A stretch of 64,000 bases of DNA, taken from positions 75,515 through 139,514 of the forward strand of contig CAVPCQ010000040.1 in the NCBI GenBank assembly GCA_963702425.1, given 5' to 3'. Of the stretch, positions 1-64,000 are shown piece after piece. A program made the translations under genes and the position numbers. This DNA is from an uncultured Acidobacteriota bacterium. GTDB taxonomy: Bacteria; Acidobacteriota; Polarisedimenticolia; J045. The notes under the pieces are model-generated. The model saw nothing but the letters and a program-made list of their open reading frames with translations. It was not told where the DNA came from and ran no database searches. The number at the start of each line of letters is the position of its first letter. The first letter of the stretch is position 1.

Positions 1-3
1 CCC

Positions 4-62
4 GGACAGCGTGGTGGCCGCGGATGGGTCGCCTTGCACCTGGACAGCGTGGTGGCCGCGGA
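4..62. repeat. 21-bp direct repeat, period 38
   Basis: ggacagcgtggtggccgcgga at 4-24 and 42-62 (DSVVAAD twice). Confidence 0.85.
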
Positions 63-843
63 CGGTGCACTGCCAGCGGATTGTGCTGTGCTCGCAGGCA
101 GTCGAACATCCGCGGACGCGCGTCCGCTTGCGGACGGTCCTCTGCCCGCGGAGCGCGGCGCACCACCGCGCCCCCTTTCCGACACCGCCTGGGCCGCTTC
201 GCTGCGCCGCGCTCCCGGCCTTGCGCGCCGCCGCGTGCTCCAGGCCGGACTGCTGGCACTCGAGCCCAGCCCGGACGTTTTCCTCCAGCTCCGCCTGCCG
301 GAGTCGCTCGCCGACGACCTGCTCGCCGCGGTCGAGGCCGCACGGCGCGGCCTGACCGCGCTGGCCGACAGCGTCCCGTGGCAGCTGCCGTGGCCCGACG
401 ACGCAGCCCTCCCCTCCGTCCGTGCCGCCCGGATGTTTTCCGTCCGCGCCCGGCGCGCCCCGGCCTGGGTCGGGCTGCTCGCGCTCCTGGAGGAAGCCGC
501 CTTCGCCTGGGACGACCCACGCGCTTTCCCCGAACGCGCCGCCGACCCGATCTACCGCCGCGACGGCTTCCGCTGCACGGCTCCCGGCTGCACCGCCCGC
601 GCGACGATCGAAGAGCACCACGTCGTCTTCCGCTCGCGTGGCGGCAGCGACGACCCCGCCAACCGCGTCGCGCTCTGCGCCGCCCACCACGCCGCGCTCC
701 ACGAGCACGGCACGCTCGCCGTCGCCGGAAGGGCACCGCTGGGGCTCACCTGGACCGCGGGTTCAGGGCTGGCGGCCCGGCGCTACCGCTGCGAGCGGCG
801 CCTGGCGGCCGCTACCCCAGCGCGCGCAGCTGCCCCGGCGTGA
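34..843 (+). CDS. HNH endonuclease-domain protein (5' part probably outside the window)
   Basis: RRDGFRCTAPGC...EEHHVVFRSRGGSDDPANRVALCAAHHAALH is an HNH/Zn motif near the C-terminus; no convincing start; 3' end overlaps sixA convergently. Confidence 0.75.
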   Translation: MHLDSVVAADGALPADCAVLAGSRTSADARPLADGPLPAERGAPPRPLSDTAWAASLRRAPGLARRRVLQAGLLALEPSPDVFLQLRLPESLADDLLAAVEAARRGLTALADSVPWQLPWPDDAALPSVRAARMFSVRARRAPAWVGLLALLEEAAFAWDDPRAFPERAADPIYRRDGFRCTAPGCTARATIEEHHVVFRSRGGSDDPANRVALCAAHHAALHEHGTLAVAGRAPLGLTWTAGSGLAARRYRCERRLAAATPARAAAPA

Positions 844-1315
844 GGAACCACTGCAGCACGCCGGCCCCTTCCTTCGGCGCCCCGCCGAACTCGATCAGCG
901 CCGCGCCCCCCTTCTTGAACCCGAGGAAGTGCCCCGCATAGCCGCAGAGCCAGAAGGCTGCGGCCTCTCCCAGGTCCGGCTCGTGGCCGACCAGCGCCAC
1001 CGTCTCGGCGGTCCGCTGCCGGGCGAGCCATGCGCTCAGCGTCGCGGGGGTCCCGGACTGCGCCAGCAGAGGCGTCTCGACCGGTTCGAGCCCGCCCCAC
1101 GCGCGCGCCAGGATCTCCGCGGTCTCGCGCGCCCGGACGAGCGGGCTCGTGGCCAGCAGCGTGACCTGCGGCTCGAGTGTCACCAGCCCGCGCGTCACGC
1201 GCTTCATCTTGTCGCGGCCGTCGGCGGTCAGCGGCCGCAGCCCGTCGTCGTCCGAGCGCTTGGCCCAGACCGCACGGTCCTCGGCGATCGCGTGGCGGAC
1301 CAGGATCAGCTTCAT
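812..1315 (-). CDS. sixA: Phosphohistidine phosphatase SixA
   Basis: LILVRHAIAE, TSPLVRARETA, VGHEPDL and FKKGG motifs of the histidine phosphatase superfamily. Confidence 0.88.
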   Translation of the reverse strand: MKLILVRHAIAEDRAVWAKRSDDDGLRPLTADGRDKMKRVTRGLVTLEPQVTLLATSPLVRARETAEILARAWGGLEPVETPLLAQSGTPATLSAWLARQRTAETVALVGHEPDLGEAAAFWLCGYAGHFLGFKKGGAALIEFGGAPKEGAGVLQWFLTPGQLRALG

Positions 1316-1352
1316 CGCGTCGTTCTCCCGCGCCGGTCGGTGACGTCCGGCG

Positions 1353-3296
1353 TCAGTTGGCCTTCTTGCCGGACAGGACCTTTTGCGCTTCGATCCCCTC
1401 CGCCGAGGCGGGAGCCATCTGCACCACCTGTTGCAGATGGGAACGCCCCTCGTCGGTCCGACCCATGGCGATCAGTTCCATCCCCAGGCGCAGGTGGGCC
1501 TTGGGGTAGCGCGGGTTGATCTGGATCGCGCGCTGGAGCTGCGCGACTCCCTCGCCGTAGACGCGCTGCGCGTCCTCCATCCGGCCGTCGCGGCGCGCCT
1601 GCTGCGCCAGGTAGAGCGAGGCCAGCGCCCAGTTGTAGTAGGGCGTCGCGTACTCCGGGTCCTGCTCGAGCGCTCCCTTGAAGTGCTCGATCGCATCCTC
1701 GTAGCGGCCCAGACGGAGGTAGGCCGAGCCCAGGTTGTTGTGCGCCTTGGCCCGCCCCTCGCGGTCGTCGTAGTACTTCAGCGCCAGCGTGTACTCCTCG
1801 ACCGAGGCCTCCGTCTTCCCCTGCGTCGCATAGGCGATTCCGAGGTGCAGGTGCGGGATCCCCTGCTCCGGCGACTTGACCACCGCGTCCTGCCAGAACG
1901 CGAGATCGCTCTGCCAGACCTCGGCCCGCTTGACCGTCGCCGCCGCGGCCGGGACCGCGATCAGCAGCGCCGCCCCGGCGACCAGCCCCTGCTGCAGCAC
2001 GGGCTTCGCGTTCGGCAGCAGCCGTGCGGCCGCCCGCTCGCCGAGGAAGCCGAGCAGCAGCAGCGCCCCGGCGCTGGGGATGTAGAGGTAGCGCTCGGCG
2101 AGCGGCGTTTCGGAGATCGAGAAGAGCGCGATCGCCAGCGAAGGCGCCAGCGCGGCGTAGAACAGCCCGAGCGCGATCCCTTCGCGGCCCCAGCCCGCCT
2201 TCCGATTCCACAGCCAGAGCAGGAACACCGACACCGCGCCGATCGCGAGCCCGGCGAGGATCGCCGGCCAGCCCGGCATCTCGGCCACGAAGGCCGACTG
2301 CGGCGGCGGCCAGAACAGCTTCTGGACGTACCAGCCGAGCGCGGCCGGCAGAGCCTCCGGGCCACCCGAGCCTTTCGACTGGAACGGGCTGCCCGAGGCG
2401 GCCAGCGCGCTGTTGCGGACGATCAGGTAGAGCGCGCCGACGGCCCAGAAGACTCCCCAGCGGACGAGGACCGCACCGAACCCATCGGACACCGCTGACG
2501 GCGCGCCTCCCTTGCCCCCCTTGCCGCCGCGGCCCGCCTTGGTACCCTTCGCCGCGGTGCGCTGCTCGAAGCGCCGCTCGGCACGCGTCTTGACCGCCGC
2601 CTCGCCGCTCAGTCCCTCCCCCGGTCGCGTGAAGAGGTCGATCAGCGGCACCAGCAGCAGCAGCCCGACGCCCGTCTCCTTCGCCAGCATCGCGCCGAAC
2701 GCCGCCGCGCCGGCGGCCAGCAGCCAGCCCAGCTTGAGCGACGCGCGGTGCAGCAGGTAGCAGAGGATCGCGGCCAGGAAGAAGACCGCGCAGACCACGT
2801 CGGACCGGCCCGCCATCCAGGCCACCGACTCGGTGTGGATCGGGTGGACCGCGAAGAGCAGCGCCGCGGCCGCGGAGCCCGCCAGCCCCGCCACCCCTTC
2901 AAACCCGGGTGGCCCCGGCCGGCCGGCGACCTTCGTCAGCACCACCCCCAGCAGGAACACCAGCACCGTCGCCACAGCGTGCCAGAGGATCGGCGTCGTG
3001 TGGTAGACGATCCGGCGCGCGTCGTCGCGCTTCTCGAGCGGCCAGAACGACGCTGCGACCTTCTCGTCGAGCTGGTAGGTCACGATGATCAGCGGCCGAT
3101 AGTAGTTTTCCCCGAACTGCGGGATCCCCCGGGGTGGGAAGAAGACGTTGCTGAAGCTGTCGAAGTACGGCAGCTGCTGCTGGAAGACGATCGGATCGTC
3201 CCAGACGAACTCGTTGTCGCGCGCTCCCCAGAAGACGGCGACGGCCACCAGCGCCAGGACGAGCGCGACGAGCGTGACGAGCGCGGACGGCTTCAC
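1353..3296 (-). CDS. TMTC-like GT-C membrane glycosyltransferase with C-terminal TPRs
   Basis: FVWDD, YYRPL, HPIHTESVAWMAGRSD, AMLAKE, AERYLYIPS, many TM helices, then TPRs (AHNNLGSAY); GTG start at 3296 overlaps the upstream TGA (GTGA). Confidence 0.8.
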   Translation of the reverse strand: MKPSALVTLVALVLALVAVAVFWGARDNEFVWDDPIVFQQQLPYFDSFSNVFFPPRGIPQFGENYYRPLIIVTYQLDEKVAASFWPLEKRDDARRIVYHTTPILWHAVATVLVFLLGVVLTKVAGRPGPPGFEGVAGLAGSAAAALLFAVHPIHTESVAWMAGRSDVVCAVFFLAAILCYLLHRASLKLGWLLAAGAAAFGAMLAKETGVGLLLLVPLIDLFTRPGEGLSGEAAVKTRAERRFEQRTAAKGTKAGRGGKGGKGGAPSAVSDGFGAVLVRWGVFWAVGALYLIVRNSALAASGSPFQSKGSGGPEALPAALGWYVQKLFWPPPQSAFVAEMPGWPAILAGLAIGAVSVFLLWLWNRKAGWGREGIALGLFYAALAPSLAIALFSISETPLAERYLYIPSAGALLLLGFLGERAAARLLPNAKPVLQQGLVAGAALLIAVPAAAATVKRAEVWQSDLAFWQDAVVKSPEQGIPHLHLGIAYATQGKTEASVEEYTLALKYYDDREGRAKAHNNLGSAYLRLGRYEDAIEHFKGALEQDPEYATPYYNWALASLYLAQQARRDGRMEDAQRVYGEGVAQLQRAIQINPRYPKAHLRLGMELIAMGRTDEGRSHLQQVVQMAPASAEGIEAQKVLSGKKAN

Positions 3297-4105
3297 GGGC
3301 GGCCCTCCGGCCCGCGCGGGCGGCGGGCCACGACGATCAGGTTCTCGCCCCAGCCGGCCGGAATCAGCGGCCGCGCGAGAAGCACGGTGGCGATCGTCGG
3401 CAGGCTGAAGATCGCGTATTGCGGCAGCTTCGGCATCCACTTGAGGTACGGCATGTCCCAGGGCCCATCGGAGAAGGCGCGCTCCACGGAAAGCCCGGCC
3501 GCGCGCGTCAGCCGCAGCCAGTCGCCGGCCTCGAGCAGCGAGACGTGCGTCTCGTCCTTGAAGGCGTACCACTCCGGACCGCGAAAGCGCCGGCCCGGCG
3601 AGCGCAGCTCCGGCACCGAGTAGAGCACGGCACCACCCGGTGCGAGCAGGCCGGCGATCCGCGCCAGCGCCTGGTCCGGCCGCGGCAGGTGCTCCAGCAC
3701 GTACTTCGCCAGCACCAGGTCGAAGCCGCCCGCGGCGACCTCCGGCGGCAGCTCCCCCAAGACGTCGGCCACGAAGGTCCGCGAGCGCGGGGCGTTCTCT
3801 TTCGCGCGCCCGACGGCGTAGTCGGAGATGTCCACGCCAACCGTCTCGAACTCCCGCTCGAGCCAGGCCAGCGTGTAGCCGTGCGCGCAGCCGATCTCGA
3901 GCAGGCGCCGGCCGCCGGCCCGGCGCAGCAGGCGCCGCGCGAGCAGCGCGTAGTAGCGCACCGACCACCAGTGCAGGTTGAAGCGCTTCAGCTCGTCCAG
4001 CCCGAACTCGCGCTGGTAGTAGTCCTGCCCGAAGCGGCCCGGGCCCGCGCCAGGTCCCGGATCCGCGCCCGCGCCCGCGCCGGGACCGCCAGCCGGCGCG
4101 TTCAC
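3293..4105 (-). CDS. Class I SAM-dependent methyltransferase
   Basis: LLEIGCAHG, GVDIS, FDLVLAKYVLEHL; GTG start at 4105 overlaps the GT9 stop. Confidence 0.85.
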   Translation of the reverse strand: MNAPAGGPGAGAGADPGPGAGPGRFGQDYYQREFGLDELKRFNLHWWSVRYYALLARRLLRRAGGRRLLEIGCAHGYTLAWLEREFETVGVDISDYAVGRAKENAPRSRTFVADVLGELPPEVAAGGFDLVLAKYVLEHLPRPDQALARIAGLLAPGGAVLYSVPELRSPGRRFRGPEWYAFKDETHVSLLEAGDWLRLTRAAGLSVERAFSDGPWDMPYLKWMPKLPQYAIFSLPTIATVLLARPLIPAGWGENLIVVARRPRGPEGRP

Positions 4106-5318
4106 GGCCGCACCGCTGCGCGCGGTACGCGTCCCGCGACCTCGAGCTGGGCCAGCACCTCGCGCACCACGCGCTCCGGCTCGATCCGCAGCATGCAGAC
4201 GTTCCCCTGGTTGCAGGGCGGCGTGTAGCCGTAGACCGTGCACGGCGAGCAGGGGGCGTCGGCGGCGATGCTGCGGAAGCGGTGGCCGGGCGGGCCCCAC
4301 TTCGACAGAACGCCCGGTCCGAAAAGATGGACCGTGCGGGTCCCGACCGCGTAGGCCAGGTGCAGCACGCCGGTGTCGGCCGAAACGTAGACGTCCACTT
4401 TCGACACGATGGCCGCGGCCTGGGCCAGCGTGCTCCTGCCGGCGACGTCGACGACCAGCTGCCCGGCGAGACGCGCGGCGACGACCGCAGCCGCCTTCAC
4501 GTCCTCCCGCCCGCCGAGCACCGCAATCCCGACCCCCTCGCCGGCGAGGCGCGCGGCAACCTCGGCGTAGCGCTCGGGCGGCCAGCGCCGCTCGGGGATC
4601 GAAGCCCCGGGGTGGATCGCGACCAGCGGCCGGTCGCCGAGCGGTGCGAGCGCCTGGTCGGCGAAGCGGACCGCCTCCGTGTCGAGCGGCAGGAAGGGCT
4701 GCTCGGGATCCCAGTGCGGTTCGCGGCCCGTCGCCCGCCGCGCCAGTTCCAGGAACGAGCGCGCCTCGTAGATCGACTGGTCGTAGGGGAGCGGGTCGGT
4801 CAGCAGCCGGCGGCGAATGTTGGTGCCAAAGCCGATCCGCCGCGGTGCCCCGGTCAGGAACGCTACGATCGCCGACGCGCGGTGGTACTGCTCGGTGTCG
4901 ATGACGATGTCGTAGCGGGTGGCCAGCGCGCGCGGCAGGTCGCCCGGGAAGCGGTCGTAGAGCAGCACGCGGTCGACGAGGCCGAGGCCGCGCACCACGC
5001 CCGCGTTGCGCTTCTCGACCAGCAGGTCGATCTCGGCCTGGGGCCAGGCGCGCCGCAGCTCGGCCAGCATCGGGAGGAACAGCACGGCGTCGCCGATCCC
5101 GCCGGGGCGGATGACGAGCGCCCGGCGCGGCGGCGGGGGGGCGGTGCCGGCCTCTTCCACCTCCGGCCCCGGCGCCGGCCCCCGCCCCCGCCCGGCCCCC
5201 GCGCCGACTCCGGCAGCGGCACCGGCGCGCCGCGGCGCGCGAACGGGGCCAGCAGGGCCGCGATCGGCCAGCCGACGAGAGCGTCGCCGACCTTGAGGAT
5301 GTCCGCCTTGAGACCCAT
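4102..5318 (-). CDS. Glycosyltransferase family 9 (heptosyltransferase-like), apparent frameshift near 5165-5205
   Basis: IRPGGIGDAVL, IHPGASIPERRWP, SADTGVLHLA; the N-terminus MGLKADILKVGD is in another frame across a G/C homopolymer tract. Confidence 0.85.
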
Positions 5319-5437
5319 GCCGGCGCGCAGTTTACTGCGGCCGCCGGGGGGGCGCCCCGAATTGACCGATCGGTGGTCAGGGGGTATCTAAGACTGGTGC
5401 GCGCGAGGCTGTTCACTCCCTTCCGGAGGCCCCTCTC

Positions 5438-6963
5438 ATGAGAAAGCTTCTCTCGGCTGCTGTCGCCCTCGTCCTCTCCGTGACCTTCTCCGCGACCCTC
5501 TCCGCCGCCGGCGACGACTCGGCCCGCCGCTACCGGCCGCAGCCGACACCCGCCCTGGTGTCGACCGCCGCCGTGCCGAAGTCGGTTCCCAACTCGAAGG
5601 GGCTGAAGACGAAGGACAACAACGTCTTCATCAACAGCAACGGCCCCAACGGCGACGCCGCGATCTGGTTCTGCGAACGACAGCATGACCGGCGCTTCGA
5701 TCTACTGGGACGCGGCCAGCACGCGCCTGGAGTGCAGCCACGCGATGGTCGCGATCAGCGGCGACGTCGGCGTGGAAGGCTACGGCAACACCTCGGGTGG
5801 CTACTTCGAGGACAACGACAACAGCGGCTACGCCTACGTCGCGGCCGGCGAGATGGGCATCGAAGGCTACGGCGCGGACGCCGGTGGCTTCTTCGCCGAG
5901 ACCGGCAGCGGCAACCTCGACGGCTACGCCTACCTCGGCACGGTCGACACCGAGGGGCGCTACTTCGGGACGATCGCGTCGGGCACCGGGGCGGGCGGCT
6001 ACTTCATGGACCCGGACGGGGGCGGCGAGGCGTTCGTCGGCGTCGACGACACCGGGATCCTGGGGTTCGGTCCCTACGCCGGCGGGTCGTTCGAGACCTG
6101 GGACCTCGACGGCGACGGCTTCCCCTACGGCGACGCGCAGCTCGGGTACACCGAGGAGTACCAGGAGGGGCCGGCCTACTTCGGCATCCGGGCCGGAGGT
6201 ACCTCCGCGGGCGGCTATTTCGAGGACTACGACTCCGCAGCCTTCGCCGCGGTCGGGATCGATACCTACAAGGTCCAGGGGAGCGGCCAGGTGTCGTTCG
6301 TGCAGAACCACCCCGATCGAGAAGAACAAGGTCATCGTCTACACCGCGCCCGAGGGGGGCGAGGTCGCGACCTACACCCGCGGCAGCGGGAAGCTGGTCG
6401 ACGGCGTCGCGCGCATCGCACTCGACCCGACCTTCGCGCTGGTGACGCACCCGGAGATCGGCCTGACCGCGCACGTCACCCCGCGCGGCGCCTGGAACGA
6501 CCTCTACGTCGAGTCGCTGTCGACCGGCGAGATCGTCGTGAAGAGCCGCGACGCGGCGGCGAGCGGCGCGTTCGACTTCCTCGTCTACGGCCTCCGGATC
6601 GGCTTCGAGGAGACGGCGGTCGTGCAGCCCAAGCGCGCCGAGGCGCCGATTCCGTCGATGGCCAGCCACCGGCGGATGCTCGAGCAGGAGCCCGCCCTCC
6701 GCAGCCAGACCGCGGCCGCGCGGTTCGCGGCGGCGCAGGGTCCGCTCGGCCTGGCCAAGGCGCAGGGCGCGGCGACGCCCGGGGCCGACGCGTTGCGGGC
6801 GGCGATCGGCGAGGGCAGCGCGAAGTCGAGCGCGGCCTCCCGCGCCGGGCAGCCGGCGCGCCCGGCGCGCCCCGTGGCAGCGGCGACGGCGGCCAAGAGC
6901 GCGACGGCGGCCCAGCCGCGGCGCGGCGCGGCGCCGCCGGAGCGGGACGTGGCCCCCGAGTAG
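5438..6963 (+). CDS. Secreted Gly/Tyr-rich protein with a tail-fibre-like C-terminal domain; apparent frameshifts near 5672 and 6313
   Basis: Signal peptide MRKLLSAAVALVLS; repeated G(G)YF units; FVQNHP...VYTAPEGGEVATYTRGSGKLVDG...AHVTPRG...FDFLVYGLRIGFE; three frames join into one ORF. Confidence 0.65.
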
Positions 6964-6969
6964 CCGACC

Positions 6970-7647
6970 TCAGATCCCGAGCAGCCCCGGCAGCTCCGCC
7001 AGGCTGGCGATGCGCACCGCGTCGCCGACATCGGCGTGGATCCCCCACGGGTCGAGCAGCACCGCGGGGATCCCCGCCGCGCGCGCGCCGGCGACGTCGT
7101 AGGCCGGCACGTCGCCGACGTAGAGCGCCTGCTCCGCGCCGGCGCCGAGCCGCTCGAGCGCGATCGCGAAGATCCGCGGGTCGGGCTTGGCGACGCCGAC
7201 GAGGTGCGAGTCGACGACCGTCTCGAGGTAGGCGCCGAACCCCGCGGCGGCGAGGTCCTGCTCGACCTGCCCTTCGGCGTTGCTGACCACCGCCAGCCGC
7301 CGGCCCGCGGCGTGCAGGCGCGCGACGACCTCCAGCGCCCCCGGGATCGGCCGCCGCCACAGCCCGCGCTCGTGGTGCGCGCGCCACAGCGCGTCGAGTG
7401 CCGCGGTGTGCCCCGCCTCCGGCACGCCGACCTCGCCGAGAATCCGCCCGAAGTAGCCGTCCCACAGCGCGCGGCCCGCCACGCCGCGCCCCGCCGCCGC
7501 GGCGCCCCAGACGCGCGCGCGTCCCTCGGCCGCGTCGAGCGTGCTGTCGGCCGGAGCGGCATCGCCTGAGGCACCGGCGGCCGGCAGGTGCCGGCGGAGC
7601 TCGTCGTAGTCGAGCGTGATCAGCGTGCCGCCGGCGTCGAGCAGCAC
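6970..7647 (-). CDS. HAD-family hydrolase
   Basis: LLDAGGTL (motif I), VVSN, KPDPRIF, YVGD..YDVAGARAAG; true start may lie slightly upstream. Confidence 0.85.
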   Translation of the reverse strand: MLLDAGGTLITLDYDELRRHLPAAGASGDAAPADSTLDAAEGRARVWGAAAAGRGVAGRALWDGYFGRILGEVGVPEAGHTAALDALWRAHHERGLWRRPIPGALEVVARLHAAGRRLAVVSNAEGQVEQDLAAAGFGAYLETVVDSHLVGVAKPDPRIFAIALERLGAGAEQALYVGDVPAYDVAGARAAGIPAVLLDPWGIHADVGDAVRIASLAELPGLLGI

Positions 7648-7721
7648 GACCTCCCGGCGCGTGAGATCCGCGCGCGCTGGGGCGCCGCGGCGCTCACGGT
7701 GCGGTACTCACGGCGCTGGAT

Positions 7722-9209
7722 TCACGGCGCAGCGCTGACGGTGAGCTTCGCGTCGCCGGAGAGCTTGGCCTCGGCATAGGTCGTGCCGGCCCGCACCGCC
7801 GAGCGCGTCGCCTGCATCCGGCTCGTGCCCTTCGGCGCGATCTCGCAGCCGCTGGCGCTGACCCCCGGCGGCGGCGCCCCCGACTCGTCGACCCCCTCGG
7901 TCATCACCATGCACGGCGAGGGCAGCACGAGCCGCATCGCGGCCCGTCCGTCGAGCGTCAGCTGCGGGTGCATGCCCCGCGTCAGCACCCGCAGGTCGAT
8001 CTCGGTGTCGGTCGCCTTCAGCTCCGCCTTCCCGGTGACACCGCCGACCGCGATCTTGCCGCCGTTGGCCTTCGCGTCGAACGTGTCCAGCCCCTCGGCG
8101 GAGAACGCGCTCTGGTCGAGCTTGAGCGTCGTGCCGCGCCCGATCGACTTGACCTTCGCGTTGCTCGACTCCTCCAGCGTCAGGTCGAGGGCGTCCTTGA
8201 CCCCCTCGATCTCGACCTCGGCGCCGTCGCGCGCGACGACCTTGGCCCGCCCGGTCAGTCCCTTCACGGACAGCGATCCGCCCTGGAGCTCGGCCGACAG
8301 CCCGCCGGGCAGCTCCTCGACGATCACTTCGCTCGACTCGCCCTTGAAGAAGAGCAGCGCGTTCTCGGTGCCGCTGCGGCGCGCCTCGAGCCGCGCGGAG
8401 ACGCCGCTCAGCTGCACCGTCCCCTGCCATCCCTCGAGCGCGACGTTGGCGCTCTCGGCCTCGCCCTGCAGGCTGCCGCGGCCGCCGTTCACGGTCAGCG
8501 TCCCGCCGTCCATCGTGAAGCGCAGCGCGCCGTCGAGCTCGGCGACCTCGACGTCGCCGCCGTCGCCCTTGAAGCGCACGAGGCCGTGGTGCCGGCTCGC
8601 GACGAGCCGGGCGGAGTTCAGCTCGGCGAGCAGCGGCCCGCTGCAGTCCTCGAAGGTGAAGCGCGAGCCGCGCCCGGCCAGCGAGGCGCCGCTCGCACGG
8701 CTGACCCGCACGTCGGAGTCGTCGACCGCGATCCGCAGCTGCGCGGCCGCCGGGGCGATCGCCGCCTCGTCGAACATCGCGCCCGCGGCCGGGGCCTTGG
8801 CGGGATCTGCCTCCACCCGCCCCTCGACCGTCACCTCCAGCGACTCGCCGTTGATCGTCAGGACCAGGCCCGGCCGCGCGATGATCTTGATCGCGAGCCG
8901 CGGCGCGACGCTCTCCTCGCCGTGCGGCTGGGTGATCGTCAGGACGTTGTCGGCGCGCTCGAGCGTCACGAACCCTTCGGTGGCCGCGCCGTGCTCGAGG
9001 TCCTCGATCAGCAGCTGCGGTTCTTCCTCGGGGTCGAGCACCACCTCGATCCGCCCGCTCCGGATCTGGATCGTCAGCTTGGTGGTGTCGAGCTCGGCGT
9101 CGACGGGAAGCTCGACCCCCTCCCCCCGGGCGGCCGGGAGGGCGAGCAGGAGGGACAGGACGGCCAGGACGGCCGGCACGGCTGGTCTGGAGAGGTTCGG
9201 GCGGCGCAT
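7722..9209 (-). CDS. Secreted DUF4097-like beta-strand repeat protein
   Basis: Signal peptide followed by about 19-aa alternating beta repeats (GDVEVAELDGALRFTMDGG). Confidence 0.6.
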   Translation of the reverse strand: MRRPNLSRPAVPAVLAVLSLLLALPAARGEGVELPVDAELDTTKLTIQIRSGRIEVVLDPEEEPQLLIEDLEHGAATEGFVTLERADNVLTITQPHGEESVAPRLAIKIIARPGLVLTINGESLEVTVEGRVEADPAKAPAAGAMFDEAAIAPAAAQLRIAVDDSDVRVSRASGASLAGRGSRFTFEDCSGPLLAELNSARLVASRHHGLVRFKGDGGDVEVAELDGALRFTMDGGTLTVNGGRGSLQGEAESANVALEGWQGTVQLSGVSARLEARRSGTENALLFFKGESSEVIVEELPGGLSAELQGGSLSVKGLTGRAKVVARDGAEVEIEGVKDALDLTLEESSNAKVKSIGRGTTLKLDQSAFSAEGLDTFDAKANGGKIAVGGVTGKAELKATDTEIDLRVLTRGMHPQLTLDGRAAMRLVLPSPCMVMTEGVDESGAPPPGVSASGCEIAPKGTSRMQATRSAVRAGTTYAEAKLSGDAKLTVSAAP

Positions 9210-9263
9210 GGGCGGAAAGATACCGTCCCCCGGCTTGGGCCGCCCCCCGGAGGGGGTCGGATC

Positions 9264-9886
9264 CTACGAACGCTGGGTGTACTCCTGCTCGATCGCGACC
9301 ACCCGGCGCCGGAACCCCTGGAAGAGCCGCCAGGTCAGGAGGACGCCGACCACGATCAGCAGCACGGCGACGAGCGTCGCGACGACCGCCAGCACCGAGC
9401 CGACCAGCGCCAGGAGGTCCTCGAGGATCGAGAGGAAAGGAGACGCGAGGCCGGCCGTGCTGATCGTCGAGGCCAGCCGGATTTTCGCCTTGGCCGCGTG
9501 AACCCCCGCCGCGACCGGGGAGCCGACGAGCAGTCCGACGATCGTCGCGCTCATCGGCGACAGGCTCTCGAGCGACACGGCCATCACGAGCAGCCCGGCC
9601 AGCGGCCGGACGAAGGTCTGCATCAGGTCGAGCAGGTGATCGACGACCGGGATTTGTCCGCCAGCAGCTCGACGACGACCGCCGTCCCGAAGACGATCAG
9701 CGCAGGGGTCGACCCGATCCAGGCGAAGCCGGAGTTGGGCAGGAAGTGCTCGCCCAGCACGAACTGCGCGACCTCGAACCGCGCCGCCAGGCCGGCGATG
9801 AACAGCGGCACGAAGGCCCGCAGCCCCGCGCACGCGGCGAGCGCGATGCCGGCAAGGACCTGCAGCGGTAGGGCGAGCGACTCCAT
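9264..9886 (-). CDS. DUF4126-family membrane protein, apparent frameshift near 9653
   Basis: GIALAACAGLRAFVPL, ELLADK-IPVVDHLLD, SILED. Confidence 0.8.
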
Positions 9887-10115
9887 CCGGGGCCTCCGGG
9901 AGACCCCTGATTATAGGTCGCCGGTCTCCCGGGCAGCCGCCACCGGGGGCCGAGGGGGGGCGCTCCCCCCCGGGGGGGAGGGGGGGCGCCCGGCGGGGCC
10001 TCCGGAACAAGCCCGAGAAGGGGACGGGTAAGGCGGCCTTCCGGTGTCAAGGTCCCCCCCGGGGGGCCGAAGAGAGTCCGGGGGACGGGCTGCCCGTCCC
10101 GCGGAGTCGTTCCCG

Positions 10116-10892
10116 ATGAGCAAGTCCCTCGAGATCGGAACCGTGGCCGGCCTGGTGGTCGGCTGCCTGTCGATCTTCGGCTCGTTCCTGCTCGAAGGCG
10201 GGACGATGGACAAGCTGATCCTGATCCCCGCGATGATGATCGTCTTCGGCGGCACGGCGGCGACGGCGATGATCGGCGTCTCGCTCAAGCAGTTCCTGGC
10301 GATCCCCAAGTTCGCGATGATCGCCTTCTTCGCCCCCAAGGAAGACGTGCGCAAGCTGATCGACGAGATCGGCGAGATCGCCAAGCAGGTGCGGCGTCAG
10401 TCGCTGCTGGCGATGGAGAAGGAACTCCCCAAGATTCAGAACCCGTTCCTGAAGCGGCTGCTGGGCCTGGCGATCGACGGGATGGACCCGGGCAGCCTGC
10501 GCACGGTCGCAGAATCGGAGATGAACTACGTCGCCGAGCGCCACAACGCCAACGCCAGCGTCTTCGCCAAGATGGGCGGCTACGCGCCGACGATGGGGAT
10601 CATCGGGACGGTCATGGGGCTGATCGCCACGCTGTCGCACGCCGGCGGCGAGCCCACCGAGCTGATCAAGGGGATCGCGACCGCCTTCATCGCGACGCTG
10701 TGGGGCGTCTTCACCGCCAACATCATCTTCCTGCCGCTGTCCGACAAGCTGAAGAACATCCACGCCGAGGAGAGCATGGCGATGGAGGTGGTGCTCGAGG
10801 GGGTGCTCTCGATCCAGGCCGGCGAGGCGCCGGGGATCACGAAGGCCAAGCTGCAGTCGATGCTGCCGGGCGCGCAGCAGGAAGGCCGCTGA
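10116..10892 (+). CDS. motA: Flagellar-type stator protein MotA
   Basis: Four TM helices, AMMIVFGGT, GGYAPTMGIIGTVMGLI, AFIATLWGV, EGVLSIQAGE. Confidence 0.9.
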   Translation: MSKSLEIGTVAGLVVGCLSIFGSFLLEGGTMDKLILIPAMMIVFGGTAATAMIGVSLKQFLAIPKFAMIAFFAPKEDVRKLIDEIGEIAKQVRRQSLLAMEKELPKIQNPFLKRLLGLAIDGMDPGSLRTVAESEMNYVAERHNANASVFAKMGGYAPTMGIIGTVMGLIATLSHAGGEPTELIKGIATAFIATLWGVFTANIIFLPLSDKLKNIHAEESMAMEVVLEGVLSIQAGEAPGITKAKLQSMLPGAQQEGR

Positions 10893-10895
10893 TCC

Positions 10896-11576
10896 ATGGG
10901 CCGGAAGAAGCGCCACGAGGGCGAGCACGACAGCTCCGAGCGCTGGCTGCTGACCTACGCCGACCTGATCACGCTGCTGCTGGGCCTGTTCGTCATCCTC
11001 TACGCCGGCTCGCAGGTCGACGCGAAGAAGTTCGAGGAGGTGATGTCGGCCTTCTCACAGATCTTCGGCGGCGGTGCCGGGATCCTCGACGGCCAGGCCG
11101 GTGCGCTCTCCGCCCCGGTCCTGCCGAAGGAGCAGGAAGAGAAGCTGCGCGAGATGGTCAAGGAGTCGCTGGGGGACGCGCTGGAAAACGCGCAGATCGC
11201 CCTCTCCGAGTCCGAGCGCGGCGTGACCGTCTCGGTCGCCGACGTGCTGCTCTTCGACCCGGCTCAGGCGGCGCTCCGGCCGGAGGCGCTGCCGGTGCTG
11301 GAGAAGATCGCGCGCACGGTGTCGTCGGTCCCCAACGAGATCCGCGTCGAGGGGCACACCGACAACGCGCCGATCCGGACCGGCGACTACCCCTCCAACT
11401 GGCACCTCTCGGTCGCCCGCTCGCTGAACGTCGCCTACTACCTGCTGGAGCACGGCGCGATCGACCCGTCGCGGATGGCGATCACCGGCTTCGGCGAGTT
11501 CCGGCCGGTCGCGCCCAACGAGACGCCGGAGGGACGCGCGCGCAACCGCCGCGTGGACATCGTCCTCGTCAAGTGA
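10896..11576 (+). CDS. motB: Stator protein MotB with OmpA-like peptidoglycan-binding domain
   Basis: ERWLLTYADLITLLLGLF with the conserved Asp; VEGHTDN, SNWHLSVAR, RARNRRVDI. Confidence 0.9.
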   Translation: MGRKKRHEGEHDSSERWLLTYADLITLLLGLFVILYAGSQVDAKKFEEVMSAFSQIFGGGAGILDGQAGALSAPVLPKEQEEKLREMVKESLGDALENAQIALSESERGVTVSVADVLLFDPAQAALRPEALPVLEKIARTVSSVPNEIRVEGHTDNAPIRTGDYPSNWHLSVARSLNVAYYLLEHGAIDPSRMAITGFGEFRPVAPNETPEGRARNRRVDIVLVK

Positions 11577-11691
11577 CGTAGGGGCCGGCCTCCGTGCCGG
11601 CCCGCAGCGCCCTCCGCCGCTTGAAACACCCAGTTACTTCGACGCCCCCCGCCGTCCGGCGTACCTTCCAGCAGCGCGTGGGGGTGGTTCG

Positions 11692-14600
11692 ATGCTTCAT
11701 CCGGAGCTTCGTCTTGCACGGCGGGCGGCGGCCGCGACGGCGCTGCTCTGCGCGTGCCTCGCCGCGACGGCGCAGGACTTCGTACCCTCGCCGAACGGCC
11801 ACCGCGCGTCGAACGCCGAGCAGCCGATGACGATCGAGGCCGTCGACGCGGGGGTCCGCGTCGCGGCGCTCGACCCCGTGCGCCCCGGGCTCGACGCCAC
11901 GCTTTCCCTGGTCGCGGCGGGACCTGCGGACGCGGTCGTCCCGGTTCGCCGGACCTCGCCGCGCGTCACCGGATCGCGCGCGGAGTTCTCGCGCGGCGGC
12001 TTCGTCGAGTGGTACGTCAACACCCCGCGGGGCCTCGAGCTGGGCCTGACCGTCGACGGGCCGCTTCCGGGACCGCTCGTGTTCGAGTACGCCACGGGCG
12101 GCGCGCTGGCGCCGAAGCTCGCCGAGGACGGGCGCTCGTTCGAGTACCGGCTGGACGACAGCGCGCCGGTCTTCGTCTACGGCCAGCTCAACGCGCACGA
12201 CGACGCGGGGCGCGAGATCCCGGCGTCGTGGGAGCCGATCCTCGACGCGACGGGAGCAGTCGCCGGCCTGCGGCTGACGCTGGGGATCGACGGTCACGCT
12301 CCCCCGTATCACGTCGCCGGGCTGATCACCCGCGGCGACCTGGAGTCGAGGAGCGAGCCGAAGGGTGAGCCGAAGCCGGTCCCGTCGCCCGCGGCCCCGG
12401 ACGCCGCGCCCGGGACGGACGCCCCACCGACCAACGACCTCTGCGCCGGCGCCGAGAACGTCCCGACCGCCGGCCCCTTCCCCTACCTCACCGGGATCTA
12501 CGACATCACCGACGCGACGAGCACCGGCGATCCGCCGCTGCCGAGCTGCCAGGCGAGCGTCGTGCGCAGCGTCTGGTTCACCTTTACGCCGGGGACGAGC
12601 GGCCCGCACACGCTGTCCCTGTGCGCCGACGGGCCGACGGCAACGACCGTCGACGACACCATCCTGGCGGTCTACACCTCGTCCAACGGCGGCTGCACTG
12701 GCACCTTCACGCAGGTCGCGGGCGGCTGCGACGACGACGGCTGCACCGTGGAAGCCGTGCAGTCGGCGATTGCCAACCTGGCCCTGACCGCGGGCACGAA
12801 GTACTTCGTCGTGGCCTACACCTACTCCGGGCTCCTGCCGATCCCGGGCAGCACCGACATCCAGCTGCGCGTCACCGCCCCGGCGGCCGCGCCGCCCAAC
12901 GACCAGTGCGCGGGGGCCGAGGCGATCCCGGCCGGGTCCTACCCGGTCAGCGGCTCGCTCGCGCCGGACATCACCAACGCCACCTCGACCGGCGATCCGG
13001 GTGCGCCGTCGTGCCAGGCGATCGTCTCGCGCAGCGTCTGGTACACCTTCACGCCGGATCAGACAGCGGCCTACGAGATCTCGACCTGCGCCGGCGCGCC
13101 GACCGGCACGACCGTCGACGACACGGTGCTCGCCCTCTACACCTCGTCGAACGGGACCTGCAGCGGGACCTTCACGCCGGTCGGCAGCGCCTGCGACGAC
13201 AACGGCTGCGACAACGAGGTCAGCCAGGCCGTCCTCCCGTCGATCGGCCTGACCGCGGGAACGAAGTACTACCTCCTCATCCATCAGTCCGGGACGACGG
13301 CCCCGACCGCCGGCAACACCGCCGTCCAGGTGCGGATCGCGAGGAATGCGCCGCCGCCCGGCAACGACCAGTGCCCCGGGGCCGAGGTGATCCCCGCCGG
13401 CCCCTATCCGGCCCTGAGCTCGGTCACGGCCGACATCACGGCCGCGACCACGACCGGCGACCCCCCGACGCCGTCCTGCCAGGCCAATGTCTCCCGCAGC
13501 CTCTGGTACCGTTTCACGCCGGCGGAGAGCGGCAGCTACGAGGTCTCGACCTGCGCCGACTCGCCGACCGGAACCACGGTCGACGACACCGTGCTCGCGG
13601 TCTACACCTCGTCGAACGGCAACTGCGGCGGGGCGCTCACGCAGGTCTCCGGGGCCTGCGACGACAACGCGTGCGTCAGCGAGACCAGCCAGGCGCTGAT
13701 TAGTGTGGTCAGCCTGAGCGCGGGAACCCCGTACTACATCCTGGTCCACAAGTTCGGCACGACGCCTCCGACGGCCGGAAACACGGCGGTCCAGGTCCTG
13801 GTGAACCGCAACCCAACGCCACCGGCGAACGACCTCTGCTCCGGGGCGGAGGTCGTCCCGCCGGCCGGGCCCTTCCCCTACCTCACCTCGCTCGACCCGA
13901 ACATCACGTACGCCACCGACGCGGGCGACCCGCCGTCCAAGCCCTCGTGCCAGCCCAACGTCTCGCGCGGCACGTGGTACGCCTTCACGCCGTCGGTGAC
14001 CGGGAGCTACAACCTCTCGCTCTGCGCCGACGCCCCGACCGGGACGACCGTCGACGACACGGTCCTCGCGGTCTACACCTCGTCGAACGGAACCTGCGCG
14101 GGGACGTTCACCCAGGTCGGCGGCGCGTGCGACGACGATTCCTGCACGAACGAGGGGAGCCAGTCGGTCCTGAACGGCCTGAACCTGGCGGCGGGGACGA
14201 CCTACTACATCCTCGCCTACAAGTACAGCAACGTCGCGCCGACGGCGGGGAATACCGCGGTCCAGCTGCGCGTCGACTACAACGCGCCGCCGGCGAACGA
14301 CACCTGCGGGGCGGCCACGCCGCTCGCGCTCGACACGCCGCTCGCCGGGAAGAACCAGTTCGGCGCGAACAACACCGAGCTTCCGGCCGGCAGCCCGTGC
14401 TTCACGGGCCTCGGCCAGACGGCTTCGACGGCGATCGGCCGCGACGTCGTCTACTCGTTCACCGCCCCTTCGGCCGGCCTCTACTCGTTCCGCATCACGG
14501 GGTTCTCGACCTCCCTCAACCCGGTGCTCTACCTGGCCGGCGACTGCCCGGCGGCCGCCCCGCCGGCGAACGTCACGGGGTGCCTCGAGGCGGCCAACCG

Positions 14601-16301
14601 CAACACCGGCAACGGCGCCGAGGAGACGGACTGCGTCGCGCTCTCCTCCGGGCAGGCGGTCTACCTCTATGTCGACGAGAACACCTTCAGCAGCGGGAGC
14701 CCCTTCACGGTCGAGGTCAACCGCTGCACCCGCGAGACGGAGCCGAACGGGACCCCCGCCACCGCCAACGAACCGGCGTGCGGCATCGAGGGCTCGATCG
14801 GCACCGCTTCCGAGGCCGACTTCTTCCGGCTCGGCGTGCCGGCCGCCAGCGCGCGCGTCTTCGCCCTCGCCGACGGCGTGGCCGCGAACTCGACCGACTT
14901 CGACCTGCGCGTGACCACATCGACCGACACGCTCGAGTACGACGACCAGAACAACGACGCGCCCTTCGGCGCGCTGGCCCCGAACGTCGCCGGGACGATC
15001 GCGCCGGCAGCGGCGGCGTACGTCCGGGTCTCCCCCTTCAGCGTCTCGGCCGTCAGCGAGCCGTACCGGCTGTACGCGGTGATCCAGCCGCCGTCGTCCG
15101 GCGCAACGCCGGAGATCGAGCCGAACGATGCGGTCGCACAGGCGACGGCCGGCGCCAACGAGTACTTCTCCGGCGCGCTGGCGTCGACCGCCGACGTCGA
15201 CCTCTTCGCCCTGACGGCGAGTGCCGGCGAGCTGCTCGTGGTCGGGCTCGACCCCGACCCCACGCGCAACAACACCCCCTTCAACCCGACCCTCGCGCTG
15301 CTCGACCCGGCCGGCGTGACGCTGCGCTCGGTCAACGACACCGGCTCGCTCTCGACCACCGCCTCCGGCGCCGGGAACCTCGAGTCGACCACGCCGAACT
15401 CGCCGGCGGAAGGGCTCATCTGGCGGGTGCGCGCGAGCGGCACGCACTACGTGCGCGTCGGCTGGTCGAGTGGGCCGGCCGGCGACTACCTGGTCTCGAT
15501 CGCCCACGACTGCCGGGTCAAGCCGGCAACCGACCTCGCCGTGACGCAGGTGGACGCGCCGGACCCGGTCGCCCCGGGCGCGAACGTCACCTACACCGTG
15601 ACGGTGTCGAACGCCGGCGCCCACCCGGCATCCGTCGTCACGCTGCGCGACGACCTGTCGGCCAACGCGACGCTCGTCTCGGCGACGCCGAGCCAGGGCT
15701 CGTGCGGCGCCACCGTGCCCGTGACCTGCGACCTCGGGACGATCGGAAGCGGCGGCGCGGCGACGGTGACGGTCGTCGCCGGTGCGCCGGGCACGGCCCC
15801 CGCTACGATCACGAACACCGCGCGCGTCACGAGCGCCACGCTCGACGTCGTCCCGGGCAACGACGCGTCGACGGCGACGACTGCGGTCGCCGGCGGCCCC
15901 GACGGCGACGGCGACGGCGTGCCGGACGCCGGCGACTGCGCGCCCGCCGACAACACCGCGTGGGCTCTCCCCTCGCCCGCGCTCGACCTCGTCTTCCCGA
16001 GCGTCCTCGACCGCACGCTGCTCGGCTGGTCCCCGCCCGCCGCCCCCGGCGGGACGGCGGTACGCTACGACCTCCTGCGCAGCCCCGCGGCGAACAACTT
16101 CTCGACGCCGTTCTGTCTCGCGAAGAACGGGACCGCGCTGACGGGTTCTGTGTCGCGAAGAACGTGAGCGCGCTGACCGCGCACGACGGCGCGATCCCGG
16201 CCGCCGCGTTCTTCTACGTCGCGCGCAGCCGGAACGCCTGCGGCGCCAACGCCGGGACCGACTCCGCCGGGACGCCGCGCATCGCGGGGGCCTGCCCGTA
16301 G
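11692..16301 (+). CDS. Large secreted Cys-rich repeat protein (4 x 155-aa repeats, PPC-like domains, DUF11, DGDGD motif); C-terminus shifted at about 16145
   Basis: Signal peptide; N-domain VEWYVN..GLE; repeats NDxCxGAE; ExEPN(D/G) domains; TDLAVTQVDAPDPV...VVPGND (DUF11); last about 50 aa continue in another frame to TAG at 16301. Confidence 0.8.
12433..14295 (+). repeat. Four intragenic tandem repeats (465, 465, 465, 468 bp)
   Basis: NDxC starts at 12433, 12898, 13363 and 13828, with a divergent fifth unit at 14296; each has SCQ, WY/FxFTP, TTVDDT, CDD and six Cys. Confidence 0.9.
16111..16177. repeat. Imperfect 35-bp tandem duplication causing the frameshift
   Basis: ttctgtctcgcgaagaacgggaccgcgctgac at 16111 and ttctgtgtcgcgaagaacgtgagcgcgctgac at 16146. 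Confidence 0.85.
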
Positions 16302-16392
16302 GCGGCACCGGCCGACGGGCGCGACACCCCGTAGCCTTCGCCGCGTCGCGGCATCACACTGTCCCACCCGCCCGGATCGTCCATCGAGGCCC

Positions 16393-18772
16393 GTGTTCCA
16401 CCGTCGCCGCTGCCGCCGGCTTACGCCTCGCGAGACGGTCGTTTTCTCCGTCCTCGCCGCGCTGGCCCTGTCCGCCCACCCGGCGATTGCGATCTCCGGC
16501 CCCGAGTTCGGCGCCGTGCCGCGCGCGGAGGGCCCGGTGAAGATCGACGGCGTCCTCGACGAAGCCGCGTGGCAGCAGGCGCTCGCGATCCCGCTCCCGT
16601 ACGAGGTCTACCCCGGCGACAACTCGCCGGCCCCGGTCTCGACGACCGCGCTCCTGCTCTTCGACGACGCCAACCTCTACGTCGGCTTCCGCGCCGAGGA
16701 CCCCGCCCCCGGACCGGATCCGCGCGCACTACACCGACCGCGACACCGCCTACCGCAACGACCTCGTCGGCGTGCTGCTCGACCCGTTCGACGACCAGCG
16801 CCACGGCTACCTGTTCGCGGCCAACCCCTACGGGGTGCAGATGGACTCGCGCGCCCAGCAGGACGGCGAGGGGCGGGGGTTCAACGTCGCCGGGCGCTCC
16901 GGCCGAGGACGGCAGCTGGGACGAGCTCTGGGAGTCCGCCGGGCGGGTCGGTCCCGAAGGCTTCACGGTCGAGCTCGCGATCCCCTTCAGGTCGCTGCGC
17001 TACCCGCGCGGCGGCGGCCCCCAGTCCTGGGGGTTCGTCGCCTTCCGGCAGCGGCCGCGCACCGAGCGCGTCCGGACCCAGTCCTCTCCCGTCGACCGCG
17101 ACGACAACTGCTGGTTCTGCCAGCTCGGACGGATCGCGCTGCCCGAGGCGCCGCGGCCGGGCCCGGCGATCGAGCTGCTTCCGACCCTGACCTGGCTGCG
17201 CAGCGAGGCCCGCGCCGACGGCCCGTCCGGCCTGCCGGCGTCCGAGCGCGACCTCGAGGTTCGAGCAGAACGAGGTCGACGCCGGGCTCTCGGCGCGCTG
17301 GGGCTTCACCCCCAACTCGAGCCTCAATCTCGCGCTCAACCCCGACTTCTCGCAGATCGAGGCCGACGCGCTCCAGCTCGACGTCAACAACCGCTTCGCG
17401 CTCTTCTACCCCGAAAAGCGCCCGCTCTTCCTCGAGGGGGCCGACCTGTTCGCCACGCCGATCGGCGTGGTCTACACCCGCACGATCGTCGACCCTTCCG
17501 CCGTCGCCAAGATCACGATGCGCGAGGGGCGCAACAGCCTCGGCGCCTTCGTGGCCCGGGACGAGCCGACCGCCTTCGTGCTCCCCTTCCCCGACGGTTC
17601 GTTCGGCACCGGTTTCCCGGGCGCGAACACGACCGGCGTGCTGCGCTACCGCCGCGACATCGGCAGCGGCTCTTCGCTCGGGGCGATCGCCACCCTGCGC
17701 GACGGGGAAGCCGACGCCGACCTCGATCCGGACGACACCGCGGAGCCGGTCGATCGCGGCTACCGGAACTTCGCCGGCGGCCTGGACGGCGTCCTCCGCC
17801 TCTCCCCTGCCGACGTGGTGACCGCGCAGTGGCTGACCACCTCGACCGACTATCCGGACGCCTTCGCCCGCGCGTTCGAGCAGCCGATCGGACGTTCTCG
17901 GGTACCGGCTGGACCGCGGACTACGCCCACGAGGCCCGCTTCTGGAGCTGGTACGCCGGGGCCGGCACGCGCTCCCCCGGCTTCCGCGCCGACGCCGGCT
18001 TCATCCCGCGGATCGATCTCCGCTCGGCCTACCTCTCCGGCGGGCGCAGCTTCTACGCCGCACCCGGGTCGTGGTGGACGCGTCTGCGGATCTTCGCCGA
18101 GTGGGAGCGCGCCGAGAACACCGCCGGCGAGTTGCTCGAGGACGAGTGGGCGGTCGAGCTGAACTACAGCGGCCCCTACCAGTCGTCGGCCAGCTCCGAC
18201 CGATGCGGGTCCGCGAGTCGTTCCGGGGGACGGTCTACGACCAGCGCGGGATCCGGTTCTTCGGCAACGTGCGGCCGACGGGAGACTTCACGACCTCGCT
18301 CTCCGCCTTCTACGGCGACGGCATCGACTACGTGAACAACCGTCCCGGGCGGCAGCTCGTGATCGAGCCGGGCCTGACCTGGAACGCCGGCCGGCACTTC
18401 TACCTGCAGCTGGACGACGAGTACGAGCGCTTCGACGAGGCCGGCGGCCGCCTCTACACCGCGAACCAGGCCAACGCCCGCCTGATCTACCAGTTCGACG
18501 TGCGGACCTTCGTCCGGCTGGTCGTCCAGTGGACCGCCATCGACCGCAACCTCGACCTGTACGGCGCGGGCGCCGGCGGCGGCGAGGACGACGGCCTCCC
18601 CCTCGCCCGCGAGCGCCGGCTCCTGGGCCAGTTCCTCTTCGCCTACAAGCTCGGCCCCCAGACCGTCTTCTTCGCCGGCTTCGACGAGCGGTCTTTCGAG
18701 TCGGAGGCCGTCCCGCTCCACCTCACCGACCGGACCGTTTTCCTGAAGATCGGGTACGACTGGCGGCCCTGA
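16393..18772 (+). CDS. CBM9-like plus DUF5916 outer-membrane protein; about five apparent frameshifts
   Basis: IDGVLDEAAW, LDPFDD, NPYGVQ, ELAIPFRSLRY, NPDFSQIEAD...FYPEKRPLFLEG, C-terminal FLKIGYDW; shifts near 16710, 16895, 17260, 17890, 18195. Confidence 0.8.
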
Positions 18773-18780
18773 GGCCGGCA

Positions 18781-18867
18781 CCGGCAAGGCGAATACAAGG
18801 CGAATATATTGCCGGAAGATACTAACTAACAATGCCGCTTGCCTAGCTCTTTCCCGGCGCGTAAGGT
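18781..18867 (+). promoter_or_regulatory. Candidate promoter/operator of the redox operon
   Basis: AT-rich patch; caaggcgaata twice in tandem (18785-18806), ccggcaa/ttgccgg inverted ends; TTGCCT-17 nt-TAAGGT at 18839-18867. Confidence 0.5.
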
Positions 18868-19047
18868 TGGATCGAGCCGGGGCATTCAGGGATAGCTCCC
18901 GCCCCCCACGGCGTCGGGTCTGCCCGTTTCGGAGTGCGGCCGAGTATCGCCGCCGCCGGGCGTGTTTTCTCGGCGCGCTGCCGGCGGCGGCTCCGGTCGA
19001 ACCACCCCCTCGCGCCGGGGACGCCGCGCGCACCCGGGAGGCCCGTG

Positions 19048-19449
19048 ATGAGCCAGCACCTCTTGATTCTCGAGATGGAGTGCCCCGCCTGCCGGGCGAT
19101 CCTGACGGAGGGGGCGACGGTCCACCTCGACGCCCATGTCGACGAGCAGAACCAGGACGGCGCCGTCTTCCTGAGCGCGGTCTTCGGCGACCACGGCATC
19201 ACGACCGACCTGGCGATCCGAGAGGGGGCGACGGTCGAGTTCCGGTGCCCGCACTGCGACGCGTCGCTGATGCTGCGCCACCCCTGCACGCTCTGCGGCG
19301 CGCCGATGGCGTCGATCAACATCACGAGCGGCGGCTACCTCGAGTTCTGCTCGCGACGTGGCTGCCGCGGGCACGCACTCGGCGGCTTCGGCGACGTCGA
19401 CCAGATGATGTCGCTCGTCAATCGCATGCTCAAGACACCGCACGACTGA
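19048..19449 (+). CDS. Small Cys-rich (probable Zn/Fe-binding) protein
   Basis: CPAC, CPHC, CTLC, CSRRGC; GGAGG RBS before the ATG at 19048. Confidence 0.75.
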   Translation: MSQHLLILEMECPACRAILTEGATVHLDAHVDEQNQDGAVFLSAVFGDHGITTDLAIREGATVEFRCPHCDASLMLRHPCTLCGAPMASINITSGGYLEFCSRRGCRGHALGGFGDVDQMMSLVNRMLKTPHD

Positions 19450-19464
19450 GCGGAGACCGCAGCG

Positions 19465-19935
19465 ATGTCCTCGCACCGGAAGTACGACTTCAAGAACCAG
19501 AGCTTCGCCGGCGAGCAGGGCCGGCTGATCCCGCTGCTCCAGCAGGCGCAGGAGCAGGAGGGCTACCTCAGCCGCGACGGCCTGCTGCGGATCCAGCGCG
19601 AGTCCGGGATCCCGCTGTCGCAGATCTACGGCGTCGCCACCTTCTACGCCCAGTTCCGGCTCAAGCCGGTCGGCAAGCACCTGGTGCGCGTCTGCCACGG
19701 CACCGCCTGCCACGTCAGCGGCGCAATCGAGGTGACGCAGGCGATCGGCAAGCACCTCGGGATCGCCAACGGCGAGACGACGCCCGACCGGAAGTTCACG
19801 CTGGAGACCGTGTCCTGCCTGGGCTGCTGCAGCCTGGCGCCGGCTCTGATGATCGGCAGCACCACCTACGGGAACCTCAGCCCGTCCTCGGTGGTCAAGC
19901 TGGTGAAGAAGTTCCAGAAGGAGGACCACTCGTGA
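19465..19935 (+). CDS. nuoE: NuoE/HydC/StnA-like [2Fe-2S] subunit
   Basis: GVATFYAQF, CHGTAC, CLGCCSLAP. Confidence 0.9.
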   Translation: MSSHRKYDFKNQSFAGEQGRLIPLLQQAQEQEGYLSRDGLLRIQRESGIPLSQIYGVATFYAQFRLKPVGKHLVRVCHGTACHVSGAIEVTQAIGKHLGIANGETTPDRKFTLETVSCLGCCSLAPALMIGSTTYGNLSPSSVVKLVKKFQKEDHS

Positions 19936-21698
19936 CCCGCGTGCTGGTCGGCCTCGGCACCTGCGGCATCGCGGCCGGCGCGGAGGAGACGCTGCGCGCC
20001 GTCACGGCCAAGCTGGCTGCGGCGCCCGACGGCGTCGAGCTCGCGCGCGCCGGCTGCATCGGGATGTGCTACCGGGAGCCGCTCGTCGAGATCCGTCACG
20101 ACGACGGGGCGCGCTTCCTCTACGGCCCGATCGGCGCGGACCGCGTCGAGCGCCTGCTCGACGAGCACGTCGGGCAGGGCAAGCCGGTCGCCGAGTGGCT
20201 GGTCTGGTCGAGCGCCGGCGAGGGGAGCGAGAAGTCGTTCCTCGACCGCCAGCAGCGGATCGTCCTCCGGAACTGCGGCGTGATCGACCCCGAGGTCATC
20301 GACGACTACGTCGCGCGCGACGGCTACAAGGCGCAGGCCAGGGTCCTGGCCGATGGCGATCCCGACGGGCTGATCAACGTCATCGTCGAGTCCGGCCTGC
20401 GCGGCCGCGGCGGCGCCGGCTTCCTGACCGGGATGAAGTGGCGCTTCACGCGGCTCGCGCCCGGCCCGCACAAGTACATCATCTGCAACGCCGACGAGGG
20501 CGACCCCGGGGCGTTCATGGACCGCTCCGTGCTGGAGAGCGATCCCCACTCCGTACTCGAGGGGATGACGATCGCCGGCTACGCGATCGGCGCCGACCAC
20601 GGCTACATCTACGTCCGCGCCGAGTATCCCAAGGCGATCGAGCGGCTCAACATCGCGATCCGGCAGGCCGAGGAGCGCCGCTTCCTGGGCGACGGGATCC
20701 AGGGCTCGAACTTCTCGTTCCACGTCAAGCTCAAGGAGGGCGCCGGCGCCTTCGTCTGCGGCGAGGAGACGGCGCTGATCGCCTCGATCGAGGGCCGCCG
20801 CGGCATGCCGCGGGTCCGTCCCCCCTTCCCCGCCACCAAGGGGCTGTGGGACTGCCCGACCTCGATCAACAACGTCGAGACCTTCGCCAACGTCCCGTGG
20901 ATCGTCCAGAACGGCGCCGCGGCCTTCAACCGCCTCGGCACGAAGGACAGCAAGGGGACCAAGGTCTTCGCGATGGCGGGCAAGGTCAAGGACGGCGGCC
21001 TGGTCGAGGTCCCGATGGGGATCTCGATCAAGGAGATCGTCTTCGACGTCTGCGGCGGAATCAAGGGCGACCGCAAGTTCAAGGCGGTCCAGATGGGCGG
21101 CCCCTCCGGCGGCTGCATCCCGGCCGAGCTGCAGAACACCGTCATCGACTACGAGTCGATCAACAAGACCGGCGCGATCATGGGCTCGGGCGGACTCGTC
21201 GTGATGGACGAGACGACCTGCATGGTCGACATCGCCCGCTTCTTCCTCGAGTTCACGCAGCGCGAGTCGTGCGGCAAGTGCACCTTCTGCCGCGTCGGCA
21301 CCAAGCGGATGCTGGAGATCCTGACCCGCATCACCGAGGGCAAGGGGCAGGAGGGTGACATCGACCTGCTGGCCGACCTGGCCCAGCAGGTCCGGAACAG
21401 CTCGCTGTGCGGCCTGGGACAGACGGCGCCCAACCCCGTCCTCACGACGATCAAGTACTTCCGCTCGGAGTACGAGGCCCACATCGCGAACCGGAAGTGC
21501 CCGGCCCACCACTGCGCCAAGCTGCTCACCTTCACCATCACCGACGACTGCAACGGCTGCACGCTCTGCCTCAAGGCCTGCCCGACCGAGGCGATCACGG
21601 GCAGCCGGAAGGTCATGCACGTGATCGACCAGGAGCTCTGCATCGTCTGCGGCGAGTGCTACAACGCCTGCCGCTTCGACGCCATCGTCAGGGACTGA
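19932..21698 (+). CDS. nuoF: NuoF/HydB/StnB-like FMN/NADH subunit with N-terminal [2Fe-2S] and C-terminal 2[4Fe-4S] domains
   Basis: GTCG...CIGMC, GRGGAGF, CNADEGDPGAFMDR, CGEETALI, GGPSGG, CGKCTFC...CGLG, CNGCTLC/CIVCGEC; GTG overlaps the upstream stop. Confidence 0.92.
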   Translation: MTRVLVGLGTCGIAAGAEETLRAVTAKLAAAPDGVELARAGCIGMCYREPLVEIRHDDGARFLYGPIGADRVERLLDEHVGQGKPVAEWLVWSSAGEGSEKSFLDRQQRIVLRNCGVIDPEVIDDYVARDGYKAQARVLADGDPDGLINVIVESGLRGRGGAGFLTGMKWRFTRLAPGPHKYIICNADEGDPGAFMDRSVLESDPHSVLEGMTIAGYAIGADHGYIYVRAEYPKAIERLNIAIRQAEERRFLGDGIQGSNFSFHVKLKEGAGAFVCGEETALIASIEGRRGMPRVRPPFPATKGLWDCPTSINNVETFANVPWIVQNGAAAFNRLGTKDSKGTKVFAMAGKVKDGGLVEVPMGISIKEIVFDVCGGIKGDRKFKAVQMGGPSGGCIPAELQNTVIDYESINKTGAIMGSGGLVVMDETTCMVDIARFFLEFTQRESCGKCTFCRVGTKRMLEILTRITEGKGQEGDIDLLADLAQQVRNSSLCGLGQTAPNPVLTTIKYFRSEYEAHIANRKCPAHHCAKLLTFTITDDCNGCTLCLKACPTEAITGSRKVMHVIDQELCIVCGECYNACRFDAIVRD

Positions 21699-21725
21699 CC
21701 GTGAGGGACTGACCGGAGGTACTCG

Positions 21726-24700
21726 ATGGGTCTGGTCAAGCTGGAAATCGACGGCAAGCGGGTCATTGCCGAGTCGGGGCAGACGATCCTGGAAGCCGCG
21801 CGCGACAACGGGATCGACACCATCCCCACGCTGTGCCACGACCGCCAGCTCGAGCCGTTCTCTTCCTGCTATGTCTGCGTCGTCAAGGTGAAGGGCGCGC
21901 GCACGCTGCTCCCGGCTTGCTCGACCAAGGTCGCGGCCGGGATGAGCGTCGAGACCGGGAGCGACGAGGTCCGTCGCTCGCGCAAGGCGGCGCTCGAGCT
22001 GATGCTGTCCAACCACTACGCCGACTGCATCGGGCCCTGCCAGCTCGCCTGCCCGGCCGGGATCGACATCCAGGGCTACATCGCGCTGGCGGCACTGGGC
22101 AAGTACCACGACGCGATCCGCCTGATCAAGGACCGGAACCCGCTCCCCGCGATCTGCGGGCGGGTCTGCACGCGGCCGTGCGAGGTCTCGGGCTGCCGCC
22201 GCAACCTGCTCGACCAGGCGGTAGGAATCGATTACATCAAGCGCTACCTCGCGGATCTCGACCTGGGACGGACGGATTCCGTGGTCCCGACGATCCCTGC
22301 GCCCAACGGGCACCGCGTCGCCGTGGTCGGTGCCGGCCCGGCCGGCCTGTCCTGCGCCTACTACCTCGCGCTCCGCGGGTTCTCGGTGCAGATGTTCGAG
22401 AAGATGCCCGAGGCCGGCGGCATGCTGCGCTACGGGATCCCGGAGTACCGCCTGCCGAAGGAGATCCTGGACCTCGAGGTCAACCAGATCCTGGACCTCG
22501 GCGTGAAACTCTCCACCAACGTCGCGCTGGGCGCCGACTTCACGGTCCGGAGCCTGCGGGAGGATGACGGGTTCGACGCGGTCTTCCTGGGGATCGGCGC
22601 CTGGGACAGCACCGAGATGCGGGTGCAGAACGAGCGCACGGAGCGCGTGCTGTCGGGGATCGAGTTCCTGAAGAACTTCGGCCTGCGGCGCGCGCCGAAA
22701 CTGCACGGCCGGGTGATCGTCGTCGGAGGCGGCAACACGGCGGTCGACTGCGCGCGCACCGCGCTGCGCGTCGGCGCCGCCAACGTGACGATCCTCTACC
22801 GCCGCACCCGGGCCGAGATGCCCGCCAACGAGGTCGAGATCGTCGAGGCCGGCCACGAGGGCGTGACGATGGAGTTCCTCGCCGCCCCGGTGCGCGTGCT
22901 CGAGAAGGACGGGCGCGTGGCGGGGCTCGAGTGCATCCGGATGGAGCTGGGGGAGCCGGACGCCTCCGGACGCCGCAGCCCCAAGCCGTTGCGCGGCTCG
23001 GAGTACGTCGAGGAGTGCGACTTCGTGATCGCCGCGATCGGCCAGGCCACCACGGTGAGCGAGCTGATCGGCGGCCGGGTCCCGAATTTCCTGCCGCAGG
23101 GGGAGATGCTCAACCTGACGCGCTGGAAGACCATCCAGGTCAACGAGCAGACCTTCGAGACCTCGGTCGAGGGGGTCTTCTCCGGCGGCGACGTCGTCAC
23201 CGGCGCGGCGACCGCGATCGAGGCGATCGCCGCCGGCCGCAAGGCCGCGCACGCGATCGACGCCTACCTGACTCGGGGCAAGGCGGAACCCGAGCCGTGG
23301 GAGTTCTTCAGCCGCAGGGACACTTTCGGCAAGGTCACGGTCGCCGACCTGCCGAACCGCACCACCCCCGCCGCGCGGCCGATGCCGCTGATCTCGATCG
23401 AGGAGCGGAAGAACAGCTTCACCGAGGTCGAGACCGGCTTCACTCTGGAGGACGTCCTCGCCGAGTCGCACCGTTGCCTGGAGTGCGGCTGCGACGCGCT
23501 CTTCACCTGCGACCTCCGGAAGTACGCCACCGAGTACGGCGTCGACATCACCTCGTTCGTCGGCGAAGCGCTTCACCACGAGGTGGACCGGTCGCACCCG
23601 CTGATGACACTCGACCCGAACAAGTGCATCCTCTGCGGCCGTTGCGTGAGGATGTGCGGTGAAGTCGTCGGCGTCTCGGCCTACGGCTTCGTCAACCGCG
23701 GTTTCGCCACGGTGGTCCGCCCGGCGCTCGGCGGGAGCCTGCTCGAGACCGACTGCGTCAGCTGCGGACTGTGCATCGGCACCTGTCCCACCGGTGCGAT
23801 CGCGGCAGTGTCGCACCTCGACAAGCCGGGACCGTGGAAGAGCGAGCGCGTCCCGACGGTCTGCCACTTCTGTGGAGTCGGCTGCCGGCTCAACTACGAG
23901 TACTACGGCGAGACGCTGCTCGACGCCTCGCGCGCCGAGGACAGCGCCGTGACCTGCGGCAACTACTGCCGCAAGGGCCGATTCGGGTTCCGCTGGGTCC
24001 AGGATCGGGAGCGCCTCGTCGTGCCGCGGATCCGCGGCGGCCGCGAACAGCAGCCGACTTCGCTCGACGACGCGCTGACCTTCACCGCGAGCCGCCTCAA
24101 GGACCTCAAGCGGCGCATCCCGGGCCGCGAGATCGCGGTCTTCGTCTCGCCGCGCCTCTCCAACGAGGAGATCTTCCTGGCCCAGAAGTTCGCGCGGGTT
24201 GCGCTGGGAACCCACAACGTGACGACCTTCGCGTCGCTGGCCAACCCCGATCTCTTCTGCCCGGACGTGGTCTCGACCGGCTCCTATCGCGACCTGCTCG
24301 ACGCGCAGGCGATCGTCGTCGTCAATTCCCGGACCGACGACGAGCACTTCGTCGCCGATCTCCTGGCCAAGCGCGCGATCCGCCAGGGGACGAAGCTGAT
24401 CTACGTCGGCGCCGGCGAGAACCGGACCTCGAGCCTGGCCGAGGTCTGGCTCCCTTGCCGGCCGGGAACGGAAGCCGAGGTGCTCGTCGCGCTCGCCGCC
24501 GCCGCGGCGGGCGACGGGGACGCCTTCGAGTCGCACCCGGCGCTGGCCGAGGCCGCCCGCGGTCTGTCGACCGCGACGCTCGCGGAGCGCGCGGGGATCG
24601 ACCCCTCCGACTTCGACGAAGCGGCGCGGATCCTGGCCAAGAGCGTGCTGAAGGTCGTCGTCTTCAACAAGGACTTCCGCGGCCCGCGGGTCGCCGGCGA

Positions 24701-25496
24701 CGAGCGGATCTTCGCCGCCGCGGCCGACGCGCTGGGCGCCAGCTTCCTCGCGCTGCGCGAGAAGTCGAACATGCAGGGGCTGCTCGACATGGGTGCGCAC
24801 CCGTCCTGGTTCCCGGGGTACCAGAAGACCGACGACGCGGCGGCAATCGAGGCGCTCGAGAGGGAGTGGTGCGTGACGCTGCTCGACCTCGACCGCGAGT
24901 GCGCCGACGTGGCCGACCTCTTGCGGCGCAAGGCGATCAAGGTCGCGGTGGTGCTGGGCGAGGACCCCTTCGGCACGCCCGACCTCCCGGAGGAGCTGCG
25001 GGCCGGGCTCGAGGCGGTCGATCTGCTCGTCGTGGCCGACGTCGTGGACACCGCGACCACCCGCGCGGCCGACGTCGTCCTGCCGCTCTCGGCCCCGGCC
25101 GAGACCTCCGGGACCTTCACGAACCAGGAGCGGCGGGTCCAGCGCTTCCGCCGCGCGGTCGCGCCCCGCTCGGGGATCGAGACCTGGCAGCTGCTCTGCG
25201 AGCTGACGGCGCGCCTCGGGCTGCGCTTCAAGATGAAGTACGCCGGCGTCGACGCGGTGACCGAGGAGATCCGGCGGATCGTGCCGATCTACCGGGACGT
25301 CGTGGTGGACAGTCCCGACGCCGACGGGACGTGGGACCTGGCCCGCTTCCCGCTGCCGCGGCGCCCGGCCGACTCCACCGGCCTGGGCCGCGCGGATGTC
25401 CCCGCCGCGACCCTCCCTCTCGACGCCCTCGAGGCTCGCTTCGCAAGCTGGTTCGAGAAGACGATCGCCGAAGCCCAGAAGGCCCTGACTGGATAG
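21726..25496 (+). CDS. StnC-like fusion: NuoG-type [2Fe-2S], GltD-like FAD/NADP domain, 4Fe-4S clusters and cofactor-less FDH-like domain
   Basis: IPTLC..C..C, CGRVCTRPC, GAGPAG, GGGNTA, YRRT, CILCGRC, CVSCGLC, CHFCGVGC..CRKGRFG, ADVVLP..ETSGTFTNQERRVQ; no H-cluster motifs. Confidence 0.85.
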   Translation: MGLVKLEIDGKRVIAESGQTILEAARDNGIDTIPTLCHDRQLEPFSSCYVCVVKVKGARTLLPACSTKVAAGMSVETGSDEVRRSRKAALELMLSNHYADCIGPCQLACPAGIDIQGYIALAALGKYHDAIRLIKDRNPLPAICGRVCTRPCEVSGCRRNLLDQAVGIDYIKRYLADLDLGRTDSVVPTIPAPNGHRVAVVGAGPAGLSCAYYLALRGFSVQMFEKMPEAGGMLRYGIPEYRLPKEILDLEVNQILDLGVKLSTNVALGADFTVRSLREDDGFDAVFLGIGAWDSTEMRVQNERTERVLSGIEFLKNFGLRRAPKLHGRVIVVGGGNTAVDCARTALRVGAANVTILYRRTRAEMPANEVEIVEAGHEGVTMEFLAAPVRVLEKDGRVAGLECIRMELGEPDASGRRSPKPLRGSEYVEECDFVIAAIGQATTVSELIGGRVPNFLPQGEMLNLTRWKTIQVNEQTFETSVEGVFSGGDVVTGAATAIEAIAAGRKAAHAIDAYLTRGKAEPEPWEFFSRRDTFGKVTVADLPNRTTPAARPMPLISIEERKNSFTEVETGFTLEDVLAESHRCLECGCDALFTCDLRKYATEYGVDITSFVGEALHHEVDRSHPLMTLDPNKCILCGRCVRMCGEVVGVSAYGFVNRGFATVVRPALGGSLLETDCVSCGLCIGTCPTGAIAAVSHLDKPGPWKSERVPTVCHFCGVGCRLNYEYYGETLLDASRAEDSAVTCGNYCRKGRFGFRWVQDRERLVVPRIRGGREQQPTSLDDALTFTASRLKDLKRRIPGREIAVFVSPRLSNEEIFLAQKFARVALGTHNVTTFASLANPDLFCPDVVSTGSYRDLLDAQAIVVVNSRTDDEHFVADLLAKRAIRQGTKLIYVGAGENRTSSLAEVWLPCRPGTEAEVLVALAAAAAGDGDAFESHPALAEAARGLSTATLAERAGIDPSDFDEAARILAKSVLKVVVFNKDFRGPRVAGDERIFAAAADALGASFLALREKSNMQGLLDMGAHPSWFPGYQKTDDAAAIEALEREWCVTLLDLDRECADVADLLRRKAIKVAVVLGEDPFGTPDLPEELRAGLEAVDLLVVADVVDTATTRAADVVLPLSAPAETSGTFTNQERRVQRFRRAVAPRSGIETWQLLCELTARLGLRFKMKYAGVDAVTEEIRRIVPIYRDVVVDSPDADGTWDLARFPLPRRPADSTGLGRADVPAATLPLDALEARFASWFEKTIAEAQKALTG

Positions 25497-25527
25497 ACTG
25501 TCGCCGCTTCCCCGCGGAGGGCGCGCC

Positions 25528-27928
25528 TTGTACCGCATCGTCAAGCGCGAGCAGTTCGGCCCGGTGACATTCCTCTGGGACGTGGAGGCGCCGGCCCTCG
25601 CCCGCGCCGCACGGCCGGGCCACTTCCTGATGGTCCGCATCGACGAGACCGGAGAGCGGATCCCGCTGACGGTCGCCGATTTCGACCGCGAGCGCGGGAC
25701 GGTGACCGTCGTGATCCAGACGGTCGGCAAGACGACCCGGCAGATGATGGAGCTTCCCGAGGGGGCCCAGCTGCTGGACTTCGTCGGGCCGCTCGGGCTG
25801 CCCAGCCACATCGGAACGCCCGGCAAGACGGTGCTCGTCGGCGGCGGACTCGGCGTGGCGCCGGTCTTCCCCCAGCTCCGCGCCTACAAGGAGATGGGCA
25901 ACCCGACGATCGCGATCATCGGGTTCCGCAACAAGGACCTGATGTTCTGGGACGACAGGTTCCGGAGGTATTCGGACGAGCTGGTGGTCACGACCGACGA
26001 CGGCTCGTTCGGGATGAAGGGGTTCGTCACCCACGCGTTGCAGCAGGTGCTCGACGCGCACCCGGACGTGAAAGAGGTCGTCGCAATCGGGCCGCTCGTC
26101 ATGATGCGGGCCTGCGCCGAGGTGACGCGGCCGCGCGGGATCCACACGCTCGTCAGCCTGAACTCGATCATGGTCGACGGGACCGGGATGTGCGGCTCCT
26201 GCCGCGTGACGATCGACGACCAGATGGCGTTCGCCTGTGTCGACGGCCCGGACTTCGACGGCCACAAGGTCAACTTCGACGAGCTGATGCTGCGGCAGAA
26301 GCGCTTCGAATGGGAAGAGCGCGAGGCGCTCGAACGCTACGCCCGGGAGACCCAGCGGGTCGCCTCGCTCCGGCTCCCGTCGAGCGATCCGCCGGCGGTG
26401 GCCGCCGTCGAGTCGATCGTCAAGCCGCCCGTCCCGGAACCGCTCCCGCCGCCGGCCCCCGGCGCGCCGCCCGTCGTCAAGACGATGCGCACGGTCCGGC
26501 CGACCCGCACGCCGATGCCCGAGCAGCCGGCCGGCGTCCGGGCGCACAACTTCGAGGAGGTCACCCTCGGGTTCTCGCTCGACGACGCGCTGGGCGAGGC
26601 CGACCGCTGCCTGGGGTGCAAGAAGCCGCGCTGCGTGCCCGGGTGCCCGGTCGGGATCGACATCCCGGGCTTCATCGGCGCCCTCGCGCGCCACGATCTG
26701 CGGGAGTCGTACCGGATCCTGAAGGCCTCGAACGCGCTCCCGTCGGTCTGCGGCCGCGTCTGCCCGCAGGAGAGCCAGTGCGAGGCGCCGTGCATCCTGA
26801 GCGGGCGGATGGAGCCGGTCGCGATCGGGCGTCTCGAGCGCTTCGTCGCCGATTTCGGACTCGGCAGGGGTTGGGACGAAACACCCAGCGCCCCGAAGAC
26901 CGGGCAAGAAGGCCGCGATCATCGGCTCCGGCCCCGCCGGGCTCGCCTGTGCCGGTGACCTGATCAAGCACGGCCTGGAGGTCACCGTCTTCGAGGCCCT
27001 GCACGTCGCGGGCGGCGTACTCAAGTACGGCATCCCGGAGTTCCGGCTGCCGAACTACATCATCGACGTCGAGGTCGACAACCTGCGGAAGCTCGGCGTG
27101 AAGATCGAGCTGGACGCGGTGATCGGGAAGCTCCACACCATCCCCGAGCTGATGACCGAGATGGGCTACGGCGCCGTCTTCATCAGCACCGGCGCCGGCT
27201 CGCCGCGGTTCATGAACATCCCGGGCGAGGCGTTCAACGGCGTCTTCTCGGCCAACGAGTTCCTCACGCGCGTCAACCTGATGCGCGGCAACGAGCGCCC
27301 GCTGTACGACACCCCGGTCGGGATGGGCCGCCGGGTCGCGGTCGTCGGCGCCGGCAACACCGCGATGGACGCCGCGCGCGTCGCGCTGCGGCTGGGCGCC
27401 GAGCGGGTGATGGTCGTCTACCGCCGCAGCGAGGCCGAGTCGCCGGCGCGCGTCGAGGAGCTGCACCACGCCCAGGAGGAGGGCGTGGAGTTCATGTGGC
27501 TCACCAACCCGGTGCGGATCCTCGGCAGCGACGAGGGCTGGGTCTCCGGGATGGAATGCGTCGAGATGACGCTGGGCGAGCCGGACGCCTCCGGCCGCCG
27601 GCGGCCGATCCCGAAGGAAGGGAGCGAGCGGCTGATCGACGTCGACACCGTGATCTGCGCGCTGGGAACGTCGTCCAACCCGATCATCGCGCAGACCACG
27701 CCCGGGCTGAAGACCAACAAGTGGGGCTACATCGAGATCGACGAGGCGACCGGCGCGACCTCACTGCCGGGCGTCTACGCGGGCGGCGACATCGTGACCG
27801 GCGCCGCGACCGTCATCCTGGCGATGGGCGCCGGCCGCAAGGCCGCCGCCGGCATGCTGCAGCACCTGGGGCTGGCTCCGAAGCCGCCCAGCGAGTTCAC
27901 CGAGGCCACCGAGTTCGAGGAGGAGTGA
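25528..27928 (+). CDS. nfnAB: Fused NfnA-NfnB (NADH-dependent ferredoxin:NADP+ oxidoreductase); apparent +1 frameshift at about 26903
   Basis: NfnA: ERIPLT, GPLG, DGTGMCGSC..CVDGP; Pro-rich linker; NfnB: CLGCKKPRC..CP, CGRVCPQESQC, IIGSGPAG, EFLTRVN, GAGNTAMD, YRRS; TTG start with GGAGG. Confidence 0.9.
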
Positions 27929-27933
27929 GAGCG

Positions 27934-28569
27934 ATGCCTTCCACCTGTCCCAAGTGCCGCCAGGTCGTGGCCGAGGACATCGTCTGCTGCGCCGAGCTGC
28001 GCTACACCTGGAAGTGCACGAGTTGTCACAAGCTCTCGACCGGCTTCGCGCTTCCGTTCGGGCGCTGCTTCCTCTGCGGCGGGACGGTCGCGGTGGTCGC
28101 GGGGCGCGAGATCGAAGACCCGATGCGGGTCCGCCCGATCCGCGACGCCGTACAGTTCGAGCTGAACACCTACCACTTCTACCGCCTGGCGATGGCGAAG
28201 GCGACCGACCCGACGCTCAAGGCGATCCTCGAGCAGCTCTTCCTGCACGAGAAGGACCACCTACACGCGCTGCAGGAGAAGTACCACACCCACATGGACG
28301 ACACCGTGCTGAACCTCCGGCCCGATGCCGACGCGCTGCTGGCCGACGAGCTGTTCGCCGGGATCGACTTCCGGGACCCGCGGGGCGGGCCGCTCGGCCT
28401 GTACGACAAGGCGATCGAGATCGAGCGCCGCAACCGCGACTACTTCAAGTCGATGGCGGCCTCGCTGCCGGCCGGACCCGAGCAGGAGATCTGCCTCGAG
28501 CTGGGCGCCGAGGAAGACGAGCACATGGCGATTCTGGAAACAGAGCGCGAGCAGTTCGTGAAATCGTAG
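27934..28569 (+). CDS. Ferritin/rubrerythrin-like diiron protein with N-terminal zinc ribbons
   Basis: CPKC, CC, CTSC, CFLC, then E..TYHFY, EKDH, E....YF, EDEH. Confidence 0.75.
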   Translation: MPSTCPKCRQVVAEDIVCCAELRYTWKCTSCHKLSTGFALPFGRCFLCGGTVAVVAGREIEDPMRVRPIRDAVQFELNTYHFYRLAMAKATDPTLKAILEQLFLHEKDHLHALQEKYHTHMDDTVLNLRPDADALLADELFAGIDFRDPRGGPLGLYDKAIEIERRNRDYFKSMAASLPAGPEQEICLELGAEEDEHMAILETEREQFVKS

Positions 28570-28583
28570 GGGGCAGACGGACC

Positions 28584-29123
28584 ATGACCGGCCAACCCGC
28601 GCCACTGCGCTACCAGATGGTCAACGTGCAGAACGGCTACGTGATCATCGAGAAGGAGGTCTTCAGCGGTGCCGCGCGCGCCTACTTCTCGACCGAGCCG
28701 GTTCCTCCGAAAGAGGAGTACCGCGAGGGAGCCAGGATCTGGAAGTACGGCGGGATGGCGCAGTCCTTCCAGTTCGACGTTCTGGACCGCGAGACCGGAA
28801 CGATCACCCCCTTCCGCGAGATGCTGGGGCTGATGTACTACGGCTGCGCCCGGCCGGGCACGGACCTGCGCCGCCTCGGCGAGCTGGCCCACGAGGACCG
28901 GATCTCGATCTACGTCGCTCTCGCCTACGAGGGCCCGGACGGGTCTCCGCGGCAGATGCCGCTCGAGAAGCTGTCGATCCTCAACCGGGCCTTCAACGAG
29001 CGACTGCGGTCGGCGGAGAAGAAGATCCTGATCGTCCCGGACTGCTTCGGGCTGTACAAGGACATGTCGCACGGCGAGGTCATGATCGATTTCGGCTTGA
29101 CTACGATGGAAGAGGAAGCCTGA
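28584..29123 (+). CDS. Hypothetical protein (179 aa)
   Basis: Host-like codon usage, tight operon spacing, no motif recognised. Confidence 0.7.
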   Translation: MTGQPAPLRYQMVNVQNGYVIIEKEVFSGAARAYFSTEPVPPKEEYREGARIWKYGGMAQSFQFDVLDRETGTITPFREMLGLMYYGCARPGTDLRRLGELAHEDRISIYVALAYEGPDGSPRQMPLEKLSILNRAFNERLRSAEKKILIVPDCFGLYKDMSHGEVMIDFGLTTMEEEA

Positions 29124-29145
29124 GCGGCAGGCGGAGAGGGACACG

Positions 29146-29478
29146 ATGAAACTGCGGGAGATCGCCGAAAAGCTGGAACTGAAGCCCCTGACCAAAGACC
29201 TCTACGACAAGGACGTGACCGGGGTCTATATTTCCGACATGGTCAGCGACGTGATCGCCAACGCGCACGCCGGGAGCCTGCTCGTGACGGCCCAGATCCA
29301 CAACAACGTGATCGCCGCGGCCAACCTGGTGGACGTCGCCGCGATCATCGTGGCCCAGGGCAAGACCCCGGCCGAGGACGTGGTGAAGATGGCGGACAAG
29401 GCCGAGCTGGCGCTGTTCGCGACACCGCTCAGTCGCTGGCAGGTCGCCACGCGCCTCTACGAGGTCGGCCTCCGGTGA
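29146..29478 (+). CDS. DRTGG-domain protein
   Basis: VTGVYISDMVSDVIA...LLVT...AANLVDVAAIIV. Confidence 0.8.
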   Translation: MKLREIAEKLELKPLTKDLYDKDVTGVYISDMVSDVIANAHAGSLLVTAQIHNNVIAAANLVDVAAIIVAQGKTPAEDVVKMADKAELALFATPLSRWQVATRLYEVGLR

Positions 29479-29879
29479 GCACCCGCGGGAGCCATCCCCC
29501 GGCCGATCCCGCTGCCCGGAAACCGCTCCGGATGGCGGATCTGCTGGAGCTCCTGCGCTGCGAAGTGATCTCCGGCAGCGACCAGCTCGACGGTTTCGAG
29601 CCGACCGGCTTCTTCGCGGCCGACCTGATGAGCGACGTGCTGGCCTTCGCCCACCCGGGCAACGTGCTCCTGACCGGCCTGACCAGCCTGCAGGCGGTCC
29701 ACACCGCGGACGTGGCCGAGATGCCCGCGATCGTCTTCGTCGACGGCAAGCGCCCGATCGACGACGTCCGCGAGACGGCGGAGCGCCGCGGCATCCCGCT
29801 GCTCGCCACCCGCTTCGACATGTTCGAGGCCTGCGGCCGGCTCTACGAAGCGGGCCACGTCGCGAGGCGCAAGCCATGA
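29475..29879 (+). CDS. DRTGG-domain protein
   Basis: FAADLMSDVLA, LLTGL, FVDGKRP, MFEACGRLY. Confidence 0.8.
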   Translation: MSTRGSHPPADPAARKPLRMADLLELLRCEVISGSDQLDGFEPTGFFAADLMSDVLAFAHPGNVLLTGLTSLQAVHTADVAEMPAIVFVDGKRPIDDVRETAERRGIPLLATRFDMFEACGRLYEAGHVARRKP

Positions 29880-30316
29880 GCCCGGACGTGCTCTACCGCG
29901 AGTCGTTCGCCGTCGAGGGGAACGACTTCGAGCACGGCGGCAACGTCGCCACCGCGATCAAGGCCACGCTGCGCGAGCTGGGGATCGCGGCCGACGCGAT
30001 CCGCCGCCTGTCGATCGCCAATTTCGAAGCCGAGATGAACGTCATCATGTACGCCCGCCGCGCAGAGTTCGTGTTCACGATCACACCCGAACTCATCAGC
30101 GTCGTCGCCGCCGACGAGGGCCCGGGCATCCCCGACATCGAGTGGGCGATGCAGGAGGGCCACTCGACGGCCACTCCCGAGATGCGCGAGCGCGGCTTCG
30201 GTGCCGGCCTCGGCCTTCCCAACATCCGCAAGAACTCCGACGAGTTCGCGATCGAGTCGATCGTCGGCTCCGGCACGACGCTGCGCTACGCCGTGCGGCT
30301 CGACCAGGGCGCCTGA
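29876..30316 (+). CDS. RsbT/RsbW-like Ser/Thr kinase (HATPase_c)
   Basis: FEAEMNV, DEGPGIPDI, STA, GFGAGLGLPNI, S.VGSGT. Confidence 0.85.
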   Translation: MSPDVLYRESFAVEGNDFEHGGNVATAIKATLRELGIAADAIRRLSIANFEAEMNVIMYARRAEFVFTITPELISVVAADEGPGIPDIEWAMQEGHSTATPEMRERGFGAGLGLPNIRKNSDEFAIESIVGSGTTLRYAVRLDQGA

Positions 30317-30323
30317 GGCAGCC

Positions 30324-31646
30324 ATGACGGAAGCGGCCCGTTCCATCATCGTCGACATCGCGCGCTGCACCGGCTGCGTGGCCTGCTCCAAGGCCTGCCC
30401 CACCAAGGCGATCCGCGTCCGCGACAACCTGGCCCAGGTGAACCACGAGCTGTGCATCGACTGCGGCGAGTGCGCCCGCGTCTGCCCGCACGAGGCCGCC
30501 CGCTCGGTGACGACCCCGCCGTCGGACCTGGGCAAGTTCAAGGTGACGGTCGCGATCCCCTCGATCACGCTCTACGCGCAGTTCGGCAAGGACGTCCACC
30601 CGGGCCAGGTGCTCAAGGCGCTCGAGCGGATCGGCTTCGACCGGGCCTACGACCTGTCCTGGATGTGTGAGCTGGTGGCCGGCGCGACCGACGCCTTCCT
30701 GGCCGAGAGCCGCGGCCCCTGGCCCGCGATCTCGGTCACCTGCCCCGCGATCACGCGGATCGTCCAGCTGCGCTACCCCGACCTGCTCGATCACCTGGTC
30801 CCGGTCGAGTCGGCCCGCGAGCTGGCCGCCAAGATGCTGCGCCGCAAGCTGGCCGCAGAGCTGTCGGTCGAGCCGCACGAGATCGGCCTCTTCTTCATCA
30901 CCCCCTGCGTCGCGATCATGCATTCGATCCTCAGCCCGGTCGGACTCGAGCAGTCGTACTTCGACGGCGCGATCTCGATCGCCGAGCTCTACGGCCCGCT
31001 GCTGCACGCGATCAAGGAGGCCCCGGAGGACGACATCCGGACGCACGAGGTCAGCCCGCAGGGGCTGCTCTGGGCGATGTCGGGCGGCGAGATCGCCGGG
31101 CTCCGGGCCTCGAGCACGCTCACGATCCGCGGGGTCGAGGACGTCCAGCACGTCTTCGACCGGATCGAGTCCGGGACGCTCCGCAGCGTCGACTTCATCG
31201 AGGCCTACATCTGCCCCGACGGCTGCATCTCGGGCGGCCTGACGGTCGAGGGTCGCTACCGCGCCGCGCGCACCATCCAGCACCTCTCGCGCCAGCTGGC
31301 GGGCCAGCGCCCGGTCAAGGAAGAGACGCTGCGGACCCTCCTGCGCCAGAACTTCTTCGACTTCGAAAAGGAGATCGAGGCCCGCCCGGTCCGGCCGCTG
31401 GCCTCGAGCCTGCGGGAGGCGATCGCCCTGCGCCACCAGCGCGACGCGCTGCTCGAGCGGTTGCCCGGCAAGAACTGCGCGGCCTGCGGCGCTCCCGACT
31501 GCGAGACCTTCGCCGAGGACATCCTGCGCGGTGAGTCGGTCGTGGGCGACTGCGTCTTCGTCCGCATCGAGCAGCTCGAGCGGGCCGTTCGAGAGCAGCC
31601 CGCTGCTCCGCTCACCACCTTACCGCCACGCGGTAGCTCAGCTTGA
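30324..31646 (+). CDS. [FeFe]-hydrogenase-like Fe-S protein with degenerate H-cluster motifs
   Basis: N-terminal 2[4Fe-4S]; ISVTCPA, ITPCVAI, EAYICPDGCISGG; C-terminal LPGKNCAACGAPDC..C FeS domain. Confidence 0.82.
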   Translation: MTEAARSIIVDIARCTGCVACSKACPTKAIRVRDNLAQVNHELCIDCGECARVCPHEAARSVTTPPSDLGKFKVTVAIPSITLYAQFGKDVHPGQVLKALERIGFDRAYDLSWMCELVAGATDAFLAESRGPWPAISVTCPAITRIVQLRYPDLLDHLVPVESARELAAKMLRRKLAAELSVEPHEIGLFFITPCVAIMHSILSPVGLEQSYFDGAISIAELYGPLLHAIKEAPEDDIRTHEVSPQGLLWAMSGGEIAGLRASSTLTIRGVEDVQHVFDRIESGTLRSVDFIEAYICPDGCISGGLTVEGRYRAARTIQHLSRQLAGQRPVKEETLRTLLRQNFFDFEKEIEARPVRPLASSLREAIALRHQRDALLERLPGKNCAACGAPDCETFAEDILRGESVVGDCVFVRIEQLERAVREQPAAPLTTLPPRGSSA

Positions 31647-31716
31647 CCTCCTGCCCCTTCGGCACCGGCACCTCGAACTCCAGCGTGCCGGCGTCGAGCT
31701 TCTTCCCGGGGAGGCT
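31611..31716. repeat. 106-bp direct repeat, left copy (3' end of the DUF4139 gene)
   Basis: Identical to 34671-34776 except 31705 c versus 34765 t. Confidence 0.95.
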
Positions 31717-31765
31717 CGACCGAACCGCTCGTATTCCCAGCATGGCGACACTCCTCCGGCGCAGA

Positions 31766-31794
31766 TTCGACCAGTTGCAGTGACGTGCTAGACT
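31766..31794 (+). promoter_or_regulatory. Candidate promoter of MTase-vsr
   Basis: TTCGAC-17 nt-TAGACT with an extended -10 TG. Confidence 0.4.
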
Positions 31795-31853
31795 TGCGTG
31801 GTAAGCAATCTCCCTGCGAATATTGGTCGGAAGCAAGCCGGAGTGATCAGAGG

Positions 31854-33179
31854 ATGAGCGGCGCAATGTCAGGGAAGAGTAGTGGTTCGCGCCTCCGCCA
31901 ACCCCGTTTGCGTGCGGCAGCGCCATCCGAAGCGCACGACGCGATGCCCTCGCTCCGCCGCGGCTTGTCGGCCTTTGGCCTCTTCGCTGGGATTGGCGGA
32001 TTCGAACTCGGGTTGCAGCGGGCGGGACACCAAGCGGTGGGTTTCTGTGACATCGACGAGGGGGCGTGCGCGGTGCTGCGCGCTCGCTTTCCTGGCGATC
32101 CCATCCATTCAGATGTACGTGAGATTCGTCGCCTACCCGCAGACGTCGAGCTCCTAACCGCGGGATTCCCCTGCCAGGACCTCAGTCAGGCGGGTCGGAC
32201 CACGGGAATCACCGGCAAGCAGTCAGGCCTCGTCGAGGAGGTCTTTCGCCTGTTGGCTGAAGGCCCGGTACCGTGGCTCCTCATCGAGAACGTCTCTTTC
32301 ATGCTTCACCTCCAAGCCGGCCGCGCGCTCGCATTGGTTCTCGATAGCCTCGAGAGGCTCGGATACCGCTGGGCCTATCGCGTGGTGGACTCCCGAGCGT
32401 TTGGGCTGCCTCAGCGCAGGCAACGGGTGTTCATCCTCGCGTCCCTGGTCGGTGATCCACGCGACGTGCTCCTGTCCGACGATGCCGAGGAACCATCCGG
32501 CGGTCCGGATCCGATGACCGTCGCTTGTGGGTTCTATTGGACGGAGGGGGTCCGCGGGCTGGGCTGGGCCGTCGACGCCGTGCCTACGCTCAAGGGCGGA
32601 TCCACGATCGGAATCCCGTCTCCGCCAGCGATCCTCCTCCCCGATGGCCGCATCGTGACGCCCAACATTTTGGATGCGGAGCGGTTTCAAGGATTCCCAG
32701 CGGACTGGACCCTGCCCGCCGCAGCAGCCGCTCGCTCTTCTCATCGCTGGAAACTCGTCGGTAATGCCGTCACCGTCGACGTTGCCGAGTGGATTGGCAT
32801 GCGGCTTCGGTCGCCGCGTCCTTACGAGGATTCCATGGACATGCCGCTGATTGCGGCGGCACGCTGGCCTCTCGCGGCCTGGGGCGACCGCAGCGGGCGC
32901 TTCGCTGCATCCGTCTCCATGTGGCCTCAACGCGTCTCTGGCCCAGGATTGGAGTCGTACCTAGTACACGAGCCCGCCCCACTCTCAGTGAAAGCGACCT
33001 CGGGCTTCCTGTCACGAACCCGTCGAAGCACACTTCGCTTTCCGGACGGCTTCTTGACGCGAGTCGAGAATCACCTTCGGCGAATGGTCGCGATCTCGGA
33101 GTCTCGCCCAGTGTCCAACGATGCTCTGCCTTCCGAGGCTCTTTCTCGCCGCGCAGTCTCCAATGCTCGTCGTCGATGA
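31854..33179 (+). CDS. dcm: DNA (cytosine-5) methyltransferase
   Basis: FAGIGG (I), GFPCQDLS (IV), ENV (VI), PQRRQRVF (VIII), ERFQGFP (IX), GNAV (X); start could be 31854, 31866 or 31944. Confidence 0.93.
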   Translation: MSGAMSGKSSGSRLRQPRLRAAAPSEAHDAMPSLRRGLSAFGLFAGIGGFELGLQRAGHQAVGFCDIDEGACAVLRARFPGDPIHSDVREIRRLPADVELLTAGFPCQDLSQAGRTTGITGKQSGLVEEVFRLLAEGPVPWLLIENVSFMLHLQAGRALALVLDSLERLGYRWAYRVVDSRAFGLPQRRQRVFILASLVGDPRDVLLSDDAEEPSGGPDPMTVACGFYWTEGVRGLGWAVDAVPTLKGGSTIGIPSPPAILLPDGRIVTPNILDAERFQGFPADWTLPAAAAARSSHRWKLVGNAVTVDVAEWIGMRLRSPRPYEDSMDMPLIAAARWPLAAWGDRSGRFAASVSMWPQRVSGPGLESYLVHEPAPLSVKATSGFLSRTRRSTLRFPDGFLTRVENHLRRMVAISESRPVSNDALPSEALSRRAVSNARRR

Positions 33180-33570
33180 GGTTACCTCTCGACGACTAGG
33201 CTCCGTTCGGCAGCGCGGGACGACACCGGAGCTCGTCGTCCGACGCGTGGTCTCCGAACTCGGACATCGGTATCGGGTCGAGAATCGTGACCTTCCTGGC
33301 TCACCTGATCTTGCGAATCGGTCCCGCCGTTGGGCCATCTTCGTGCACGGGTGCTTCTGGCACGCTCATGCCGGATGCCACCGCGCTACGATCCCGCGCC
33401 GCAATGCGGATTTCTGGAGCAGGAAGTTTGCCGACAATCGCTCGAGAGACGCCCGAGTGCTCGGCCGGTTGACCGAAGCGGGGTTCCGCACACTGGTCGT
33501 ATGGGAGTGCGAGCTAGTTCACCCGAAAGGCGTGCGCCGCAGAGTCGAGCGCTTCCTTGGGGATCGCTGA
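33163..33570 (+). CDS. vsr: Very short patch repair endonuclease Vsr
   Basis: TTPEL, LPGSPDL, IFVHGCFWH, NRSRD, VWECE. Confidence 0.93.
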   Translation: MLVVDEVTSRRLGSVRQRGTTPELVVRRVVSELGHRYRVENRDLPGSPDLANRSRRWAIFVHGCFWHAHAGCHRATIPRRNADFWSRKFADNRSRDARVLGRLTEAGFRTLVVWECELVHPKGVRRRVERFLGDR

Positions 33571-33582
33571 GACTCGTGAGCT

Positions 33583-34479
33583 TCAGGGGTGGTGATCCCC
33601 CTCGTCACTCTCGGACAGCTCCGAGGGGGTCGGGTCGAGCTGCGGAACCGATGTGTCGCTCTCGTCCGCCCACTCGATGTAGCGCCGGTTCCGGATTCCG
33701 TAGATCTTGACGATCTCCCAAATGACCTGATCCAAGGATGCGAGCCCTCGCCTCGCCACCTCGTGAGAGTCGGGACGCCCTCGACGCGGCGGTCGCGCGA
33801 GCACGTCAAAATACGAGACCTCCCCCCGGCGCTCGCCCTCTGGTTCATAAAGGCCGATGTACATCGCCTCGAACTTCTGGGCCGGATCCGAGGGCTCCTG
33901 CCGTCCAGATCGCGCACGAAACGTCATGACTGCATGTGCGAAGGAGGACTTGTCGGATTCGCCGTCATCGCAAGCCGTGATGGGCAGGAAGAACAGCGCA
34001 ACCAAGACCGCATACGGATGGCGCTCATGGTGGTCCATCGCTTCGGCTCGCAACTCATGGTCGTTCCGCACCATGTTCTTCGTGTAGCGGCCGAGAACAA
34101 CTGTGCCACCCTTCCTCGACATGTCCCGATAGTTGAGTGTCTTGATCGAAACGAGCAATTCGAGGCCCGTATCCCGCGATCCGAATCGGACGTCGGTCTT
34201 CTTGAGCTTGCCGTGTGCGCCGCTACTCGCCTTCGACTCCTGACCCGTACCGTCAGCGCTCGGGAGAACGCCGGGGAACTGGCCAGTCTCCCGAAGCTTG
34301 TTGGCAATGAGGAGCGCAATGCTGCTCGACAGGCGTTGGGCGTAGTTCTTCTTCTCGTCGCGATCCGCAGTTTCGATCGGCCTTGGCTCGGCATGGTCCA
34401 AAGCGCTGAGGAAGGTCTTGATGGTGCCCGGCGAACCTCTCGTCGCGCCGCCGTTTCCTGACTTGGTCCCCTTCCCCAT
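33583..34479 (-). CDS. Putative type II restriction endonuclease (PD-(D/E)XK-like)
   Basis: KKTDV...LLVSIK...KN..R..E resembles a variant nuclease core; convergent with the C5-MTase and vsr inside the cassette. Confidence 0.65.
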   Translation of the reverse strand: MGKGTKSGNGGATRGSPGTIKTFLSALDHAEPRPIETADRDEKKNYAQRLSSSIALLIANKLRETGQFPGVLPSADGTGQESKASSGAHGKLKKTDVRFGSRDTGLELLVSIKTLNYRDMSRKGGTVVLGRYTKNMVRNDHELRAEAMDHHERHPYAVLVALFFLPITACDDGESDKSSFAHAVMTFRARSGRQEPSDPAQKFEAMYIGLYEPEGERRGEVSYFDVLARPPRRGRPDSHEVARRGLASLDQVIWEIVKIYGIRNRRYIEWADESDTSVPQLDPTPSELSESDEGDHHP

Positions 34480-34518
34480 CGCTTCTCACTCCCCGCCGCT
34501 GGACGGCGAAAGGAACCG

Positions 34519-34548
34519 AGTCTGGGTCCCGTCATTCGGGAATGTCAA
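34519..34548 (-). promoter_or_regulatory. Candidate promoter of the putative endonuclease
   Basis: Minus strand TTGACA (34548-34543)-18 nt-CAGACT, 40 nt upstream of the ATG. Confidence 0.5.
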
Positions 34549-34670
34549 CCGGCGGCTGCGTCGTGCCGCGGTCCGTCTTCCCGCGCTCGCATGCTGCACG
34601 TGGGCGACGATCGGTCCCGGGGTAGGACCGCTCGAAATCCGTTCCATTGCTGCAAGTTCCGGCGAATCGA

Positions 34671-34776
34671 CTCACCACCTTACCGCCACGCGGTAGCTCA
34701 GCTTGACCTCCTGCCCCTTCGGCACCGGCACCTCGAACTCCAGCGTGCCGGCGTCGAGCTTCTTTCCGGGGAGGCT
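34671..34776. repeat. 106-bp direct repeat, right copy
   Basis: Matches 31611-31716; supplies the last 34 codons and stop of the DUF4139 gene. Confidence 0.95.
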
Positions 34777-36117
34777 GGAGGAGACCAGCGTCCAGTCGCC
34801 GCCGACCGGCTCGCGCACGGTGACCACGACGTCCTGCTCCTTGCGGTTCCGAATCGAGATCACGTAGGCCGACTCGTTCTGCCGCGGGCTGACGGCGCGA
34901 TACTCGGTCTGGGTGCGATCGGCCACGACATCGAAGGCGTCGCCGACGTGGAGCTTGATCGTCTCGTCCTTCGGCGTGTGGTCGATCGCGTCCTCGCCGA
35001 CGAACTGCTCGGCGCCCGAGCGGTCCTGCTTGTAGACGCGGACGATCCCCTTGGGCAGCGGCATCCCGAGGCCGGCCTCCTTTGCGTTCCGGATCTCCAG
35101 CACGACGGCCACCTTCTGGTCCTGCGTCAGCGTGCCGCCCTGCTGGCTGCGGTACCACCAGGGCTGGCCGACGAGCAGCAGCTTCTTGACCACCGGGATC
35201 CCGGATCCCTGGAGCAGGCTGATCTGCTTGGTCTGGTTGTCCTTGATCGTGGTCGGTCGCTCGAGCGTGTAGAGGTGATACTCGAAGAACGACTCCTCCT
35301 GGAACTGCGGCGGCGCGGCGGCCATCACGACCTCCTTGCGCATCGCGTCCTGCATCGGCATCCCCTGCGGCAGCTGGCGCCGCACGTCGCCCGCGACCAG
35401 CTTGAGCGTCGCGTCCCTGAACCCCGCGCCGGAGCGGTTGTCGATCGTCACCCAGCCGGTCAGGTCGGCGGCCTTGTCGTCGGCGTCGACGACCGCGACG
35501 TAGTCGGCGGACCAGGTCATCCCGTCGGTCAGGTACGAGGCCTCGATCTCCTGCGGTCCCGCTTTCGCCGCGTTGACCGTCCAGACCAGCGTCGGGCGCG
35601 AGACGAGGTCGGCCGGCACTTCGGGCAGCGTCACCTTCCCGGTCTGGTTGAGCACGATTCGGTCGCCGATCCGGTAGACCGGGGCACCGTTGACGGAGAG
35701 CAGCGTCGCGGGGACGCTGCGCGTCGTCAGGTCCTCGGCCTGCTCGACGATCTCGACCGGCTTGCCGACGTACTTCTCCAGCAGCTTCTCGGGCGAGATC
35801 AGGTCGAACTCGTAGTTCTGCTCGAGCACGGTCAGGCCGCCGGGCGCGGTGAGCGATTTCAGGTGGACGGTCCGCGGGTTGATCGCCGAGGGGACGTCCA
35901 TGAACCGCAGCGTCGCTGTCCCGGTCCGGGGGGCATCGAGCGTGCGGGTCTCGCGGACCAGCGCGAGGTTGACGTTGTAGACCGTCACCGAGACACCGGT
36001 GCGATCGGCGGCGGTGCTGTCGGGGAGGGCCGGGAGCTCGGCCGCGGCGGCGCCGAGCGCGGCGGCGAAGGCGAGCGCGACGGAAACGGAACTCAGCAGT
36101 TGGACGACGGGACGCAT
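34672..36117 (-). CDS. DUF4139-domain secreted protein
   Basis: Signal peptide; SVTVYN.NLALVRE, EQNYEFDL, SYLT.G.TWSADY, FEYHLY, LGMPLPKG, IDHTPKDE; GGAGG RBS. Confidence 0.88.
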   Translation of the reverse strand: MRPVVQLLSSVSVALAFAAALGAAAAELPALPDSTAADRTGVSVTVYNVNLALVRETRTLDAPRTGTATLRFMDVPSAINPRTVHLKSLTAPGGLTVLEQNYEFDLISPEKLLEKYVGKPVEIVEQAEDLTTRSVPATLLSVNGAPVYRIGDRIVLNQTGKVTLPEVPADLVSRPTLVWTVNAAKAGPQEIEASYLTDGMTWSADYVAVVDADDKAADLTGWVTIDNRSGAGFRDATLKLVAGDVRRQLPQGMPMQDAMRKEVVMAAAPPQFQEESFFEYHLYTLERPTTIKDNQTKQISLLQGSGIPVVKKLLLVGQPWWYRSQQGGTLTQDQKVAVVLEIRNAKEAGLGMPLPKGIVRVYKQDRSGAEQFVGEDAIDHTPKDETIKLHVGDAFDVVADRTQTEYRAVSPRQNESAYVISIRNRKEQDVVVTVREPVGGDWTLVSSSLPGKKLDAGTLEFEVPVPKGQEVKLSYRVAVRW

Positions 36118-36297
36118 GAGGGCACCTCCGGGGCGGCGCCGTGTCGTGCCGCCCGCCGGGTCAGACCGGTCCGGGACCGGGAAGTTCCCGACCATGGTAG
36201 TCCGGTTGGACGGGGCGGCGGGACGGGCGGCCGGGGCCCTCTCCTCGGAGGCCCCCGCCGCCCTCAGGTCGGCGGCACGCTCAGGTCGCTTTCGCGC

Positions 36298-37736
36298 TCA
36301 GAACATGTTCCAGAGGAACTGGTTGGTCACCTCGTGGTGGAACTGCACCTCCCCCGCCTTGACGATCGTGCCGAGCAGCTTGGGGCTGCGCTCCGCCGCT
36401 GCCAGCTTGATCGCAGCGTACTTCTCGTGGACGTCCTCGCCCAGGAGCTCCGCCGCGTAGCGGCTGGCCTTGAACAGGCGGATCGCGTCGAGCGCGTTGT
36501 CCGGGAGAAAACGCGTGCGAGCGCGCTTGCTGTCGTCGCTGGCGTCGGGATCCGGGCCCTCGAGGCCGGTCCGGAAGAGCGCGTAGATCGCCAAGTAGGG
36601 GTTGGCGTCGGGGGCGATCGAGCGGACCTCGATCCGCGCCGAGCGCTCGTTCCCGAGCGGGATCCGGACCATCGAGCCGCGGTCGATGGCCGAGGCCTTG
36701 ATCTGGTTCGGCGCCTCGAAGTGCGGGTCCAGCCGGCGGTAGGAGTTGACCGAGGAGTTGAGGATCAGGCAGAGGTCGTTGCCCGACTTCAGGATCCGCT
36801 CGATGAACTCCCAGCCCAGCTTGGACAGCCCGTCCTGCCCCCCTTCGCGTAGAAGAGGTTCTTGCCGTCCTTGGTGATCGACATGTTGGTGTGCATGCCG
36901 TTGCCGTTGACGCCGGTCACCGGCTTGGGCAGGAACGACGCGGTGCAGTCCAGGCGCGCCGCCACCTGGCGGCACAGCAGCTTGTAGAGCTGCACCTGGT
37001 CGGCGGCGACGACCGCCTCGGTGTAACCGTAGTTCATCTCGAACTGCGAGGGGGCGACCTCGGGATGGTCCTTCTCGTTACCGAACCCCATCGCGCGCTG
37101 CACTTCGGCCGCGGTGTCGATGAACTGGCGCAGCGTGTCGCCGGGCAGCGAGTGGTAGTAGCCGCCGGTCGAGATGAACTCGAACCCCCTGCCCTCGTGG
37201 TAGTGGCGCTCGGCGTCGCGGCCCTTGAACAGGAAGCCCTCGATCTCGTTCGCAACGTGGCAGGTGAAGCCCTTCCTGGCGTGGAGCGCCTCGGCGTAAC
37301 GCTTGAGCTTGCTGCGCATGTCGGCGGCGTAGGGCGACCCGTCGCGCTCCCTGACCTCGCCGAAAACCAGCACCTTGCCCGGTCCGAAGACGTCGGCCGG
37401 CAGCCAGTAGAAGGCCGGCCAGTCGATCGCCAGGCGCAGGTCCGACTCCTGCTGCTGCGAGAAGCCCCGGATCGATGAGCCGTCGAAAGTCAGGTTGTCG
37501 GCCGCCTTGAGCAGGAACTTCTTGTCGTAGTCCAGCATGTGGAACCGGCCCTCGAGGTCGGTGAAGCAGACCGTGACGGCCTTGATCCGCTTCTCGTCCG
37601 TGAGGTACTTCACCCGCTGTTCCTGGACCTTCTCGGCCGGCTTGCGGTCGAGCCGGACCTGCTTGGCCTCGAGGTTCATCTCCTCGAGCCTGTCGTACGG
37701 GATCTCCAGGAACTCGCGCAGGCCGGGGTACTCCAT
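36298..37736 (-). CDS. glnA: Glutamine synthetase family protein; apparent frameshift at about 36840
   Basis: FDGSSIRGF, HPEVAPSQFE, FLPKP..GVNGNGMH, NSYRRL...EAP, RIEVRS....NPYL. Confidence 0.88.
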
Positions 37737-37781
37737 CAGGGGTCCTCCAGGAGCGGCCCCCTCGGGGCCGCGGCAGGGTAA

Positions 37782-37810
37782 GTTATAGCGTATTTAGTAT
37801 AAAAACACAA
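37782..37810 (-). promoter_or_regulatory. Candidate sigma70 promoter of glnA in an AT-rich tract
   Basis: Minus strand TTGTGT-17 nt-TATAAC; a further TATAAT near 37818-37823; GGAGG RBS at 37744-37748. Confidence 0.55.
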
Positions 37811-37927
37811 GAGGCTATTATAAAATACCACATTTTTATCATAACCCGATATTGCAAACGACTAAGTACGGTCAGCGCGGCCGGAGCCGGGCGGATGCCC
37901 CGGCGCCGGCGGACACCTCGGCGCCGG

Positions 37928-40627
37928 TCACTTCGAAGGCGGGCCCTCGAGCACGTCGAGCGCCAGCATCTCGCCATTCCTGTTGAAGACGACCGACTGC
38001 GCCTCCTCAGGCATCTTGAATTTGAAGGGCGTGACCTCCCCCTCGACGACGATCGGGACCGCCGCCTCGCGGCCGCCCCGGAACGTCACCGTGAGCGGCA
38101 CCTTGCCGCGGAAGAAGACGCCGTCCACGGCGTGCTTCTTCAGCCCGACGACGGTGCGCTGGTGGATCGTCCCTTCGATCAACCACTTCCCGTCCTCGGT
38201 CGCCCGCTGCTTCCACTCGACCCGGTACTCGGGGAGGCCGATCCCGCGGACCCACTGGTCGAAGAACCAGTCCATCCGGCCGCCGTAGACCTTCTCGGCC
38301 ACCTTCTGCAGCTCGCGCGTCGTGACTTCCTTGCCGGCGAGCTGCTGCGCCATCTCGCGCAGGTAGAGCTTCATCTTCTCGTCGCCGAACGTCATGCGCA
38401 GGACGTGGAAGGCGTACGGGCCCTTGTTGTAGACCGCCGTCTGGTAGCCGCGCCAGCCGTCTCCGCTCCAGAGCGTGCTCGCGTCCTGGACACTGCTCAT
38501 CAAGTCGGTCTCGAGCACGGCGCGGCGCCAGGACTCGACGTGGTCATCGTAGACCTTCCTGCCGTACTTGGCCTCCATGAACAGTGCCGACGAGAATTCG
38601 GCGAGGCTCTCGATGAACCAGTAGCTGCGGTCGTTGGCGTTGGCGATCAGCGAGCCCCACCACTGGTGCGCCACCTCGTGCGGCACGACCGATTTGACGA
38701 AATAGGTGATGCCGGCGCCGCCCATCGTGCCGAGCGTCCCCTCGCCGCGGAAGACGCCGCTGCCGAGGTAGACGATCGAGCTGGGCGCCTGGCCGTAGAA
38801 CGAGCCGAACGGGTCGTTGACGAGATCGAGCTTGGAATAGGGGTAGTCGACGCCGTAGACGTCGCGGTAGAAGTTGAGCGACTCCGCGGCCTGGTCCGCG
38901 AGGGGCTGGAGCTGCTTGGGGCGGATCTCCCAGTCGGTGATCGAGTTCTTGTCGACGAAGATCCGGACCGGGATCTTCGTCCCGTCCAGCCGGGTGGCCT
39001 GGACCGACGACTCCGCCTGCTCGTAGATCCCGAAGATGACGGTCGGGAACTCGACCGGGGCCTGGGCCCGGTAACGCGTGATCGAAACCCCGTCCTCGAC
39101 CTTCGACTCGACCGCCCGGCAGATGCCGAGCGTCGTGTACTTCGCCGGGACCTTCACCGTGAGGTCGAAGTCCGGGATCATGTCGCCGAAGCGGACGAGC
39201 GGCAGCCACCCGCCGCGCGCCACGTACGAGAACGACCAGTTGTAGTTGTAGATCGAGCGCTTGGCGTCGAACTGGATCCGCAGCGTCAGGTCCGACCCCG
39301 CCGGCACCTTGCGACCGAGCAGCACGAGGCCCGACATCGGCCCGGTCTTGGCCCAGGTCAGCTCGCGCCCGTCGCCGTCCTGCAGGGAGTTGATGATCAG
39401 GGTCGGGCTCTTCAGGTCCTTCGCTTCGGTCTGGGCGCGCAGCCGGACGATGAAGACCGGCAGCCGCTCGATCTCGCGCTTGATCTTCAGCCGGTAGGTG
39501 AGGTCTCCCGACGTGTCCTGGGGGTCGACGAGGGCCAGCTCGACCGTCCCGGAGAGCCCTTCGATCTGGAAGTCGCGGGAGGCGGCGTCGTCCCGGCGTT
39601 CGAGGTCCCACGGGGTGACGCCGGCGGCACGCGTCGCCTCGCTCGGGTAGGCGTAGAGAACGCCGCGCCCGACGACGCCGAAGCTCACCTCGAGCGGGTC
39701 CCACTCGTCGTAGCCGAGCCAGGCCCAGTGCTCGCCCGTCGAACGCCGCACGGACGCGGTCCAGTAGCGGTGCCCCGGCTCCGGCAGCACCCGGAAGAAG
39801 GAGAAGGGGTCCTCGCGCAGCCGCTGGTCGCGCTCGCGGCGGGCCTCGTCGAGGAACTTCGTCAGGGTGGCGGACGCAGCGTCCTTCTCGATCGGCCGCG
39901 AACCCGTGAACGCCGCGTCGAGGATCTCCTTGCAGGAGGCGGGATCGCACCCGATCCGGACCATGGTCGGAGTGAAGACGATGTCGTCCTCGTGGATCGT
40001 CTTGACGATCTCGTGGACGCGCGGGAAGGGGCCCCATCCGGCAGGCGGCTCGTAGGCGTACTCGATCGCCTCGGCCGCGATCGTGATCGAGGACAGCTCG
40101 CCGTGCAGGAGGTCCTTGTAGGCGGTCCCCTTCGCAGCTCTCAGGCGCATCCCCTCGCGCTCGAAGACGAACATGTCGAACGCGAAGTAGACCTCGTCCC
40201 CGATGTCGCCGCGATGCAGGCCGGTCCAGCTGTCGTCAACCTTCTCGGCGGTCACCTTGAAGCCGTCGCCGCCGGGCGCGGGCCCCAGGGTGAGGAGCAG
40301 CCGCTCGGTGCGCAGCGAGTTCCCCTCGATCGTATCGCGGTGGTAGGTCACCTGAAACGTCCCGTCACCGACCGGCCGGAACGAACGCGAATGGGTGCCG
40401 CGCTTGCTCGGCTTCTCGTCCGCGTTCTGGACCTTGACGAGCTGCTCGGTGTAGGCCTGCACCGCCTTCTCGAGCCGCTGCTGCGTCTCCTTCGGGATCG
40501 CGGCCGGCGCGGCGGTCTCAGCCGCGAGGGCCGCCCCGAGAGCGGCCACCCCGAGCATGAGAGCGCACGCCGCGACGCACCAGCGGGCCAGATCGGGCAA
40601 ACGGCGCGTGGGACGGACGATGCTCAT
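37928..40627 (-). CDS. Secreted M1-family (gluzincin) aminopeptidase
   Basis: HEVAHQWWG..WFIESLAE, VYNKG, YPYSKL, WFFDQW; signal peptide; ATG at 40627 with GGAGG. Confidence 0.85.
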   Translation of the reverse strand: MSIVRPTRRLPDLARWCVAACALMLGVAALGAALAAETAAPAAIPKETQQRLEKAVQAYTEQLVKVQNADEKPSKRGTHSRSFRPVGDGTFQVTYHRDTIEGNSLRTERLLLTLGPAPGGDGFKVTAEKVDDSWTGLHRGDIGDEVYFAFDMFVFEREGMRLRAAKGTAYKDLLHGELSSITIAAEAIEYAYEPPAGWGPFPRVHEIVKTIHEDDIVFTPTMVRIGCDPASCKEILDAAFTGSRPIEKDAASATLTKFLDEARRERDQRLREDPFSFFRVLPEPGHRYWTASVRRSTGEHWAWLGYDEWDPLEVSFGVVGRGVLYAYPSEATRAAGVTPWDLERRDDAASRDFQIEGLSGTVELALVDPQDTSGDLTYRLKIKREIERLPVFIVRLRAQTEAKDLKSPTLIINSLQDGDGRELTWAKTGPMSGLVLLGRKVPAGSDLTLRIQFDAKRSIYNYNWSFSYVARGGWLPLVRFGDMIPDFDLTVKVPAKYTTLGICRAVESKVEDGVSITRYRAQAPVEFPTVIFGIYEQAESSVQATRLDGTKIPVRIFVDKNSITDWEIRPKQLQPLADQAAESLNFYRDVYGVDYPYSKLDLVNDPFGSFYGQAPSSIVYLGSGVFRGEGTLGTMGGAGITYFVKSVVPHEVAHQWWGSLIANANDRSYWFIESLAEFSSALFMEAKYGRKVYDDHVESWRRAVLETDLMSSVQDASTLWSGDGWRGYQTAVYNKGPYAFHVLRMTFGDEKMKLYLREMAQQLAGKEVTTRELQKVAEKVYGGRMDWFFDQWVRGIGLPEYRVEWKQRATEDGKWLIEGTIHQRTVVGLKKHAVDGVFFRGKVPLTVTFRGGREAAVPIVVEGEVTPFKFKMPEEAQSVVFNRNGEMLALDVLEGPPSK

Positions 40628-40817
40628 CGCGGGACCTCCCCACGGGAAGCCGCAGGCTCGACCCGGCACCGGCCGCGGTGCGATCCGCGAGCTCCCCGGC
40701 TTGTTCGTTGCCATTCTACGCCCGGGACTATGGGGCGCTGTCAGGGGCGACGGCAAGGCCGCGGCGACTGGCCGGCACCGCCGCTCGGGGACGGCGTCAA
40801 GAAGGTCGACAGGAAAC

Positions 40818-40901
40818 GGCGCCGCGTTGCGGCAACATCAAGAAGAAAGGGCGCCGCGATGCGGCAACATCAAGAAAAAAGGGCGCCGCGTTGCGGCGCC
40901 C
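40818..40901. repeat. 32-bp tandem repeat, about 2.6 copies
   Basis: ggcgccgcg(t/a)tgcggcaacatcaagaa(g/a)aaag at 40818 and 40850, partial copy at 40882. Confidence 0.9.
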
Positions 40902-40902
40902 T
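40874..40902 (-). terminator. Intrinsic terminator of the csp gene
   Basis: Stem agggcgccgc/gcggcgccct followed by a T-tract on the minus strand. Confidence 0.8.
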
Positions 40903-40928
40903 GGGGTGTGCTTGGTTGGGAAGCCGGC

Positions 40929-41132
40929 TCAGCCGAGCTTCTTGACCTGGCTGGCCTGCGGGCCCTTCTGGCCCTGCGTGATCGTGAACTCGACCTTCTC
41001 GCCCTCGGAGAGCGAGCGGAAGCCGGAGCCAACGATCTCGGTGTGGTGGACGAAGAGGTCCGGGCCGTTCTCCTGCGTGATGAACCCGTAACCCTTCGCG
41101 TCGTTGAACCACTTTACGGTACCGGTAGGCAT
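40929..41132 (-). CDS. Cold-shock protein (CspA family)
   Basis: [27 protein letters not shown]. Confidence 0.95.
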
Positions 41133-41349
41133 CTTTACTGCTCCTGTCTCTGATCGCGGAGCGCCTCGGGCGCAACCGCCGGTCTATTGGCGGACCCTCG
41201 CGTTACCCGGAAGCGCACTATGCAACCACCGGTGGTGTTTGGGACTGCCACATACCTGCAAAGTATGAACGAATCCTGGCCCCGGCGCCATCCCCGGAAA
41301 GTGTTACCCTTCCGCGGGGCCGGTTTCTGCCCCCCCGAGGCCCCCCAGG

Positions 41350-42471
41350 ATGACTGCCGGACCCGCCCCCGCCGCCCCCGGAACAGACCCCCCCCGTCCG
41401 CTGAAGTTCGCGCCCCCCGCGGGGTTTCACGCGGAACTGAGGGCCCGGGCGGCCGAGTATTTCGCCCGGGCCGGGCGGGCCCCCCGCGGCGGGTTCCGGA
41501 TGTACCTGGACGCCGCGGTGGTCGCCGCTTGGGCTGCCGGGTCCTACCTGGGCCTGGTCTTCCTGGCCGGCAGCTGGTGGCAGGTCGTCCTCGCCGCCCT
41601 CTCGCTGGCCTGCGCGGTCGCCGCGATCGGCTTCAAGATCCAGCACGACGGCGGACACGGCGCCTTCTCGGAACTGAAGTGGGTGAACCGCCTGACCGCG
41701 ATGACGCTCGACGCGATCGGCGGCAGCTCGTACGTCTGGCGCTTCAAGCACAACATCCTGCACCACAGCTACACCAATCTCGCCGGCGTTGACGACGACA
41801 TCGACCTGGGCGTGCTCGGCCGGCTCTCGCCGGCGCATCGCCGCCTCTGGTTCCACCGGTTCCAGCACCTCTACATCTGGCCGCTCTACACGACCGTCGC
41901 TCTGAAGTGGCAGCTCGTTGACGATTTCGTCCGCATCGCCCGCGGCCGGATCGGACCCCAGCGTTTCCCGCGCCCGCGCGGCTGGGACCTGGTCGGCGTC
42001 ATCGGCGGCAAGACCTTCGCGATCTCGCTCGCGCTCGTCGTTCCGGCGCTCTTCCATCCGCTCTGGATCGTGCTGGTCGTCTATCTCGCGACGATGATGG
42101 CGATCGGGTTCCTGCTGGCAGTCGTGTTCCAGCTGGCCCACAGCGTGAGGGAGGCGGCGCATCCCGCCCCGCCGCCGGACGCAGAGCGTATCGACACCGA
42201 GTGGGCCGTGCACCAGGTCCAGACGACCGTGGACTTCGCGCGCGCCAATCCCGTGCTGACGTGGCTCCTTGGCGGCCTCAACTTCCAGGTCGTGCATCAC
42301 CTCTTCCCGCGGGTCTCCCACGTGCACTATCCCGCGCTGGCGCGAATCGTCGAGGAGGTCAGCGCGCGGCACGGCGTGCGCTACGTGGCGCACCGCTCCT
42401 TCCTGGGAGCCATCGCGTCGCACTTCCTCTTTCTGCGGGAGATGGGGCGCTCGCCGTCCGCGGCCGCCTGA
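41350..42471 (+). CDS. Membrane fatty-acid (acyl-CoA/lipid) desaturase
   Basis: His boxes HDGGH, HNILHH, QVVHHLFP; GGLNFQ. Confidence 0.9.
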   Translation: MTAGPAPAAPGTDPPRPLKFAPPAGFHAELRARAAEYFARAGRAPRGGFRMYLDAAVVAAWAAGSYLGLVFLAGSWWQVVLAALSLACAVAAIGFKIQHDGGHGAFSELKWVNRLTAMTLDAIGGSSYVWRFKHNILHHSYTNLAGVDDDIDLGVLGRLSPAHRRLWFHRFQHLYIWPLYTTVALKWQLVDDFVRIARGRIGPQRFPRPRGWDLVGVIGGKTFAISLALVVPALFHPLWIVLVVYLATMMAIGFLLAVVFQLAHSVREAAHPAPPPDAERIDTEWAVHQVQTTVDFARANPVLTWLLGGLNFQVVHHLFPRVSHVHYPALARIVEEVSARHGVRYVAHRSFLGAIASHFLFLREMGRSPSAAA

Positions 42472-42481
42472 AGCGCGGCGG

Positions 42482-42727
42482 TCACTTGCGGCGCATGCCG
42501 CGCGTGTAGACCTTCCCCTGGATGATCTTGTGCGCCGGAGCGCCGCCGACCATCCGGGGCCGTGCGAACTCCTGGCCGCAGCCGGGGCATCGCATGTCGC
42601 CTTCCGTGTGATCTTCCGCGATCCGCTCGACGAGACACTTGACGAGGCCACCGCTACCCCCCTTCCGGTAGCGGTAGATCAGCGCGCCGCAGGCGCGGCA
42701 GTGGATCGCTATCGTCCGGAAGTCCAC
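42482..42727 (-). CDS. Small zinc-ribbon hypothetical protein
   Basis: CRAC and CPGC pairs, YRKGGSGGLVKC; host-like codons. Confidence 0.65.
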   Translation of the reverse strand: MDFRTIAIHCRACGALIYRYRKGGSGGLVKCLVERIAEDHTEGDMRCPGCGQEFARPRMVGGAPAHKIIQGKVYTRGMRRK

Positions 42728-42746
42728 GTCCGCCGGGCCGGTCCGT

Positions 42747-43598
42747 TCATGACGATCCGGTCCGGGCGGGCGATGACGGTGCGTCGGGACCGGCGGCCGG
42801 CGCCGCGCTGGCCTTGGCGTAGCGCTCGACGACGGCGACGGCGATCAGGCTGTCGAGGTGCAGGACCTCGCTGGCCCCCGCGTGCCTGAACCACTTGTCC
42901 CCGCCCGACGCGGGCGAGAGGACCGAGATGTAGAGGTTCGGCCCGAGGGCGCGGGCCATCAGCGTCATGGACAGACGGCGACCGATCTCTCCCGGCTCGG
43001 CAACCTCGATCAGCATCGCTTTCGCCGAGTCGACCCGCGCCGCCTGAAGGGTCTCCTCGTGCTCCGCCATGCCCCGCACGACGAGAAAGCCGGCGGCGGC
43101 GGCCGACTCCGCAGCCTCCTCTCCGTCGTCGACAATCAGCACGGTCTCGCCCCGTTCCCGGAGCTGGCCGGCCACCAGAGCGCCGATCGCCCCGAACCCC
43201 GCCACGATCACGTGCCCGGAGAGCTGGTCCAGTCTCTTTTCCATTCTTCGGTTCTCCCGGAACGTGACCACTTCCGGCGACGAGAGGATGCCGGCGAGGC
43301 TCGAGACGGAGTAAGTGCCGACGGCGAGGAGCACGATCATGAAGACCATGAGGAAGAACTTCTGTCGCAGGTCCAGGTCGGTATAGTCGCCCATCGTCGT
43401 GAGCGTGTTGACGGTGTTCCAGAGCGCATTGGTCACGCGGTGGAAGGTCGACTGCGATTGGTCGTCCAGCAGGTAGAGGCCCACGGTGGCGAACGCAGCG
43501 ACCGTCAGGAGCAGCCCCGCCACGTTCTTCACCGTGCGGATCAGTTGGCCGTAGCGCTCGGGCCCGCCCTGGGTGGCGAAGACGCGATAGATCGGCAT
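42747..43598 (-). CDS. Two-TM potassium-channel-family protein with RCK/TrkA-N domain
   Basis: TM-pore helix (WNTVNTLTTMGDY)-TM, then HVIVAGFGAIG Rossmann motif. Confidence 0.8.
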   Translation of the reverse strand: MPIYRVFATQGGPERYGQLIRTVKNVAGLLLTVAAFATVGLYLLDDQSQSTFHRVTNALWNTVNTLTTMGDYTDLDLRQKFFLMVFMIVLLAVGTYSVSSLAGILSSPEVVTFRENRRMEKRLDQLSGHVIVAGFGAIGALVAGQLRERGETVLIVDDGEEAAESAAAAGFLVVRGMAEHEETLQAARVDSAKAMLIEVAEPGEIGRRLSMTLMARALGPNLYISVLSPASGGDKWFRHAGASEVLHLDSLIAVAVVERYAKASAAPAAGPDAPSSPARTGSS

Positions 43599-43711
43599 GG
43601 CGCCATTCTGGGGCGGGCCGCATCGCCGTGTCGACGGGTTCTGGCGCGCCGGCCAGCCCCCCGTATCATGGCGTCTCCGCACCGGGCCGACCCGGCGGGA
43701 AGAGGGCGTCC

Positions 43712-44185
43712 GTGACGAAACTCCGCCGAGGATCCCGCCCGCAGGCTGCTGCCCGGACCATCCGGGCGGCTTCCGTCCTGCTCGGCCTGCTGCCGGCCCT
43801 GCTGTTCGCCTTCGCCTGCGGACCGGAGATCCCCGACTTCCCGCATCCCCAGTCGCTCGCGGAAGCGAAGACCGACGCCGCAGCGCGCGGGGTCCCGATC
43901 CTGATCGACTTCTACACACCCGGGTGAGGCGCCTGCAAGTCGTTCACCCGTGAGGTGAGCCACAACGAAGCCCTGCGCGACGCGCTGCAGAACAAGGTCG
44001 CCTTCGTCAAGGTCAACGCGAACACGCGCGATGGCGGCCCGGTGGCGATGTCCTACGGAGCGTCCGGCGTCCCCTTCTTCGTGCTGGCCGACGCAGCAGG
44101 CAAACCGCTCGCCTCATGGAGCGGCTACATCGGGCCGAAGCGCTTCACCGAGCAGCTCGAGAAGGGTCTGGCGCGGGCGCGCTGA
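43712..44185 (+). CDS. Thioredoxin-like lipoprotein with in-frame TGA (probable selenocysteine, UxxC)
   Basis: Lipobox FAFAC; ILIDFYTPG-TGA(43925-43927)-GACK continues in frame to SGVPFFVL (cis-Pro loop) and a stop at 44185. Confidence 0.8.
43942..43960 (+). promoter_or_regulatory. Candidate bacterial SECIS hairpin
   Basis: Stem gttcacc/ggtgagc with loop cgtga; loop starts 22 nt after the UGA with G at loop position 2. Confidence 0.55.
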
Positions 44186-44265
44186 CTAACTCGGCCCGCA
44201 CTTCGGGTGAACGCTCCCCTCGTGTACGCTCGCGCGGTCCTCCCCCCCTGGAAGGAGACCGCGCG

Positions 44266-44844
44266 ATGCCCGAGATCTGCGGTACCGAAACCGAGAAGAA
44301 CCTGCTCAAGGCCTTCGCCGGCGAGTCGCAGGCGAGGAACCGCTACACGATGTTCGCCAAGGCCGCGATCAAGGAAGGATACGAGCAGATCGGCGCGATC
44401 TTCCTCGAGACCGCGGACAACGAGCGGGTCCACGCCCGGCTCTTCTTCGACCACCTGAAGAGCGGCGAGGACCTCGAGATCACGGCCGCCTACCCGGCCG
44501 GCCGTGTCGGAACCACCGCCGAGAACCTGCTGGCCGCGGCAGCCGGGGAGAAGCTGGAGTGGAGCGCCCTCTATCCCGGCTTCGCCGACATCGCCGAGCG
44601 CGAGGGCTTCCCCGCCGTGGCCGGCACCTTCCGCGAGGTGAGCCAGGTCGAGGCCTGGCATGAGACGCGCTACCGCCGCCTTGCCGCCCGCGTGCAGGAG
44701 GGGACGGTCTTCCTGCGCACGGCGCCCCAGCGCTGGAAGTGCCGCGAGTGCGGCTACGTCCACGAGGGGACCGAGCCGCCGAAGGTCTGCCCGTGCTGCA
44801 AGCACGCGCGGGCTTTCTACGAGATCTACGCCGAGAACTACTGA
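44266..44844 (+). CDS. rbr: Rubrerythrin
   Basis: NLLKAFAGESQARNRY, ERVH, EAWH, C-terminal CRECGY..CPCC; AAGGAG RBS. Confidence 0.93.
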   Translation: MPEICGTETEKNLLKAFAGESQARNRYTMFAKAAIKEGYEQIGAIFLETADNERVHARLFFDHLKSGEDLEITAAYPAGRVGTTAENLLAAAAGEKLEWSALYPGFADIAEREGFPAVAGTFREVSQVEAWHETRYRRLAARVQEGTVFLRTAPQRWKCRECGYVHEGTEPPKVCPCCKHARAFYEIYAENY

Positions 44845-44911
44845 GGCACCGAATTGCGAGGGTGGGGACGGCCCGGCCGCGGGCCGCCCCCTGCCAGTCC
44901 GACCCCTCCCG

Positions 44912-47900
44912 CTACCGCAGGATCCCTCCGTTGGCGACGTTGTTCGACTCGTTGGTCTCCGCGACCGAGTCCGCGGGGTCGACGACTCCCAGCAGGTAGA
45001 GGCCGGCCGCGGTGTACCCCGTGGGGACCTTGAAGTTCAGCTTGAATGCCTTCTTCGCCCGCGGCTTGAGCGCGCTGACGGAGAAGCTGCTGATCCGGAT
45101 GTCGTCGCCCGAGGGCGCGCTGTCGACCGACACCAGGGCCCATGCCTGGGTCGAACTCGAGTTCACCGTACCGTTGTTCACGACGGTGAACTTGCCGGTG
45201 ATCGTGCAGCGCGTGACCCCCTTCTTGGTCTTGCAGACCTGCCTGGCACCGCGCCACGAGCCGACGAGGTCCGGCCCGGACGTCAGGCGGATCTCGACTG
45301 GGAGCGTCGCCGACCAGCCCGATTCGACGGCTGTGTTCGTCGCCGAGCGGGCCTTGGTGCGCACGCCGTAGGAGCCGCGCGCTCCCCAGGCGTGCGACGC
45401 GCCCGTCGTGCCGACGGGCAGCCAGCCCGAGTTCGTGCCGTCGATCCAATCGAAGAAGTACTGCACCGGGTTCCCCTGGCTGGACGCGGCGCCGCCCGTC
45501 GTGTACGCGAGGGACTGCCCCGGCGCACCGGTGAGAGGCCCAGCGAGCGACGTCGGCGCGGAGACCGTCTCCACCGCCGCCGAGATCGTGACGTTCAGTG
45601 TCCCCGACCAGTCGGAGACGACGGTCTGAGTCACCGCGCAGCGCGCGCGCACCCTGACCGGATAGCCGCCGGCCGCCGCCCAAGCGTGCTGCGTCACGAC
45701 GTCGCCGGCGCCGCCGCCGGAGAGCGCGGCCGCAGCCTGGTCGACACGGATCCGCGGGCGGGTCAGGCCGTTCCGCCCGTCGGTGATCGACACGCCCGTG
45801 CTCGTGAACGCTGCCAGGACCTCGTCGACCGTCGCGGTGGGTTTCTTCGACTTGAGGACGGCCCACGCCCCGGCGACGTGCGGCGTCGCCATGGACGTGC
45901 CGTCCTTGACGCCGAACCCGCCGCCGGTGACCGACGAGTTGATGTCCGATCCCGGCGCGAGCAACTCGAGCATCGACGCCGAGTTCGAGAAGCTGGAGAC
46001 GCCGTCGAATTTCGTCGTCGAGCCGACCGCCACCGCGCTCGAGATGCAGGCCGGGTGGCTGATCGAATCCGTGTAGTAGTTGTTGCCCGTCGCGATCGCC
46101 GTCGCGATGCCGGCCGCGCGCAGATTGTCGATCGCCTGCTTCATCGCCGGGCTCTCGCCGTCGCAGTAGGTGTAGAAGCGCTCGCTGCCCAGGCTCAAGT
46201 TGACGGAAGCGATGGCGAACGCATTCCGCTGGCCGTAGACCCACTCCAGGCCGGCGATGTCGTCGCTGGGGTAGCTGCCCGTTCCGCCGCCGTTCAGGAG
46301 CGAGAAGACCTGGACGGCGATGATCGAAGCCTCCCTGGCGACGCCGGAGAAGGTCGTCCCCTTTCCGGCGGCGATCCCCGCGCAGTGGGTCCCATGGTCG
46401 CACGTCGGATCACTGCACGGCGTCGCGGCCCCGACGCCGATCTGCGTCGCCTGGCCGTTGGGGCAGGCGCTGGTCGTCCCCTGGGCGGTCGTCGAGAAGC
46501 AGGCTTCGGCGACGACCTTGCCGGCCAGGAACGGGTGGTTCCGCTCGACCCCCGTGTCGAGGATGGCGACGGCCTGGCCCGCGCCGGTGGCACCCGCGGC
46601 CCACGCGGCCGGCGCCCCGATCAGCGGCACGCTCTGCTCGAGCGTCATCTCGTGCAGCCGGTCCTCTTCGATCCGCGCGACCTCGGGGCTGCCGGCCAGC
46701 CGTTCCAGCGCGCGCGCGTCGGCCTCGAGCGCCAGCGCCGCCACGAACCGGTAGCGCCGGTGGACCGCGAACGTCTCGCCGGCCAGGCGCGCGAGCAGCG
46801 CCTCCTGCGCCTGCGCGATCCGGTCCTGCTGGGCCAGCGCGGAGGCCGGCGCCATCAGCCCCTCGGGCGCGAACGGCTCGCGGAGCGTGACGATCACGCG
46901 CACGCGCCCCTTCTGGCGCACGATTGGCACGAGCCGCTCGAGATCGGCGCGCGGGTTGCCCGCGGTCTCGACCGGCATGGCCGATCCGGGCGCGGCCGCG
47001 GATGCGAGCAGCCCGTCCGCTCCCGCCAGTCCCGCCGGCGTGATCCAGGTCGACATCGTGCCGTCGCCCCAGTCGAACTGGTACTGCGACGCCTCGCCCA
47101 GGCTGCAGGTGGCGCCACCCGAGCGGTACTCGTAGGCCGTCGCCGGGACGCCGGCGGCCGGGCCGGCCGGCGCACGCGGCGTGGTGATCGTGCCGCCCCC
47201 GCCGCCGGTGATCGTGACCGTGAGCGATCCCGAGTCGCCGGAGACCTTGGCGGTGTCGGACGCGCAGCGCGCGCGGGCCTTGACCGGATAGGACCCGTTG
47301 TTCGTCCAGGCGTGGCTGGCGGTCACGGTGTTGCCGCCGCCCCCGCCGGTGATCGTGAAGGTCTGCGCGGCGGATGTCCCGCCGCCCGGCGCCGGCGTGA
47401 AGACCGTGACCTGCGCGGTCCCGGCCGTCGCGACGTCGGCCGCGGCGATGATCGCCGTCAGCTGCACGGCGCTGACGAAGCTGGTCGGCTGGTCGGCGCC
47501 GTTCCAGCGCACGACCGAGCCGTTGATGAAGCCGCTGCCGTTCGCTGTGAGGGTGAAGCCCAGCGAGCCGGCCGGTGCGCTCGACGGCGCGATCCCGGTC
47601 AGCACCGGCACCGGATTGCCGCCGCCGCCGCCCGAGGCGAGAACCGCTGCGCGGGCGTCGATTCGACCGGTCCCGGTCTTGTCGTCCTCACCCGGCGCCC
47701 CGATGTCGTCAGCCGTCTGGCGCAGGATCGACTTCACCTCGGCGGGGGTCAGGCTCGGGTTCTTCGAGAGCATCAGCGCGACGATGCCCGCGGCCTTGGG
47801 CGTGGAGGACGAGGTTCCGCCGAACTGGTACTCGTAGTTCGGGTCGACCCCGGTGGCGGCCTGGTCCTGGTTGTAGCCTGCGCTGCCGAGCCGATCGGTG

Positions 47901-50900
47901 GTGTAGCTCCACGGACCCGGCGCGACGACGTCCGGGCCGGCACCGATGTAGCTCGAGCCCCAGGTCGTCAGCCCATCGGACGACGAGGCGCTCTTGTGCT
48001 CGTCGGTCGGGCTCGAGGCGCCGACGCAGATGACCGCCATCTGCGCGGTCAGGTTGCAGGGGAATGCGGTCTCGTAGGACCACGGCGGCCGGTCCGGTCC
48101 GTTGCCGGCGGCGATGACGACCGAGCGGCCGGCGGCGAGCGCGTTCTGAAAGGCGGTCGTGATCGCGTTGCTCGGCGCATCGACCCAGCCCCAGGAGTTC
48201 GAAAGCACTGAGGCCCCGTGGGAGACCGCGATGCTGATCCCGTTGGCCATGCCGGCCTCGCTGCCCGCATGGTTGACCGGCATGATCTTCACGCCCGGCG
48301 CGGTCCCCGCGACGCCGATCCCGTTGTCGCGGATCGCACCGACGTTGCCCGCACACGCGGTGCCGTGGTTGGAGTTCGCGTCGCGTGGCGCACCTCCGAC
48401 CGCCCCGGTATCGCCGTCGTAGCCGGTGACCAGGTTCAGGTCGGGATGCCCCGGCTCCACGCCGTCGTCGATCACCGCGACGACGACGCCCGGCGAGACG
48501 GTGACCTCGTTCCAGGCTTCGACGACGTTGAGATCGTTGTCGTCGTTCCCGAGCCCGGCGATCTGCCCGACGTTCTTCAGCTCGTACTGCCGGCCGCCGT
48601 AGGGATCGTTCCCGATCGACTCGGTGTCGACGTTGGGGGTGCCGACGATCCGAAGCTCATCGATGTAGAGCCCTTCGTCGCTGACGCCGGCGTCGCTGAT
48701 GAACTCGAACACGATCCGGAAGGCCGTCGTGTGGAACGCGGGCGGCACGCGCAGCAGCATCCGCCGCCAGCCATTGATCGCCGTGCGATCATCCGCAAGC
48801 TTGCCGGTGAACGGCACCGCGAGGAGTTGGGCGACCTGGGAAGCCTGGGTATTGGCGTCGAAGAACCAGACCTTGCCGTAGTCGTAGAGCGTGACCTGCC
48901 CGCTGCCCGGGTCGAGGTATGGGTTCTCGAACCTCGCCCAGAACCAGAACTCGACGTAGGCCTCCTCGAACGCGGCGAGATTGACGATCGGCGAGTAGGC
49001 AAAGACGTCCACGTTGCCCGGGTAGGGTCCGGGCGGCGGGATGCCCTGCGCTCCGTTGCCGGTCATGTAGATCGACTGCGCGCTGGTGCGCACCCGCGCG
49101 TTCGTGTACACCGGTCCGGCTTCGGTCGTCATGTCGGCGTTGTAGACCTCCCACCCGGTGACCGCGGTGTCGAAGTTGTCGAAGAGCACGGTCGACCAGG
49201 TCGGGGCTGTCATCGGGTGGGCCGGCGGGACCCGCGGCGACGGGTCGGCGGCAGCCTCCGGCACGAGCGGCCGGAGCGGCGCAGTGAGCACCGGGAGCCG
49301 TCCCTCGGCGGGGCGTAGGGACTGCGGACCGTCGGGCTCGAAGACCAGCACGTGATTCGGCTCGGCGAACAGGACCTCCGGCAGGCGCGCCAGGGCGCGC
49401 GACACGGCGTAGGCCCGACCGCCCGCCGCGGAAGCAATCCGCACCATGAAGAGATCGCCGAAGAGCGCCCGCGTGTCGACCAGGCCCAGGCTCGCCGCAT
49501 GCCGCTCGACGAAGCGCTGCGCGGCGTCGGGCGGCGTCGGGGAGCGGAAGCCGACGATCACCTCGTCGGAGGCGATCTTCGTCGCCCCGCCGAGCTCGAA
49601 GACCGGCTGCGCCGGCAAACCGTCGGCCAAGGCCCGCTCGAGCGCCGTCGGGCCGGCGGCCTGCGGCGCAGCGGCCCCCTTGCCCGCGCCCATCGACGGC
49701 GCGCGGAACAGGGCCAGGCCGCGGCTGGCAAGCGCGTCGCGCTCGCTGCGCGGATCGTGCGACCAGGACTCCCGCTCCACGACCGTGCCGCGCAGCGCAG
49801 CGGCTGCACCCGGACCCTCGTCGACGGCGACGAGGTACGGGCTGGGCTCCAGCACGACGAGCCGCCCCTGGTAATAGTAAGAGAACGGCGGCTCGCTCCC
49901 GACCGTCACCGACTCGATCGGCGCGCCGCTCGTCGGCGAGACCGGACCGGCCCCTTCGAGCCCTGTCGCACCGGCTGCAGACGACGCCCCGGAAAGAGCG
50001 CCTGCTGCGACCGCGGCCCCCTCGTCCGGCCCGCCGGGCGCAAGCGTCGGCGTCAACCAGCCCGAGGTCGTCCCGTCACCCCAGTCGAACTGGTACTCGA
50101 CCCCGCCCCCGCTGGCGCAGATCGATCCGCCCGTCGTGTAGTTGTAGCTCGTGCCGACGGTCCCCGCCGCCTGTCCCGTGGGCGTCGTCGGCGCGGTCAC
50201 GTCGTCAGTCCCGCCGCCGTCGCCGAGGACGATGCGGTAGATGCTGCGACCGTGTGTCGCCGCCGCGAGCCGGCGCGTTCCATCCGGGTGGCGCGTCAGG
50301 TCGAGGTCGTAGATCGCGAGCAGCGGCATCCCCTCGTTGAACGGCTCCCAGCTCGCGCCGTCGTTCAGCGTCCGGTAGACGCCCAGGTCGGTCCCGACGT
50401 AGAGCACGCCCGTCTCGTCGCGATCGACCGCCAGCGCGGTCACCGGCAGGTCGGGTAGGCCGCCCGCCAGGCCGGTGCGGGAGATGTCGGTCCAGTTCGT
50501 CCCACCGTTGGTCGTCCTGAAGACGTGGCCGGTCGCTCCCGGGGTATTGGCCCCGAATCCGGAGAAGGCGGCGTAGTAGATCGACGAGTCGTAGGCGAAG
50601 ACGTCGGAGACGAAGCGGTTCGGCAGCGTCGCCCCGGTCAGGTCGGTCCAGCTTCCGCCGCCGTTCCGCGTGACCTGGACCTTCCCGTCCCCCGTTCCGA
50701 CCACGATCGTGTTCGAGTCGCCGCGCCGCACCGAGACCGCGGAAATCGCGGAGAAGCGCGATGAGGCCCGCGTCAGGTCGGTCGAGATGGCGGTGAAGGA
50801 GTCGCCCCGGTTGTCGCTGCGATAGAGCCGCGAGGTCGCCCAGTAGACCCGTCCGACGACGTTCGGGTCGACGACCAGCGGCGCGTAGAAGAGAACGTTG

Positions 50901-52735
50901 TCGTTGAGGTCGACACCCGAGCTGTCGCCGATCTTGCCCGGCCACTCGGCGACCGCGGCGGAGCCGTTGTTGTCGTTGCGCTGGAACTGCATCGGCCCGC
51001 CTTTGAGCGAGTAGCGCGTGCCGTACCAGGTGCGCGTGTCGAACGGGTCGATCGCCGAAAAGCCGCCGTCGCCGGCGTCGAGCCCGACCCAGGTCGCCCC
51101 GCCGTCGGTGGTCTTGGCCTTCGCGTTGTCCTGCATCCCCCCGAACAGGACGTTCGGGTCGGTCGGGTGCTGGGTGATCGACTGGAACTGCAGCGTGGAG
51201 AGGTTGCCGTTCCGGTCGGCCCAGCTCGCGCCGCCGTCGGTCGAGCGGTAGATCCCGCCGTCGTTGGCGATCCAGATCGTGGTCGGGTTCTGCGGGTCGA
51301 AGGCGATGCTGTGCAGATCAGGGTGCGAGGTCCTGTCGAGCGCGAGGCCGTCGTGCGTCGTGAAGGTCGTTCCGGCGTCGCGGGTGATGAAGATCGTCCC
51401 GTCCCAGCCGTTGCTGTACATCGCGGCGCCGCCCGCCGCGAGGACGTTGGCGTCGGTCGGGTGCACGGCGAGCACGTTGTCGTAGCTGCACTGCTGGCCG
51501 CAGTAGCTGACCTCCTGGAAGTATCCCTGCGGGATCAGGGTCAGCGGGTCCCAGAACTGTCCGCCGGTACTGCTGCGGAACAGTACCCCCGAGACCCCCT
51601 GCACGCCCTCCGGGCGGATCGTCTGGATGCCCGCCCAGACCCGCTGCGGGTCGCTCGGGCTGACGAGCACCTCAACCCGGCCCGCGTCGCCGAGCCACGG
51701 GAACCACTTCCCCTGCGCCGCCGCTGCCGGCCCGAGGATGGCGTCCCACGTGCTTCCACCGTTGGTCGTCTTGAAGACCCCGAGGCCGTCGAACCCGGCG
51801 TAGATCACGCTCGGATTGTTCTTCTCCATCGAGATCGCGGAGACGTTGGCGCAGACGCGCGGGTTGGCGCCGTCGCAGATCTTGACCGCCTGCGGCCAGG
51901 TCGCGCCGCCGTCGGTCGAGCGGTAGATTCCCGGCTCCGCCAGCCCCGGCTTGACGTCGACCAGTCCGCCCACGCGCGTCGAGACGCCGACCCAGAGCTG
52001 CTGCGGGTTCTGCGGGTCGACGACGACCGCGGAGATCGCCCGCCCCGAGAAGACGTCGGCCCCCAGGACGGTCCAGCTCCCGCCGCCGTTCGTGGTCTTC
52101 AGGAGGCCGGCGCCGTAGTGGCTGTCGCTGCCGTGCGGCTCGCCGGTCCCGACGTAGAGGATGTCCGGGTCCGTGGGATCGAATGCCATGAACCCGGTCG
52201 CCTGCGACGGCGCAGTCGCGGTCAGCGGCGTCCAGCTCGTGCCGCCGTCGGTCGTCTTCCAGACCCCGCCCTGCGCGGCCCCGGCATAGACGACGTTCGA
52301 GTTCCGCGGGTCGACCAGCACGGCCGTGGCCCGCCCGCTGCAGTTCCTACGCATCCACTCCTGGCCATGGTTCTCGCCGATGATCGGCGACGGCCCGACG
52401 GGCGACCAGGTCGGGAGCGCGGCGACCGCGCTGGGTGCCATCAGCGCGCGCTGCGCGGCGAAGTGGGCTCTCGCCGTCTCGACTGCCGCGTCGGGCAGGC
52501 CGGTCGCGGGGTAGCTGCGCATGTAGAACATCAGCTCGTCGCGGCCGCGGCGCTCCCCGGCCTCTCCCTCGCCGGGCGATCCGGCCCGGACAGCCGCGAG
52601 AACCGGCCGGTGGCACCCGGTGGCGCACTCGGCGGGAGCTTCGCTTCCGCGAACTGCCGGCACCTCGTAACGGGTCACGGCACACGCTGAGAGCAGCATC
52701 GCGAGACACGATGCGACGACGAGCCGCTTCGACAT
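44912..52735 (-). CDS. 2607-aa lipoprotein: BNR/VPS10-like propeller, two S8 subtilases, IPT/TIG, three PKD-like domains, CARDB-like C-terminus
   Basis: Lipobox LLSAC; many (S/T)xDGGxxW Asp-boxes; triads [18 protein letters not shown] and LDTG/HGTHCAG/GTSMATP; YxFDWxDGT three times; ETNESNN. Confidence 0.88.
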
Positions 52736-52985
52736 AGCTGTCTCCCCGCGCGGAACGGACGCACGGACTATTCCGGGCAGCGCGGCACGCTCTCCGGCAG
52801 CCGGCCCCGTCCCGTTTGATCCGTCCGCCCCGACACGCCCGAACGGTGGGCCGGGGCGACCACTTCCCTGCGGGAATTATCCGCCGTTTACGCGTCATTG
52901 GTGTGAGGTAAAGCGCGGCAGCGCGCGTTTCCCGGAGCCCTTCGCGGTTCGCGCTCCCGCGGCGTCGCCGCCCGCGCCTCCCGCC

Positions 52986-55140
52986 CTACTTCCGCTTCGC
53001 CTCGTACACCCCGTCCGGCTGGATGAAGGTCGCGCCGGTCGTCTTCCCGTCCTTCTCGACGAAGCGGGCGCTGTAGCCCTTCATCCCCTTGAGAGTGAAC
53101 TCCGTTCCCTTGTACGGGATCAGCTCGTAGGTCGGCTGGCCGGGGATAGTCGCGACGAGCGTCTTGCCGCGCCGCGAGATCGTGATCGTCTGCGGGCCCA
53201 GCGCATACTCTCCGACGAATCGGTCGAGGAACGCGGCCTCGTACATTGCGGCCGGCGGCTTGCGCGTGAAGACGATCGGGTCGACCGACGTCTCCAGGGG
53301 TATGGTGATCGTCTCGATGTCCCCCTTCAGGTTGCCGCCGAAGGCGACGAGCGCGCCCTTCAGGTCGCTCTCCGTGACGCGGAAGACGTCGTAGTGCCAG
53401 TGCGCAAGCGCCGGCTTGAAGCCGTTGTAGATCATCGTCAGCGCTTCCGGCTTGCCCGAGGCGGTGATCGTCAGCACGCCGTAGGCCGGGTGCTCGTACT
53501 CGGCCGCGTAGTCCGCAAGCGGGTGCGAGGGCTTCGTCCCCGTCCGGCGCTCCCCGGCCTGCGCCTTCTCCGACTCCTTCTCCAGTCGCCTTCCCCTGCT
53601 CGCGGCGCGCCTTGAACCGCCCGCTCCAGTCGATCGGTTCCAGCTCCAGCAGGCGGTCGTGGATCGCGTCGGCGAGGATCATCGCCAGCGGGTTCCCGTT
53701 GAGATTGGTCAGGATCACCGCGCCCGCGTTCTCGTCGGGCATCAGCGAGACCATCGCCGAGAAGCCGTCGATGTTGCCGCCGTGGTGGATCCGCGCGTGG
53801 CCGCGGTAGGGCTGCACGAACCACCCGAGCCCGTAGAGCACGATCGGCTTCTCGGGGTAGACGAAGGGGGACTCGGCGACCATCTGCGGCTTGTGCGTTT
53901 CCGCCAGCTGCGTCGCGGAGACGATCCGCTTGCCATCCAGCGTCCCGTCGCCCAGCTGCAGCCTGAGCCAATCGGCCATGTCGTTCGCGCTGGAGTAGAT
54001 CGTCCCGGCCGGCCCGAGCGCCCGGACGTCGCGGTAGGCCATCTCGGTGAGCTCTTCGGTGTCCTTTTTCAACTCGTACGGCTTCGAGAGGTTGCCGCTC
54101 TTTTCGGCGTCGGGAGCCGAGAAGACCGTGCTCTCCATCCCGAGCGGGACGAGGATCCGCTCGCGGGTGAACGCCTCCCAGGTCGTCCCCGTCAGCTCCC
54201 CGGCCAGGATTCCCGCCGTCATCACCATCAGGTTCTGGTACTGGAAACGATTGCGGACCGAAGCCGACGGCTGGAGGTACTGAAGGCGCCCATACATCTC
54301 CTCCCGGGTGGCGTTCGAGCCGTACCACATCAGGTCGTGGCGCGGCAGGCCGGAGCGGTGAGTGAGCAGGTCGCGCGGGGTCATCAGTTTGGTCGCCGTC
54401 TCGTCCTGCAGCTTGAAGTCCGGCATGTAGCTCACCACCGGCTTGTCCCACTCCAGCTTCCCCTCGTCGACCAGCAGCGCCAGGTCGAGCGCGGTGAAGG
54501 CCTTGGTCGACGAGCCGATCGCGAAGAGCGTGGCGGCGTCCACCGCGAGCGCGCCCTTGACGTCGCGCTGGCCGTAGCCCCGCTCGAGCACGACCTTCCC
54601 ATCCTTGACGATCGCGATCGCCACGCCCGGGACCTTCCACTCCTTCATCTGCGCCTCGACGAAGGCGTCGAAGCCGCCCAGCAGCTCCTCCACGCCCTTC
54701 TTCGCGGCGACCGCGGCTTCCCCCTTGCGCGCCAGCGTGAAGGGAAAGCTCGCACCCCCCTGGGTGAAGTCGCCGGCGATCGACTGGCCGTCGGGCGCGA
54801 GCTTCCCCTGGAAGGTCGGCGTGCCGGGGACGCCCGAGATCGAGAAACGGATCGCCTGCGCTTCCACCTTCACGTCGGCGAGCGCGAGGTCCTTCGCCCC
54901 CTGCAGCGGAATGTCGATGTCCCCGTTCCAGGCGCCGTCCTTGCCGACCGCGAGGTCGACGATCACTCCCAGCTCCGCGCCGGGGATCTTGATCGCTCCC
55001 TCCCAGCGTCCCGCCGGGCCGATGTCCGCGGCGAACACCGCGGATGGCGCGGCCGTGAGCAGGGCCACGGTCGTGGCGAGGAGCGTCGCGAAGAGGACGG
55101 CGACTCGGACGGGGAGCAGGCGGGTGCGGAGCGACGGCAT
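52986..55140 (-). CDS. Serine hydrolase (beta-lactamase/PBP-like, DUF3471-type C-terminus); apparent frameshift at about 53586
   Basis: SSTK (SxxK), YQN, HGG, LLTHRSGL; YAAEYEHPAYG continues in a second frame. Confidence 0.85.
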
Positions 55141-55199
55141 CGATCCTCCGAAGGGGGGCGGAGATTATCGCCAGGAAGACGCGCGGCGGACGGGCCGCC

Positions 55200-57044
55200 T
55201 CACGGCCGTCCGTCGGTCGAGCCGGACCGCTCGGCCCGCACCGCGCCGCGGGTGGTGATCAGGAGCAGCCCCGTCGCGGACCCCGGGTCGGGCGAGAAGA
55301 CCGCCCGCGCTCCCGAGCCGTCAGCAGCCCGGTACTCGGTGCCGCGGTACGGCGCCAGTTCGAGCGCGCGGCCGTCGCTGGTCTCGACCAGCAACCCCGG
55401 GCCGCGCCGGACGACGCGGATCACCGTGTCGCCGTCCCGGTAGGTCCCGACGAACCGCGCCAGGTAGGCCGGATCGGACATCAGCGGCGACGGCCGGCGG
55501 CGGAACACGATCGGCGGCGCGGCCTCCTCGAGCGCCACCGAGACGGTCTCGACGTCGCCCTGGAGGTTGGTGCCGAACTGGAGGAAGGTCTGGTTCTGGG
55601 CCGGAAGCCGGCCCATCGGTGCGCGAAAGGTGTCGAAGTGCCAGTGCGTCATCGCGGTCGTGATGCCGCCGAAGTTGACCGCCAGCCCGCCGCCCTGGAA
55701 GACGACGTGGAGCGCTCCGTAGGCCGGATGCCCGTACTCCCCGGCGTAGTCCCCCAAGGCATGCGAGGGGACGGTGCCCGCCTTGCGGTCGATCTCCTGC
55801 ACCGCTTCCAGCGCCGCGCGGGCCATGAGCTGCTGCTGCTGCCAGTCGCGCAGGCGCGCCCCCCACGCCGCGGGCGGCGCGCCGAGCAGGCGGTCCGCCG
55901 CCTCGAAGGCCACCGCCAGGGGCAGGTAGGAGTTATCGCGGTTCGCCAGCACCGCGATCGCGAAGCGGTTCCCCGGAACGACCATCACGACGCCCGAGAA
56001 GCCGTCCACCATGCCGTCGTGGCCGAAGGCGGGCCGGCCGCGGTAGCTCGTCACGCGCCAGCCGAGCCCGTACGCGTCGTTCGTCAACTCCGGAAAGGGC
56101 AACGGATCGGCCACGACCTGCGCGCGGTGCAGCTCGCTCCACTGCGCGGCCGACACGAGCTGGACCTCGCCCGCCCGCCCCCCGTCGAGCTGGAACCGGA
56201 GCCACGTCGCGAGGTCGCGGGCCGTGGAAGTCAGTGACGCCGCGGGCGCGATCCCGGTGAGATCGAGGAACGGCGTGCGCACCAGCTCGCCGTCGCGCGC
56301 GGTGTATCCGCTCGCGAACTGCGGCGAGTTGCCCGTGACCTGGGTCGAGAAGCCGGTCGCACCCATCGCGAGCGGCACCAGCAGCCGCTCCTTGACCAGC
56401 TCCTCCCAGGAGCGCCCCCCAACCTGCTCGGCCATGCGCCCGGCGACCATGACCATCAGGTTCTGGTACTGCGCGTGGTCGCGCAGCCCGGCGGTGGGCG
56501 GCAGCCAGCGCAACCCCGCGAAGAGCGCGTCCCGCGTCCGGCCCGAGCGGTACCAGGTCATGTCGTGGCGCGGCAGGCCGCTGCGATGCGTGAGCAGGTC
56601 GCGCAGCGTCAGCGTCTCGGTCGCCACCGGGTCGGCCATCCGGAACTCGGGAAGCACGTCGCCGACCGGGCGGTCCCAGGCCAGCAGCCCCTCGTCCACG
56701 AAGGTCGCGAGCAGCGTGGCGGTGAACCCCTTGGTGATCGAGCCGATCACGAAGCGGGTGTCGGGGGTCACCGGTGCGCCGGTCTCCCGGTTCGCAACGC
56801 CGTAGCCCGCGAGCAGCAGGTTGCCGTCCGCACCCACGACCGCGACCGCGGCTCCCGGCACGTTCCACGCCGCCATTTCCTGGCGAACGACGGCGTCGAA
56901 CCCGTCGAGCGGGTTCGACGGCCGACGTTTCGCCTCGGCGCGGGGGATCAGGCCGGGCGTCGCGACCAGGGCGGCGACGAGGGCGACGCCGGCGACGAGG
57001 GCCGCGGGCCGCGGAGCCCGCCGCGCGATGGAACGCGCGGTCAC
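55200..57044 (-). CDS. Serine hydrolase (beta-lactamase/PBP-like), paralogue of the neighbouring gene
   Basis: SITK, YQN, HDG, LLTHRSGL, YAGEYGHPAYG. Confidence 0.87.
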   Translation of the reverse strand: MTARSIARRAPRPAALVAGVALVAALVATPGLIPRAEAKRRPSNPLDGFDAVVRQEMAAWNVPGAAVAVVGADGNLLLAGYGVANRETGAPVTPDTRFVIGSITKGFTATLLATFVDEGLLAWDRPVGDVLPEFRMADPVATETLTLRDLLTHRSGLPRHDMTWYRSGRTRDALFAGLRWLPPTAGLRDHAQYQNLMVMVAGRMAEQVGGRSWEELVKERLLVPLAMGATGFSTQVTGNSPQFASGYTARDGELVRTPFLDLTGIAPAASLTSTARDLATWLRFQLDGGRAGEVQLVSAAQWSELHRAQVVADPLPFPELTNDAYGLGWRVTSYRGRPAFGHDGMVDGFSGVVMVVPGNRFAIAVLANRDNSYLPLAVAFEAADRLLGAPPAAWGARLRDWQQQQLMARAALEAVQEIDRKAGTVPSHALGDYAGEYGHPAYGALHVVFQGGGLAVNFGGITTAMTHWHFDTFRAPMGRLPAQNQTFLQFGTNLQGDVETVSVALEEAAPPIVFRRRPSPLMSDPAYLARFVGTYRDGDTVIRVVRRGPGLLVETSDGRALELAPYRGTEYRAADGSGARAVFSPDPGSATGLLLITTRGAVRAERSGSTDGRP

Positions 57045-58564
57045 GCGACGTCGTCCCCGTTGGGCGGGTTCTCGGGCAGGCGGCCGTAGGTCTCGACGAG
57101 TTCGCGGAAACGCGCCTGCGACGCCGCGTCGAGCTGCGCCGGGAGCAGGCGCCAGCCCCAGTTGGCGTGCGCCGTCCCCGGCGCGTTCATCCGCGCCGCG
57201 GCGTCCAGCCCGGCGATGTCCTGGTGCGGCACGATCGCCAGGTCGGCGACCGAGGCCAGCGCCAGCCGGATCATCGCCCAGTGCGGCTCGGCGCCGTCGT
57301 CCCCCGCGTACTTCCGGAAGAAGGCCCGCTCGGCCGCGGTCGCGTCCTCCTCCAGCCAGCCTCGCGTCGTGTTGTTGTCGTGCGTGCCGGTGTAGACGAC
57401 GAGATCCTTCCGATGGTTGTACGGCAGGAACGAGCCGCGCGCGGCGGGGTCGAAGGCGAACTGCAGGATCGCCATCCCCGGCAGGCCGAAATCGTCCCGC
57501 AGCGCGGTGACGTCCGGCGTGATGTGCCCCAGGTCCTCCGCGACGAACGGCAGGGCCCCGAAGCGCTCGCGCGCCGCGGCCAGGAGCTCGCGGCCCTGCG
57601 CCGGTTCCCAGCGGCCGTGGCGCGCGGTCTCATCATCCGGCGGAACGGCCCAGTACTCGGCGAAGCCGCGGAAGTGATCCAGGCGCGCCGCATCGGTCAG
57701 GGCCAGCACACGCGCCAGCCGGTCGAGCCACCAGCGGAAGTTCGTCGCCGCCAACGCGTCCCAGTCGTAGACCGGGTTGCCCCAGAGCTGGCCGTCCTCG
57801 CTGAAGTAGTCCGGCGGGACGCCGGCGACCGCCCGGGGCCGCCCCTTCCCGTCGAGCAGGAACCACTCGCGCTGGGCCCAGACGTCGACGCTGTCGTAGG
57901 CGACGAACATCGGCACGTCGCCCATGATGGAAAGACCCCGCGCCCGGGCCCGCTCGCGCAGCGCACTCCACTGCCGCGCGAACAGGAACTGGGCGAATTC
58001 CTCGGCGTCGACCTTCTCGCTGTGCTCGGTGCGCCAGCGCGCCAGCGCACGCGGGTCGCGCTGGGCGAGCGGCTCGGGCCACTCGGTCCACGACGCGCCG
58101 CCGTGGGCCGTCTTGAGCGCGGCGAACAGCGCGTCGTCCAGGAGCCACCCGGAATTCTCCGCGCGAAAGGCCTCGTAGCGCGCCTCGAGGCCGTCCGGCG
58201 GCCGGGCGCGGAAGCGCCGGAACGCGATCGCCAGCAGGCGCTCCTTCGCGTCGATGACGCGCCCGAAGTCGACCCGCCCCTCCGCGAACGGGTCCCGCGG
58301 CAGGTCGTCCGGCTCGAGCAGACCGTCGGCGACCAGCTCCTCCGGGCTGACCAGGAGCGGGTTGCCGTCGAAGGACGAGACGGCCGCGTAGGGCGAGTCG
58401 CCGTGCCCGGTGCTCTGCAACGGCAGGACCTGCCACCAGCTCGCGCCCGCGTCCGCCAGCCACTCGACGTAGCGGTGCGCCGCCGGACCCAGGTCGCCGA
58501 TGCCGAACGGCCCGGGCAGGCAGGTCGGGTGGAGCAGCACGCCGCAGGCGCGGGGGAAGCTCAC
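57041..58564 (-). CDS. malQ: 4-alpha-glucanotransferase (GH77)
   Basis: GVLLHPT, GVPPDYFS, RLDHFRGF, AEDLG, GTHDN, RMN.PG. Confidence 0.95.
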   Translation of the reverse strand: MSFPRACGVLLHPTCLPGPFGIGDLGPAAHRYVEWLADAGASWWQVLPLQSTGHGDSPYAAVSSFDGNPLLVSPEELVADGLLEPDDLPRDPFAEGRVDFGRVIDAKERLLAIAFRRFRARPPDGLEARYEAFRAENSGWLLDDALFAALKTAHGGASWTEWPEPLAQRDPRALARWRTEHSEKVDAEEFAQFLFARQWSALRERARARGLSIMGDVPMFVAYDSVDVWAQREWFLLDGKGRPRAVAGVPPDYFSEDGQLWGNPVYDWDALAATNFRWWLDRLARVLALTDAARLDHFRGFAEYWAVPPDDETARHGRWEPAQGRELLAAARERFGALPFVAEDLGHITPDVTALRDDFGLPGMAILQFAFDPAARGSFLPYNHRKDLVVYTGTHDNNTTRGWLEEDATAAERAFFRKYAGDDGAEPHWAMIRLALASVADLAIVPHQDIAGLDAAARMNAPGTAHANWGWRLLPAQLDAASQARFRELVETYGRLPENPPNGDDVA

Positions 58565-58576
58565 GAACGCTCCTTC

Positions 58577-59851
58577 CTAGATCACGGTTCCGTCGGGAAT
58601 GACGGCATTCTTGACCACCACGACGATTCCGTCCCGGATCGCCCAGCCGTCGCCGTCCGCCTCGTCGAGTCCCTTCGAGTTGACGAGCCGCACGTCGCGC
58701 CCGATGCGTACGTTCTTGTCCACGATCGCGCGCTCGATGACGGTCCCCTCCCCGATCCCGAGCGGCGGTGCGCCGGCGGGGACCTCGGGCGGATCGACGT
58801 CGATCCCCATCAGCAGCGAGCCGCGAATCGTGGCGTGGCGGATCCGCGAGCGCACGCCGATCACCGAGCGCTCGATCACGGAGTGCTCGACGCGGCCGCC
58901 GTCGGCGAGCAGGGTGTGATCGAAGCGGCCGCCGTGGAGCATCGTGCCCGGGAGAAAGCGCGGGCGGGTGTAGAAGATCCAGTCGGGATCGTAGAAGTCG
59001 AAGGGCGGGTCGGGCGCGACGAGGTCCATGTGGGCCTCGTAGAACGCGCCGATCGTCCCGATGTCGCGCCAGTAGCCGTCGAAGAGCATCGCCTGCATCC
59101 GCCCCTCGCCCACCAGCGACGGCAGGATGTCCCTGCCGAAGTCGTGCCGGCCGGCGGCGAGCGCGCGGTCGAGGACCGGCTTGCTGAACAGGTAGATCCC
59201 CATCGACGCCAGGTACGGCGCGCTTCCCGCGAAGCCGAAGCGCGCGAGCAGGGCCGGGTCGACCTCCATGCCGGCGCGCGCCTCCTCGGTCGCCGGCTTC
59301 TCCCGGAACTCGAGCACGCGGCCGTCCGGGTCGACGCGCACCGCGCCGAACCCGGCGATCTCCCGCGCACCGCACGGGAGGACCGCGATCGTGACGTCGG
59401 CCTCGTTCGCCAGGTGCTCGCGCAGCAGGGCACGGTAGTCCATCCGGTACATGTGGTCGCCGGAGAGGATCAGCGCCAGCTCGCCCGGCGTCTCCATGAG
59501 GAAGCGCCGGTTCTGACGCACCGCGTCGGCCGTCCCCTGGAACCAGTTCTCGTCGTCGGGCGTCTGCTGCGCGGCGAGCACCTGGACGAAGCCGCGCGAG
59601 AACGGGTCGAAGCGATAGGTGCCGGCGACGTGGCGGTTGAGCGAGACCGAGTTGAACTGCGTGAGGACGAAGACGCGGTCCATCCCGGAGTGGAGGGAAT
59701 TGCTGATCGGGATGTCGATCAGGCGGTACTTCCCGGCGATCGGGACGGCCGGCTTGCTCCGCAGGCGCGTCAGGGGCTCGAGACGGGCCCCCCGGCCGCC
59801 CCCGAGAATCACGGTCACGACCTCCCGCTCCCGGGCGCCCCATGGCTCCAT
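58577..59851 (-). CDS. glgC: Glucose-1-phosphate adenylyltransferase
   Basis: GGGRGARLEPLT..RSKPAVP, WFQGTADAV, SGDHMY, FREKP, YWRDIGT. Confidence 0.95.
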   Translation of the reverse strand: MEPWGAREREVVTVILGGGRGARLEPLTRLRSKPAVPIAGKYRLIDIPISNSLHSGMDRVFVLTQFNSVSLNRHVAGTYRFDPFSRGFVQVLAAQQTPDDENWFQGTADAVRQNRRFLMETPGELALILSGDHMYRMDYRALLREHLANEADVTIAVLPCGAREIAGFGAVRVDPDGRVLEFREKPATEEARAGMEVDPALLARFGFAGSAPYLASMGIYLFSKPVLDRALAAGRHDFGRDILPSLVGEGRMQAMLFDGYWRDIGTIGAFYEAHMDLVAPDPPFDFYDPDWIFYTRPRFLPGTMLHGGRFDHTLLADGGRVEHSVIERSVIGVRSRIRHATIRGSLLMGIDVDPPEVPAGAPPLGIGEGTVIERAIVDKNVRIGRDVRLVNSKGLDEADGDGWAIRDGIVVVVKNAVIPDGTVI

Positions 59852-59952
59852 CGGACCCCGCCTCCCGGCGCGAAGGGGCCGCGCCGGCGCGAAGTTACCA
59901 CGGGACCGGCCCGGGTTCCCGCCGCCGGATTCCGGCGGGTTAGACTTCACCC

Positions 59953-61356
59953 ATGCCTCACTTCGACGTCGTCATCATCGGCGCCGGGCCGGCCGGCGAG
60001 CGGGCCGCGATCCAGGCCGCGCGCCACCAGAAGACGGCCGCGCTCATCGAGCGCGCCCACGTGATCGGCGGCACCCGGATCAACTGGGGCACGATCCCCA
60101 GCAAGACGCTCCGCGAAAGCGCGATGTACGTCCACGCGCTGAAGAAGAGCAGCCTCTACGGGATCCGGATCGAGTTCCCCGCGGAGATCACGATCGCCGA
60201 CTTCATGACCCGCGAGCGGGCGGTCGTCCAGCAGGAGCTGGAGCTGGCCAACCGCTCGCTCGACCGCTACCAGGTGCAGGTCTTCCGCGGCGCCGGGCGG
60301 TTCGTGGATCCGCACACCGTCGCCGTCCACGGCGCCGACGACCGGACCCGCGCCCAACTGACGGGCGACGTGGTCGTGATCGCGACCGGCACGCACCCGG
60401 CCCGGCCCGTCGACGTTCCGTTCGACGGCAAGACGGTCGTCGACAGCGACACGATCCTCGCCGTGCCACGCATGCCGCGCTCGATGATCGTGCTCGGCGC
60501 GGGGGTGATCGGCGTGGAGTACGCCTCGATCTTCGCAGCGCTCGGGATCGACGTGACGCTGGTCGACACGCGCGATCAGCTCCTCCCCTACCTCGACCGC
60601 GAGATCGCGCAGATCCTGGAGACCGAGCTGCGCCGCCTGGGCGTCGTGCGGATTCCCGACGACCACTACGAGACCATCGAGCGGATCGAGGGCGATCCGC
60701 CGTCGGTCCGGCTGACGACGCAGGCCGGCAACCAGCTCGAGGCCGACCTGCTGCTCTACAGCGTCGGCCGGCAGGGCAACACCGACGACCTGGGGCTCGA
60801 CGCCGTCGGCCTCGCCGCGAACGCGCGCGGCCTGCTCGACGTCAACGAGTTCTGCCAGACCACGCTGCCGCACATCTACGCGGTCGGCGACGTCATCGGC
60901 TACCCCGCGCTGGCCTCGACCTCGATGGAGCAGGGCCGCCAGGCGATCCGCCACGCCTTCGACATCCCCGGGCTGAAGTCGCGGACCGAGACGCTGCCCT
61001 TCGCGATCTACGCGATCCCCGAGGTCGGCTACGTCGGCGAGACGGAAGAACAGCTGCGCGAGGCGAAGGTCCCGTACGTCATCGGACGCGGGCGCTACGA
61101 CTTCAACGCGCGGGGCCAGATCACCGGGCTCACCGGCGGACTCCTGAAGCTGCTCTTCGAGAAAGAGACGATGCGCCTGCGGGGCGCCCACATCGTCGGC
61201 GCCACCGCCAGCGAGCTGGTCCACATCGGGCAGGCCTTCCTCGCGAAGGGGGCCACCGCCCGGGACATCGCCGAGACGCTCTTCAACTACCCGACCTTCT
61301 CGGACATGTACCGCCACGCCGGACTCGAGGCGCTGGGGCGGGGACAGCAACCGTAA
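59953..61356 (+). CDS. sthA: Soluble pyridine nucleotide transhydrogenase (SthA/UdhA-like)
   Basis: GAGPAG, WGTIPSK, GAGVIGVEYA, GYPALASTSMEQGR, FNYPT. Confidence 0.88.
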   Translation: MPHFDVVIIGAGPAGERAAIQAARHQKTAALIERAHVIGGTRINWGTIPSKTLRESAMYVHALKKSSLYGIRIEFPAEITIADFMTRERAVVQQELELANRSLDRYQVQVFRGAGRFVDPHTVAVHGADDRTRAQLTGDVVVIATGTHPARPVDVPFDGKTVVDSDTILAVPRMPRSMIVLGAGVIGVEYASIFAALGIDVTLVDTRDQLLPYLDREIAQILETELRRLGVVRIPDDHYETIERIEGDPPSVRLTTQAGNQLEADLLLYSVGRQGNTDDLGLDAVGLAANARGLLDVNEFCQTTLPHIYAVGDVIGYPALASTSMEQGRQAIRHAFDIPGLKSRTETLPFAIYAIPEVGYVGETEEQLREAKVPYVIGRGRYDFNARGQITGLTGGLLKLLFEKETMRLRGAHIVGATASELVHIGQAFLAKGATARDIAETLFNYPTFSDMYRHAGLEALGRGQQP

Positions 61357-61402
61357 GCCGGTAAGCCGGCCGAATCGGGGACAGCAACTGTTAGCCGGTA
61401 AG
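61339..61402. repeat. 27-bp imperfect direct repeat, period 37, at a convergent gene junction
   Basis: cggggacagcaaccgtaagccggtaag and cggggacagcaactgttagccggtaag. Confidence 0.85.
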
Positions 61403-63861
61403 TCCCGCCCGCCACGCCAGCGCGATCCGCACCGTCGCGGTGTCGGCCTTGCGCGGCTTCACCTGCTCGACCTCGACTGCCAGCGCCGCCGGGTCGTGCG
61501 CCGCGTCCAGCCTGGCGATCTCCGCCCGGACCTCGGCCTCCAGCTCCTCGAGCTTGCGCTTCGCCTCGGTGACCCCCTCGGCCGCGCGCGTGACGTCGTC
61601 CTTCTCCTTGACCGTCTTCGACGCCCCGCCGATCGCGCGTCCCACGCCGCCGAAGCTGCGCCGTCGGCCGAAAAGCGCGCCGAAGATCGCCGCACCGGTG
61701 TTGACGGCGGTCTGCACGGTCCGCTCCTGGAGCTGAGACGACTCGCGGGCGTGGCGCTCCTCGGCCTTCCGTACCCCCTCCTGCAACCGCTCGACCTTGA
61801 CCGCGTAGCGCTTCTTCAGGTCCTCCAATGCGGCGTCGCGCCGTTCGCGCGCGATCAGCGCGAGGCGGGCGCGGAACTCCGCCTCGCGCTCCCCCGCCCG
61901 GCTGGTCTCCTCGAGCACGGGGGCGACGAAGACCGCCAGCGTCGCGGTGCGATAGACGTGCTCGCCGAGCCCCTTGTCCCAGCGCGCGAGGCGCCGCGAT
62001 TCGAATGCGTCCGACGGGGGCGGAATGAACCGCGCGCCGTCGGGCGCCGGCGCCCCGGCAGCCGGTGGTCCTGGCAACTCCGCTGAGGCGGTCCAGGGGT
62101 CGTCGAGATCGGTGCCCGTTTCGAGCGGAGCGAGGTACGCGAGCTCCCGCCACGCGTCGACGCCCAGCTTGGCGGCGACGAAGTGCGCGCGCGCGTGGCC
62201 GAGCAGCGCGGGGCGATAGACCGGTGCCGCCGCGACGGGTCCCGGCAGGAAGGTCTCGTTGAGGCCCGAGGGGATGACCGGCCGTGCGCCGGAACGGGGA
62301 CTGGCTCCGGATCCGGGCGCCTCACGAGACGGAACGACCCCGGCCGCCGCCCCGGTTCCGGTGCCTGTCCCCGTTCCGACCCCCGTCGCACCTCCCCGCA
62401 GCCGCTGGATCTCCGTGCGCGTCAGCGGGCCGCGCAGGTACGACAGCGCCCAGCGCGTCTGGAACGAGACGGGTCCCTCCTCATAGATGCTGCTCAGCAG
62501 GAAGACGCGTTTTCCGAGCGCCCCCATCGTCGCCGCCATCGCAGCCCGATCGAACCCCTTCCCGGTCGACGCCGCCGCCCCCTCGAGCCCCTCCAGCACG
62601 CGGTCGCGGTCGCGATCGGTCTGCAGCCGCCCGACGAACCACATCCCGGCGTTGGCCAGCGCCTTGTAGTCGAGGTCGACCGGATTCTGGGTCGCCAGCA
62701 CCACGCCGATGCCGAACGCCCGGGCCTGCTTGAGCAGCGTCAGCATCGGCTTCTTCGACGGCGGGTTGGCGACCGGCGGGAAGAAGCCGAAGACCTCGTC
62801 CATGTACAGCAGCGCGCGCAGGCTGGTCGTCCCCGGCTGCGTCCGCATCCACGCCACCAGCTCGTTGAGCAGCAGCGTCACGAAGAACATCCGCTCGGCG
62901 TCGGAAAGGTGGGCGATCGACAGCACGGCAAGCCGCGGCTTCCCCTCCGGCGTGAAGAGCAGGCGCGGGATCTCGAGTGGCTCCCCTTCCCGCCACGCCG
63001 CGAAGCCCGGGGACGCCAGAAGATTGTTCAGCGCCAAGGCCAGCGCGAAGCGGTCCTTGTCGGGGAAGAAGGCGTCGAGCGGGATGACGCCGACCTGCTC
63101 GAACGGGGGCTTCTGGACCGCGGCGATCAGTGCCGCCAGGTCGAGATCGCGTCCCGCCGTCCAGGCCTGCTCGAAGATCGCGGAGAGCAGGATCCCCTCG
63201 CGGTCGCGCACCGGGTCGGCCGCGATCCCGGCCAGCGCGAGCAGGCCCGTGACGGTCGCGGTGACGCGGTCGCGCAGCGCCTCGGGATCCGCGGGGGAAG
63301 CCGCGTAACGGCCGTCGGCTGCGGTCGCGCCGGCCGCGCCGGCGCCCCCCCGGCCAAGCCGCCCGCGCCGCCCGGCGCCGCGAACGAGCGGAGCAGTGCG
63401 ATCGGGATCCCCGCGGTCGAGCCGGGCGTGAAAACCGCGACCTGCGCGGCTTCCTTGAAGCGGCCGACGCGCGCGCCGTCCTGCCCCCACTCGGCCAGCC
63501 CCGCGCGCCACGCGGCGGCCGTCCTCTCCGCCAGCGCGTCGGCCGTGATCCCCTCGCGCGCCGCCGCGCCCTCGTCGACCCACGGCCGGAAGTCCGCCGC
63601 GCGCAGCGCCGGGAACGCCAAGGCCAGGTTCGCCAGGTCCCCCTTGGGATCGATCACCAGCGCCGGCACGCCGTCGATCGCGGCCTCCTCCAGCAGCGAC
63701 ACGCCGAGACCGGTCTTCCCGCTGCCGGTCATCCCGATGATCACGGCGTGCGTGACGAAGTCCTTCGCGTCGACGAGCAGCGGCTCGCCGGACGGCTGCT
63801 TCGCCGCCGCGCCGTACACGCCCCCGAGGTAGAAGACGCCGAGCTTCTCGTAGTCGATCAT
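61391..63861 (-). CDS. HerA/FtsK-superfamily (DUF87/DUF853-like) ATPase; apparent frameshift at about 63345
   Basis: Walker A GMTGSGKT, IDPKGD, Walker B LLYMDE, LATQNP, C-terminal coiled coil. Confidence 0.85.
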
Positions 63862-64000
63862 GCGTGGTCTCCCGCCGGCCTGCCGACGATGCTCCGAGTC
63901 TCTGGTGGAGGGGCGCCGGGCCGGAAGGCTAGCCCACGCCGAAACGCGGCGTCCAGCCCGCTGCCGCGAGCCCCACGCGCGACCGCCTGGGCTATCCTCT

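Follow-up and report, generated by a model that had tools for sequence, protein, structure and literature searches.

What becomes of a domain when the sequence inserted into it is an enzyme whose maturation requires a cut in its own chain, and would the parent domain then decide whether the products stay together? This question is raised by P0001, a giant predicted surface lipoprotein encoded in a 64,000-nucleotide stretch (the window) of the draft genome, in 42 contigs, of an uncultured soil-type Acidobacteriota bacterium. Along the protein, a lipobox is followed by a BNR/sortilin propeller, three tandem PKD domains and a CARDB domain, and profile coordinates, structure models and conservation confirm that two complete pro-subtilase modules lie inside split PKD domains (Table 1). 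Pfam and NCBIfam searches of P0001 recovered two S8 stretches, PKD_4 on the third PKD copy, CARDB, Sortilin-Vps10/BNR, a fervidolysin-type N-prodomain and an IPT-like repeat; the split PKD halves alone were not called by Pfam. Reading of the translation places the lipobox at residues 15-18, at the end of a signal peptide and with its invariant Cys, a rule which we take to apply to this N-terminus. The lipobox Cys and the following AVTR are kept in two orthologous frames, whose -3/-2 residues are less canonical, and homologues of the propeller number at least 120. On the nucleotide level, a 36-nt direct repeat (47191-47226 and 47332-47367) is found on both sides of the PKD1 C-half.

Table 1. 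Features of P0001, with positions in the window and residues in the translation
Feature	Residues (aa)	Window	Strand	Basis or detail
Whole ORF P0001	2607 in all	44912..52735	-	One uninterrupted frame
Signal peptide with lipobox L-S-A-C	Cys18	52682..52735	-	Read from translation
BNR/sortilin-Vps10-type beta-propeller region	about 100-835	50231..52438	-	Pfam PF15902, PF14870
PKD1 N-half (N1)	844-893; Cys873	50057..50206	-	Independent profile, two-chain model
Cargo 1	894-1804	47324..50056	-	Pfam, NCBIfam, model, residue reading
Cargo 1, Ala/Gly/Pro linker at N-terminal side	about 58 aa
Cargo 1, fervidolysin-type prodomain	about 952-1132
Cargo 1, all-beta domain ('jelly-roll' region)	about 1181-1367
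Cargo 1, S8 domain	1416-1690			D1423, H1457, N1545, S1642
Cargo 1, IPT-like 'choice-of-anchor Z' repeat	1708-1795
PKD1 C-half (C1)	1805-1843; Cys1824	47207..47323	-	Profile, two-chain model
PKD2 N-half (N2)	1847-1897; Cys1877	47045..47197	-	Profile, AF2 model, fold match
Cargo 2	1898-2347	45695..47044	-	AF2 model, fold match, residue reading
Cargo 2, linker	about 30 aa
Cargo 2, subtilisin-type prodomain	about 1927-2030
Cargo 2, likely autoprocessing junction	near 2032-2037			LEQSVP
Cargo 2, S8 domain	about 2034-2340			D2060, H2114, N2218, S2281
PKD2 C-half (C2)	2348-2386; Cys2366	45578..45694	-	Profile, AF2 model, fold match
PKD3, contiguous, without Cys	2388-2483	45287..45574	-	Pfam PKD_4, 4xed_A match, profile
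CARDB domain	2507-2601	44933..45217	-	Pfam PF07705, E 2.7e-9
PKD profile match, positions 2-52	845-895			E 1.8e-14
PKD profile match, positions 52-91	1803-1842			E 1.2e-7
PKD profile match, positions 2-52	1849-1899			E 1.4e-13
PKD profile match, positions 52-91	2345-2384			E 5.4e-8
PKD profile match, positions 1-91	2389-2482			E 6.4e-27

The PKD copies were delimited with a profile of 92 positions derived only from 87 unsplit copies, taken from 25 proteins or frames that do not belong to this lineage, with E-values given for nominal 1e6 sequences. Five matches were obtained in P0001, in which the split halves match complementary parts of this family profile, and thus PKD1 and PKD2 are broken at the identical position, 52 of 92, corresponding to the loop after the DWGDGT-S-W motif. 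PKD1 is interrupted by a cassette of 912 aa and PKD2 by one of 451 aa, each being a complete pro-subtilase. The first-pass annotation had described three PKD-like copies, the third contiguous and the others opened at the same loop by inserts of about 900 and about 450 aa, and this description holds throughout: the 13-residue motifs that it placed before the breaks occupy aa 881-893 and 1885-1897, ASHAW resumes from 1806 and TQHAW from 2348, and the Cys codons lie where it put them (50117 and 47264 for Cys873/Cys1824, 47105 and 45638 for Cys1877/Cys2366), with none in the unsplit copy. The nested arrangement is documented for copy 2 by profile, AF2 and fold match, and for copy 1 by profile and two-chain model. 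Copy 3 is recognized by the curated PKD_4 profile of the PF00801 clan (29.7 bits, cutoff 27) and resembles solved PKD domains (4xed_A, E 2.4e-7; 4jrw, 4aqo and 2y72, ~1e-3).

Both cargos carry an intact catalytic triad and belong to peptidase family S8: PF00082 scores 266.8 bits over two stretches of P0001, above cutoff, and the Asp-His-Ser order and the oxyanion Asn are present in each. The prodomain of cargo 1 is Fervidolysin_NPro-like, with 24.1 bits against a cutoff of 21 when the sub-sequence is searched and 18.3 bits on the whole protein. Its 'jelly-roll' region gave no Pfam match at E<=1 and is all-beta in a low-confidence model. The cargo 2 model superposes on pro-subtilisin E (3whi_B) with a Z of 44.8 over model residues 99-492, prodomain included, and the LEQSVP junction between prodomain and S8 domain is a low-confidence stretch. 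Since a prodomain occurs in every cargo seen with its N-terminal part, the cut is expected inside the nest, and we infer from these sequences that both cargos would remove their prodomains autocatalytically.

According to sequence and models, each PKD would still form one beta-sandwich closed around its cargo, with strands A, A', B and C supplied by the N-half and E, F and G by the C-half. The first-pass expectation that the halves would fold together is well supported for copy 2. The AF2 model of N2-cargo-C2 has a mean pLDDT of 88.9 (block means 76-91 in the N-half and 69-92 in the C-half), and 96 of the 97 residues of the solved PKD 4xed_A were superposed on it; this superposition (Z 11.4, rmsd 2.4 A) spans model range 2..542 and therefore involves both halves of PKD2. 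For copy 1, the model of the cassette with its halves (aa 838-1850) has a mean pLDDT of 59.9 and falls to about 25 in the halves, and AF2 therefore gives no support for PKD1; but N1 and C1 modelled as two chains, against 0.00 for the best of three controls, reached 0.66, a score that may reflect memory of the PKD fold. The mark that N1 and C1 passed was attained by 58 of 80 solved complexes, as against 2 of 110 mismatched pairs, counts which hold only roughly because our own alignments were used. At least 94% of contacts agree between the N1+C1 runs, with a partner pLDDT of at least 81, and the best contacts are the expected strand pairings (B with E, C with F, A' with G). As the PKD fold is well known and solved, fold and complex matches may indicate PKD likeness only, rather than binding after the cut.

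The first-pass annotation had also tied a cysteine pair to the split copies. Of the 12 complete split copies, 11 have Cys at both columns; among unsplit copies the figure is 12 of 99, so the pair is far from equally common in the two sets but is not confined to split copies, and it also occurs in unsplit copies of other phyla. Members of this PKD family usually have the C-half Cys even when unsplit (81 of 99 such copies), none of these 99 has the N-half Cys without it, and the pair is therefore strongly enriched in split copies yet not special to them. Unsplit copies within the same proteins as split ones lack the N-half Cys, and the split copy of P0018 has Ser in its place. As the split copies are related to one another and one origin of the cassette-2 nest was not rejected (AU p 0.58), this association may go back to one or two events. 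Both cysteines are among the interface residues of the N1+C1 model, where the C-F ladder brings Cys27 of the C-half alongside residues 41-42 of the N-half, six residues away from Cys36 of that half. A disulfide would probably link the B-C loop Cys to the one that ends strand F.

Taken together, sequence and models lead us to favour, with some reserve, an anchored propeller and PKD array with inserted self-cleaving cassettes, in which the PKD sandwiches would hold the cut pieces, stapled by disulfides. A pro-subtilase cassette would have been placed in the first two PKDs of an array of three, located between a lipid-anchored propeller and CARDB. Each subtilase would cut at the end of its own prodomain, leaving a chain nicked into three: anchor-propeller-N1-pro1, domain-S8a-IPT-C1-N2-pro2, and S8b-C2-PKD3-CARDB. 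The interdigitated sandwiches, probably with their disulfide staple, would keep these pieces together and both mature proteases on the cell-surface anchor. Such a clasp function is plausible and fits everything seen. More tentatively, and by analogy, the split PKD may have evolved as a clasp: with a self-cleaving pro-enzyme set into a loop of a small Ig-like domain and a disulfide added between the halves, a single polypeptide would yield a lipid-anchored, covalently stapled three-chain complex of two different active proteases. It would then also be a portable module by which any self-processing enzyme could be kept on its carrier.

The distribution of the nest among relatives bears on this reading. 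The double nest is kept in all four same-genus genomes; in one of them (G002) C1 was seen and an N1-like half lies on another short contig. Neither N1 nor C1 occurs in P0002, in P0003 or in the paralogue from the same genome as P0001, all with cassette 1 at the N-terminus, and metagenome homologues have the second nest only, C1 being missing wherever N1 is. In P0126, P0157 and P0267 the nest comes right behind the signal peptide, with nothing upstream to tether; tethering to upstream domains is therefore ruled out as the sole or general reason for the nest. Its persistence in relatives of this kind could be explained if a split PKD can no longer lose one half without the other. An internal pro-subtilase as such needs no clasp, since P0007 has two cassette-1 units in tandem and lacks PKD altogether. 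In P0173 and P0323 a cassette-2-type S8 precedes an unsplit copy of this PKD family.

In those three proteins that have only a signal peptide upstream, the sole consequence of the nest would be that the cleaved prodomain stays covalently linked to its own protease through the N-half and C-half, and the enzyme, with the prodomain locally concentrated around it, would stay inhibited until the disulfide is reduced or either the linker or the prodomain is broken down. Inhibitory prodomain retention is known for the subtilase PCSK9 (PMC8551645), and long disordered linkers lead from N-half to prodomain in both cassettes (about 58 aa in cassette 1; model residues 58-78, with low pLDDT, in cassette 2). 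This latch gives no account of N1 and C1 appearing exactly where cassette 1 becomes internal, and we regard it as rather unlikely; it is in any case compatible with a clasp rather than exclusive of it. No likelier, in our estimate, is a neutral history in which a cassette landed once in a permissive PKD loop and was kept, without a selected role, as an orphan half would misfold. The single origin allowed for the cassette-2 nest, the flexible linkers that make the loop permissive, the Cys pairs of unsplit copies and the rarity of the nest (5 of the best 150 representative clusters) would all suit such a history. Against it, a second nest with a different cargo is kept in the genus at the identical loop, N1 and C1 are present or absent together, and nearly all split copies keep the Cys pair, which has been lost from the unsplit copies next to them in the same proteins.

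The halves might also pair differently, C1 forming a circularly permuted domain with its neighbour N2, or crosswise, with N1 and C2 unpaired or paired with each other. Only a Gly-rich linker separates C1 from N2, and the halves of copy 1 share about 50% identity with those of copy 2, so that the sequence allows cross-pairing; but the C1-N2 junction resembles the ordinary C2-N3 linker of a tandem array, P0002, P0003, P0126, P0157 and P0267 each contain just one N...C nest, next to which no partner lies, and the models form a PKD from N2 and C2 and a passing complex from N1 and C1, which makes this pairing very improbable. An assembly or gene-calling artefact (chimeric contig or fused genes), suggested by the draft state of the genome and by orthologues broken into 2-3 frames in two relatives, is the least credible reading, given that P0001 is a single frame and that the order of halves recurs in an intact 2721-aa frame with both N1 and C1 (G001), in G002, and over the 2-3 frames of G003 and G004.

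If the PKD sandwiches do hold the cut pieces together, this would explain how a single anchored unit can present several self-processing proteases with no need of sortase, dockerin or adhesin motifs, and protein engineers would gain a small scaffold from nature, about 90 residues long, in which the permissive loop is defined and a Cys pair serves as staple. It would also provide a clean natural experiment, since close homologues carry the same cassette with and without the nest. Should the clasp prove false, the locus would still be a well-documented rare architecture in uncultured Acidobacteriota.

Domain insertion as such is common, but a pro-subtilase nested in a PKD loop was not found described, and the literature searched contained no description of a double pro-subtilase nest in split PKDs, in line with the first-pass annotation, which did not recognize the architecture. 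The PKD copies have their closest solved relatives in the PKD of an archaeal M14-like peptidase (4xed) and those of the collagenases ColG and ColH, which are contiguous, 4xed_A being without Cys at the two columns. Subtilases with a C-terminal PKD, such as deseasin MCP-01, share with P0001 the S8 domain, the cleavable N-terminal prodomain and PKD domains, and deseasin (3vv3_B) matches the cargo 2 model with a Z of 37.0. A 2008 survey lists a Subt-PKD-PKD architecture, and the words 'inserted', 'nested' and 'discontinuous' are absent from the part of its text considered here (PMC2605481). In deseasin-type enzymes, protease and PKD are separate beads, the PKD coming second, whereas in P0001 protease and prodomain lie inside the PKD.

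A nested architecture involving S8 is also seen in subtilases with a PA-domain insertion (C5a peptidase ScpA, plant SBT3, pyrolysin type), and 7bj3_A and 3i6s_A were among the fold matches of the cargo 2 model. These enzymes have PA inserted into S8 as the parent domain. In P0001 the relation is the opposite one: a small Ig-like domain is the parent and, because the insert is a whole pro-enzyme, the enzyme's own maturation cut falls within the parent loop. PCSK9 complexes and pro-subtilisin complexes, on which the latch reading is based, retain the prodomain by non-covalent binding only, whereas in P0001 a separate split domain would provide the link; the cargo 2 model matches PCSK9 including its prodomain (5vla_A) with a Z of 36.8. 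The Notch heterodimerisation domain (furin S1 cut), SEA and GAIN/GPS are eukaryotic receptor domains that are cleaved but remain associated. The proposed likeness is that of one fold cut in a loop, its parts kept together by interdigitated strands. P0001 is not a member of those families: its fold is the PKD beta-sandwich, a disulfide may be added, and the cut is expected in the cargo and by the cargo, not in the domain. If the clasp is real, P0001 would nonetheless be a bacterial counterpart of their 'cut but held' principle.

With a 92-position profile of the PKD family, for which 87 unsplit copies were taken from 25 proteins or frames that all belong to lineages other than that of the window, five matches were detected in the giant lipoprotein P0001 (see table below). 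Their coordinates show that PKD1 and PKD2 are interrupted at a shared profile position, within the loop following DWGDGT-S-W. By this comparison, the split of both copies is real and precise, and the simplest description of the region would be a tandem array PKD1-PKD2-PKD3, in which the first two members carry cargo in the same loop. The sequence motifs and the four Cys codons of the N- and C-halves (N1, C1, N2 and C2) were located where the first-pass annotation had placed them, and the contiguous third copy indeed contains no Cys. PKD3 scored 29.7 bits against Pfam PKD_4 (cutoff 27), and its sequence matched solved PKD domains, including 4xed_A (E 2.4e-7) and collagenase PKD domains (about 1e-3).

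Features of P0001 and of its split PKD region
Feature	Position	Strand	Profile positions	E-value	Description
P0001 ORF	window 44912-52735	-			single uninterrupted frame, 2607 aa
Signal peptide	N terminus of P0001				lipobox L-S-A-C (Cys18)
Propeller region	after signal peptide, before split-PKD region				BNR / sortilin-Vps10-type; Pfam PF15902, PF14870
N1 match	aa 845-895		2-52	1.8e-14	
Cargo 1	aa 894-1804				fervidolysin-type N-prodomain, all-beta domain, S8, IPT-like domain
C1 match	aa 1803-1842		52-91	1.2e-7	
N2 match	aa 1849-1899		2-52	1.4e-13	
Cargo 2	aa 1898-2347				ordinary pro-subtilisin (AF2 model and fold match)
C2 match	aa 2345-2384		52-91	5.4e-8	
PKD3 match	aa 2389-2482		1-91	6.4e-27	
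CARDB domain	C-terminal to PKD region				Pfam PF07705

Directly upstream of this ORF and on the same strand are two adjacent genes for beta-lactamase-family (PF00144) serine hydrolases (window 52888-55140 and 55200-57044, both -), the second also with DUF3471, while a rubrerythrin gene lies downstream (44116-44844, +). Two further long ORFs, at 37895-40945 (+, 1016 aa) and 41218-42651 (-, 477 aa), matched no Pfam family at E<=0.001 and may be spurious frames, at about 69% G+C.

The first-pass annotation had proposed that the separated halves reconstitute a single beta-sandwich, and for PKD2 structure prediction bears this out. The AF2 model of PKD2 with its cargo, computed from an alignment of 61 rows, reached a mean pLDDT of 88.9 (block means 76-91 in the N-half and 69-92 in the C-half), with low confidence limited to the linkers and to the pro/S8 junction LEQSVP. 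A Foldseek-independent fold search against 48,161 chains matched this model, over its range 2..542, to 4xed_A, with 96 of 97 PKD residues superposed (32% identity, Z 11.4, rmsd 2.4 A); this is only possible if both predicted halves build the sandwich. The single-chain model of PKD1 with cargo 1 (aa 838-1850, only 14 alignment rows) was poor and uninformative, with a mean pLDDT of 59.9 and unfolded halves at about 25, and N1 and C1 were therefore folded as two separate chains, using their own alignments of 15 and 16 rows. This pair scored 0.66 in three runs, the best of three controls reaching 0.00; a mark of 0.66 is attained by 58 of 80 solved complexes and by 2 of 110 mismatched pairs, a calibration that is only rough here because own alignments were used. 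At least 94% of the contacts agreed among runs, and the partner pLDDT was at least 81. The surest contacts joined N-half 25-31 to C-half 7-12, N-half 43-48 to C-half 21-26, and N-half 21 to C-half 45, corresponding to B-E, C-F and A'-G in PKD strand nomenclature, so that the modelled N1 and C1 interdigitate in both sheets. Since solved structures of the PKD fold are well known, this result shows likeness to PKD in the model and is not evidence that cut pieces would stay bound.

Both inserts carry subtilases of the S8 family, which belong to different subfamilies and have intact catalytic triads and oxyanion Asn residues. The alignment of modelled cargo 2 (model residues 99-492) with the unprocessed form of pro-subtilisin E takes in the prodomain (3whi_B; 334 residues, Z 44.8, rmsd 1.9 A). 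The fervidolysin-type N-prodomain of cargo 1 was detected with 24.1 bits on the sub-sequence (cutoff 21) and 18.3 bits on the whole protein. A Pfam search at E<=1 gave no family for the all-beta ('jelly-roll') region or for the IPT-like region of cargo 1, the latter corresponding to the NCBIfam CoaZ repeat (E 3.3e-31). In the closest propeller homologues outside the genus (P0347-P0354), a Pro/Thr linker connects the propeller to an all-beta domain at the C terminus, whose motifs NGDFE..G..W, SGSW.AWLGG and FFVDDV resemble by eye the all-beta domain of cargo 1.

A HMMER scan of 1.84 billion representatives revealed the nest in 5 of the 150 best clusters, two of these five being fragments, and the closest loci in the named-genome collection came from uncultured Acidobacteriota genomes. 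In P0002 and P0003 (1750 and 1751 aa; about 60% identity), cassette 1 directly follows the signal peptide; N1 and C1 are both absent, and further along the chain come the nest of cassette 2, a pair of unsplit PKDs and CARDB. The nest of another homologue, P0018, encloses a pro-S8-IPT cargo. No cargo other than S8 was found in split copies of this PKD family among 344 fetched proteins, 22 named-genome loci and the window's own genome (3 loci with the family), a small and biased sample whose queries contained S8. Eighteen of the 22 named-genome loci, from other phyla, showed only unsplit arrays or isolated weak matches. A parent protein combining the propeller with unsplit PKD was found in none of 120 propeller homologues (495-1575 aa), the sole match being an orthologous fragment. 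P0241 (5395 aa) and P0243 (1608 aa) are giant tandem arrays of unsplit PKDs of this family, with about 50 and 14 copies, respectively; nearly every copy has one conserved Cys, in an ARC motif, and lacks a partner for it.

Among the 41 genomes examined, the cassette-2 nest occurs in the window's genome and in all four same-genus genomes, with 80-84% identity; among the 36 remaining genomes, from the family and class (including G034, flagged unpublished), the best match (E 1e-60) covered the S8 only. In G001 the frame is intact (2721 aa) and its halves are arranged as in P0001 (N...C, N...C, NC), and the G002 orthologue is interrupted by a contig end. The orthologues of G003 (L012) and G004 (L011) retain the domain order over 2-3 frames, which could reflect assembly indels in the GGC repeats of Gly runs or real decay. 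The window's genome also contains, on another contig, a paralogue with a P0002-like order (L009:1024-5346; contig C23, about 43000-47350). Its cassette-1-like S8 is likely a pseudoprotease, because Val and Ala replace the catalytic His and Ser and the prodomain is missing. An IPT-like domain follows, then a split PKD enclosing an S8 with intact motifs, its C-half lying in another frame (frameshift or error). ORFs with near-identical N-termini, one integrase/transposase-like by eye, flank this locus on both sides.

In a free FastTree of 312 S8 domains, the S8s from split copies did not group into a single clade, with a backbone support of 0-0.6; one clade was not rejected by an AU test (p 0.58) on 60 of the 312 rows (14 split, 10 near neighbours and 36 random; 252 left out). 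Single and multiple origins are both compatible with these results. A possible route for gain or loss of C1 is suggested by a 36-nt direct repeat (window 47191-47226 and 47332-47367; 83% identical, spaced by 141 nt). The repeat brackets exactly C1 and encodes T-I-T-G-G-G-G-G both where the IPT-like domain ends and where C1 ends. Deletion between its two copies would excise C1 precisely (47 codons) and join the IPT-like domain to N2 as in P0002 and P0003.

The Cys pair, which the first-pass annotation noted in both split copies of P0001, is strongly enriched in split copies without being exclusive to them. Both Cys occur in 11 of the 12 split copies for which the two halves are visible, the exception being P0018 (Ser in the N-half), and in 12 of 99 unsplit copies; 69 of the latter have the C-half Cys only, 18 neither, and none the N-half Cys only. 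The C-half Cys is the usual state of this family, and the N-half Cys, found only alongside it, fits a disulfide; it is missing from unsplit copies of the same proteins that carry split copies. The enrichment may rest on few events, because the split copies are related to one another and one clade was not rejected. For this count, the true C-half of L014, below scan threshold, was read directly; 'split' rows of P0241 (gaps of 115 and 120 aa, missed weak copies) and of L012 (190 to 1710, a frame change) were dropped as artefacts. Unsplit copies with Cys at both columns include those of L020 (all 5 copies), L026 (all 4), L029, L031 and L034, representing Planctomycetota, Thermotogae, KSB1, an unclassified bacterium and Bathyarchaeia; the domain therefore has a disulfide variant that does not depend on an insertion.

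P0001 thus nests intact S8 enzymes, with their prodomains, within PKD copies, and in the models PKD2 and, less surely, PKD1 close around their cargo. Subtilases cut after their own prodomain. On the basis of this established biology, each S8 would nick the chain within its nest, and the PKD sandwiches, probably disulfide-stapled, would keep the three resulting chains joined on the lipid anchor, as first proposed. The strongest comparative argument for such a clasp is the joint distribution of N1 and C1, which occur precisely in the proteins with an internal cassette 1, whereas neither occurs if the cassette sits at the N terminus. Two rivals of the clasp are still live, a latch formed by the tethered prodomain and a 'locked-in' insertion that is selectively neutral. 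Comparison of homologues argues against a universal tether role, because the nest immediately follows the signal peptide in P0126, P0157 and P0267, with nothing upstream, and P0007 has two cassette-1 units in series and no PKD at all.

Subtilases followed by PKD domains are a known architecture (PMC2605481). In deseasin, which was among the cargo fold matches, the PKD follows the subtilase, whereas in P0001 the pro-subtilase lies inside the PKD. Subtilases are also known to host an inserted PA domain; in P0001 the roles are reversed, the S8 being the insert, including its self-cleavage site. A full-text search of the literature, covering main texts outside subscription-only papers, found no account of a protease that interrupts a PKD. 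The split PKD may work like the Notch heterodimerisation domain, SEA and GAIN, its closest functional analogues, while not being a member of those families.
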